The notes beneath the pieces were generated by a model. The model had not been told where the DNA came from. It was given only the letters and a program-made list of their open reading frames with translations, and ran no database searches. The position numbers were made by a program, and so were the translations under genes. DNA of 64,000 nt from Octopus sinensis (taxonomy: Eukaryota): contig NC_043000.1 of NCBI RefSeq assembly GCF_006345805.1, positions 85,746,001 to 85,810,000 of the forward strand, written 5' to 3'. Shown piece by piece: positions 1-64,000 of this stretch. The first letter of the stretch is position 1. Each line of letters starts with the position of its first letter.

Positions 1-2999
1 TTTACATCAGAATGTTAATTATAATAATGACCAATAATTAATTGATTTAAAATAGGTAATTGTTTATAGCTGGTGTCGTTTATATTGCAAATATGTGACC
101 TGCAAAAATAAATTGATAATTTAGTTTCGTCGGATTTTCATTTCTTAATTATTCATTTCACTAATTTTAAACAGGTCTCTACTCTGCTGCTGTTCAGGCT
201 AAGTTTATTTCGGTTACATAAAATTGTTTTTATAATTCTTTTTTTTTACATATTTCCTCTGTCTTCTGAAATATTTAATTAAAACTCCACAGGTTTGAGA
301 ATTCAGTGGATTCTACCTTTACAACCCATTTTATCGGTTGATGATCAACTAAATAACTGGTTTCTTATGTTAAAAACGTAATAGCGAATGCATAATTCTA
401 AGTGTAAACCCCTGTTAATTTGTCATTCATTGAATTCAAACAGGTTTCCCTAATTTTGACAATACATGGGATTTTCTGAAGGATGCGTTTTTATCACCAG
501 CCGAGGTGCAACATCTCTTAAAACCACCTGAAATAGTTAAATATTTATAGTGTTAAAATAGTTTATATTTGTGTCGCACTCTCGTAGCTGTCATTTATTA
601 AACGAGTGCGCTGAGCAATATTGACAAACATTCGATTTCTCTTGTCTAAATATCCATTTGTTATCTTCATTTTGATTTTAAAAAAAGTAACAAAAAACAA
701 ATAAACAAAAGCAAAACTGATTTTTGATTTCTGGGATTTTTTCCTTTTCGATTCGCTAAAATTTGCTGTCTATTTTCCGTGGGTCATCCTTAAAATGTTA
801 GCTGACGGTATAATGTATATTTATATAGTTGCTGAGATTGATTTATTTTATAGATAAAAAAAAAATGTGACGACGTCTATTAATCCTTTAATGTTTGTTA
901 AAATATTTCATGCGACAAATTACATAAAAAATGTTTCTATGTCAAATTGAATATAGAAGAAATAGCAACCACTGGAATGAAATAATGATTTAGGAAGTTT
1001 AACTATCGATAGTTTGGTAGAATCTTTAAAAAAGTTCCGTTATAAAGAGTGGAAGAATTTCTATTACGTCGTATATGGTGAGAAATAATTTGTCGTCAGT
1101 ATGGACTGCGTGTTGCCGCTGTGAACTGTTTTGGAATTATCTGTCAGTTGTTTAACTCTAGATAAACCCTAATGGAACTGAACTATGTTCAAAGGCGTTC
1201 CAACAGTGACCATTCCGTTTTTCTTTCTCCTGAGGTACAATATTTCTAGGATCTCTACGACTACATTGTTGAGGTAGGGCGTGGTTTGAAAAATTTGGCT
1301 GCTATTTCTTGCAGGACCAGCGACCACTTTAGTGACTTGTAAAGATCGGTAAAAGCTACCTTGTTCACTGCATGCTGTTGAAGACAACGTTACATTTCTA
1401 TAGCACGGTTATTTTGTTAAGCAATGCACCAAATGTTCATAATTTTGTAAATTATTTATTTTTATTTTTGCTGTAAAATAGGAAGATTCATTTGAAAGTT
1501 CTTGTCCGTTTCGGAGTGAATTTCCAATTAGCATTTTTTACCATTCATTTTGTATGAAGCACCTATATTGTCACACGTTATACGTTTTCTTTCATTTTTA
1601 TTTGCAGCAGTTTCCGTTTTTTTTCTTATTATTGGTCATGACTATAAATAATTTATAAATTGTCTAAATGCATCGTTCCGCTTCGTGCAAACAACAAATA
1701 TAATTTAATTCTAAAATAAAATGATTTAAGTCTATGCTTTTACAAAAAAGATCCATTAAAGCTGAAGCAATGTTCTACTAAATTCATATTCATATTAGCT
1801 TTCACTCAGTTCCATGCTCTACGTTGTTGCTGTATTATAATTTCAGTGCACCCATCTTTGAGTAATGTTGCATATGGATATGTGACAACATCGAATACAG
1901 CGTGCAACTGCTTCTAGCATAGAACAAAAGTTACATCATAATTGAGTAAAGCACTTGTAAGATTTGAAATGGCCATCGACGTATGCGAAAGAGATGTTGA
2001 ATCGGCAACCTTTGTAGGATCCGCCAGAAGACGACAACGGAATTAATGTTCGTTTTATTGAGATAGTGTAGCAGTGCTGATAATTTACCCTTCTGTTAGA
2101 GGGACATTTTTTTTTCTGAATTCAGTCTAAAATTGTGTGCGTGTACGCACAGTTCGAATCAAATAATGCAGATAGATAATTTAAAATGATCTACATCGTT
2201 TGATTTGAACAAAGGTAGAGCAGATGTTTAGGAAGAAAATATTTTCTGGGTTTTTGAAGGAAATATATAACAGTTGAAACTGTCAGGGCTTCGATTAAAA
2301 AAAAAATTTTGAGGTGTCAGTGCTTTTCGAAATATTAGTTTGTCTAATTCCCACTTGTAGGTTTGCATATTCTTCTGATGGAAGCTGTGCAAGATATCAA
2401 AGTTGTGTATTGTGAAGTGGTGGCATCTTTGTAGAGACTGTATAGAAGTGACAACAAATAGACTCTTAATGTAGAAGTGTAGGAGAGATGAATGATTTCA
2501 TACGTACACCAGGTCGGAAAGGTTTATGTCAACACATCATTGGAGCATTAACAATCCAAATGGTTAGCGCTGAGGGGAAGCTTGTAAGTAGGCAATTTTG
2601 GCAGATTATTCTTATTCTAAACATTGTTTGTTCAGTATAAGATTAAGAACATTGTTTCACTTGAAGTTCTCAGGAGGTAGAGAGGTGCTGCGGTAGCTCT
2701 GGTTATGTAGAATCCTTATTGGTGTTCATGTAAAGTCAGCTCTGTTCAAGTGCATAAGTTGGGTAAACCACCAGGATGTTCCACAGGTCCATTGTTTGCT
2801 CATCTTGGTTGTCACTGAAAAAGAATTTACAGCCATGCTAAACTAAAGGGAGAAACTATATTCCTTTTCGTTTCTTAGTTAAAGTAAATTTATACAAATA
2901 TAGAATATTTGTATGTGGTATACTGTCATGGAAAGTAATAAGTTTAAAAAAAAAAAAAAATCTTAGAAAAATCTGGCTTACAAGTATTTGCATTAGGAA

Positions 3000-3200
3000 A
3001 GTTCTTCATAGGATATACAACATTAACGATGTAATTAGAAGGAAGAAATTGAAATGGTCCAGTCATGTAGCAAGAATACAAGTTACTATGTAACATTGGT
3101 CCTCTCATTTAAGACCAGATGATATGGTAGACTGCGAGAGAGATGAACATCTCAGATTTGTGAAGTCAGGGTTGTTACTTGTGACAGTAGCGAGTAGAAC
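3000..3200 (+). mobile_element. decayed RTE-type LINE 3' fragment
   Basis: 3028-3078 translates to DVIRRKKLKWSSHVARI, resembling the KxxWAGHVAR motif at the end of RTE ORFs. Confidence 0.5.
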
Positions 3201-3208
3201 ATCTGGTC

Positions 3209-3577
3209 CAGTTGTTCCCAACCTTTTCACTACCAATTTATTTAAGAGTTTTTCCACGGACCCCTTGTAATATGCTTATCCTTATGTGTGTGTATATATA
3301 TTAAGTTGGTGCATAATTATTGTGGCTATTTTTTCAATAAATTTTATTCAACAAAAAATTTAAACAAAATGCCAAGCAGAAATTGAAGTAGATGGTGAAT
3401 ATGCTCCGGAATAATCATTTAAAGATGTTTTTGTTAAATGTTATTGTTTTTGTTGAATAAAATTTATTGAAAAAAAGCTGCAATAATTATGCACCAACCT
3501 AATATATATCTAAAATTTTGAATTTAGTTCATGGACCCCCAGTACTACTTTTGCAGACCACAGGTTGGGAATCACCG
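3209..3577. mobile_element. hAT-type MITE containing a nested mariner-type MITE
   Basis: TIRs CAGTTGTTCCCAACC / GGTTGGGAATCACCG. 8-bp flanks ATCTGGTC / ATCTAGTT (6/8 match) fit a decayed TSD. Confidence 0.75.
3301..3502. mobile_element. mariner-type foldback MITE
   Basis: TTAAGTTGGTGCATAATTATTG ... CAATAATTATGCACCAACCTAA with long inverted arms, flanked by TA. Confidence 0.85.
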
Positions 3578-3607
3578 ATCTAGTTGGTGGCAGTGGTCCA
3601 GATGCCA

Positions 3608-3639
<32 letters not shown>

Positions 3640-5288
3640 TTTGGAGAGGACTGAGTTACTACAATATATACCTTTTTAAAAATTTATATTGCATTATGAG
3701 AGATATCTGTAACCCTTTTGATTATGGGGTATTGGTGAAGAACTGATCTTTATCTGGTGATTTTTAGGAAAGATTTCACTGGAGTGCTTTCCTATTACGT
3801 TTAGACCTACAGGAGGAGTTGAATTTGCAAATTATCAGTTTGCAGTGCTGCAATTGCTCAGAACAGCCAGTTGTTGTACTCTGTAGTACTTACAGCTAGG
3901 TGAAGTGGGTCATTTCAGAGCTAAACATCTTGATTATGAACATAACCACAACAGTGACTCAATATGTTTCCTGCTTCTTATTCACTATCATCCATATCAG
4001 GCGATGCATGGTCACAGTCCAGTGAGTGAATCAAAAAGTCATTTCTAAACAACAGTTCCATCAAAGAACTGTACTTCACAATACACATTTCTAGGAATAC
4101 GTAAAAAGATATATAAAAAAAAAAACTAGTAAGTTATAACATTAATCTTTTTTTTTGGTAATAGGATGAAGAAGGAATCTAGGCCAAGTTGCTGAATTAA
4201 TATATTGATAACTTAACAGCTGCATCATCCACTTTCTAATCAAATAATGATAATAATAATGTGAACTTGTAATGTTCATATAATTCTGAATTGGCTGCTG
4301 CACATTAAACAATGTTTCTTTGCTTGGTTTAAAGTCCACGATAAATAATCTTACTCAGAACCAGAACATCTATCATGAAGTACACATATTATCTTCATGC
4401 CATGGCAAGATAATAATCATATGTTAAAACTGAAAGAAGCCCATCCTATATATTTATATGTGCGTGTGTGTGTTTGTCTCCTACCACCACTTGACAACCA
4501 GTGTTGGTTCGGTAAAAGAGACCAGTATAATAAATACCAGGTTTAAAAAATGTACTGGGATTGATTCATTTGACTGAAAACTCTTCAATGCAGTGCTCCA
4601 GCATGGCTGCAGTCTAATGACTGAAATAAAGAAAAATAAAAGAAAAAGTTTGAGGAATTCTTAACAGCAATATGAAGATGGAGTGATAGCATAAAACTAC
4701 CTTTCTGGATCATGTGTATCTTGCTTCAGTCTTTTGATTAAGAGATGATGAGCCTTGGTCAGTAAATGATTACTTGAACCTGTAGTTTATATATTTTCCG
4801 GTGTTAGACTTAATTATTGTCTTGTTTAACACCACTACCTAGTCCTTGAATGTTTTAGCAGGGTTCATTCTGTTGATAAAAAGATGGTGAGTTTTGGTCT
4901 GTAACTAGTGCATGCATATAAATTTTTGAATGGTAGACCAAAGTCTTAGTTATTTAACTCCTAAGACATTTTAACTCTTTCAAATTCCTTCTGCTGTTCT
5001 TTAATAGATTCTGCAATAGGTATTCAGTTTTGAACTTGTGATTGATTTAACTAAAAGAAATAGTTGGCAATTTGGTTGTTATTTCTAGTAGGTCGTGTGA
5101 TTGCATAGGGACTCTCTTATTGGCCAACTGGCTTGTTTTTCATTCAGATGCTTGATGTAGCCTATATAACATTTATTTCATTAATTTCCTTTGTTAATTA
5201 GTCTGTCATTTACATGTCTCTTTATGTTATCATTGCTATTAAATTCAAGTGTGTCATTTCTTTCAGATTACATCCTCATTCTTTCATT

Positions 5289-5887
5289 TTAACCCTTAAG
5301 CTTTCAGGTTACTCTGTTAAATGTATTTACATTGCTTTAAATCATTCATGCATTATCTTGTAGCTTCAAAGTTTTGATATGATTATTTTTAGAATTACAT
5401 TGTAAGGTGGATGCCAGAGGCTAGACCTGGTTGAATTGAGCATAAAACAGGTAAAATATTGAGACCAGCTATGGTTGGTTTAAATGTTACATTCAAACTG
5501 GCCATATCTGGTCCTAATATTCCACCTGTGTTGTGTTTAAGTCAGCAATATCCACCCTCTCACACCTACCCTACATTGTCATCCTAAAATCAAACAATCA
5601 TATCATTAAAATCTTGAAGCTGTAAGAGAATGCATGATTAATTTAAAACAATGTGAATAAATAAGCCTTACATTTGAATGTAATTTGAATGCTAAATGGT
5701 CCAAATATTCTTCCTGTTTTATGTTCAAACTGGCCAGATCCAGCCTCTCACACCTACCCTATATTGTCCTTCTAAGCATAAACGGTCACATCATTAAAAT
5801 CTGAAAGCTACAAGATAATAAATAATTCAAAATAATGTGAAGAAATAAACATTACATTTGACAATAATCTCAATGCTAAAAGGTTAA
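5289..5887. mobile_element. cluster of three ~200-bp TTAA-flanked (piggyBac-like) MITE copies, one forward and two reverse
   Basis: Starts TTAACCCTT and ends AAAGGTTAA. 5490-5699 and 5700-5887 are reverse-complement homologues of 5289-5486. Same family at 32861-33082 and about 56205-56411. Confidence 0.7.
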
Positions 5888-6948
5888 ACATGCTTTTCTG
5901 TTTATCCTTCTAGCATTGAATATTGTCAAATCACATCTATTGCTTGCTAGATATATCTGACACTCCATCGTTCATTTCCCTCACTAAAGACTATAAGCTT
6001 ATGTTGTAATCTTACTTCATCATGCTGCTTGTTGTCTGACTGACCTCTTCTCTTTAGTTATTCTTTGTCTCTTTCCAAATTACTTGTATTTTAGTTAATC
6101 CACAGCCCCATTTTTCATTGTTAAGATACATCTTGTTACTTTTGCTTCCTCTTCACGTTACTGTTATTATTGCAAGATGTTATTGTTATAAGCAAGATGG
6201 CTGAGTGGTTAAGTTATTGAACCAACAGAAAGTGTATGGAGCATGACTTCAGTTTTAATGCTAGCATTTATGTTTGTCTTTCATTTAGTTTATGGGTCTC
6301 ATATATTTGGCCTGCAGGCTAGATCTGGCCTGAGACAATGTTTTAGTCCATCCCTGGCTCTATTATATATTTATTAAAAAATTATTATTATTTGAATTTT
6401 AAAATATTCTGTAAAACATATATATATATTGCTAGCATTTGTTCAGAGTTTAGCTGGACCAGAGTTGTGATTAACACCAGTATGGATTAGTCAAATCAGA
6501 GTACCTTAGGGAATCTTGTTATTTCAACCAAGATAAAAAAAAAGCTTATGAATTTTTGAACTAAAGTTGTCACATGTATTGCCTTTACCTATATGCTCAG
6601 CCAAATAGAAGTTTTTTTTTTGCTTATATTTACATATGTATTCCTTCAAATGAATTCTTGTGATATGAACTATGTTAAAAGGTTTTGCATTGAAATGTGC
6701 AAGCTTTCTATCAAATACAGTTCTCAAGAACTCTATTTCTTCCTTTGGACAATTTTTATCTCATCTCAATCTTATTTAAAAGCACTTGTATATATATCAT
6801 CATTGTTTAATGCCTGTTTTCCATGCTGGCATGGGTTGTTTGGTTTGATAGGAACTGTTGGCTAGAGGACTGGGCCAAGCTTTCATTGTTTGCTTTTTTT
6901 CTGTTTCTATAGTTGGATGTCCTTCCTAACATCAACTACTTATATATT

Positions 6949-6987
<39 letters not shown>

Positions 6988-9060
6988 TCATCATTTAATA
7001 TCCACCTTTCATGCTGGCATGTATGGGACGATATATACACACACACTCTCCCCCACCCGTGTAAAGTTTTCCCTCATGTCTCTGCACACAAATTTTGCTA
7101 ATGCTTAATATTATTTCCTTTCTTTATTGTCAATGAAGCTGTTTTAATGTATGTTGACCCTTTTATTAATTTACTTTGGCTTACGTTATGAAATAGGTTT
7201 TTAGAAATAATTGTTCCTATTCAAGATCTAGTTTATGCTTCAGTATAGCCTGCAAAACCAAATGGGTTTGATATCACCACCTTAGTTCATTTAATTGGCA
7301 AGGATAGATAACTGGTCATCTATAAATAAACAAGTTTAAAGCTAATCACCACCTCTCAAGGAGATTCTCAGTATATAGAAATTCTAAAAATATGCTTCAT
7401 AATATATATAAAGAAACTTCACCTGTCTTTACATTCTTAGTTCAAATTTCACACTTTGTCTTTCAACCTTTCGGGGTTGATAAATTAAGTACCAGTTGCA
7501 AACTGTGGTTGATCTAATCGACTGGTCCCCTCCCCAAAAATTTTGGGCCTTATGCCTAGAGTAGAAAATTTTGGGCCTTGCACCTAGAGTGCAAGGTGTA
7601 GAATTTGGCTTACTTTCTCTTCTCTGAAATCATTACCCATCATCATTTAACATCTGTCTTCCATGCTTGTGTAGGTCGAACAATTTGACAGGATCTGATG
7701 AGCTGGAGTACTGCTTTGAGCTCCAATGCCTGCTTTGGCATGGTTTCTATGGCTGGATGCCTTATCTAATGCTGTCCACTCGACAGTGTATTGGATGCTT
7801 TTTTTTTTGTTACACTGGCACTAGTGAAGTTGGCAAATAACTTGCAAGACAAAAAAAAAAAAAAGAAGCCTCCCCTCATTTGAGTGGGGTTGTAGAAGAG
7901 TTGGAGGTGGTTTTATGAGAGGCTAAAGTATGATAGAGAAACAGGCAGTGCAGTAGAAGAGCTGCATGGTTACCTGGCATAATAAAAGAGTAGTGGGAAT
8001 AGCTGGAAAGAAGATAAACTTGTTGGTTATGAGATGTCAGAGTGTATTCTCAAGGTACAAGATGAATATATGAGAGAATATGGCATGAGTATGGGAAGGT
8101 GTGGATAGATAAGTTCATAGGAGTGTGAGAGGAGAGTTTTATTAATTAGGACACCTGAATAATCTTGATATTTAGGTTTGAAAATTGAATGTTTCAGGTA
8201 TTGATTTTGTAGAAGGTTACAATTCATTCTTATGCAGATTTGTTTTGTAAATATTTCAAAAGAATAAATTTTATAAATGGCTCATTTTCTTGAATTTTAT
8301 TTATATCTGGGATATATACATTGCTTAAGTCATTAAAAATAAAAAAAGAGACCAATTGTTTACTTGTTTTACTACTGTGTGCGTGTGTGTTATTATATAC
8401 AGATATATGCACCGGCATGGCTGTGGTTGAGAAGTTTACTTCCAATCATGTGATTTCAAGTTCAGTCCCATTGCATGGCACCTTGGGTAAACCTTTGGTT
8501 GACAGAAACTGAAGAAGCCTATATGTGTGCATGTGTTTGTTTTGACCTCACATGATAGTTGTAAATGAGTGTTGCCATCATACAAGAGTGTTATTCATTT
8601 CCAATCTTCCAAGAAAATTTGTCTTGCTATGGGAAAATATTACCTTGCTTGGTAACAGGATGGGCATCCAGCTACAGAAAATATGCCTCCATGAATTCAT
8701 ACTGACCCATTCAAGCATGGAAAAGTGTACCTTAAAAACAATATACGTCATCAGATTCAGTTTTTAACATTCGTCTTCCAAGCTGGCATGAATTTGATAG
8801 TTTAACAAGATCTGACAGATTGGAAGACTGCATCAGTGTCTGATTTGGCAGGGTTTCTTTGGCTGGATCCCCTTCCTACTGCTAACCACTTTATAGAGTA
8901 TACTGAGTGCATGGGTTTTAATGACACCAACACTCTATTGGTTTGAATAGTTCTTATTTATTCTCAAATTACTTAAAATTAACAATGACCCACATTTTTC
9001 AATATTTCACAATTCGGACAAAGTTAAACACATTGTTTACAATATATAGAATGTTTGCTA

Positions 9061-9270
9061 ATTTACAATATATTTTTTAATATTTTCCAACTTACAATAT
9101 ATTTTTTAATATTTTCCAATTTCCAATATATTTTTTAATATTTTCCAATTTCCAATATATTTTTTAATATTTTCCAATTTCCAATATATTTTTTAATATT
9201 TTCCAACTTACAATATACTTTTTAATATTTTCCAATTTACAATATATTTTAAAACATTTGCTAATTTACA
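9061..9270. repeat. 29-bp minisatellite, about 7 units
   Basis: CAATATA recurs at 9066, 9095, 9124, 9153, 9182, 9211 and 9240. Confidence 0.9.
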
Positions 9271-9274
9271 ACTT

Positions 9275-9700
9275 ATTGTATACAGTGGTCATGTGCACTA
9301 CAACTCGGCAGAAAAAGTAGCTAAAAATGCATGAACAGTATATAGAATAATGCACAGGAAGTGAACAGTGAATGAGTCTTTAAAAAAAGGGAATGGGCAT
9401 CAGGTGCACTATAGGCAAATTTCAGGAAGAATGGAAATTTTGAAGGATGTAGTACCTCAACAGCCAACAGCTGTTGCATATAGTCTATTCAATATTTCAG
9501 CAATTCTGAGCATGAAAAGCTGTTTCTGAAATCATAGGTGCAGTATTGTTTTCTAAGCATGTCCATAAGTGTTAGACCTATTGAATTCAAGAGGTATCCA
9601 AGGCTGTTGTTGAAAGATGGTGGATAATCTTGTGGGTGTCTACCAAGTCAGTTGCCTGATGTTACAAAATATGACTGTAGTAATCTTTGTTTTCTGTCTG
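9275..9700 (-). mobile_element. decayed CR1/L2-type LINE 3' end
   Basis: Minus-strand remnants resembling DLVDTHKII...FRNSF...(W)NRL from CR1/L2 ORF2 C-termini. Boundaries approximate. Confidence 0.5.
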
Positions 9701-10500
9701 ACCAGGTGGAGCATACTCATGATAAGCAATCCTCTTGTATTAGAAGAAAACAGTCAACAGTGTCTTACTCGTTCGTGTTTTCGTTGGTCTTGGAGAGGTT
9801 GGGGGTCTTCCACTGTAAAGACTTAGCCTTTGTTTTGGGTCGTAGCCATAGACCCACAATTCATCACTTGTTATGACTGTTTTCAAAAAGTTTTCATAAT
9901 TCTCAATACAATCAAGGAGATCTTGTGCAACTGAAACCCGAGTGTCTTTTTCATCAGCTGACAGCAGTTTTGACACAAACTTGGCACACATTGTATACCC
10001 AAATCTTCAGTGATAATGGACTGAAGTGAACCATAACTAATCTGCACATCCTCTGATAACACATGGATGATGATTCGATGATTTCCCCTCACAGCAGCAT
10101 GCACATTTGCGATCTTTTTCTCAGTTCTGCTGGTAGATTTCCTAGAACGTTTGTCACTATCAACATTTTTCAGCTATCTTGGAACCACCCGTACACTTGT
10201 GTATGGCTCATACACTTTCTGCAACTTTGCGTAGGCCTCTGAGCAGGTATCACCAAGCTTTTGGCAAAATTTGATGCAGATTCTCTGCTCAGTTTTCTCT
10301 GTCATGGTCAATGTGATAATCACACGCTACACACGTTCCTTCCAAACACTGCTGTAAACAGCAGAAGTGAGCAAGAACATTGAAACTTAGTGCACATGCA
10401 CAGCAGAGTTCAAGGTCAATCTGTGCCAAGTAGCTTCACTCAGCATGCTTTAGCTTTGTTACTATGGCAACAGTTCAGAAACATGTTGATCAGACCACAT
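9700..10500 (-). mobile_element. truncated mariner transposon remnant
   Basis: ORF fragments KFVSKLLS...FLKTVITSDELWVYGYDP (first catalytic D motif) and an HTH region (SYGSLQSIITEDLG). TIR-like end near 10500. Confidence 0.8.
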
Positions 10501-13460
10501 ATTAAATTACAATATATTTTAAGATATTTGCTAATCTAAGAATATATTGTAAAATGTTTGCTAATTTCATGTTGGTTGAATTAAAAAAAAAAAATTTTTT
10601 TTGAACAGGATTTGCTGATCTTAAATTATTTCACAGGAAGCTTACTTCAGGCATTTTGAAAAATATTGCTTCATATTTAAAAATAGGTTATTTCTCACAA
10701 GCCACCAGGTCCTATCTGTTGTTATTGTTGAGTTATTGTGGTTCAAGAAAACCAGATAAAAATATTGTTTCAGAGAATAGCACCAATCTATATAAGAATA
10801 TTGAAGCATTTAGAAAATTTCTTGCACTTATCTACGATATAGGTTATATTCATGCTGTAAGTTTGATTTGATCAGTGCTTAACCAAAACAATTACCACCA
10901 TATGTAAACTATCTTTTTCAGTGCTTTCAGTTAGGGAACTCTAAGTATAATTGACTACAACTTCAAAAAGCTCTTGGATTAATCCTTTTGTGAAAACAGT
11001 ATTTGATGAGCTAATAACCTATGGCTTAAGTAAGCTGCAGATTCTAAGTTTTTAATGTACTATATCCTCCTCAGGGTGTCAGGAAATAAGCTCTTATTCA
11101 TCCTTTTCTTGCTGGATTATATAAAAAATGAGATAGCCTAAAATAATTGGTTTTAAAATGAAATGTCAGTGATTTAATTCACTCTTCAGTAAACAGCTTT
11201 TACTTATTAAATTACTTTTGTTCAACTTTGTTGAATAAGATACAAATTAACTCTGTTAATCTGGTCATAGTTGATAATGAGCCTGTATTAACATTTCCAG
11301 CATTCAAAATTAATATAAAATTGGCATGGCTGTGTGATTAAGAAGTTTGCTTCCCAATCAGTCTTTTGGTTTTGGGTTCAGTCTTAATTTGTAGCAATTT
11401 AGCAGAAGTGGGACTATAGCAGAAGACATTTGTCTTTTACCCTAGTCTCTGGTTAACTGAAACCTTGAGTAGATTTGGCAGACAAAAACAGAAAGCCAGT
11501 TATGCATCAATTCCTTCTTGTTGTCCATTCTGTACTCTCACATCTCTCCATGTCTATTCTGCTAATCTGTACTCTCTCATCTCATGATCTGTTCTACTCA
11601 CTGTACTAAGTTACCTATATCTGACAGAAGTGTACTGAATTTGTGCATATTAGATATCTACTTTCTCTATACCTCTATCACCTATATCTTAGTACTCCTC
11701 TTTTCCTTCTGAATCATACTTGAGTGGGGAGATTTTGCACTTTGGCAGTCTTTACCCACCTTCCTTGATTCTCTTGTCACTATAATGTTGTGGACATGTT
11801 ACCTTGAGAATATACTCTGACCTTATCATATCTCTCCTGCAACATCACTCTACCCTCCCATATATAACTGTATCTCTTCTTCAATCCTCACCTCCTCACA
11901 ACCCTTATCACTCTGATTCTTTCTCACTAACTCCCTAACACTATTTTTCCTCCTATTACCCCCTTTCCTGACACTGTCTTTTTAACTCTCTCCTCCACCA
12001 CCCTTTCTCAATAGTATACCTGTGTAACTCCAATAAGAACTGTCTTGGAGTGTGACATAGTGTCCAACCTATGTGGGCATGCTTACGAATTGACCAATCC
12101 CATCACTAGGTCCACTTATTCAACCCACCCCATCACCATTACTATTTTGATCCCATCCTCACTTTCATACTAGTTTGACATGAACCTTTCCCTCACCTCT
12201 CTCTTGATTACCTCCATTCTAACACTGCTGCCTCTGTTCTCTCCATTGCCATCTTCTCAGAATAAATTTGCTCTATCCACCATAGGAACTACCTTTCACT
12301 TTGCAAGGTAACCCCAACAATGGTGATGCCATAAAATGCATTTGGCACACTTTGTAAGTGATTGGCAATCAATTGAAGTCGTAACAATGTAGGGTTTTTT
12401 AACCTTGACAAGGGAAGGCAATCTTTATATTATTGGTGTTATGATAAAATGTACTCATTACACTCTGTAAAGTGCTTGGTATTAGAATGGGCATCCAGCT
12501 GTATAAACAATGTTGAAAATTGGATATTGGAGCAAGATATGGTCTTCTGACACATTGAATCTTGCTGAACCAGCTTCTCCATGTTGATCTAGATGCAAAA
12601 ACTTCAATCTAGATGAAAATTTCTTAAAATGCTAGCTGAAGAACTCCTTGGTGAGAAAGAATTTCTGTTTACAAAAGAGACAAAACTGGTAACTCATGAT
12701 TTTGTGGACTTTGTCCTTCAAGAAAAAAAAGAAAAAGAGTAGAATTAGCTGTCAAAAATATCACATTTTTGCATGTGGAAGTCAGATGAAACTGTTTTGC
12801 GTTTGAACTGTGTAAATTAATTTTTTAAATATATTTTTCAATGAAAATCTGACTTGGGCCAGTGTTGTCACCTTCATGTCTTTATGTAACTTTTTTTCAT
12901 GTTTTCTGTGCTTAAAATTACAAAATACATTCAATTATTGATTTAATGAAAGAGAGTGAGAGAGGTAGAAAGAATTAAAACTAGTTTTTAGTTTTGCCTT
13001 TGTAGAACGCTATGGTAAGAAACTGTAAATGAACTAGGGATTAAACCTGGTTTGCAGGTTCAGGGGTCACTCTATAGCACCCATTTTCTCACTTTGGATT
13101 ATCAAGCCTAATTAAGAAAGACGGTGAAACTTATAATGTGCAACTGAGATTTTACAATTTTTCAAGGTATGAAAATATTAAGTGGTTTAGCTAACTTGAT
13201 GAAGAATCCTCCAAATCAATTTGATAGGAAGAGCCCATTTTCCTTCAGACCCTAAATTTGAGCTCCTCAGAAAAAAATAAGTGAATTGTAGTTGAATATT
13301 AAATCTAAATTTAGTTGTTATTTATTTACAAGTCAACACTTAGCAAAAATTCAGGTATCCCAGATATGTTTCCTTCCTTTTTAAGGTTATATAGGTGTCC
13401 TTATTTTGATTTGAAAGAGACTTGGTTACTATTTCTAGCAGGTCTAGTAACCATGTAGAG

Positions 13461-13769
13461 CAGTAGTTTCCAAACTTTTTTGGGCTGCCACCTCCTTGAC
13501 ACCCAGGTCACATTCCTACTGCCCCCACCCCAACTAACCATTACATAGACCTCTTTCTAAAGCAAATTCAAAGTAACTATATTTCCCAAATAAAACTTAA
13601 TCTAATGAACCCATTGTTTTGTTGTTTTTACATGAATTGCCACCCCATTATAGCCCTAATTTTCACATGAATCGCAAACCCATCATCACCCCACTTTTCT
13701 TCAATGCCCCCTTAGAATTTTCCACCACCCTAGGGGGGGGGGCAATACTGCCCACTTTGAGAACCACTG
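13461..13769. mobile_element. hAT-type MITE
   Basis: CAGTAGTTTCCAAA ... TTTGAGAACCACTG with a perfect 8-bp TSD ATGTAGAG (13453-60 / 13770-77). Confidence 0.88.
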
Positions 13770-14026
13770 ATGTAGAGGCTTCTTTGTTAGCTCAGGCTAA
13801 GTTGAGTTTTTTTTTTTTGCCAGAAGTGAGATGTATGGATGATGATCATGTTAGGGAACTGTTCCTTATAAGGTATAGTTGATTACATTGTCTTCCCCAC
13901 TTCTGTATTTATTTTTGTTAAGTGGTGCAAAAATTTCAAGAGGATATATTTTATTTTTATATTGAGCTACATATGTATCAATAACGCATTTATGTAATTT
14001 TTGTCCTTAAATTTTATTCTTTTAGA

Positions 14027-14135
14027 ATGGATATTGCTGAAAGTATGATACAGCGTTTTCGTGTTGGAGGCCGAAACAAAACTAAGTTTTCTCCTTCAAA
14101 GGAGGATATTCTAAACACGATAGAGCAATTTGGAG
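14027..14135 (+). CDS. TBC1D5: TBC1D5 first coding exon (MDIAESMIQRFRVGGRNKTKFSPSKEDILNTIEQFG)
   Basis: Polypyrimidine tract plus TAG acceptor (14024-25), ATG at 14027, GTAAGA donor at 14136. Phase 1 matches the next exon. The N-terminus is poorly conserved, so the assignment rests on splice signals and phase. Confidence 0.72.
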
Positions 14136-17100
14136 GTAAGACAGGTAAAGAAAAAAAATATTTTGCCTTTTTCACAATGAAGGCATTTTTGTTTTATATA
14201 TTTTTACGTGTCTCAATATACATATATTTATGCCTATTTGACCCACCATTTTAGCAAATATTGTGCATAGGATTTTCAGTTTAGTACTGAAGAAACAAGA
14301 GGTAACTTCCCAGCATGCTGGGAGTATAGTATAGTTTCGGCTGTTTTTTGAAGCCATTTCACTTCACATATAATGGCCTTTGGAAAGGCATTAATACTGT
14401 CAACTGTTATTTCTAACTCCTTCAAAATTTTGAAACTGTATGTCTAATTTAAGAAATGAAATTACATCACCCTTAAGTGTGTCAAATTTTCAAATATTTA
14501 GAATATGTTGATGGACATATACATACATATTTGTTTAGTGAATTTATTCCAAGAAACAAAACTTAAATATGTGAGAATATAAATCTAACCTGGAAGTTCA
14601 GCAGTAGCATAATGTGTATGTGTGTGTGCTTATATATATCTGTCTTTCTCCCATGCTGGCATTGGTTGGATAGTTTGACAGGATTCATCTGGTCAGAGGA
14701 CTGCATCATGTTCCAATGTCTACTTTAACATGGTGTCTATAACTGGATGCCTTTCCTAATGGCAACCACTTTATAGTGTGCATTGAGTACTTTTTTCATG
14801 GCTCCAGCACAAGTGAGATTACCATGAAGCTCACAAGACTAAGATCTAATTGAGTAGGGCTACAATAGAGGGGGAAGCAGCTTTATGCTAGGTGATGTAA
14901 AGTTGAAGTATGAGGGAAGTCTACCTTTTTGGAACATGTTTCTTACTGTAGTGGAGATATATGACTGCTCACATTATACGGAAGTTGGTGGGAGTAGTCA
15001 GTGTGTATTTGAAAAGAGAGATAAAGATGGTGGCATGTCAGGGTGGGCCCTGGGGAGAGGAGAATGGGAAGAGTGAGTGGGTAGGGGTAGCAAGAGTGTA
15101 TGGAGAGTGAGGCATGGTTGGAGATGGGGTAGGGGTGAAAATATATTGAATGATGAAGAAGCATCAAGGTGCTCAGTGATAAATATGAGTTATATGGAAG
15201 GTAGGAGGGAGTAGATGATGATTAGAGATTGGTAAGGATATAGGAGTGAATGTAATGAATGTTGGAAGGGTAATATTAACCATAAAGGATGGATGCTAAG
15301 TCAGTTGGTTCCTGGTATTGAAAAAGATAATTGGTATTATAGAAAAGATGATAGAATAGATAGTTCTGTCCTCAATTAATAGAAGCTGTGGAATACTGCA
15401 GTTAGGCAAGTGATAGTGAAATGAAAAGGTGGGGGTGGTTTGATGAGGAAATTAAGTGTGGGTCCCAATTGTGTATATAAACATACTTCCTGAACCTCAG
15501 TTTTTCTGTGATGGGATGGTTTCCTGAAACATTGCATATTGCCAGTTGTCCTTTATCATCTCATTTGTGAAATTCAAACTTCTGAGATCAGCCATCACAA
15601 CTTCATTCCATGTCTTCGTGGGTCTCACTCGTCTACAAGTTCCATCCACCTAAAGATTGGAGCCTGGTGCAGCCATCTGGTTCGCCAGCCCTCAGTCAAA
15701 ATCGTCCAACCCATGCTAGCATGGAAAGCGGATGCTAAACGATGATGATGATGATGGCCTCTAGCAGGTTGAAGCATGTTACTTTGTCTAGCTTTGAGAT
15801 CATACTGTGTTTATAGTATGACTTTAAAGGGATCTACTTTGGATGAAGTACTGCAACTTTTGGCCGCCATGGGTTTTGCAGTAAATCACTAAATCATCCA
15901 TAACTTTTGTATTATCCTCTTAAATTACACCAAAATCTCAGACAATAACAATTAATATCGCATTTATTCTCTGTGAAAATTATAGAATATAAAACAACTT
16001 TGATAAAAACTTATACCTACTTTTCTGACGAAAACAATGCCGTTCTGAACATTTTGACCGCAACTGTATATAATAATAATAATATTAGGGAGTATAACTC
16101 CAAACTTACAGAACCCTCTAAAATAAAATGTATATAATATATATTAATTTATTCTACTGCTTTTTATTTTATACATTTATTTTGATTCAAGATTTTATCA
16201 TTTAGTTCAGTAGTAGAACTATTGAAGGACAAAATTCTGTTTATGGTCAAAAATACACAATGTTTATTATCATTATCTTCTATAATTAACTCCCATTCAA
16301 TATTTATAAATACACACAAACACATAGTCAACAAAGTTTATTATAGAAAATAAAGATAATAAATCTCCTTGGGTATTTTTATTCTTATAGGAGTTGAACT
16401 CTTTGTCCTCTTCGTTCTACCATTGAACTACATGATAAAAATTATCAAAAAATTAATATATAAACAAATTATTTCGCAGGGCAATACACGCACACTCTAT
16501 GATCAGATATGTATAGGCTTGGTAGTACAAACAGGAATACATATATTTTAATTGGTAGAAGTTACAAAGTGACTTAGGCTAGTAGGCTTTTAACTTCTTT
16601 ATGAAATTGAAAGCTTTTTTAATGTCTTTAGCTTGGATATGCACAGACTTGATTGGTTCAAGATTTCAACAGAGCTGTAGAGTGTTATGAAACGTAGTTA
16701 GTATTAAGAGGTTAAGAAAGCCAACGTGTAATTGTCAAGATGTAGACCTTTGCTCTTAAAAGGTAAATACTTAGAGAAAAGCATTGTATTTTGGGCTGAT
16801 GTCTCTACCAGCAATACATGTTATATAGGACTTAGAAGACACTCTTTCAGAAGTTGCCTGTGTCATCACAACAGTTCTATCATCACCACAAGAAAAAGAT
16901 TTATTTGAAAGCAGATTTTGATACCACAGGACAAAGTAGAGCCAACCAGAATCTTATAGGAGTATTAGATAAGAAATTTAAGAAGGAATGAAAGTCCTCA
17001 TACTTCTGTCCAGAAAGTTTGTGCCGATTTTTGAAGGAAAGGAAAAGGTCAATAAATACTTGCCATTACATTTTTAATCAACCAAATATGAACCATTTTT

Positions 17101-19706
17101 TTGCACAATGCGTCTCCATCTTTCCTTTAACTTGAAAATACTCTCTTCCCAGAATTGAGGTGGTTTTATGGCAAAGAATTCCTCAAGGTATCTTTTTACA
17201 TCATCCAAGGAATTGAAATTTTTACCATTAAGACTATTCTGCAGAGACCTGAATAAGTGGAAATCTGAAGGAGCAATATCTGGTGACTATGGAGGGTGGG
17301 ATAACACATCCCAGCCGAGCTGCAGCAATTTTTGTCTGGTTCCCAAAGAAACGTGCGGTCTTGCATTATCATGTTGGAAAACAACACCCTTCCTGTTAGC
17401 CAATTCTGGACGTTTCTCATGAATTGCTGCTTTTAACTCATCCAGTTGTGTGCAGTTGTTCTCAGAATTAATTGTTTGGTTACTTGGGAGAAGCTCGTAG
17501 TACATAATTCCTTTCCAATCCCGCTTTTGGGGTGGCTAAGGATCGCTTTCTCTGAACATTTCGGTAGATAATCCATTTCTCATCACCTGTCACAATTTGC
17601 TTTAAAAAAGGTGCATTTTCATTCCATTTATAAAGCGAATCACAGATGGAAATGCGGTCCAAAAGGTTCTTCTCTCTCAACTCATGTGGTACCCAAACAT
17701 TGTAGCAATTTGTATACCCAAGCTTTACCAGGTGTTCATGAATGATGGATTTTGATAGGTTGAGGCTTTCTGCCAATTCTCGGGTTGTGCAATGTGGGTT
17801 ATTTGCAATTAATGACTTGATTTGGTCACAGTTCTTTCGGATAAAGAAACATCACCGTAAACTGCGCATATTTCTTTGGTTGCTTGTGAGGCATTTTCCC
17901 TTTACGGAAAAAGAAAAGCATCACATGCCAAAAATGAACTTATCTTCCATTTTAAAGGGTTACAGAATTAACATAGGTTATAGGAACATAAACCTTCTTC
18001 CACGAAAAGATAGCTTAAACTGTGCTCTAAATGGAGGTGTAGTCAAATCCTATTTTATGGACTCAACCATGTTCTAAAATAAGTTGAAAGGTAAGCTACT
18101 ATAAATCGGCACAAACTTTCCAGACAACCCAATACTTCAGTCTTAAAAAGAAAAATAGATGAATTAATTTTGGCTAACTGACACTCCCACTAAATTCCTC
18201 CTTGATAATTTCAAAAAAGGTCCTCTCCTTGATGCATAATAAAAAGCAACTAAGATCTGTTCCACTTACATTGCCTACAGTCATTTTGCCACATTCAAAC
18301 TTGCTATGTGAGGTCAACTGACTGAATGAAATTGCAGTTTAGTTTATGTAATCCCTTGTTATCTAAAAGGCTCTACACCAGTGGTTCCAAAAGTGGGCGC
18401 TACTGCCCCTCTGGGGGAAGTAGAAAGATCCAGGGGCCCGCTGAAAAAAAATGGAGTGGCCAAAAGGGGGTCAGTGGATGTAAAAACAACAAAATTTAAG
18501 TTTTATTTGCGAAATGCAGTTTTGAACTTGATGTATAAAGTCGTCTTTGTTTGTGGTGTTAAGTGGCGTGGGTGGGGGTGGGGCGAACTAAGAATGTGGC
18601 CCAGGTGCCAAGGGAGTGGCAGCCCCCAAAAGTTTGGGAACTACTGCTGTACACAAAGTTTCATTGAGTACTTTTTTTATTATTGTACCACAACATAAAT
18701 TAAGTATATATATATATATATATATATATCATCATCATCATCATTTAACGTCCGCTTTCCATGCTAGCATGGGTTGGACGGTTCAACTGGGGTCTGGGGA
18801 GCCCGAAAGCTGCACCAGTCCAGTCAGATCTGGCAGTGTTTCTACAGCTGGATGCCCTTCCTAACGCCAACCACTCCGAGAGTGTAGTGGGTGATTTTAT
18901 GTGCCACCGGCACAGGTGCCAGACGAGGCTGGCAAACGGCCACGCTCGGATGGTGTTTTTATGTGCCACCGACACAGGTGCCAGACGAGGCTGGCAGACG
19001 GCCACGCTCGGATGGTGTTTTTATGTGCCACCGACACAGGTGCCAGATGAGGCTGGCAAACGGCCACGATCGGATGGTGCTTGTTACGTGCCCACAGCAC
19101 GGAGGCCAGTCGATGCGGTACTGGCTACGGCCACGTTCGGATGGTTTTCTTGTGTGCCACGTGCCACCGGCACTGGTACCACAAAGATACAAATTCCATT
19201 GATGTTCATCTATTTTGATTTGTTTTGATTTGATTTTCACTTGCCTCAACAGGTCTTCACAAGTGTCACAAGAAGGAAGGTATGCACAGGTGGACTGACT
19301 ACGTCCCAGGTAGGGGCCATGGGTTATGGCCTGACTAGTCTTGCCGGGTCTTCAGATGGTGTTTTTATGTGCCACCGACACAGGTGCTAGATGAGGCTGG
19401 CGAACGGCCACGATCGGATGGTGTTTGTCATGTGCCCACAGCACGGAGGCCAGTCGATGCGGTACTGGCTACGGCCACTTTCGGATGGTTTTCTCTTGTG
19501 TGCCACCGGCACTGGTACCACAAAGATACAAATTCCATTGATGTTCATCTATTTTGATTTGTTTTGATTTGATTTTGATTTTGATTTTCACTTGCCTCAA
19601 CAGGCCTTCACAAGTATCACAAGGAGGAAGGTATGCACAGGTGGACTGACTACGTCCCAGGTAGGGGCCATGGTTTATGGCCTGACTAGTCTTGCCGGGT
19701 CTTCGG

Positions 19707-19737
<31 letters not shown>

Positions 19738-22700
19738 CCCGGGATCAAGGTGTAGGAAGAAAGCTAGCTTCAAGCAATTCGTAGTAAATATAAAAAAACA
19801 ACTTTCGAGGACAATAGTGGTTGTGGATTTTTTTCATATTGAAGAACGATAACCAGAAATAAAAGTTCTTTTTATATTCCACGGTAGGCAACCAGGGTTG
19901 CCTGGTGTGTGAACAAGAATTAAAGAATGGAGTAGGTAAAATTCAGGTTACATATGTTTCATAGTTGGCGGAACCTCAGAAGTAGTAAAAATTAATATAT
20001 CCTTGGCCTGAAGAGTAGCCAGTGGTATACACCTCGCTTGGATTTTTACCATTTCTGAGGTTCCGCCTCCTATGAAACATGTAGCCCAGATCTTACCTTT
20101 TCCATTCTGTAACACTTGTGTGTATGTGTGCAGGTATGGCTGTGTGGTAAGAAGCTTACTTCCAAGCATATCACCATGGGCAAGTGTCTTCTACTATAGC
20201 CCCAAACCAACTGAAATCTTGTGACAGAAACTGAAAGAAGCCTGTCATCAATATATACACATACATATATAACAAGCAAAAGAAGAAAGGAAAGATAGAA
20301 GGTACATATATATATATGCATGTGCAAGTGTGAAGACACACACCAATATCTAGTTTTATGTTTCTTTGAATTGAGACATTGTTAAAATGTAGTTTAATAT
20401 TGCAGAATTTCACAACCAAAATTGCACAGAAAAAGTATGAACCACTCTTGTTGCTTGGTTGTTCCCCAAAATTTGAAGTTCCTTACAAGGCATATTGTTT
20501 TATTATTATGCACAAAAGAAAGAAATTGGGTAGTTTATTTTTACATTCTAGAGGGTTTCTGATTTTTTAAACTTGTGCAGCAATTTTGTCAATTTTTGAA
20601 CTGAAGTAATTAAGAAAGCAAACATTAATTCAGAAATCTGGTGAAATTATAGCATTATGCAAGCAATGAAAGATATTAAAGATGCTTAAGAAGAAGTTAA
20701 ACCTACATATTTTATTGGAGTCTGGACAAAATTGTGACTGAATGTAGACCATAGGATAGAAGATGAAAGTGTCAATCAACAATAATTTTGTGTAAGTGGG
20801 ATTTGAAGAAGTTGATGCAGGTGACATTCAGGATTTAGTGCATGCTGATAACATTACTCTCACCTATGAAGACCTTGAAAGGTTAATAGACCTACAAGTT
20901 CAAGCTCAGATACTGAAAAAGAAGCTCCTCCACAACTTCTTTTAACAACAGATTTTATCTAAAAGTCTTTGTGAAACAACTTATGTTTAAGAATGTTTTT
21001 TAGAATATGATTTGTTTTAAATGAAATCTAAAAGGATTTGTATTTGTAGCACTGAATTGTTGTAAGGAAGTATTGTTATGTAGGAAGAATGCAAAGCATT
21101 CAATCTTTAATACCTGTTTTTTTTATAAAAATAAAAATTTATCAGAACCAGTAGTAGCATATTTATTGTTTGGCATTTTTATTTGTTGCATAAATGAAAG
21201 AAAGTATATTTTCTTAATTAAATTATAATTTTGTTGGAAGGATATTGTCTAAATATGTCATGTTAGGTTTAGTGTATTTGAAATATACGTGAGCTTATTT
21301 GCTGCAAATAATTGAAAGTATTTATTTGCATAAGAATTATGTGTTACTATTCTCTGGTAACAAATTTTCTACTTATGAAATAAAAGTGTGGGACATTAAT
21401 TCTGTCAATTGAGGTAATGATGTGTGTATATGTGTACACATACAAACTCTCTCATTTTAATAAATTTAGCTTTCATTTGTTGGCACTCAACTAATGCTTA
21501 TTTATTGTTTTATTTTATTTTTAGTTGGAGTGGATAGTTCAAGTAATGGTTATAACAACAATAGAATTAACCAGCGTATCCATAGCAACATAATGGACAA
21601 CCAAGATTTAGCAAAACTGGACTTTATTGAAAATGCCCAACCACTTGGAGGTAGTTTTACACACTCTTACAGGTGAAAATATATTTATCCTTTTCATATT
21701 ATTTTTCTATTTTAAATTTGTATTGATAGTGCTTTTTCTTTCTAAAAACTCATTGTTTTTTACCAATTTTGAATTCTTATCCTTGTCTCCGAAACATTTC
21801 TACTGTCCAGTCTATACTTTATATTCTAACTTCTGTCTGTGTAGAATCTCTATCTTTATTTTCCATCCATTTCATTAGGCTGATTCAAGTACTCACTTCC
21901 TCAGTTTTAGAAGTTCATGAAATCTCTATTTCTCCAATCATCAGCTGTTTGACTACCTTTCATTCTGTATTGAGAATATATCTACTAATTTTTTTTCTTT
22001 TGGAATTATCCTTGATGAGTTCAGTATGTGCTAATCCTCTTGGACTAAAACAATCCTCTCATTCTGCCACATTATAGAAGCTTACTCAATTTTCCATCCT
22101 CAACTGTTTGTACCAGTTTGTCTCTTCACTTACTAAGTATCCTCAACTGAGACAATCATCATCGTTACCACCTACCATCTAGGCATTTCCTAAGTTGTAA
22201 TGGGTCGGATGGTTTGACATTCAACCCATGCCAGCTCGACCCATGATGGATCAAACTACTCTGACAGGTCAGAGTACTATGTCTTTCTCTAATGTCTTAG
22301 TTTCTACTATTGAATGCTCTTCCTAACATCAATATCTTTACAGAGTATACTGGGTGCATTTTTTGTTGCACTAGCACTATAGAGGTTGCCTTATTGTCAG
22401 CAGGACTAAAGAGCCTTCTGAAGTCTTACATTGCTTTTTGCTTGATTTGATTTACCAGCCATTTACAGAATGTACTGGGTGCTTTTTGTGGCACCAGCTT
22501 TTTGTGGAGTCATCTTGTAGATTGTAAAGCAAAGGAGCCTCTTGATGGATGAAAGAATGCCCATTGGTCATTATCATCAATTGTATCTGTGTTGAACATA
22601 CTTTATCACCAAACGTTCTCCAAATATCTTTTACCATTTTCTAATCTCCAAACATAGCCTTTCCTCTGTGTACACATTTTCTGCTCCTTCAGATCATTTA

Positions 22701-25700
22701 ATCACTGCTTAATTAAGGGAACCCATTCCATTATTCTGCTGCACAACAATTCCAGCCTCTGTTCAAACTGTTTGGGATTTCAAACCTGCTAACTGGTTGG
22801 AATTCTGCTGTTTTGTTACTGTCTCCCCTTGATAAAAAGTATAGATGACTGATACCATTCACTTAGATATACATTATGACACTTTTCGCAACCAAAGTTT
22901 ACCACCCCTAAATCACTAAGTGAGCCACTCATAGCAATGTTGCACCAATACAGGTGAGGGACATGGTTTCAATACTTGGAGTAAATTATCCAGATGCTGC
23001 AAGATGGCTGTCAGGAAATCAAGTGATATTTTCAATGATTGCATGGTGTGAAAACTCACAAGCTTCTCAAGTTTCAGCTGGATCTCTCATTAAAGAATTC
23101 TTTACCAATTTACCATAAGTCTCCTCCTATTACTCATTAATTGAGATGGCTTTGTAAGTAGCTCTTTTGCAGATAAAGCTGTTGGTAATTCACAGAGCAA
23201 AATTCTTATTGAACTTTATTGAACCTACAGTTATTAAGTGTATGCAGTATAAGATAATTGCTCCTAACAGTATTCCTTTCATTAAACACTCATTCTGACC
23301 TTGTTGGATCCTAACATCACCATACGCTTCATTATGTCTCCCTGTACCCCGTACTCTGAGAATGCAAAACAATATACAATATCTCAATTCCAAGAATAAC
23401 CTGTTATCTTCACTTTCCAATCTCAAAATAGAACTCATAACCAAGTTGGAAAAGAATAAGTAAGGGAGATAACTCATCCTTTACGTGCTAAAACATCTTT
23501 TGCCGAAATGCAGAATTAAAACACTCCCTCTTTTGTAAAGAAATGAAATTCCTAATGAACTATTAAGATGTAAATTTAGTAATAGTATTTATGACTCTAT
23601 AACTTTTCAAACATAGGCAAACATATCATTATATTCCAGTAATTTAGCTTCTGCATTAGAGTCACTTTTATATATATTTTTTTATAGCCTGGACCAGAAG
23701 AAATTAGCCAAAGAGGTTGAAGGATACCATTTAGAAAATGGTGTCTTATGAAAAAAGTAAAAATTAACCTAGAGGAGTCTTATTTATAGTAGTTAAGAGA
23801 GTGAATTGAATGAAGTATTTCAAAAATACCATCTTCCTAATGAGATTTTGGAAGATTCCATGACTTGAAAGACAACAGTACCATCTTCCATATTCTCTGA
23901 CTGGTTTTTCACATCGTAATGGATAGTTCTGCTTAACATGATCCTTTTTGTGTTAGAAAATGTTATACTTCCATATATATGATTTAGGCTTTTTTGTTAC
24001 TGTGGATAGTGTTGGTAGTTCCAACTTGAGAGAATGGCTCTTTGGGACATTGGTAATATCAGCACCAAGGAAATTAAGAGGGGAACATGACTATTCATCA
24101 ACTGCCATTAAAAGAAATTTTTTGTGATATTGACTGTTTAGGTCTTCCATAGACTGAGTAGCTCTTACAGCATGTTGGTCCATAAGATTGTGAAATTAAG
24201 GTTTTATAGTTCGGAGCATATTCTCAGCTATAACAGATCTTACAAACATCCTTTGTAGAAAATCAAAGATTTTTTTTTTGCCATTTCATAATAAAGCAAT
24301 CTTCTCATGTCTGGGTAACATGGTTCCTTGTGAATAGATTGAATAAATTTATACTCTAGTTGAACAGAACATTATATTTGAGACAAAACATTAGTACTGA
24401 CATTCTATTTTCCATATCAGTGGAAAATGTCAAACCTATATGTAGTACTGTGGTGTTGGTACACAAAATCTTTGATTCAGACTCCTCAATTTATGGTACC
24501 ACTATTTCTGACTCCTATTTGTAATTAGACTTATATATTTCTTATGTTGATTGAAAACATACAGCATGCTTGGACAATGTGGATCATCAGTTTACTATTT
24601 AGCACCCTAATATGTTAAAATTGGAATTTAAATGCTATTAGCTATGCCTTTGTGACTTTTTAAAAATTATCTATCAAAGAAGTTAGAAATAATTAAGTAT
24701 AAGACATGAAAAATAAGAAAAGATGTTTTCATCAAAAGTTTACAAAGTAAAAAGATAGAAAAGAAGTAATAAAAATACTATAAAAGGAAACTAGGAACCC
24801 CTTTGTTTATCAGTTCAAAAAATCAAAAATGCATGAAGTTAAAATTAATGGATTCAACTACAGGAACTGAACAAATGACCATTTTAATGGAAATAAATGC
24901 AATTAGATACATAACCATTTCTTTTCAAGAATAAAGCATTGTTGGAATTAAAATTGAATGTGAACAATTGCATGAAATAATAAAAATAATTATATTGTAA
25001 AACACTGAAGAGTTTGTTTCAAAATCTATTAAAGGAAACTTGTTTAATCAAAAATACAACTAAAAAATGACTAATGTCTTTGTTTTTAGAAACAATTATT
25101 TCTACTAGATTTTCCTTTGTAGAAGTTCTTAAAATCATTTATTTTCAAACTTTTATGTGAAACTGGAAATTTTAAAAGGTTTATATTACATTTTAACTTA
25201 ACTTTAGTCTGAGTTGGGAGATTCAGTACATTTTTATCAACTCCAACTCCAGTAATCCAAAAGTTTCTCATGATTCCAACTTGTCCTGCCTCTGTGAAGA
25301 AAATTTGATTTCCTAGCATACTGTTTTGTTGTTTTTTATTTTGAATTTATCAAATTTACCAAACTTAAATTGGATTCTTTGATAATGTGGGTAAAGTGTT
25401 TCTCTTGGAAATAGTGCTGCCAATGGTCGAAGCACTCAATAATCACAGCAGCTACCTTCTTAACTGAAAGGATAAAAGATTCACTTTTAGAAGGGGAAAG
25501 TTGTGACCAAAACAATGTCTGGTACATCAGTCTGAACAGTAAATGGAACAGAATTGTCTGTAGCATAGAAAAAAACATTTTCTATATCAATTTTGTTTGA
25601 AAGCAATAACTATTCCTTGAGAAATAAGAAAAGTAGTAAATTTCATTAAAAGTCTTGTTTTATTTGAAAAAGTATCACCCATTTGCTGTAATAAACTAGC

Positions 25701-28700
25701 AACAGAAAAATTTTTGGAAGTGGGTACTTTAAGAAATTTAAGAGGAAGCAATCTTCCAGGCTCTGGTGTTATTTTATAGTTATTTTGACTGCAATAACCA
25801 AAGAAATTGATTTTGTCTTACCAAAATTGTATTTAAAAAAAATGTTATGAAATGTCTTTAAATTTCTCTCTTGATCTGTAATGGAGTCACAGCATACAAT
25901 AATGTTATCAAAATGTAACTAGATATAAGGCTGTGGAATAATTTACTTTTATATGCCACAACATTTATGAAACCAAATGGAAGTTTACTGTCACAATTGC
26001 TACAAGGCTGGAAAATAGTTTAAAGACAGTCTTTAATCATTTGATAAAGGTCATGTCATATTGATCTTGCTAAAATATAAATATTGGTATTTAGCAGAGA
26101 TTATCTATCAAAGGAAAAGCATCAAGAAGAGCAAAAGGGTTGAGAAATCTGACAAAACACTTGTTTGATTTTTCACTTTTATTTTATTATCTGAGAGCTC
26201 TCCATAGTGTGTTAGCTCTGTGATGCTTTTGATTAGGTAGTTTAACCTTTTGTCTTATGAATTTGCCCACAGAATACTTTTCTGTTAGGTGCAGTAATGA
26301 GATTTGAATTTAAATTTTGTACAGTGCAAATTGGTGAAATCAAGCAAAATTTGATAACATTAGAGGGTTTGCAGAGGCATTAAACTTAAAATCTGAAGAT
26401 TGTTGAGACATAAAACTGCGTCCCAGTATTACATGTGAGCAGAAGCTGCATATAACTACTAGCAATTGCTATTTGCACAACTTTTCAGTATATTGGCTGT
26501 CAAGTTTGTATGTTCTTGGAACTGCATTGATGCTGTCATAATATTACCTCTGAATGGTTTAATAACTAAATCGTTCTACTGAACAATATCATCTTTGATA
26601 ATATTGTCAGTGTTTTCACTGTCAAATAAAGCTAGTATTGACTGATTGTTAATTAAGCTATTGTGTGCATGAGATAAAGGATGTTACAGTAAAACTAGAA
26701 AACTTAAATTTGCAGACGTTAATGCTTTAGAGATTGGTTCATTGCCTGTTTATTATGTGATTAGCATACCAGAGAATAATGGGTTTTTTTCTCATGCTTG
26801 TAACATAGGGTATTTCTTGTTGGACATTTTCTGCAGCCTTTATACAGGGTGGGGCAAACAACATCTATCATATGGTGTTCGTTTTCACTGATGCATTTCT
26901 GAAGGCGTTCTTATACTTCAATTGTCCAATGTATGGGGCTTATGCACATACACACGTACCTTGAGGTTTTCCCACAAGAAATAATCACACATGGACAAAT
27001 CAGGGGACTGAAGGGGCCAAGGAATGTCAGCAAACCTGGAAATGAGATGGTCACAGAAGAGAGGGCGAAGAATGTCCATTGATGCTCTGGCTGTGTGGGC
27101 TGTTGCCCCATCCTGCTGAAACCACACACATTGAATAGGCATATATTTTCGTTGTAATTCAGGCCGTGCAGTGGTCTTTCGTGCAGTTCTCTTGGATTTT
27201 CAAGAGCCCAATAATGACAGTTCTGTTGATTCACTATGCCATTGAGATGAAAATTTACTTTATCATTCGTTAACAAACTGAGGTTGTCATTTGCTTCAAA
27301 AATTGCTTCCATCTGATGTGTGAAGTTAAGCCACTGTGCATTGTCCCATGGTTTCAACTGTTAACCAATTTGTACAGGTGGAAATGCAGGTCTTCTTTCA
27401 AAATATGCCTTACTGATTGATTACCGATGCCAAGTTAAGTGGAATGCCTCTGAGCAGAGTGATTTGGACTCCGTATCAAAGCTTACCTGACACATTCCAC
27501 ATTTTCTGGGTTCCATACTGTTGTGGCACTTCCACTAGTGTCCTATTCATTAGTGTATCTCATGTATGAAGTGCATTTATCCAATGTAAGATTGTGTTAT
27601 GGGTGGGAAGAGCCTGATTTCAGTGAATGTTGAAGTGGTGCTGAAACTCATGCTGAACTGCTATGACAGACTCAATATTCTTCATGTAACTGTTATAGGT
27701 AAACATGTGATGCTTTATCATCCACAGCGCCATGGCTTCACCTGAAATGAAAAAAAAATGCCAGGACACTACGGACCGAATGGTACTTATTGGACATATG
27801 TTCCTCCCACTAGAGCTGTATAGTAGCTATTTTAAAAACGTCCATCCTCTCTGTCTCACCCTGTACTTCCTCATGCACAAAAATGAGAATAGACTTCTGA
27901 GAAGCAGCTGCTGAAATAATTTCTTGTTTGGTGTTCCTCCTTTGTCACAATATTTACAATGACAACATTGTTATAAGTGCTAGCATCCTTTTGAGCAAAG
28001 TTCACTGCTCTGGCTGTGATATTGCTGTTTCTAATTTCTAGTAGTCCAAGCTTTAGACTTGTCAAAATTATTCTGAAATTAAAGGCAGCCAGTATCAAAT
28101 TATTCACTGCCTTGAAGTTGCATTCTTTAGCCAGGAGTTTTAAGGCTTGAAGACCTTATTTCAGGTGTTTTATAGCTTGTTGCTTGTGAGTTATGAGCGA
28201 TGTCTTTCAAAATCCTCATTCATTAGTTTAATGTTGATATCCTGTAAGGTAATTTGTGTTCTTTTAAATGTCACAATATGCTAAAGATTCAAATATTTCC
28301 TGTGATATGAAGGCATGATGTTTATTGAGGTCTGGAATACTGGTAAGAAAATCAATGTGTAATCAATGTTTGAATTCTTAAGAGACAAAGCCAATTGAAA
28401 AGGAATTGTGTTGGGTCTTCTGGGACACAAATCTTTGTTCATATTTGATTCATTGAAGAAAAGGTAATAAAAAGTAATGATTAGAGATTCTAGCACTAGA
28501 CTTAAGAAATGTCCACAACTGGACATTTAGCTAAGGACAACTCAACATTACAGGATAAGCTATTAATAGATGTACAGGGCCAATAAACACTGAAGATGTA
28601 CAGAAAACAGATTCCATCGCATGCAGGGGAAAAACTAGAAGTAGTTGATAGCTTCTGTTACCTAGGTGACCAAGTCAGTAGTGGGGGTAGGCACTCTGAG

Positions 28701-31700
28701 AGCATAGCTGCTAGATTAAGAATTGCCTGGGCAAAGATCGTAACCGTGGCCGATGCCTGTGTCACTTAACTGGCCCATTTAAAAGTACCCTTCAATCGTT
28801 GGGCATGCTTGACTGGTACCAATGTTGGTGGCATGTAATAAGCACCTTTGAGTGTGTCTGACACCAGGGCTGGTGGCATGAAAAAGCACCATTTGAGCAT
28901 GGTTGATGCTAGTGCTGCCTGATTGGCTCCAATGCCTGTCACTTAAAAAGCACCATTTGAGCATGGGCAATGCCAGTGCCACCTGACTGGCTTCTGTGTC
29001 AGTGACATGTAAAAAGCACCATTCAAGCATGGTTGATGCCAGTGCCGCCTGACTGACCCCCATGCTGGTGCACATAAAAAGCACCCACTACACTGAGTGG
29101 TTGGTGTTAGGAAGGGCATCCATCTGTAGAAACCTTGCCAGGTCAGATTGCAGCCTGGTACAGCCTCCTGGCTTGCCAGTCCTCAGTCAAACTGTCCAAT
29201 CCATGCCAGCATGGAAAGCGGACGTTAAATGATGATGAGTTAGGCACAAAACTAGTGATTTTGAGGAATGGGGGCTAGTTGACACCATTGACCCCTGGTA
29301 CTGAAAGGTAAACATTTACCTTGGTGGGAGTTGAACTTGAAATGTAAAAAGTCAGTACAAAAACTGCATTTCTTCTGAGGTTCTCAGCTCACCAACTTCT
29401 GCTTGCTAAATAATAAAAATGTGTGTGGTTTGATGTTAAACCAAAAGGTCTATTGAGATTTGGTTTCAAAGTATTTTTAAACTGGGAATGTTTAAGATAT
29501 GTCAAATTAATTTCAAGAAGCCAAGTTGCGACTCTCATTAATAAACAATGACAACTAATATTAGTAATTATAAACTTACAATAAAATAGAAAGTAGCTTT
29601 GTTTTCATGTATGTTTTTTCATGCTAGCATGGATTAGACAAATATGATAGCAAGGCATTATATTGCAGCCAAATACCCTTCCTTTCACTAACCCATATGT
29701 TTTCAAGGAAGGGGTTTCTCATTGCATACTTTTTTTGAAGGCATAGTCAGTGGGGGGATGATTTGTTGACTGAAGAAGTGATGATAACAACGCTGCTCTT
29801 TGCATGTGACTTTATGTATAGCTACAACATGCACGCACACACACACACACACACACACACCACAGAGAGAGAGAGAGTGGGGGGAAGGTTTCTGTTTTTG
29901 TCTACCAAATCTTCTCAAAGTTTTGTCAGCCTATGGGACTGAACCTCGAACCACATGGTTAGGGAGTGAACTTTTTAACCACATAGCCATACCTGTACGT
30001 ACATTTGTAAATAAATTGAAGGATACTCAACTGGGAGGGACAGGTCTTGTGTTTTTACAGCAATGAATATAAGTATTGACTAACGCAGTACAATTGTGAA
30101 GAGTAATCTGGAATATGTCCAAAGTCAATCATCATCTTCATTGTTTTATTGTTCACTTTTCCATGCTTGAATGGGTCAGATGGAATTTGTTCAGGTAGAC
30201 AAATACCCTGCCTGTCACCAACCCACACCTAATACAAAGTAATGTAATATTTCCTTCTGGCTAGGCATGTTTTCATGAAAGATTGGTGAGGTTCATTTAC
30301 AAATACTGTGCAATGTCAGGACTAGGACGGACTCCCCCCTGTGGCTTCTTTCATTTCTGTCTACCAAATCCACCCACAAGGGACTTTGGTTAGCCCAGGG
30401 CCATAGTAAAGGGCACTTGCTTTGGACACTGCAGTAGGGTTGAATCTGAGATCATGTGTTCAGGAAGCCAACTTCTCAACCATGCAGCCATGCTTGTAGT
30501 TGTAAATATTGCTCATCACTAAATGATAACAATAAGAGAAACTAATTCTTATTTTGTTTTAAAAAATTTTTTCAGCACTGAGTGGGAACGATTGTTCGGG
30601 AAACCTAACTTTTTGAAGGCTTTGCGGAACCATGGCTTACGTGGAAATTTACGAAGTAGCAGATTTCGTAGTATTTGTTGGAAGGTATGTATTTCATAAT
30701 CTGAAAATAAAAATTTATATATGTCTTGCAAGCAAAATTAGCAGATAGAAGTTGCATGGAAGCTTATCTACGTGTGTGGTGGGGGCATTATCTTTTAATG
30801 CCCATGTTGGCATGGGTTGTAAGATTTAAGATCTGAAGGGTTGAGGACTGCATTGTGCATCAGTGTCTGCTTTGGTATGGTTTCTATGGTTGAATTCTCA
30901 TCTTTAGGCTAGCCACTTTACTGTGTTACTTTTTTTGTGGCACCAGTGGTGGTGAGATGATTATGCTCTGTATTTTTTTTAGACACTATAAATATAAACA
31001 ATATATTTATACTCACCCACTCATAAGTGCCATTATCATGAAAAAAACCCCATCCAGTACACTTTGTAAAAGTAGTTGGTGTTAGAAGAGGGCATCCAGC
31101 TGTAGTAAACATGCCAAAATAGACACTGGAGCTCAGCTCAATCTTCTGGCTCATTTGATCTTCTCAAGTCCCCCAATCCATGCCAGAATGGAAGGCAGAC
31201 ATTTGATGATGATGATGACAGCTTCTGAAATGTAAACACTATATTGTAGTCTACTACAAATATAAACACAGTATACATGTTTATACTCCTGAAATGTAAA
31301 CAAAATATATTTATATAAAAAAGGTGACAGTGGTTGCTGTCGCTGTAAATTTGACTCTTTTCAGTTTTTGATTAAAAAAAAATGAAAATAAAAAGATAGA
31401 GCAATGTTAATAAAATTGATGCTTAACCCTTTCGTTACTATATTTCTGACCAAAATACACACCTTATGTGTTTCAATTAATTTCTAACATAATCATAAAT
31501 TTAGTCTGGTTTCATTAAACAACTATAACTTTTTTATTTATCAATATATTAATGTGATTTTTGGAAGATAATTTAATGAAATGTTCTCAAGCAATTCTAT
31601 ACTATAATTTTTGTCACAAAGTGACTCTAATTGCAGGTAGATACAGGTAAATTCAACAAAATATAAAATTATTAAAATTTTTGTTCAAACATCGCTATAG

Positions 31701-34700
31701 AAAATGGGTTATTAGCTAATATTCAATTGGGTATACAACCAAATTTTACTATAGAATTTGTTATTCTGGGTAACTTTCTGATACCTATAATAATATTTAT
31801 GGCAAAATAAGCCTTAATTTCATTTAAGGTTGTGGGAAACCACAAAGTATCCTTTCTTTCGCTTTGTTTACATTTAGCGTAACGGTTCTTTCCGCTGTAA
31901 TGATTTCAAATAGGCTCATTCGAAAAAGTAAAAAGAAATAGTCTAAGGCTTTACTCTCCTGGGAAAGATTGTGGCTTGGTCCAGTTTCTTCAGAAAAATC
32001 ACTGAAAGAAACAGTTTCTAAATTTTCACTCCATTCAGGTGCCAATTCATTTTCTTTATTGCTGTCGGAGCTCTTGGATTCACTGTTTCATTTTCGGAAA
32101 ATGAAACATCGGATTCATTATCAAATACCACGTGCTTTTTTTTTTCAGTCATAGAGTTAGATTTATCAAGGTCTTCAGTAGAAAAGCCTTCGAATTCTGA
32201 CTCGCTGCTTGATATAATGAAATTCGTATCCATTTTTTGTCAGAATTACAAATTTTGAAAACACAATAGGAACAAATTTCGGAAAAAAATCCCCCAAAAT
32301 TCACAGAATTAAAATTACACTTCGATCGTTGTACAAAACTGTAGATGAACTGTTTACGAAGTATAATCAGGTGTTTTCACGAATGTACTAAAGAGATTTG
32401 CTCTGATATTCTCATTTAAATATGAATAGGTAAATATGGGCGGGTTTGGGTGCATAAACCTAAATTTTTTTCGGACGGCTTTGGGCGGTTTGATAACAAA
32501 AGGGTTAAGCAAATAAATGCTGTGACATAATTATTAATATTGAATACCCAGAATTTGTGTGTAAATGGTATTTAATTACTTCCTGCCATTTTTAATTAAT
32601 TCCACAAAATGGAAAGTAAACAGTTAAAATCTGCCAGAGTTTTTGGATGTTGGATATCTTCAATGAATTTTGTCACAAGATAACAGTTACACATCTTCTG
32701 AACTCGACATACTCAAAATAAAACGGATAGTTAAACTTTACAATAGAAATTAAACAAATTTCAGTGTTGTAAAACATTTCTTAATGACAAACAATAAAAT
32801 TGTGATTTATGGTCCATAAGTAATTGTTTTTGCCAGAAATTAACTTTCTTTCATTTTACCTTTACCCTTCAGCATTCAATGTAATGCTTATTTATTCATA
32901 TTGTTTCAAATTAATGATGTATTATCCCATAGTCTCCAGATTTTGAAGATGTAATTGTTTAATTTTAGAATGACATTGTAAGGTAGATGTGAGAAGCTGG
33001 ATCTGGCTGGATTGAGCATAAAATGAGAAAATGGGTAGAATATTTTGGTTGTATATGGCTGATTTAAATGCTAAAGGGTTAAAGATGTCATACATTTTGT
33101 ATTGAAATGCTTATTTTTTAAAACCTTCTTGTATCTGAAATATTTGTGTGAATTTATTTCTCTTTACCTTTGTTATTTTACTTTTATTTACTGTTAGTAA
33201 TAACAATTAAATTTATCTTGTTAATTAGGCAAAGTCAGCCATCTTTTATACTTGCATTTTTTTTCATCTTGTTATCTATGAAGAGTCAATGAATCCGTTT
33301 ATATATACATATACATGCTTATTTATACACATACATAGAATCAGATTCATTGATTTTCTTACATATATATATATATAAAAATTTTAATTTGTGCTTGGAA
33401 ATTTCACCCAAGGAATCTTACTCTATTCATTTGAATATTTTTCTTTAATCTAGCTCTATTTAGAGGTTTTGCTTGAAGACAAATCAAACTGGCTGATAAA
33501 GACTAGAGAATGGCGGCAAAAATATGATGATTTAAAGAATAATGTAAGTTTTCAATGTTCTACACTCTCCTAATGGACAAAGATCTACAGATTTACACTT
33601 GTCACTTATTTTATTTGAATTTTGTAATTCTCTGCTTATCTTTTTTAAGTCTATATTCATAACATGTATTCCAATAACTCCCAGTCTTTGTTTTCTGTTT
33701 ATCTTTGTTATTCCATGTTCCGTACATGCAAACTGTGTTAAAGTTTTCCATTAATAAATGTCTTTCTACAAATATTAACTATACTGAATCACTGAAAAAT
33801 TGTGGGGTTTTTTTAATGCTTAAAGTATTTACCTTTCACTTCTGTGTTAATAAAGTACCAATCTAGTGGAGTGGATTGGCAGAACTATAAGAATATCAGA
33901 CTGGCTGCCCTGTGGTATTTTTTCCAGTTCTTTGTATTCTAAGTTCAAATCCTACACAGGTCTAACTGAGTGAGAGATTTAATCCATCACCTGGTTAATG
34001 CCACTCCCAGACATGTTGAGTGGAATTAGCAGAGTTCTCTCTGTTGCAAGTTGTTGGATTTGAGCAGATCTTTGTCTGTCTTTCCAACTTGTCTCAGAGA
34101 CCTGTAAAGGGTCGTGCATGAGCACTGCCTTCCCTCGACTAAAAGATTAAAAAAAAATAGATAAAAAATTCAGTGTATGCAATTGAAGCAGCATTAAATT
34201 AAAATAACCATCTGTGTACTGTAGTTAATGTATACATGCCAGTGAAAAGCAAGATGTCTTGCGAAGTCATATTGTGTTGGTCTTTTGAAGGGTGGGGTGT
34301 ATGTATTATATTTCATCTTTATATAGATTAGTTGAGCCAAAATATATGTAGATTGCATTTGATATCTCAATTGAAATTTAAGTTTACTTACCTGTTGAAA
34401 TTGTGTAAAACTGGTTCTGAAGTTGAGATACCCCAAAAACCTTGTAATTGTCATGTGCTAGTGAATGAGATATAAACTTGGTATATTTGAAGTAGACATA
34501 TCTATATAGTCACTTTAATTTTTCTCTGAACCACCAATATAGAATGTAGGTATATACCATAAACTCACATGGCCTGCTATTAATGTTTGCACAGAATGAA
34601 GAAGACTCTGAACCTAGCAAGAAAACTACTCTTACACTAATGTCATAACAAACATACTTAACTGGTTCCTTGTTGGTGATGAATTGATTTACTTGAAACT

Positions 34701-37700
34701 TGGTGAAATACAGTCTTGGATCAAAATACATTGGAGGATGCTGCATTGTAGTCTTAACTAATTAGTGATAATTTAGAGAATTGCATGTAAAATTAGCTTG
34801 ATAATCACTAAATGCTAATGTTTTCCTGATTTTGTTTTAATCTAAGGTATAATGTGAAGAAAAACATTTTTTTTCTTTCTTGTAGCTCATAATAAATCCA
34901 CGCAAAGCTGTTGACTCTGCCCATGACTTATCTTTGAACAATCCACTGTCTCAGGCTGAAGAAGTAAGTTTCTTGTATTGTAAAAATCAAAATGTATATA
35001 TTGTGTATCATATAAACATTCATATAAGACTAAAAATTAATGTGCTTTGGTATTTGTAGCTGCTGAAAGTTAATAATCTTTGTTTTGTCTTTTTTTTTTT
35101 CAGTTTTAATTTTTGTACTGACAGTGCTTTTCAACCACTGGGTTTTGGGTTTAACCCCATTGTGTGTCACCTTTGGCAAGTGTCACCTATTGTAGCTCCA
35201 GGCTAACCAAAGCCTTGTGAGTGGATTTGGTAGATAGAAACTGAAAGAAACCCACTGTATATGTGTGTGTGGTTGTGTCTCTTTGTTTTGACATTGCCTG
35301 ATAGTTGTAAATGAGTGTCATCATCATATAAACGGTGTCTTTCATTTCCAATTTTCAAAAACCTGTCTAGCCAGGGAAAAAATATTACCTTACTTGGGAA
35401 CAAGTGAGGGATGATGACAGGAAGAATACCTGGATATAGACAACTTACCTCAAAGAATTTCACCTGATCCATACAAACATTTAAAAATAGACATTAAAAC
35501 AGTGGTACTATTGATGACTGAGATGCGAACATTGTTTTACTGGACTTCTAAATTAAAGCTAATTACCATATTGTAAAATATCAATGTAGATAATCACAGA
35601 CGCATAATGTATATAAAGATATAATGACAGTAAAATCAACATTGAAATCCTAATGTGCTATACTGTTTCTCTTCTCCGATTTGTGTGACAAATGAAGTAG
35701 GTTCCAAATCTTACTTAACAGTGGAAAACATATAAATGCAGTATTCCTACAAAAATGATTGTATAGTTGCTAGCTAGGGGAAATAAAAAAAAAATTAACT
35801 TCCACCATGTTTTCCATCTCCAATCTTTTGTTAATTTGAATTCAGCCATTTAGTATAGCAGACATTATGATCTATGGGATAGTAATTGTATGTACATCAT
35901 GAAGTTTATTAATCTACATCATTGCTGAATGGCTGCTTAACCTTTATAAAATATAATTACTTTTAATATGACACCGCTAATGTAATATTTGGACAGTGTA
36001 ATATGCTTATTGAAAACTTAATATTATAATATCACTGTAAAAGGCTTATCCAAAAGAAAGCCATATTTGCATGAGGTCATTTATTTCCAGCAAAGACCAG
36101 ATTGTCTTTATCAACATGGTAGCTATCTTAAATAGTAGTCACATGATATCGTAAACATGTAAATTGAGAGAAGCTTGCTACCAATTTAATTTATGTAAGT
36201 GTTCTTATCATACATTTGAACCTTGTTGATTGTATCACTATTTATCTAAAGACAAATATATGTTTACAAAGATTTAATCTACAACCTGGATTATCACTGA
36301 GGGGCACCTACTTTCAGTCTCTTATACTGCTATTCTAAAGGTTTCAGTACTTCTGAATTTGCATAGTGTATCTTCATATTATATATATACCACTTTTACA
36401 CTTGTCACTGTCATTTTTACTATTGTTTCTATCAGCACCATTTCAAATGTTATTCTATCTTTTCCAAGATGCTAGTGAGCAATAGTGGTACACTGTTTTA
36501 TATATAGTAGCAATATACTCTAATGGGTAGCATTTATAGAACTGAAGTAACTGTTTAGGGATAACTTATAGGAGCAACAAAAATCTAAGAAAATCTAATT
36601 TTGTGACTGACAATGAGTATAATGACAAATGTTTTATGGAATGCAATGTATTGAAAATGAGGTGAACAGAAAAATTAGAGTTTTGAATTTAATTTGTTTG
36701 TATTTATAAAAGACCTGAATATTTTGAAATCAGTATTCAGTTTTAATATTAGATGAAATAAAGAAGACAATTTATCAGTTTTTATTTGAAAAATATGGCA
36801 TTACTTAATCATTTCTAACCTTTCACTATTTTAGAGTCCCTGGAATCGCTTTTTTCAAGACAATGAATTGCGGCTTACCATCAAGCAAGATGTTATCCGA
36901 ACGTAAGATATTTAACATTCTATTAAGAGAGATAATTTTGATTCATGTAATGCTTGGTTGCTTTACTTTGTAAATAAACTGATTATTTTTTTGGTGTGCT
37001 CCTGTTAAGGATTGTTGGGTTACAATGGATGCTTAATATTAATGTACATGCAGTATTGTTAGAACATTGGATAGAACTTGTTGGTTCAGACCCTGCGGAG
37101 GTTAGTCTTGCCTTTTGTCAGGGTTATCATCCCTCTGCTTAGAATCATTGCTTACTCTCTCTTCTGTTCTTCCTCATTTATAGGGACCACTTTAGGGGCT
37201 TATCTTTGCAAATTATGAAGCAATGATCTTAAGAGCTGGTGCCATGAAAAAGCACCCAATGTCCTCTATAAAGTAGTTGGAGTTAGAAAGCTGTAGAAAC
37301 CATGCCAAAATAGACGTTGGAACATGAGCTAGTCCTTCAGACTCTGTCAAACTATCCAACCCATGGCAGCATAGAAGATGGATAATAAATAATAATGATG
37401 ATGATGCTAGTGAGATGGAATGTCTCATGTTATTTGTTCTAGTTCATATCCTGATGGTAATGCTAGTGATAACATTGGAGCCTAACTGGGTTGGTCCTTG
37501 CCTTCCTCTGGACAGCTGTTTGTCTGCCATACAACTTTACTCAGACATGCACTGTGAAGAGACACTGTCTAGATCCATTTCCCAGAATGAAATACTCAAA
37601 ACACTGAAAGTATTGTTGGGATTTTGACAGGAAATAAGAATGTGTGTGATGGAGAGATAAAATATTTATTTCTACCAAAATAATAAGAATAAAGTAAAAC

Positions 37701-40700
37701 AATTTGGTAATGTGCAGCATATATTAAAAAAAAAAAAAGCTTCATATTTTCTAAGCCATAATGTTTTGTTGGGGTCTGCATTGTATGCAAAGGCAATTTA
37801 ATGTTATAATGTGGGGGTTTGATGTATGGGAGCCTGCAGTTTCATTATTCTCAGCTTGGCCATATTATAATGGGGCTGTGCAAGTGAGAGCCATATGGAG
37901 AGATTTTGGACTGATACTGTCTAATAGAAGTTGTAAGCCAGGTTTTGTAAAGCTGATGTGCTGCGTATAGACACACTTCTGGTTTGCAAATAAAGCAGCA
38001 AGAACTAAGTCCATATCAGGCTTACTAGAGAAGCTGCTTGGAGAGATCTGATCTCACAAAACAATGGCACCAAAATTAAAGTTATAAGGCCTTTTTATAG
38101 TCATGGTTGCAGTTCCTGGACAAGGAGTGTTTTGGCAAGTACTTTGTAAGGTATTTGTTGTCCAGTGACCATGAACAACACAATGTTTGTTGCTTTAGTC
38201 AATGTCCTATTTGAACAGAAGGTGAATAAAACTGTAGCATTTGATTTACCCTACGCTTACTAATAGAAGTATTTCATCAAAGTGAGGACTCTGTATCTGG
38301 ATAGCCAAACCTTTCTGGAAACAAAAACTCTGCACCACTGTATTATACAGCAAGACATGTAAAAATGAATCTATGCACACTTGGCAGTTCAGTAATTTTT
38401 ATCTTTTCATTTTGTTGATAAAACTGAAATGCTGATAGTCCTTGAAACATTGTCACTTATTTAAAATGTTTTCTAAGCTGGTTGCTGCTGGCTAATTGAT
38501 GTAGTTTTAACATACAAGTAAAGTAGTTTTGCTTTTAGCCCACTATCAGTATAGATTCAGCTTTAGCTTTATATATATATATATATATATGTATTTATTT
38601 ATTACAATAGTCTTGCCAGATTCACCATCTCCTCACTTGCACAATGTTCTACTTCAGATTATCTACTAAATCCTAAATTGTCTTCAGTTTCACTTTCCCA
38701 AGATTTATCTCTTTTGGAGTTCATCCTGATCCTGCTTGCTTGTAAGAATTCAAAATGGTTATTAACTGCTTTGTTTGTTTAGGAATGTCTGAAAAGTCTA
38801 GTGGCACTGCTCCTTTGATTTTGATGTAAAAACAACTAGAGAAAAGTTGATAATATTTATCCTGAAAGAAGTTGATTAATTCTTTATATTTGAATAAGAA
38901 AATTGTATGATGGGGCATAAATTTTTTAATTTTCTGTCAGTCAGTGAAGAAGCCAAATGTATTTCATCAGTTACATTATGAAATGTGTTTTGTTTCCTCG
39001 GCAGTTGTTCATATTTTAAATTAAACTTAAATTATTTATATTTCACAAACTTCTCTACTGTGTCTTTAAAATCTATCTGATCTCAAAGGAAAGATCTTAC
39101 TCAATTCATACTCATTATTTTAGTAAAATTATTTTCACTTTTAATTAGATCTATTATCATCATCAATTATTAATAATTTTTTAAACTTTCAAGAAAGAAA
39201 ATATTCGTTTGTCTCAAAGACTATTAATGAAGAAAAACTTATCTTTTAATTCTGTACAATTCAGTACTCCTTCCTTTATTCCTTATTGAATATATCAAAG
39301 AAGACTGTCTGTATATAGTGTACTTCTGCTATCAATGAAAATGAATATTTTGGCTCATTCATGTGATGATGGGTAGTTTTTGAATTCCAAACAAAGCAGG
39401 TAGTGAACAGAAAATAAATACTTTCCGAATTTCTTTGAACTGTTAAAATGATAGATTAAGAAATATCTAAGAGAAAGTAAAATTTTATCTATTTATTTGA
39501 TGATTATCAAGTAATTTTCGAAGAATGAAGTTAGGCACAAGGTAAGTTTTGTTTTTGTTCTCAAATAATTTAGTATAATCTTTTTAATTTTATATTCTGG
39601 AACTTGCTTATATTTATATTATATTCTGGAACATGCTTATTGATTTAAGCTTAAAGCTTATATTGTCAATAAATACATCCATTTCATCATTTTACAGTGT
39701 GCTTTAAATGCTTTGTTTTGTCTTTTTTTTTTGTTTTTAAAGTTTTGATTTTTAATTCCATTGTATATTTTAACTGAATTCTAAGAAAAGCTGTTTCATT
39801 ATTGAGCAATAATGTACAGTGATGAAATTATATGTTGAAGCAACATCTCTGATAATACTTCTTGTTTATCGAGTATTTTTCTTCATATTGTAACTTAATC
39901 ATACTGTTCTTCTATAATTTTCATTTGTTGCTTTTAGGGAAGTTTGTTAAACTGTCCTCTTTGAAGTCAGACTAATTTTAATAATTCTAGAGCAGTTTTC
40001 TTTTGGTTTTAGATTAGCAAATTGTCTTTATATTTTTATTATTTTTTGTTTTAGTTACCATTTTAGTTTTTACAACTTTTGGTCAGACTCAGTACTAGCT
40101 CCCCAAACTCATAAACATTTATATCATATCTTCACTCATTTGTCACCATTCTCATAGTTTCATACAATATTGATTTTTGATGCATATCAATATTTCTTGG
40201 TGAATCTAACCTAATAATATACATTCAACAGTGCAGCTGAAAGAGTTTTAAAGAAAAAATCATGCAAATTATTTCCTTGAACCACTTTTACAGTTTTCCT
40301 TTTAATTGTGCTGTGTTTTTGTTGAAAATTATGGTTGTTGGATGACTTTGATCTTGTCTACTTCAAATGTTTGTTTTCAAGATATACCAATTTTTAGAGT
40401 TAGTCCGTGTCATTATTTCCTTAGGATAGTCAGTTATGTTACTTTGATACATCAATTTCTGCACTTGGATTGTTAGCTTCAAAATTTCATTTAGCTTTTA
40501 ATTATCACAACTTAATTTTCAAACTACATTTGTAGGAATAGAATATTTGTGTAAGACATGCTCCATAATTTGAGTCTCTTAAATTCGAGAGAACATTAAA
40601 TTTAATTAGTGTGTAACAAGTGTATGTTACCTTCATTTCAAGTGTGGCATAGTATATTTTGTTTTAGATGTATGAAGTGGGGAAATAAAACCAAAAGTAA

Positions 40701-43700
40701 CTCAAATTACTACACTTAATTTTAGATCATTTGCCAGGACAAAGGCTCTGTAAATTGAAAATATGTAAGGTGAGAATATTTCAATTGAGTGTAATTTATA
40801 CGCCTTAAATATAAAGGTATTATGAAGAAAATTTAATAATTTATACTCTGGAGTTTACAGGCTACTATTTAAAAAGAAACAATTTTTAATACTCTCTCAC
40901 TACTCATTCTAAATTCTGATTTGTAATTGGAATGATGTTCTATTTTACTTGCATAAAATATTTTCAACAACATTGCTGAGTAAGTGATATATGCATTCTT
41001 TTATGTTGTGAAACACTACACAACCTATTATGAAATTTTTAGTAGTTGTAACATGACTTGCTCTTTTGAGTTATAAAATTGTTTAGAGTTTCTTCTTGTT
41101 GAGAGGGGAACTTCCAAACTTAGGGACACAAAATAATAGTTGCAGTAGTAGTTGTAATAGTGGGAATGATGATGTTTGCACTCATGGGTCATGTAGCCAA
41201 GCAATCTAATAAACACTTCAACCACTGCACATCTCAATATATCTGCATATGTTTAACCAACTCTTTCTTGAGTTTTGAAGGAAAACAAATCTAATTTGGT
41301 AGACTTTTGATTAAAAAAAAAAAATTATGGTTTCTTTTGAAATGAAAGAAATTTTGTTTTCGAGCAGTTATATATATATATATTTCAGTTTTATCAACCA
41401 TCTTGTTGAGTGAGGATTTAAAAATATAAATCCTTTCTCTGGTGCTCTAGCCTCTTCATTACATCATTGACTTATGTCATTTTTTTACTTCTGTTCCAGT
41501 TATCCTCGAATAGAATTTTTTCAGTCTAATCAAGTGCGAAACATGATGGTTGATATTCTGTTTATTTATGCCAAGCTGAACGTTGACTTGTCCTATAGAC
41601 AGGTTACTATTCAATTTTATTTCTCTTCTCTTCTCAAAGCTAAGTCTGCCATTCTTGTGTCTATTGCCATTGTAGCTAGCTGCACATTGTACAGCAGCAT
41701 GTCTCCTATCAATGTTTAGTTTTTTGCATGCATATGTCCCTATCACTTTTCAGCATGAGGTGGTTATACATTGAGGGAATTTACTTCAGATTTACTCTCA
41801 GATATTTTGAACATTGTTTAATATTTAACATTTCACTTAGAATATAAATATTTAGAAAAAGGTATTTCTGAAAAAGTGATAAAATTTGATAAACCTACTT
41901 CAAATTAAAAGTGAAATTTTGATTGCAAAGTTTGAATAAACTTTGTGTAAAGATTATATTTTATTATTAGATATATCAGTAATAAATTACTGTTATATTT
42001 TATAATTAACTAGTTTTGTTAAATATTAAACTAAAATTGTTGGGAATGTATCTTTGCAAATTGTGTAGTCATTTACCTGAAATTCTTAGTAATGATAGTT
42101 AAATATATTCATTTATTATAATAATGATTATTATTATTGTAGTTTAAGTTGCAAAATGTAAGTCATGATTTGTGACTAATGTTGATAAATAAATCTTTGT
42201 TTAGAGTTTTGGTCTATATTTTCTGCTTTTCCAATTTTAAGAAATTATTGTATGATATATAGTTAATAATTTATACAGAATAATCCCCTCTAAATTTGTT
42301 TCAAGGTATTTCATATATTTCCACAAAAATCTTATTTCCTCATTATAATTTGCTATATTATACCTTGTACTCAAAATATAATTTAGCTCTAAGGTTTTGT
42401 TGTTAAACCTTTATAAGAACATGCTGTCAACTTCTTTCACTATCTTGTATAATGCTATCTGTTAATTATTAGCACCCAGAGAAAAATCCTGATTAGCAAC
42501 TTTTCCCTTTATAATTACTAGTCATGTTTGAGCTATTTTATATGTTAGGTCAGTGGTGTCAGATGTATTGCTTTTTATTTCTCATTACCATACTTGGTAT
42601 TTAATATTAAAAGTAGTCATTTCCACATAAACATTATTTTTTGAAACTTATTTTCTGCTCAATTACTGGCCCAAACTACTTCCAATTGATGTAACTGATG
42701 AGGTTCTTTGCATGTCATAATTAATTCATTAAAAGTCTGCATTTCTGTAATATCTATGCATAAAGTTTTCTTTTTGTTTGCATATTTAAATATTTAAAAA
42801 GCTTCTATTCAAAACAAAATTATCTTCAACTCCTACTGAATATAAGTTGAAAAGTAGACTTAGGATTATTTACTTGAAATAACCCCTAAAGGTTGTGGCT
42901 TTTCTTATGAAAGCATATTCACTTTAAAAACATTTAAGAGATCCTTGCTGCAATGTTAATATTATAACCTCAAATTACATAATTAATTTTTAACATACTG
43001 GAAGATTGTGTAAGTGATTTCTATTATAGCCTCAGGGTTAGTAAAAACTTGCAAATGAAATTGGGTAGATGGAAACTATAAAGAAGTCTGTCAGATATGT
43101 GTTCGTGGGTGTGGGTTGAATAACATCAGTGTCCAAATAAAAAAAAAAAAATCAAAATATAACCTTGCATCTCCTTTTATCCAGTAAACCCTTTCTTCAT
43201 TATGAGATAAGTATGAAGTTCACTATAATTGACTAAAAACACTTGAAGCTGCTGCCTTAGCAGTACTTAACTGAAAACAGCAAAAAAACATAAGAACATA
43301 CTAAGATTTTGTTTCTTTCTTACAAAAACATAAGCTATGGACGTTTTATATACCATTTTGATTTTAGTCCATTGTTTGTTTTTATATGCTATGCATATTT
43401 TGTATTGACTGCCCATCAGCGTCTTCATTGTTATCAACTGTTGATGAGAATTTTTCCATATCATTCTTTTTTGTCTGGAAAATCCTTAGCTTTGTAGAAA
43501 AAAATCCTGTTGGCTGTATCTTTTTTTTTTCTGTTGTGCATGGCCAAATATGGAATATGTGGAAAGTGTTGTATCTTGTTGAGGATATGATACTTCCCTA
43601 GTACTGGTGGCATGAAAAAAGCACCCAATACAGCCTGTAAAGTGGTTGGTATTAGGAAGAGCATCCAGCTATAAAAACCAAATGGAAATGAGATGTGGGT

Positions 43701-46700
43701 TAGATGAGGTCTTCCATACTCATCTGAGTGAGCTGCCCTGTTCAATTCATGCTGACATGAGCAGTTGTAAAATGGTTATGCTGATGATTTATATTTCTTG
43801 TATGCATGACATTGGTGAGAAAGGATGGTATATAGTGCTGATATCAGCATTTGATGCTGTTTGTAGTATTGTAATAAGAGCTCCTTGGTTTAGCTTAGCT
43901 GTCTAGCATGCAATTGGAGCCATAGCCTGTATTCAAGAAAATATGTATAGTGTTTAGGGGAAAGTTAGTAGATATTAGGGGACAGGGGGAATCTCACTAA
44001 AACTAATAAAGAATTTAATTTTACTAACATAAAATCTTTAGGAAATTAAATATTCAAAGAAACTTTTTTTATACTAATTTGAATTTTCAAAATTTCATTT
44101 TACCCTGTAACCAATATTTGCAGACTAAACTGATTCTTATGAAATATTTTTATATTAGACTATAGGAAAAAAGACCAGTTTATGGCTTATTTTTCTGTTG
44201 AGAGAAAAATAGATTTCATTGTTTAATATTTATTGTGTAATCTCTGCTGGGGTTTACTTTGCCTTTCATCCTTAATGAGTAATAGTTAGTCGACTTACCT
44301 CCCCCACAAACCTGCTGGTTTCCTGCCAAAATTTGAAACCAATATTTATTATGTAATTAGATGTGATAAAGAACTGAAAGTAGCAATTGCTGATCAAATG
44401 AGATTCTGGTTTGTTCTGCATAAATTCTGCTTTAAGTCTTAAAGAAACTTGGATTTTTGGCTGTGTCAAGAGACTGAACATTATATAATAGTTCCTGTGG
44501 AAAGAAAATGAGAGTTTGATCTGACTGGTCTATGTCTCAGCAATAATACCTGATAATGACTGCTAAAATTACAACTTAGATATTGTAGTTCATCTGTTAA
44601 AATGTTATGGGTTCTTGTAATAAATTGCAAAGAAGTAGTTTATATTTAGAATAATTGATTTATTAAATGACTATTGCTTGATTTGTGTATGGCCTCTATG
44701 TTGCATACTCTGCTAATACCCCAGTGAGAAAGAGAGAGAAGCTGTAAGATTGAAAAAGTGAAACCAATACTACTAAGTTTATAAACTTTAAATGATTGCA
44801 AATTTGTTAATAGCAAAAGATGTTAGTTTATTATTTCTGATTATATTATGTTACTTGTGAGTATACCAAAGTAGTTTGAATTTTGATTAGAGCAAAACTT
44901 TTTGCTTTCAGGATTTCTTTACTACATATTTTACATATTTGTGTACTTGGAATAGTTCCCTAACTACTAAAAGCAGCAGTGACTTGTGGTAGTCATCACC
45001 CTTCCCCATGATAATTATCATCAGTAACCATTTAACATCTGTTTCCATGATGTTGAGATGAAATAGATGCTTGTATGTCATCTGTAACTAATCCAGTGCA
45101 TTTTTAACATCTTCAAGTGTAAAGTTGAGCAAGTCTCTTAAGCAGTCTTTTGATATTTCTTCTGTTAACTCCAACTCAAAATTTTTTGGTGATTCTTGTC
45201 TCAATTTCTTTCTTCATTTGGCAGAACTCTAATCTGAGATTTAATTGCTTGTCACATTTATGTCTTAACCACTGATTATAATTTCATGCAACTGAAATCT
45301 TTTTCAGTGTCTATGAAAAACACACCATTTGCTATTGTGAATAATTAAAATAAAAAAGAAAAAGAAAATTGCTTTTCAGTGTTTCTAGATATTGAAATCC
45401 TCACCGATTCCATTTTAATAAATATATATTTCTTCTTTTTAGTGTTGTAATCTTCCATGTTGTTTGTCATTTTTTCTTTTTGTTGTAGCATGCCTTGAAT
45501 ATTGTGGACTTAGTCAAATTTCTACAACTGCCTCTTGTTGCTTCTGTTTTTGTTGGTGTCCAGGGATATGCTTTGTTTATGTTCTTTTCTTTTCCTTCTA
45601 GTTTTCCTGAGATTCCTTTCTTCCAATCAGACCAGGTTCATCAACTGATGGTTAATGTGTTGTTCTTATATTGTCGCAATGATCAGATGAAAACTCATTT
45701 GTCATACCGACAGGTTGGTTTCACTCCTCTTTATACGAGTTCATGATATCCTACAACAGGACGAGTGATGTTACATTCTTTCAGTAACATTTCTTTATCA
45801 CTGTACTACTTAACTGGATTTTTACTAAAGAAACATTATTAAACAAAGATATTTTTATGTTTGTCTATTTGGCTCTCTCTCTCTCTCTCTCCCAAAATGA
45901 AATGAAAAAAAAAGTAACCTGAGACATCCAGTGGACAGTTTATTTTCCAAGCATAATGTCATTTTGTTTTAATAATAATGGTTTACAGTAAAACCCTACA
46001 AAAATATCTTTAGTAAATAATATTGTAATTTTAATTATGTTGTAAATATCACTGAAATTTGTCTAACACTGGATATTGAGACAAATGGTTACAAGTACAA
46101 AAAATGTTTGTTTAAAAGAGAGAGAGAGCTGCATCTTCTAGAAGAATAGGCACAATTTTGTTTAATCTTTGTTTCTTGATTTTATTTTTGAACTTTCCAT
46201 AAAATTGTTTTTGAAACCACATCTAATAGGTAATATTTTATTGGAGCCATTTCAATACCCTTAACAGCAATAGGTATGTTTATAGATACAAACCCTTTCA
46301 AAATCCTAAATGTGATTTTGTACTGAATTCTTTAAAGTAGCAAGTAAAATATATAAATGGAGTACTGCTATTTTATAATAAATTAAACTTATTTGGCAAT
46401 GTGGAGTGATTTTTCTTATACTGCATATTCCTATTTTCTGCAAGCATTATTGCTTAGCTTATTAAGTGATGGTCAGAATAATAATTAAATTCTTAATATG
46501 ATTAATTTCCTTAGCCTTTATAATCATCACAAATTTATCAAAGTGTGCTGAAGTAAATTTTTGTATATTAGAAAGAATAGCATTTAACATACATGCATGT
46601 TTTCTGTAAAACTACAAAACTCTAAGCACCAATTATTTCTGAGGGATCTTCTGAAGATTATGATGATTTTAGAAGTAAGTTCCATCATGAATTGTAACCA

Positions 46701-49700
46701 TTTAATCCTTTCCCCAATGCCCTTTCTAGTGTTTGTAGTTGGTTACTATGTTAAACTAACACGAGTGTGTGCACAATAACTTAAACCATTCTCAACTATG
46801 AGACTAGTGGTGGTCTGCATTTGTAAAATTCTGTTCAGTAAAAACAAAAAATTTAAGTATGTTATAGTGCTGTGAGTTGAGGAACTGAGGTATGAAATAT
46901 TTCTTTTCCTTACGGCACCCTAATATACTGTAGTTTTTTTCACTTTTTGCTGAATCTAGACTTGGTTTGGTACGTATATTATTTTCTTCAACTTCTCTTT
47001 TCAAAGATGATAAATCTACTAATCCTTAAAAGATATTCTAATAATTTGAAAAAAAAAAGTTTTATTATGTAAATTATCTCCATCAACGTTATTGTACAAA
47101 TATACATAAATAAAAGTGAATGTTGGGTGGACAATTCGCTTGAAATTATTTTTTCTTCTTCTTTAAATTTACAATTTATAGCCGAGAGTATCTAATTAAT
47201 CTAATCGTTAGCAAAGACTTTCTCAGTCTAATTTCTTTGTGGAAATTGAAATTTTGCTGTTTCTTGTATAGACATATATTAATTTCAAATATAGCTGTTT
47301 CTTGAACAAACATATATTAATTTCATATACATATTGTAAAGAGAGTGACTTAGTGGTTTGATTATTTAATATGGAGCTAATGACTTGCATTTAAAGTGCA
47401 AGAGCAAGTACAATAATACTGTAATTGGATAAGAGGTGATTGGTGGTAGTGGGAACTGAGTGTTACCAATATTAATGAAAATCTTGAACAACTTGGACCC
47501 AATCCACATAGAAATAATGTAGTGTCCACCATAGATAGGGCTACTATGCTGGCCACAGATATGGCTATCACAATACAGTCATATGACTCATCCATCTTTA
47601 TGAAATCACAACAAATAAGGCATCCTCTTTGAAGTCTCCAGGAATTTACTCACATTTTGAAAGTAGGTAAAGAAAATTCTTGATTTTTATCTTCTAATTT
47701 AACGTTCTATTCTTTTTTTAGCTTCTTTTCTAAATTCTTGTGATGACAAATTTTAGCTGATTAATATTCTAAATACATGAGCTTAAAAATTTATCATAAT
47801 TGTATTTAAAAAAAACCCTCCCAAAATAGCCATTTCACATTTGCTAATTTAAATGATACCCAAATAGTGTTCAAATTTTCTTCAGATCACACCCTTTACT
47901 GTTAAAAGACGCCATTGAGTATGGAATAATTTATAATTAAGTTTGTAGGATTGAGGTTGACTTGAGGCTAAAGAATAAAATGTAAAAATTCTATTTCGAA
48001 CAAAATGTAGCACTGCTACAATGATTAACTAAATATTTTGCTTCAATATTTTTAGAATTTTAGGAGTGATTGTATTCAATAATTTGTTTTCATATCCTAT
48101 TGTACGCTGTTGGTCACATGATAATATTTAAAAGCCCAAACTCATTCTTTAAGGTTCTTGTCTGAAAAGAGGTTTATAATATAATTTATCTTTAATTCTT
48201 AAACTAGCATTGCAGTGTGTGTGTGTGTGAATGAATACATTTTGTTTACATGATTTTGTTTGAAAAGTTTTAAGCTAAAGAAATAGCAGCAGCAGCATGT
48301 GTTTAATTTTTGCTGTAGAATAATTTATAACTTGCTTGCATGGTCCTTATTTGGACATGTGCATGTTTTGGTTAGAATTATACTTAAAAGTAGTTAAATG
48401 AAATGAATTAATTTTCTGACCTTGCTAGTCTGTTTTCTTTTAAATTTTTTTGTAAATCTTGTGATGATAACTTTTAGCCAATTAATATACTAAATACATG
48501 AATTAAAAAATTTATGGATCAAAAATGTATTTAATAAACCATACCCAATTTTATGTTCTCAAATTTAATTGATATCAAAATAATGGGATACAAATAAGCA
48601 TATTGAACTTAATATAAAAATCAAATCATTGTTGATTAGTGATTGTGATTTCATTTTTTTAACAGATAATTAATATTATAATGAACATTTTGCTTGCATC
48701 GTAGAGTAATTGGCTGGGCAGAATGTTGTCATATGGCTTTTGTTTCATTGTCATCATTCAGATTACCTACAAACTATTGCTCAGGTTCCTTTGTTGTAAA
48801 TGAAACTATAAGAAATTTATCATAGTAATGTTTTTACAGTGTCTTCAATTTAGACTGGGTATATTTCTAAACATGATTCAACGGAAATTTAAAGTGAAGA
48901 TTTAATAGGAGTGGGTGTTTAGATTTATTTATTGTATTGTTTCTCTCTTCAGTGTTAACTTATAAAGTTTAGCCTTTAAATAATATAGGACAAAGAGAAA
49001 AAAATGAATTTATATTTTTGAAGTTTGTGGTCTTGTCTGCCTGTTTCTCTAAATTTCAACTAATATAAAACTTTTAATATAATATTTGAATATAACTAAA
49101 GGCTATATTAAATATTCTTTGTTATTCCCTCGTTTTTAGTATATTAATGTTTATATATCTACATGTTTTAATGTAGTCAATGAAATACTTATAATGAAAT
49201 AGTACACTTACAGTTTGTGGCTTATGATGAATAAGTTTTTGTGGCTTATGATGAATAAGTTTTCATCCGTTTTTCAAAGTGTGACAACTTAAAAAACAAA
49301 CTGAAGGCAACAAATATGTCTCTTGTGAAGTTTTCATCAGAACATCCCATGACTTTTTGATGACCTGGTCAGACATTTAGTGTTTTTCCTTCCTGCATGT
49401 ATTGTTGTAGTTATGTCATACACTGTTTTTGATGCATGAGTGTTGTTTATCAAATTTATTGACTTTTTGCATAGATATGTTGCAGATTTATTATTATTAT
49501 TGTTATAAGTGTATGTTTTAAATTCCTATATCATTAAATAATCTATAAGGGATTAATGCCCTCTTTGTTGTGTTAATAAATTAACTGGCTATCAAATGTA
49601 AGTATCTGTGTCATATTTTGCCTGGTGCTTTTCTTCTATCACTTTTTCAGTAAATAAATAAAACTTCTCTAAGTTTGGTAATGTGAACATACAGAAATGT

Positions 49701-52700
49701 ATTTGAAATGATTTATTTTATTACAGGATCACTTATTGTTTATGAATTTCATTGATAAAATTTTCAAAGTAATTAAATTTTTTTTTTTGATATGTCAACA
49801 AAGTTATCAACACAGCCTAAATGAAAATATTGGATTTAAATTATATTATGAAATAGCTTGAAGTATATGTATAATGTTATAAAAATAAGGTTTAGAGATA
49901 ATAATTCACCTTTTAGATGGCTAGCATTTGAAGCATCAAACCTTTTTTAAAGTCATAAACATATGTTTAAAAACTGACAATATTTTTTTGGCAGTGGTGT
50001 AGCAGAAATATTAAAACAAAGCACTTGGTTATGTTTCTTTACATTCTGTGTTTGAATCCCACATATGTTGACTTTATATTTTACCCTTTTGAGATTGACA
50101 TAACAAATATCAGGCATCCATTTAACTCTTTTGTTACCATATTTCTGCTAAAATACTTTGAATTTTGTTTTAATTAATTTAAAAAATAATGAAAAATTTA
50201 GTAAAGCAACTTTGTCATAAAACTAGTGTTTAGAATGTAAATTAACATAAAATTTTGACTCTAAAATGGAATTTGTATTATAGTACCTGGGGCATCTTTG
50301 GGCAGGTTGGTATCAAATGGGTTTAATCAATTATTTCAAAATCTATGACTTATACTTTATTGGAGTAATGGGTAGTGGAATCAGTAGTGCCAGACAAAAT
50401 GTGCTGCAAGTTACATCCCTTTACATTCTACTTTCAAACACCTAAGTTCATTTTGACCTTCCATCCTGCCTTCTGAGATTGATATGATACACCAGTCAAA
50501 TAGCATAATCAATGAAATGAGGGATTATATCCCTTATCCAAAATTTATGGCCTTTTGTCAATTTAAGAAATATAATAACTTGAACTGTTATTGTATGATA
50601 CAATATTTAGTTTTGATCGTTTTGGCTACGAGTTCAAATGTCATTAGAAATTATTTGTGTTGTTTCTTCTCAAATCAGCACATTAATGTTAATATACCAT
50701 CATTAATTTAATTCTTTGAAAAAAACCCAATAAAACACACATTTTCGTGCTCTAATGAAAATGTCATAAGCATTCTTAGTTTGAATTATTGCAGGTTAGA
50801 AGATGGAGGAAAAAAACAAAGTAATCATTCAATGACTATTATTTCTAATGGAATACATTAGTTGTATATTTCAATTAGTTTTGGATATATTCTGGAATTT
50901 TTGTGAAAACACTAATGTTTTTCATTATTAAGTTGTTAACATTGTGTTTTACATAAAATTATAAGAGGCCTTAACTAGGAATGCTTTAAAATGAGTTTTA
51001 GTATCAGAACTGAGGCTGGTATCAGTGGGTGAGGCTACTAGAATCCACCTCCAACTATACTGAAGCCACACAGTTGCACATACTATCTAAGTATCTAGAA
51101 GCATTGTTCTGCCCTTCTCTTCAGCTTCACTTCTTTCTTATTTTGTTTCCTTGTTGCAGCGTTTTTTTTTTTTTTTTTCACTTTCCTTTTATTCTCTCTC
51201 TCTTTTTTTAGTTTTACACTTAACACTTTTGATGCTAACCTTTCTGAAACTCAACACCCCAGTTCTATGTTAAAAATATTCCTATGATCTAAGTTAAGAC
51301 TTAAATTAAAGTGATCTAAATTAAAACCTACCAACATATAGGCGCAGGAGTGGCTGTGTGGTAAGTAGCTTGCTTACCAACCACATGGTTCCGGGTTCAG
51401 TCCCACTGCGTGGCATCTTGGGCAAGTGTCTTCTGCTATAGCCCCGGGCCGACCAATGCCTTGTGAGTGGATTTGGTAGACGGAAACTGAAAGAAGCCTG
51501 TCGTATATATGTATGTATGTGTGTGTGTATATGTTTGTGTGTCTGTGTTTGTCCCCCTCGCATTGCTTGACAACCGATGCTGGTGTGTTTACGTCCCCGT
51601 CACTTAGCGGTTCGGCAAAAGAGACCGATAGAATAAGTACTGGGCTTACAAAGAATAAGTTCCGGGGTCGATTTGCACGACTAAAGGCGGTGCTCCAGCA
51701 TGGCCGCAGTCAAATGACTGAAACAAGTAAAAGAGAGTAATATTTCATGTTAATTTATATTCCAACTTGATTATGAGAATGTTTTATTAATTTTTTTGTT
51801 TTTTAAAAAATTGATAGATAGGCTGTGTATTTCAACATAAATATTTTGACAAAAGCATTAAAATAAATTATTGAAATAAGTTATTTGTGTGTTAAATAAA
51901 AACATATTTGGTACACTTAAAGTTATATGAATGAATTCTGTACAAAAGTGACTTTGACTTACATTTTTGCTATTGTCATTTTACTGTTTATAAAATGATT
52001 TTTGATTTTGTCTTGTTTTATTTGACAGTGGTTCACAAAAAACAAAAATACAAATATTCTTTAAATGCTAACACTGTAATGATAAAGGGATTTTAAAGAA
52101 TTTTAAAAACGTTTTTATTCAAACTAGGGAATACTAGTCTTATTAGTTATGGCTTTCCAATGTGCCAATCACTTATTCATTGCTTTTCTGATGGTGAAAA
52201 TGACAAAGAAGTGCCTGTATCTTGATTCAGAACAAATATCCCAAAGGACAGTGTTCACAGAGCACAATTTTCTTTTTGGTGATAGGGGTTCTTGGTCACT
52301 ACTGTTTATATCCTTCACTAAAATACACAGATGCACTCAGTTGGCTTCTACACAGTTTCCATCCAAGACATTGGTTAACCCAAAGCTATAACAGAACATA
52401 CTTGCCCAAGGTGCCATGCTGTAGGATTGAACTCAGGACCATATGGGTATGAAGCAAGCTTCTTAGCTGCACAGTTGTGTTGCTTGTTGTTGCAAACAAC
52501 TTATGTAATAAATATAAAATTGGATTCTTTAAATTAGGTTAATTTTAATGTAATTATGCTAACATAATTAGCCTATGTTAATTATATATCAGTAATTAAT
52601 GATTATATACTTACAGTCTTTATTTATAACATTTAAATACAAAGAAACAGGAAAAAAGATAGATAAGAAAGGAAAAGAAAAGGGGGGTGTAAAGCAGCAG

Positions 52701-55700
52701 GAGGGGGAGAGGGTAATGAGCCACATACCCTAGAACAAATAGTGTGGTTAGTCATGGAGAATGGCTGGCAACATTTGCTGCAGCAGCCATTCCACCTCAC
52801 AGGGCTCATTTCTTCAATGGGCCACTGTTATCCCTATTTTTCAAAGGAAATCCATAGTATAGGGTCCTACAACCTGGTGTCTCAATGGTGACTAGCACAA
52901 ACTGATAGCAGCTAGTCAGGCTAGTCCTATTTTCGAAATCACCTCTCACTTCTGATATATTGAATAAAGAAATGCTCACAAAACATTGGAGAAAACTTCA
53001 TTAGACCCATATGTTTACACAGTTAGAGGTAAACTGTAATCATCTACATCTCATTCCTACAAAAATTGGTCTTACACTTGATTCAAATTGTTCAATATAA
53101 CCTGAAGAAATCCTATAATTTTTTAACCTTCCACTTAATCCTCATTTTTGTGTCTCAGGTTTTTGAAGTGTTAGAGCAATTTTTTTCTTTTTGCTCGGAT
53201 TTTCCAATTTACACTTTAAGTTCTTTCTTTGGGGTTTAAAATATAGACAAAAAAAAATTATATCTCCCATATTAATTTCTTTAGGATTATTTTAATCATA
53301 ACTATATATGGTAAAAGAGTAGGTGCAATATAGCTAAATGGTTGACAAGTTAGCTTCGCATCTGAGGTCCTTGATTTCATCCCATTGCAGGGCATCTCGG
53401 ACAAATGCCATTTTCTATATCCTTGGTTGATCCATATCTTATGAGGTATCTGGAAACTGGATAGAGGCCTGTGAGGTAGATTATATCTGTAATTCAAAAT
53501 GTACAGCCTTGTCACACAATGTGTTATGCTGTTTCTGCCTCAGAATTACATTATGATTCCACATATCTCTGGGATGCTCAGTCATTTACACATTAATTCA
53601 AGAGCAGGTAAATTGAACAACTGAATCTGCATTGTTGAACAACAGAGATCCACCATATCATATACTGAGGAGTAGAACAAATACAAGATAAACTGGTTTA
53701 GTTAAGTTTTTGTTTTGTATGTTTGAGGGAAGAGTGAACTGGGAGAGGGATAACTGAAGAAGAAAAAATAGTCCTTCAGTTAAATGTTACTATTATAGTC
53801 TTCCAAACTCAAGTTGTTTGATGTTTTATTAGGCTGTGTGACTTTTTTTATATTATGGTACTTTTGATTAGGTAAGAGATGCTGCCTTAAATGTATGAAT
53901 TTATATTGAAAGTATTTTTTCATTTAATCAATCTGGTAGGAAAAAAAAATGAAAATGGGAATAAATTAATATGTAATCTATTGCAGTTAATATTACGTTT
54001 GTTTGATTCTAGAAATGTTTGTTAATTATACTTACCTGAATTATTGTAATGATGTTCTTGATTAGAAATATCTTACTTACCAAACATGCTTTCTTCAGGG
54101 TATGCACGAGCTTTTAGCACCATTAATATTTGTACTACACTGTGATCATCAAGCATTCCTTCATGCGTGTGAAATAGAAAGTATTGGGTAAGTAATTTTT
54201 TTGTTACCTTTAATTGGTTTTGTTTTATTCAAATTACATTATGGTAAGACCATCTTGTGGGTTTGCTTTCTGGATTATTACTATTGCAGTTTGAGCTCGA
54301 GTGGCCAATAGCTTTAACTTAAATTGATTTGATATTTAAAATTCTGGGGAATATTTACTTTGAGGCCATTCGCCTGGCAGGTTTGGTAAAGCCATTTGCA
54401 ATATTATTCAGAGTATATAATGCTGCTCTATCAGAGCCCTCTCTGGATTAATAAAGTCCTTGTCAATTCAGTGATGCTTACAGTTGAATATGTCCAAATC
54501 TTAACCAACTAAAATCTAATGTTTAATTGCTCTTAACACCAACAATAATTGTAAGATAACCAATACATATTATCTGTATATAATGTTTATGGTAGCAAGT
54601 GTTTAAGATGATGTACTTACATCTATGGTTACATCAATGTCTAACCAAATGGTAAGATATACTACTAATTGTGTATTAGTAATTTTGCCATCTCAGTAAT
54701 GTTAGTTTTTTTTCTTCTTTAATATGTTAATGAGATTGAAAATTTACTAATGACTAACATTCAAAAAGAAAATCTATTGAATTTATTACTTTTATATTGA
54801 AATTCACACATCATTCATTTTGAAACTTGGCAAATGAAATCATTTTGGAAATAGATTTTAGTTCTTGTTAGTATGGCTTCACTGGTTGGTTGGTATTAAT
54901 AATGGAATAATTTCCATCAGAGTTACTGTCATTTTATTTTTATAGCCTTCTACTGAAGTATTAGGGAAGTGATAGCCTATATTTATGACACCATCTGTCT
55001 ATATGCTTTGAGAACATATTCAAATTGACTAAAGTAAAACTATCTCAGAAAATCAAAAAAAAAATAATTGCGACAAATATTTATTTGAAAGTTAAACCAA
55101 AAGATATTTCAATAGTATGTCATAAAATGTTATTCATTCATGTCTATGTATTTGTAAAAGACAAGCTGAGTATTTCTTATGTCTAATTCTTGCCTGGTAA
55201 CTTTCAAATTAAATTCAAGAGAATCAGTAATTCCACCAAACACAGTAGACATTAGTTATGGTAACTCATTGTATATTCTAAGTTTAGATATTGATTTATC
55301 CAGTTGGGAATATTTTCAATCAGATCTGGATCAGATTTTGTGGAAGTATGTAAACTACATTTCATCAGGTGTACATTTTGTTTTAATATATTAATATTGT
55401 AATGTCTCGTTTGTTGATATGTGACTAAATAATAAATACAGAATTATTAATATCATAGTCCACTCTTTGGTAGAGTTATGTTTGGATTGACTGAAAATTG
55501 TTAGATTATTGATATTGAACCTGATTGTTTTTTAAATCTTGATTCAAAAGTTTGATATAGAGCTGTGTATCCAAATGTAGAAATTATAAATATGATACTT
55601 GGAAATCTCTCATTTGTGGTTTTTCAGAGATAGGTAGTTTTGGTTAATGAAATACGAATTGCTGTCTGATGAGTTCAAACCCTGTTATGGACCAAATATA

Positions 55701-58700
55701 GGCAAAACATATCACTTGATTTGTTTCTGTCTGCCTTGTAGAGAATAGCTATTGCCACCTCATAATTGAGAGGTAACCATTAAAAGTTATATTTGCCTGA
55801 TACACATGAAGTTCTTTCATGTTAATGATGGCTGAGTCATTGTTTTTGCTCAATTTACTGTGGAGTCAACAACTTCCAGTGTTGTTAACATATCATCCAC
55901 TAGTTGGTTGATAGACTATTTTCCACTGTACTTCAGTGATTTGAAATTGGATCACTCTGTCTTTTCCAGGGTACTTAAGCAATTTGAAATAGTTACTCTG
56001 TTTTGGATATTTTACAGACAACATTGACTATAATAATTGGAATCTTTAATGTAAAATCTTTGTGTAATTAACTAATTATACTAACTTCTAATGAATACTT
56101 TGAAATGTCCAATCAAATCAAATGTTATATTGTTGGATTTTTTTTATCCTAACATTACCTCCTTCTATTGTGTTCAAATCTCTTTTATGCTGCCTTTCTT
56201 TTGAAAGCTTCATTTAAACTGGCCATTTCTGGCCCAAAATGTTCTACCTGTTTTATGGTCAAAGTGGTCAAATCTGGCCTCTTACACCTACCTGACAATG
56301 TCATTCAAATCATATTTACATTATCAGAATCTCAAAGCTATGATTAATTCAAAATAATGTGAATGAATAAGTATTACAATTGACAGAGGAACCTGAATGC
56401 TAAAGGGTTAAACATTCATTCTATAAAGACATTGTTCGCATTCACTTCCTAAAACTTAACACAGTTTTTTGTTTTATTTTAATAGTCATTAATCATTGCA
56501 CTGTAAACTATTTGCTCAAATTTCCAGTTCAGTGTCTTGTAAATAGGGTAGAAGTAGTTTATAAATCTTACTCAAAGGAACTAAAGAGAAAATGTTGAGT
56601 TTTGAATTTCTTGGACCAAGGCACTAAAACCCTATTCACTTAGATTTTTTTTTTTTGACATTTCAATTTCTTAATTGTAAATAATAACTCAACAGTTGTT
56701 AGAAAATTTATGTGATTCTTAGTGTTAAAGTATATTTTTCTTTCGTTGGTAAAGAATGTTTGAGAAACTTAGCAACTGTATTGGATGACAATGTAAACTT
56801 ATTTATTGCTTTTTATTGCTGATAATTTGTAGCTTGATTTTTTTTTCTTCAGTTGCTTAATTTTTGTTTATTTGTTTTTTTTTTTTGTGATCGTTGTTTT
56901 AACATCTTTCAGCCTTACACAAATTACCGAGAGGTTAGCATTTTGATTATAATTGCTTTGTTTCATTTATACTGCTTTGCTGGTTCTGGACTTAAACAAC
57001 ATTTCTTGACAAAAACATGTTTTCCTATGATGAATGTCTTTTCTGAAGAATTACCCGAATGCACTGGAATTAGTTACCAATTTTCTCTGAATTTTATCTT
57101 ATTGTTTATGTCAAAACTAATAGGAATTTTAGGTTTATTTTTTTCTTTGCATGCCTGTTTTTTCTTTACAAGTGCCTTGTTTTCCTTCCATTTCCTGGTA
57201 GACTCTTCAAACTAGCTTTTTTTATAATATATATATATATTTATACATATATATATATCTAAAAGCACTACAATATTCACATAAGCTTTTTTTATTTAGT
57301 ATTTTTTAGTTAACTGTTTTGTTTTTAAATCCTTACTTTAGAAATTACTTTTAAATATTTGAATATTAATAACGTAGTGAATATTGATAATGTATTCTCT
57401 TGTGATTGAATACAAATTCTTAAAAATAAATTTATAAATAAAATTGAACATTAATTTTCCTAAAATCTATCAGGGTACATCATTTAAACTTGTTTGTATT
57501 GAGATATTTGGAAGAATCCCCATACAGACAACTAAATTAACTTTCTGATTATAAATGAGGTTTAACAATTTTTTATGTATTAGTTATTGGAGTGGGGGCC
57601 ATAGATAAGTTGTATATCAAATACTTATGGGAAAAATAATTTTTCATGAGAGGTTAACTCTTTTATTACATTCTTAGCCAAATATACTTCATGTATTTTA
57701 CTTAACTTTGGAAATAATTGAGAATTTGAAGAAATTTAGTAAATTAATCAGTTTCATATTACATTGATGATTGGAAACAAAGTTTCTTGTATGATATTAT
57801 GGTGGAATGTTTTGTATGGTAAAAACACAATCTCAGGCTGGTTGGTATCAAAAGGTTTAGAAACATTTTTAGATGTTGATATTGAAGTTTTTCACATTCT
57901 TGAAGGGTTCTGTGTATGTTTTTGGAAGGATTATATCTTTAAAAAGATTGGAAATGCCAGTATTTCTTTCTCCATCTATCTGTTTCTCTGATTTTCATTT
58001 TGAAAATATCAAGTTACATTAATTTGATATTTTTACAAGAAAGCATGCAATTTTTATATGTCTATTATAAAAAAAGCCCATTTTATTTGTTTTAAACATA
58101 AATATACTTCAGTAAACTGAACAAAATTTTTAGATGAAAATCATTTAAAATCCATCCATCTTTTCCACTTATTATTTCTGGAATGATCATGGGGGTAGAG
58201 TCATCAGGTACTTCTTTCATAGGTTCCTGTCAGAAATAACTATCTTTAGATTTTCCAGCTGGATTTCCAAGAGTGACCAACTGAGACTATAGATATTATC
58301 CAACCATCTTGTTTTTGGTCTACCACTAAGTCTCCAGCTGGTTGGCTCATCTTGAAGAATCTGTTTTGCAAGTCTTTTCTGTGGCATTCTAATCACATGT
58401 CCATTGTGTTGGAGCTGTAACCTCTCAGTGTTGAGAAGTAGCAGCTGGACCTGGAGAAACTTCCTGATCTTGGAGTTATGTATCCTTTTGAGTAATGTTA
58501 CTCCAGAGATCATTCAAAGGAACTCCATTTTGGCTGTTTGTATTTGCAGTTGTACACTTTTGGTCAATGAAGACAGTGTGTTTGGTTTTTTTTTTCCAAC
58601 CCTGTCTCTTCTGAGGATTGATTGCTGGAGCTGGTGCATTACTATGCCAGCACCTGCAATTCTAATGTCCATTTTAGCCTTCTGCTTATCACTCATGAAT

Positions 58701-61700
58701 ACAGCCCTCAGTGATGTTGCATTAACATGCAGAGTGCAGTGAGAAGTCTTTCTTGAGGGGGACCAATGTCCCAGTCTTTGCAATACTAATTCTCATCCCT
58801 CCCTGCCTCACAGTATTTCAAAATAATAATAATGAGTGGGTGCAAACACTTAAAAGTTGAAGTTTATTATTTCCCTGTTATTTGATTTTCACAAACAGTT
58901 TACATTACTGCAGTTCTGAGGCTGGGCTTCAGCACTTTCTTTATTTCTTTCTAGATAAACAAAATTGAAGTAAATTTCCTTATTTTTTAAAATAAAATTC
59001 TCTGCATGTTATTGCTTGTATGAGAAAGTAAAAGTAGATATTAGGATTAAAGTATCAGTGGTGATGATATAAAAAATCCTATAATTTATTTTAAAACTTA
59101 TACCTATTTTATTGTATGGTATATTTTCAATCTTCTTTTTTGTTATATTATTTCCTCTTTTATTGAGATCATCAATTACTCATTCTCTTTATTTTTACAA
59201 CACTCCAAACTGTGTTCACATTAGTTGCAATAGGATGATGTTTCAGACCTTTTAGTTTGTATTTTATCTCTCGTAGCTGCACTGGTTGATGGGATTGCTT
59301 ATTAAATTTGCTTTAGTTGACAATACATCTGAACATTTCAACCATTCATCACATCTTGTCAAGTTGATTATTTTTTAACATAATCCTAACTATAAAAACT
59401 GAATCTTTAGGCTGCTTAAATTATTAGTTAGTTATTACTGTCATTTATGTTCAATCATTGAATTGTGGTCAGGCTGGAGCACTGCATTCTATGGATTTGT
59501 TGATTACAGTGGTCCCAGTACTTTTAGTAATTGGCACTTTCTTCAAACATCTTGGAAGGATGGAATGTAAAGTAAACCTGGGCAGAATTTAAGCTCAAAA
59601 CAAAGTGATAGTAACTAAATACTATGAGATATTTTATTTGTTGCTCTACTGATTGTGCCATTCTGACATGTTAAACAATTTAATAAAGATGTTTTTTATT
59701 TGCCCATAATACATGATGAGATGGTTCTGGCAAAGTAAACCTTTGTATCAGAACAGACATCCTGCAGTTAGAAGTGTTCCAGTCTATTGTTTGTTGATAT
59801 TATCTCTGTCCGTAATCTCACAAAGGATCCATTTATACACATAAGATCATATTGTGCATTATATTGAATGTATTCCTCTTTATCTGTTGCATCTTCTGCC
59901 ACTTTATTGCACAATTTTCAAAAGGAATTGTGAGTGCAATAACAAGAACATAGTTGTAATAGTTATGCATGATAGGGAGTTAAAGAAGGGAGTGGGGTGG
60001 GAGAGAGATCATCATCATAATATCTACTTTTTCATGCTTGTATGGGTCAGCTGGAGTTTATGAGGGCAGTTTTTCTAAAATCAGATGCATTTCCTGTCAC
60101 CAACCCTTACCTGTTTCAGAGTAAGGTAATATTTCTCTATGGCAAGACATGTTTTTACAGAATATTGAATAACATTCATTTACAATAATCACTTGCTGTC
60201 TGTCCAAGGACACACGTTCACACACACATACACACATTCACACACACATACACACAGGGCTCCTTTCAGTTTCCACTCACTTTGTCCAAGATTCCACACA
60301 ATGTGACTGAAAATGGAATCATTCAGCCATGCCTGTGCCTAGCCATGCCTGTACCTAGATCAATAATATTTGAAAACTCAAGCCTATTTTAAATTTAGCT
60401 GGTTAAGTGCATTGCTTTATGGCAGAAACAACTGTAAGCTAATGAAGCCAATTATGTGATTCCTGTTCTCTTTTCATTTATTAATATATAGTCTATCATT
60501 GAATCACTGATGTACTAACTCCATGTGCAAGTATATAAGATCTTGGGGACATTATTACATTTGATTGCTCAATGAATATTTGGTAAAGAAGGATCATACA
60601 TAAAGTCTTTTATTGTGACCAAAGAAATTCAAGTACATATTTCATATGGAAATATATTCTAGATGAACTAAAGTTGTGGCTCAGTTCAGACTCTCTCATT
60701 TACATGGTTTGTGAAAAATGCAAGTACTTAGTAATTTTCTGTTTATTCCCGCTCTGTGCATTCTTCAAAGACCAGTTTGTTTTGAAATTACAGATGTAGA
60801 TCATAAATATAAAATTGTTATTTATCATTGATATGGTCTGCAAAATTCATGTGTGGATTTTTACCAAAATTGAAGTACGATGATGATGATTATCATCATC
60901 ATTTTATGTCCGTTTTTGGTAGGCCTATTTGTGGGGCATAGGCAGAGAGAATTGTATACCATTCTGCAAGACTAGCCTGAGTTTAAGTACTCTATCGCAA
61001 CAAGAGATAAGAGATATACAGACAGGTAAGAAATAAATTTTAATGAATGCTACAGAATACCTATATATCTATACCTTATGTAGTCAAGAAACAAGGGAAG
61101 GAATTATTTTAGAGGAGGAGAGTACAAATTTGGAAGTTATTTGATGAGTTAATATAGAGGTTTACTGTTTATGAAAGGTCATTTTAAGGTCTAGAACAAA
61201 CAAGGAGGAGTTATTTTGGAGAAAAGTACAAAATAAGTATATACATGTAGCCAAGAAACAAGGTTAGTCATTGTAGGGTTAGAACAAACAAGAACGAATT
61301 ATTTTAGAGAATAGATGAGTTTGAATGAATGAGAGATTCTTAGCTTAGCTGTGCATATTTGTGAGTGTCATCAGCAAATATATATAGTATTTTTGTACAA
61401 GTTTCAAGTAGAGTTTAAATGTTGAATGACCAGTATTTGTTTTCAAATTTTGATATTCAAATCAGAACCAGCATTTCTCAGCAGTTTTACTAACTCTAAT
61501 TCAACAAATCCTAATTGTATTTTATGAAAAAGTTTATTATAAATTGTATGGAGGCAAAGTGAGTAAATGGATAAGGACTCATGAGCTGTTAGTTCAAATC
61601 CTGTTGCAAGCATCTTTTGTTTCTGGCATTGATGCATAATTCTTCAAGCTTCAGTTTACTGACTATTGAGAACAGATAACAAATCTTTCAGAAAGAAAAT

Positions 61701-63809
61701 TCATATTCAGTGGGAATTGTCTCCATTCAGTCAGTGTGGCAATAACTGGAGCACAGTAACATTATTGATAATCAACAAAGAACTAATTTTTTTTCTTCTA
61801 TTTTTCAATTGTTGGTATAAGCTGGAAGTTCCTTAAAAATCAATAAATTCAACCAGCATCAATAGTCTTATTGGCTGTCTCAATCAGCTTTACATCAACT
61901 GACCTAAGGTGTAAAATTAACCACCTGGATATTAGGGAATAACTGTCAAGTCTAGCTTACTTTACATGTCTTATTCAGTTTGGTTGACAACTATTCAACA
62001 TATTCTATCATTCAGTGCTAAATAATATTACATTTTCTTTACTGTCAAACCCATTGGAAGACCTGTTACCTTCTAGAATTAGATTTACTTCCCAACACCA
62101 ACATTCAGTTGTGGCATGAAAGCAGTATGTAGTTTTCCAGTTTGACTCAAACAAATATTGTACTATATTGTACCTAAATTTGTTCTCTGTAACCTGTACT
62201 CTGTACCACTTAATATGGTACTGTGCTCCAACATAAATTTATTCTATCTTTAACTCTTACACTACACCACTTCATATGCTATGCCTGAACAAAGAATTTA
62301 AAATTTCTAAAAGTAGACTTCTTTTGCTTAATTCCAATTAAACAAAACATTTGAATTGACATCCCTGTTCAAATAATTTTATGTTTTGCTCCTCTTCAGT
62401 TACTAACATTTGCTTTGTTCCTGTGGAGTTTTTCTTTTTCATTTGCACAATTAATTTTTCTTAACATTTTATTTTCTTTTATATTTTTTCATTCAGTTAA
62501 TTATTTTTTTATTTTTACCCCTATAATTTCCTCAGGATTATTTTCTGTTTTAATGTTTATTTAATGTAGTGTAGTACATATTCCTCTTCAAAAATAAACC
62601 AAACAACTTTTAATCTTAATTTATTTTTTACAGTTTATTTATTTTCCAATTAAACATTTATATTCTTGATGCTCTTATCTAAAATTTTTGTTTGCTCTGT
62701 AAAGAACAGTTGTTTACTTATATTTTGTGTATGCTACTTATAAAGCATGTGCATATTTGAGAGAGTGTAGGTAGGTGACTTTTTTTTTTTAATATGTTAA
62801 AATTGGGTTGAGTTCAGATTTAATACTTGATTTCTTTTCTAAGTTTTGAATTTATAGATTAAAAAAAAAATTCATTTGGTAACATTTTCCACAATCACAT
62901 GGGGGAACAACTCTTCCTCTCTTTGGTCTATACCATTATAGATTAGTGAAAACCTATTGCTAATATGTTTATGGAGTGACACCAAAGCTATGTAGAGGTC
63001 TTGGAATAGCCTTGTGTTTTAAATTAGATATTTCCTAATATTTTGTTTATTTAGAATTTTAAATAAAGGTCAATGACAATCAGTGAGTATACATTTGTAT
63101 CAATCTTAAAGATAAAAAGTTAAAATTTGTTTGGACTAAAATAACTTCCTGAATTTTAATTTTCTTTCAGTGAAATGATTCGAGAATTGATGGATCCAAT
63201 GTTTTTAGAACATGATGCTTAGTGAGTATTGTATCTTATTTTGGTATTTCTGTTGCTTTAAGAATAACAACTCATTAATTTTAGCATCCCCTTTTTTTAA
63301 TCATGTTACAATGGTACACACGTTTAAATAGCTTAATGGATAAGTTATGTTGACTTTCAGTTCATAGGCCTTCATTTAATCATATCTGTGTGAATTTCAT
63401 TGTGTAACCTTGTTTTCAATGACAAATGCCAGATCTTGTAGAATATTGTCTCATGAACTGGTGGTCAAATTCAGAAGAAATATGATAGTTATCCAAATTA
63501 TTCAATTGATCTGAATAAAATGGTAAAGGCTTATTGCTGTAAGAGATAGGTAAAAAATTAAATTACCTTTTCCACATTGTTGGATTCCATTATATCTACC
63601 ATGGAAAGAAGGCAAAGTAATTTCTGAAGGAATTTCAAATTGGAATGAAATACAATTCCACTGCCTCGCATTCTTTAAATAATCATCAATTCACTTCTTG
63701 TTCCTTAATAATATTATTTTAAATATTTCTGTTCTTTAGTGCTATGTTCTGTCAGGTAATGGCAACAGTAGAACCTTGGTATACAACCAAAGATGCTCCA
63801 ACACCTAAA
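14027..63809 (+). CDS. TBC1D5: TBC1 domain family member 5 (Rab7 GAP, retromer-associated), spliced gene, 3' end beyond window
   Basis: Hand-joined exons give MDIAES...SYSTEWERLF...LRSSRFRSICWK LYLEVL...NPRK...NNPLSQ..SPWNRFFQDNEL..IKQDVIRT [Y/F]P...SYRQ GMHELLAPLIFVLHCDHQAFLHA...LEHDAYAMFCQVMATVEPWY. This matches the TBC1D5 sequence as I recall it and contains the TBC IxxDxxR and YxQ motifs. All junctions are GT-AG and phase-compatible. Confidence 0.95.
17001..18134 (-). mobile_element. mariner (DD34D) transposon, pseudogenised, near full length
   Basis: TIRs containing GAAAGTTTGTGCCGATTT / AAATCGGCACAAACTTTC. Motifs WVPHEL, IVTGDEKWIIY, HDNARPH, HPP*SPDIAPSDFHLF with 34 residues between the last two Ds. 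Has frameshifts and a stop. Confidence 0.92.
18379..18646. mobile_element. hAT-type MITE, same family as 13461-13769, opposite orientation
   Basis: CAGTGGTTCCAAAAGTGGG ... AGTTTGGGAACTACTG with TSD CTCTACAC / CTGTACAC (7/8). Confidence 0.85.
18728..19707 (-). mobile_element. young RTE-tailed retroposon with internal 62-bp tandem repeats and ~344-bp duplication, inserted in (TA)n
   Basis: (CAT)n tail at 18729-44 followed by TTTAACGTCCGCTTTCCATGCTAGCATGGG. ATGTGCCACC recurs at 18899, 18961 and 19023. The block starting 19011 is repeated from 19355. CpGs are retained. Confidence 0.85.
19923..20109. mobile_element. foldback MITE (Tc1/mariner/pogo type, TA flanks)
   Basis: About 70-bp inverted arms 19924-19993 / 20041-20108 (e.g. 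GGCGGAACCTCAGAA / TTCTGAGGTTCCGCC), TA on both sides. Confidence 0.75.
20620..21420 (+). mobile_element. decayed pogo/Tigger-like transposase C-terminal remnant
   Basis: About 20796-20880 translates to VGFEEVDAGDIQDLVHADNITLTYEDLE, like the acidic Tigger C-terminal motif. Boundaries approximate. Confidence 0.5.
21525..21672 (+). CDS. TBC1D5: TBC1D5 coding exon (VGVDSSSNG...GGSFTHSY)
   Basis: T-rich tract plus TAG acceptor, open frame, AG|GTGAAA donor. Phase 1 to 2. Ends in 'SY', just before the EWxxLF exon. Confidence 0.85.
22650..24650 (-). mobile_element. highly decayed Gypsy-like pol remnant (tentative)
   Basis: Scattered minus-strand fragments resembling RT/RNase H motifs (NGILQP, QNECL) with many stops. 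Confidence 0.35.
24900..26600 (-). mobile_element. decayed Gypsy LTR-retrotransposon pol (RT-RNase H) remnant
   Basis: In minus-strand order: LNPFALLDAFPLID, YFSKIN, KLPFG, DNIIV, then VAAVIIECFDHWQHYF (RNase H-like). Confidence 0.6.
26845..27863 (-). mobile_element. Tc1/mariner DD41D (rosa/Visitor-type) transposon remnant
   Basis: TA-CAGGGTG ... CACCCTG-TA ends. Motifs NQQNCHYW and FQQDGATAHTA...WPLQSPDLSMCDYFLW with 41 residues between the last two Ds. Confidence 0.85.
28585..29238 (+). mobile_element. RTE LINE fragment joined to RTE-type tail with tandem ~60-bp units and (GAT)n end
   Basis: EKLEVVDSFCYLGDQVSSGG..ESIAARLRIAWAK (RT thumb region). The tail is the reverse complement of the 18728 element end. 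Confidence 0.82.
30576..30684 (+). CDS. TBC1D5: TBC1D5 coding exon (TEWERLFGKPNFLKALRNHGLRGNLRSSRFRSICWK)
   Basis: TTTTCAG acceptor, AAG|GTATGT donor, phase 2 to 0. Contains the LRSSRFRSICWK signature and the WxxL LIR-like motif. Confidence 0.95.
31427..32504 (-). mobile_element. internally deleted piggyBac transposon
   Basis: TTAA-CCCTTTCGTTAC ... ATAACAAAAGGG-TTAA. Minus strand carries an acidic N-terminus and FSEETGPSHNL...DYFFLLF...IITAE, typical of piggyBac transposase N-termini. No DDD core. Confidence 0.85.
32861..33082. mobile_element. ~220-bp TTAA-type MITE
   Basis: CCCTTCAGCATT ... AATGCTAAAGGGTTAA, homologous to the 5289-5887 copies. Confidence 0.75.
33454..33543 (+). CDS. TBC1D5: TBC1D5 coding exon (LYLEVLLEDKSNWLIKTREWRQKYDDLKNN)
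   Basis: TAG acceptor, GTAAGT donor, 90 nt, phase 0 to 0. Confidence 0.93.
34886..34963 (+). CDS. TBC1D5: TBC1D5 coding exon (LIINPRKAVDSAHDLSLNNPLSQAEE)
   Basis: TTTCTTGTAG acceptor, GTAAGT donor, 78 nt. Contains the NPRK and NNPLSQ motifs. Confidence 0.95.
35115..35515 (+). mobile_element. tRNA-derived SINE, diverged copy
   Basis: GGCAAGTGTC...CCTTGTGAGTGGATTTGGTAGA.AGAAACTGAAAGAA, shared with the 51341 copy. Similar copies near 8411, 11323, 20132, 29880(-), 30340(-), 52340(-) and 53321. Confidence 0.75.
36835..36902 (+). CDS. TBC1D5: TBC1D5 coding exon with arginine finger (SPWNRFFQDNELRLTIKQDVIRT)
   Basis: TTTTAG acceptor, GTAAGA donor, phase 0 to 2. Contains the IxxDxxR motif. Confidence 0.95.
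41500..41602 (+). CDS. TBC1D5: TBC1D5 mutually exclusive exon A (YPRIEFFQSNQVRNMMVDILFIYAKLNVDLSYRQ)
   Basis: TTCTGTTCCAG acceptor, CAG|GTTACT donor, 103 nt, phase 2 to 0. Ends in the YxQ glutamine finger. Confidence 0.9.
45602..45713 (+). CDS. TBC1D5: TBC1D5 mutually exclusive exon B (FPEIPFFQSDQVHQLMVNVLFLYCRNDQMKTHLSYRQ)
   Basis: Long pyrimidine tract plus TAG acceptor, CAG|GTTGGT donor, 112 nt, phase 2 to 0. Homologous to exon A and ends in YRQ. Confidence 0.9.
49214..49263. repeat. perfect 25-bp tandem duplication
   Basis: TTTGTGGCTTATGATGAATAAGTTT occurs twice in tandem. Confidence 0.85.
50122..50326. mobile_element. short MITE related to the piggyBac at 31427
   Basis: TTAACTCTTTTGTTACCATATTTCTG resembles its left end and TTTGGGCAGGTTGGTATCAAATGGG its right end. 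Similar copy at 57654-57858. Confidence 0.6.
51341..51738 (+). mobile_element. young full-length tRNA-derived SINE
   Basis: A-box-like TGGCTGTGTGG (51351), B-box-like GGTTCAGTCCC (51394), internal (TG/TA)n, CpGs intact, many diverged copies in the window. Confidence 0.9.
54099..54187 (+). CDS. TBC1D5: TBC1D5 coding exon (GMHELLAPLIFVLHCDHQAFLHACEIESI)
   Basis: TTTCTTCAG acceptor, GTAAGT donor, phase 0 to 2. Contains the GMHELLAP signature. Confidence 0.96.
56205..56411. mobile_element. ~200-bp TTAA-type MITE
   Basis: Homologous to 5490-5887 and ends GAATGCTAAAGGGTTAA. Confidence 0.7.
56913..56933 (+). CDS. TBC1D5: candidate 21-nt TBC1D5 microexon (LTQITES)
   Basis: Very long U-rich tract plus TCTTTCAG acceptor, GAG|GTTAGC donor, phase 2 to 2, no stop. 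Confidence 0.55.
58140..58810 (-). mobile_element. RTE-type LINE 3' ORF remnant
   Basis: KMEFL*MISGVTL..RIHNSKIR...GHVIRMPQKRLAKQIL...GRPKTRWLDNI. Confidence 0.85.
63171..63221 (+). CDS. TBC1D5: TBC1D5 coding exon (EMIRELMDPMFLEHDAY)
   Basis: TTTCTTTCAG acceptor, GTGAGT donor, 51 nt, phase 2 to 2. Contains LEHDAY. Confidence 0.95.
63740..63809 (+). CDS. TBC1D5: TBC1D5 coding exon (AMFCQVMATVEPWYTTKDAPTPK)
   Basis: TTCTTTAG acceptor, GTAAGT donor, phase 2 to 0. Contains the EPW[YF] motif. Confidence 0.93.
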
Positions 63810-64000
63810 GTAAGTTAAATTTATTTTTTCATTTTTATTTCATTTAGTTAATGGTCATTTATTTTTATGGGTAGCTTCATTTCTAGCTTTTAGTTTCACT
63901 TGCAGGTTTCCATTCTCTATTCCTTTAATCACTATCTAAATTTATTGACTACATTTAAGATTATTTAAAATATTCTTTTAATTTGGATTTCCTGGAAAAT

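Follow-up and report, generated by a model that had tools for sequence, protein, structure and literature searches.

A tandem-duplicated pair of mutually exclusive exons between the two catalytic residues of TBC1D5 in octopus and other lophotrochozoans

Exon organisation of the octopus TBC1D5 locus

On endosomes coated with retromer, TBC1D5 sets the time at which Rab7, a switch for endosomal traffic, is turned off. The window analysed here, a 64,000-nt stretch of the Octopus sinensis genome, carries exons of this gene, with A and B as alternative versions of the exon between its two catalytic residues, together with their constitutive neighbours and two optional microexons:

36835..36902, + strand, exon U: upstream constitutive exon that carries the arginine finger (IxxDxxR) at its 3' end, has a phase 2 donor and is joined to either A or B.
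39512..39541, + strand, microexon M: optional, 30 nt, phase 2-2, AG..GTAAGT, adding 10 residues, three of them basic.
41500..41602, + strand, exon A: alternative exon of 103 nt (34 aa), derived and strongly conserved, with the glutamine finger at its 3' end.
45602..45713, + strand, exon B: alternative exon of 112 nt (37 aa), ancestral-type and faster-evolving, with a 3-residue insertion found only in Octopus and the glutamine finger at its 3' end.
54099..54187, + strand, exon D: downstream constitutive exon (GMHELLAP), single copy in the genome.
56913..56933, + strand, second microexon: optional, 21 nt (7 aa), located 3' of exon D and separate from the finding proper.

Both the IxxDxxR and YxQ motifs are present in octopus TBC1D5, and the A, B and M+A forms all score above the cut-off for Pfam PF00566. 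An Ins1 loop carrying the NPL motif that binds VPS29 (PMC5105194) was recognised by matches to PDB 5gtu_B (E 1.7e-4 and 2.8e-9) and corresponds to residues 168–192 of protein record P0003. The structure model comprises a helix (180–201), a loop, a second helix (211–227) and a loop to Q235, with the fold of the Gyp1–Rab33 chain 2g77_A (E 3e-8), and the swap is predicted to exchange three elements: the loop past the helix of the arginine finger, a single core helix and the loop bearing the glutamine. Human TBC1D5 likewise combines a TBC domain, the Ins1 NPL motif and a dual finger, with the 35-residue spacing of form A (PMC5105194, PMC6031384 and PMC5770787); the human finger residues given in the first-pass annotation, R169 and Q204, match a figure legend in PMC6031384.

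Recomputation reproduced the coordinates, phases and translations claimed for A and B in that annotation. Both exons are bounded by AG..GT, run from phase 2 to phase 0, are open and end in SYRQ. Realignment returned the 18 of 34 identical residues and the 3-residue gap, an insertion in B, that had been reported. The global alignment score of 93 compares with a mean of -14 and a maximum of 22 in 5000 shuffles, and tblastn of B versus A gave E 6.6e-9, while no third copy was detected by tblastn in the 64-kb window at E below 0.1. The two neighbours thus display the homology, common phase and similar length that characterise tandem-duplicated mutually exclusive exons. The claim that only one of the two can be included in a productive message was also confirmed: the reading frame is open in the U-A-D and U-B-D joins, double inclusion (U-A-B-D) meets a stop at B codon 3, and double skipping (U-D) meets one after six codons. 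Both lengths are 3n+1, so that either wrong choice ends in an early stop.

Splice joints and the basis of exclusion

Splice joints were read from contigs of 4 public runs (of 24 listed), whose RNA nature is a guess and which lose rare variants. The first-pass annotation had proposed looking for the two joints that leave U, and each was found, with GT..AG borders, in contigs of three of the four runs: 36902>41500 (U to A) in X5, X10 and X23, and 36902>45602 (U to B, bridging A) in X5, X10 and X22, the short side measuring 28 nt in X5 and X10. The contigs, which carry no tissue labels, contain both joints in X5 and X10, A only in X23 and B only in X22; one A-only and one B-only run hint at a tissue-dependent choice. 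One 2604-nt contig leaves the surveyed stretch, which ended before exon D, at the 3' end of A, without B. The A-D and B-D joins are known from genome annotation rather than from reads: isoforms annotated for three Octopus species contain them.

Exclusion by steric hindrance, for which the branch point of the second exon should lie no more than some 50 nt from the donor of the first, does not appear to fit the 3999-nt intron between A and B, in which the AG-free zone before B spans 36 nt. RNA pairing was provisionally set aside as the cause: a 10-nt complement (41410 / 45395) scored at background, the strongest duplex between the sequences ahead of the two exons reached -18.2 kcal/mol (octopus sequence alone; background -20.7 +/- 3.4 kcal/mol), and no strong inverted repeat near the exons was present among the 25 longest of 332. 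The choice between A and B would be regulated by splicing factors, and any double-inclusion message would be removed by nonsense-mediated decay.

Distribution and origin of the pair

Exons A and B with identical flanks were recovered from 18 named species and one further cephalopod-like pair (19 pairs in total), covering molluscs (octopus, snails, clams and chitons), a brachiopod (lamp shell) and a nemertean (ribbon worm). The 264 retrieved proteins comprised 171 with B, 55 with A, 17 with M+A, 3 with M+B, 3 with both, 14 without the region and 1 fungal sequence. Records P0019, P0037 and P0221, in which A is followed by a whole or shortened B, are read as prediction artefacts. In Bradybaena the records for A and for B come from different scaffolds and have unlike downstream flanks; they were left out of the isoform-pair count and kept in the identity means. 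A metagenome scan yielded no locus with two exon copies among the 80 kept of 513. Judged by sequence, these metagenome loci are mostly from fungi and protists, along with a few transcripts.

All A copies form one clade in the tree (support 99/98), which points to one old duplication. By this phylogenetic evidence, the pair is a single duplication common to molluscs, a brachiopod and a nemertean, and is not specific to cephalopods. The 19 pairs consequently share one origin and do not represent 19 independent charge changes. Exon B is similar to the single exon of other animals, and a single B-type segment occurs in 12 lamprey, 2 ray and 1 pipefish records; B is the ancestral type and A the derived copy, although it is A that keeps the human length. 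No A was found in the records of Tubulanus (7), Littorina (6), Patella (5) and three named annelids (5), and this absence suggests that A may be dispensable in some lineages.

That either exon might be a non-functional duplicate or a product of misassembly could be argued from the drift of B and its lineage-specific insertion. Both upstream joints, however, occur in transcript-like contigs of several studies, and every pair examined has an open B, whose protein sequence does not vary among three Octopus species. Joints and species-wide pairs have already largely refuted this reading, to which we attach next to no probability. The proposal of an old, selected tandem duplication of which one copy is used at a time is upheld by the A clade, by the presence of the pair across the named species and by the upstream joints to each exon.

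Divergence of A and B

Mean identity over 190 pairs (Bradybaena included) was 0.80 for A and 0.51 for B, with 0.95 and 0.88 for the flanks, and A-A identity exceeded B-B identity in 119 of 120 pairs. Across the 19 pairs, 15 of the 34 positions of A are invariant, 9 of them beyond those also invariant in B. The sharpest differences fall at exon positions 1 and 3, two and four residues past the catalytic arginine. Position 3 is R or K in all 19 A copies and E in all 16 B copies of equal length, and the net charge of the first 14 residues is +1.3 in A versus -2.4 in B, so that A carries an acidic-to-basic reversal just past the arginine finger. Five positions (9, 10, 13, 14 and 17) do not change among A copies but vary among B copies; most of them are polar, and they fall where the predicted helix begins. 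The 3-residue insertion of B falls in a loop.

These patterns bear on the idea that the two proteins are near-equivalent and that the pair is kept mainly because its frame-breaking lets splicing set the level of TBC1D5 through decay of double-inclusion and double-skip messages. The free variation of B and the early stops that follow both wrong choices are in keeping with this idea, but the invariant positions of A require selection on its protein sequence, and no joint from A to B occurs among the 15 joints listed of 22 in the contigs of the four runs. We therefore consider level control very unlikely as the main explanation.

Functional interpretation

The first-pass annotation had presented A and B as two active-site variants, which was not borne out. 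The arginine finger is encoded in U and the YxQ end is identical in A and B, so the exons do not provide two active-site chemistries; both catalytic residues read as the same in the two forms, with the fingers untouched by the swap. The 35-versus-38 spacing that it noted is likewise not an original feature of the pair: B is 34 aa long in 16 of the 19 pairs and 37 aa solely in Octopus records, and solved TBC domains have spacings of 35 and 37. Spacing was therefore rejected as the main difference between A and B.

Our preferred reading, which we put at about an even chance, is that one TBC1D5 gene, through the choice of either A or B, gives what are likely two catalytically intact enzymes for the same substrate, Rab7, working at rates that differ by tissue or stage. 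Rab7 is a target both of TBC1D5 and of a worm relative (PMC5105194). The A-specific loop and helix start would alter the presentation of both fingers to Rab7, and exon choice would thus likely tune enzyme activity rather than replace the catalytic chemistry.

The main idea of the first-pass annotation, that A retargets the enzyme to another Rab and lets one gene supply GAPs for two compartments, accords with the derived and strongly constrained nature of A, its place in the segment joining the fingers and the charge reversal beside the arginine. We nevertheless hold it to be quite unlikely, because only 34 of about 370 domain residues are exchanged and the remaining Rab-facing groove is common to both forms. 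The worm relative, moreover, is selective for Rab7 (PMC5105194), and exon pairs of this type are usually regarded as modulating a protein's function without changing it (PMC5740500).

Alternatively, the swap may alter a surface facing away from the Rab, such that the basic invariant patch of A would bind a new partner or an acidic membrane and shift the site at which the enzyme works, the Rab7 rate being alike in both forms. The mostly polar positions fixed in A at the predicted helix start agree with such a surface, as do the basic residues of M in Octopus and the steering of TBC1D5 by retromer-binding loops of its TBC domain, as described in PMC5105194. The same paper places those known loops, Ins1 and Ins2, outside the swapped exon, however, and the sharpest changes sit next to the catalytic arginine. 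A surface role on these terms seems unlikely to us, although the tight conservation of A agrees with a new partner no less than with a change of rate.

Besides the choice between A and B, microexon M inserts its 10 residues directly past the Arg-Thr of the arginine-finger helix. Isoforms annotated for three Octopus species contain it, pulmonate snails have a microexon at the same site, and its zero cover in contigs of the four runs says nothing on its use. Under the preferred reading of tuned activity, M would weaken the enzyme further, by analogy with exon 23a of NF1. Like M, that exon lies within a GAP domain, keeps the frame and can be skipped; including it is reported to cut Ras-GAP activity ten-fold, and its use is switched in neurons (PMC7878752). 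It belongs to an unrelated fold with an unrelated substrate, however, encodes 21 residues rather than 10 and is a cassette, whereas A and B are a homologous pair.

Relation to known systems and significance

The TBC1D5 pair is a further case of mutually exclusive exons from tandem duplication, its isoforms already standing unnamed in automatic annotations, and other old pairs of the kind recur in the octopus genome, which makes this one less surprising. As in the human and fly catalogues (PMC5740500, PMC9741552 and PMC8373072), A and B are homologous neighbours of the same phase that encode the same structural region and break the frame if joined; among 629 human clusters, 377 contain exons whose length is no multiple of three (PMC5740500). 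Some such pairs are very old: one in the Ca-alpha1T calcium channel is protostome-wide. The catalogues cover human and fly, whereas the A/B pair is seen in lophotrochozoans only and fills the segment that links the arginine and glutamine fingers of a Rab GAP. TBC1D5 was not found in the searched and possibly incomplete supplements of these catalogues (PMC5740500, PMC9741552, PMC8373072). The TBC gene shown there is TBC1D19, as a weak candidate. No splice isoform of this region in human TBC1D5 is mentioned in the available parts of PMC5105194, PMC6031384 and PMC5770787. A literature search, with subscription journals mostly outside it, found no prior description of the pair.

A bolder proposal, possible but on balance improbable, is that lophotrochozoans have remodelled the catalytic core of TBC1D5 into a gearbox under splicing control. 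The derived A, half a billion years old, would supply the enzyme with an additional substrate or partner, and M would yield a retromer-bound, low-activity enzyme, so that splicing alone would set how long Rab7 stays on at the endosome, perhaps in neurons. If this is true, A would be a natural swap experiment on the open question of how a TBC domain chooses its Rab. Two versions of the finger-joining piece have been retained in an otherwise identical protein in at least three phyla, and the A and B forms, with and without M, offer a ready-made controlled set for the role of this segment in TBC GAP rate and Rab choice. The pair is, in addition, a splice character common to molluscs, brachiopods and nemerteans.

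Exon structure of the TBC1D5 locus

The window contains most of one TBC1D5 gene on the + strand, the exons of which are nearly letter-for-letter the same as those of annotated TBC1D5 models from Octopus sinensis, O. vulgaris and O. bimaculoides. Two homologous exons (A and B) lie between constitutive exons U and D, the latter having a single match in the genome:

1185–1274, + strand: upstream exon, coding for 30 extra N-terminal residues in one annotated isoform of O. sinensis
36835–36902, + strand: exon U, ending in the IxxDxxR arginine-finger motif
39512–39541, + strand: microexon M, 30 nt, phase 2-2, AG and GTAAGT ends
41500–41602, + strand: exon A, 103 nt, 34 aa, phase 2 to 0
45602–45713, + strand: exon B, 112 nt, 37 aa, phase 2 to 0
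54099–54187, + strand: exon D, downstream of A and B
56913–56933, + strand: second optional microexon, 21 nt, 7 aa, after exon D

A and B each have a pyrimidine tract and AG and GT ends, share a SYRQ end and are identical at 18 of 34 aligned residues, with an alignment score of 93 (5000 shuffles: mean −14, maximum 22). The frame is open in U-A-D and U-B-D, while a stop is reached at the third codon of B when both exons are used (U-A-B-D) and after six codons when both are skipped (U-D). The coordinates, homology, frames and stops of the first-pass annotation, which had proposed a mutually exclusive pair, were all reproduced; microexon M had been missed. No third copy was detected within the window at E <0.1. 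Elsewhere, a three-residue difference (GKT) between annotated Octopus isoforms at ~14135–14143 (+), where the first shared coding exon ends, fits the use of two closely spaced donors. The B-D intron carries a repeat (~51336–51700 and 52337–52465) at which contig depth was very high in each of the four runs analysed. It has an inverted copy 846 nt away (129 nt, 72% complementarity) and looks like a short interspersed element.

Splicing and exclusion

Splice joints were read over 36500–51700, which stops short of exon D, from contigs of four public sequencing runs (four studies, among 24 listed; none recorded as RNA). GT..AG joints from U to A (36902>41500; runs X5, X10 and X23) and from U to B (36902>45602; X5, X10 and X22) each occurred in three of the four runs, supporting the proposed use of both exons, and it is extremely unlikely that either is a dead copy. 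The A-to-B joint (41602>45602) was absent among the 15 of 22 joints listed, and a 2604-nt X23 contig passes through U and A and leaves the stretch without B. Because contigs drop rare forms, the finding of B alone in X22 and of A alone in X23 hints only weakly at a regulated choice. The A-D and B-D joins come from annotated isoforms of three Octopus species.

Both exons have lengths of 3n+1, so that a message with both or neither meets a stop codon early, well ahead of later junctions, and would be removed by decay; frame-breaking lengths are the commonest case among the human clusters tallied in PMC5740500 (377 of 629). That the two proteins are near-equivalent, with the pair kept for level control, seems improbable. 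Steric hindrance is disfavoured as the means of exclusion, with an A-B intron of 3999 nt and an AG-free zone of 36 nt before B, and scores for RNA pairing between exon flanks were at background within the window.

Distribution and origin of the pair

The segment between the two motifs was cut from all 264 retrieved proteins, giving 171 of B type, 55 of A type, 17 with a 10-residue insert and A, 3 with the insert and B, 3 with both A and B, 14 without the region and 1 fungal. A and B types with identical flanks were found in one cephalopod-like pair and in 18 named species, namely the cephalopod Octopus bimaculoides, gastropods (Haliotis (2), Aplysia, Physella, Biomphalaria, Pomacea), bivalves (Mytilus, Ostrea, Crassostrea, Magallana, Saccostrea, Mercenaria, Pecten, Argopecten), the chiton Liolophura, the brachiopod Lingula and the nemertean Lineus. 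Bradybaena similaris was dropped as a twentieth pair, its A and B models being two TBC1D5 paralogues (P0045 and P0047) on separate scaffolds. A splice pair would have been divided between two genes if each paralogue has lost the exon missing from its model. Tubulanus (7 records), Littorina (6), Patella (5), three named annelids (5), Ptychodera (5), lampreys (12) and the crayfish Cherax (8) yielded B alone, and gaps in annotation are possible.

In a tree of 55 exon rows and 34 columns, the bootstrap of which had not fully settled, one side of a branch (support 99/98) was formed by the whole set of 16 A copies, and a quick tree with 12 further A-like exons kept the A group (support 92); judged by these exons, the A type extends beyond the named species. 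A precedes B, as in the window, in three records that contain both exons (Elysia crispata, a Lingula-like model and a Magallana model), and in the genomic reading frame P0266 the B type lies downstream of the A type, 206 nt apart. The divergent A-type exons (HTD for QSN at 8–10) of the genomic reading frames P0266 and P0271–P0283 possibly extend the pair to further phyla. The simplest reading of these sequences is a single duplication before the split of molluscs, brachiopods and nemerteans, more than 500 million years ago. The pair is old, as first proposed, and not cephalopod-specific.

B shares its FPE start and, mostly, a cysteine at 22 with the single exon that deuterostomes and arthropods possess; A carries Y or H at 1, R or K at 3, S9, R13, V17, I22, A24 and K25. 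This indicates that A is the newer copy and B the type of the single exon elsewhere. Mean identity (190 pairs) was 0.80 for A, 0.51 for B and 0.95 and 0.88 for the flanks, with 15 of 34 positions invariant in 19 A copies and 8 in 16 equal-length B copies. Mean charge of the first 14 residues was +1.3 in A and −2.4 in B, with A above B in 19 of 19 pairs, which represent one origin. We consider it rather unlikely that A carries a new non-substrate surface. Exon A ends in YQQ, not YRQ, in the caenogastropods Pomacea (P0097) and Babylonia (P0075).

Position in the TBC fold

The fold of the form-A model (protein record P0005; pLDDT 79–95 across residues 191–260) matches that of Gyp1 bound to Rab33 (2g77_A; E 3.3e-8, TM 0.76 of target). 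In the model the arginine ends helix 180–201, and exon A forms a loop, a short turn, helix 211–227 and a loop ending in Q235. R169/Q204 form the catalytic pair of human TBC1D5 (PMC6031384) and R343/Q378 that of Gyp1 (PMC3676764). The first-pass suggestion of two active-site variants was not upheld, as both fingers are the same in A and B forms. Action on a different Rab appears unlikely. The proposed spacing of 35 versus 38 holds for Octopus, where B adds three residues at the helix end, ahead of the glutamine loop; a B of 37 residues is limited to this genus (35 in the cephalopod-like pair and Lingula, 34 elsewhere), so the change is recent. Solved TBC domains have spacings, counted by hand, of 35 (Gyp1, TBC1D22B) and 37 (TBC1D17, RABGAP1L), and 38 therefore need not harm catalysis.

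Microexons

M adds ten residues directly behind Arg-Thr and leaves U-M-A-D and U-M-B-D open. Three Octopus species have annotated isoforms that include it, and in the records seen it is always combined with A. A 10-residue insert of little sequence likeness occupies the same site in Biomphalaria, next to A, and in Physella, next to either A or B. In the M+A model, where the insert was present in only 4 of 52 aligned rows, confidence is <50 over residues 199–214, arginine included, and 85–87 in the exon-A helix, which faintly suggests that M may disturb the arginine region. The closest working analogy is NF1 exon 23a, reported to lower Ras-GAP activity ten-fold (PMC7878752).

At the second site, located by offset before human Ins2, an optional 7-residue insert is found in bivalves, snails, the chiton, Lingula, both nemerteans, Owenia and the hemichordate Ptychodera, with seemingly two in Mytilus and Pomacea.

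Implications

Tandem either-or exons are a well-known class, and the A and B isoforms already exist, without a name, in automatic annotations. A literature search, with most subscription journals outside its scope, found no paper on the TBC1D5 pair, and TBC1D5 was absent from the accessible supplements of three human exon catalogues. We are highly confident that this is a real, used and old either-or pair, of note for lying between the two catalytic fingers, for its age and one-sided conservation, and for the added microexon. We give roughly even chances to a working in which A and B forms would each be an intact Rab7 GAP of unequal efficiency, with tissue or stage deciding which is made and M, by analogy, acting as a further brake.
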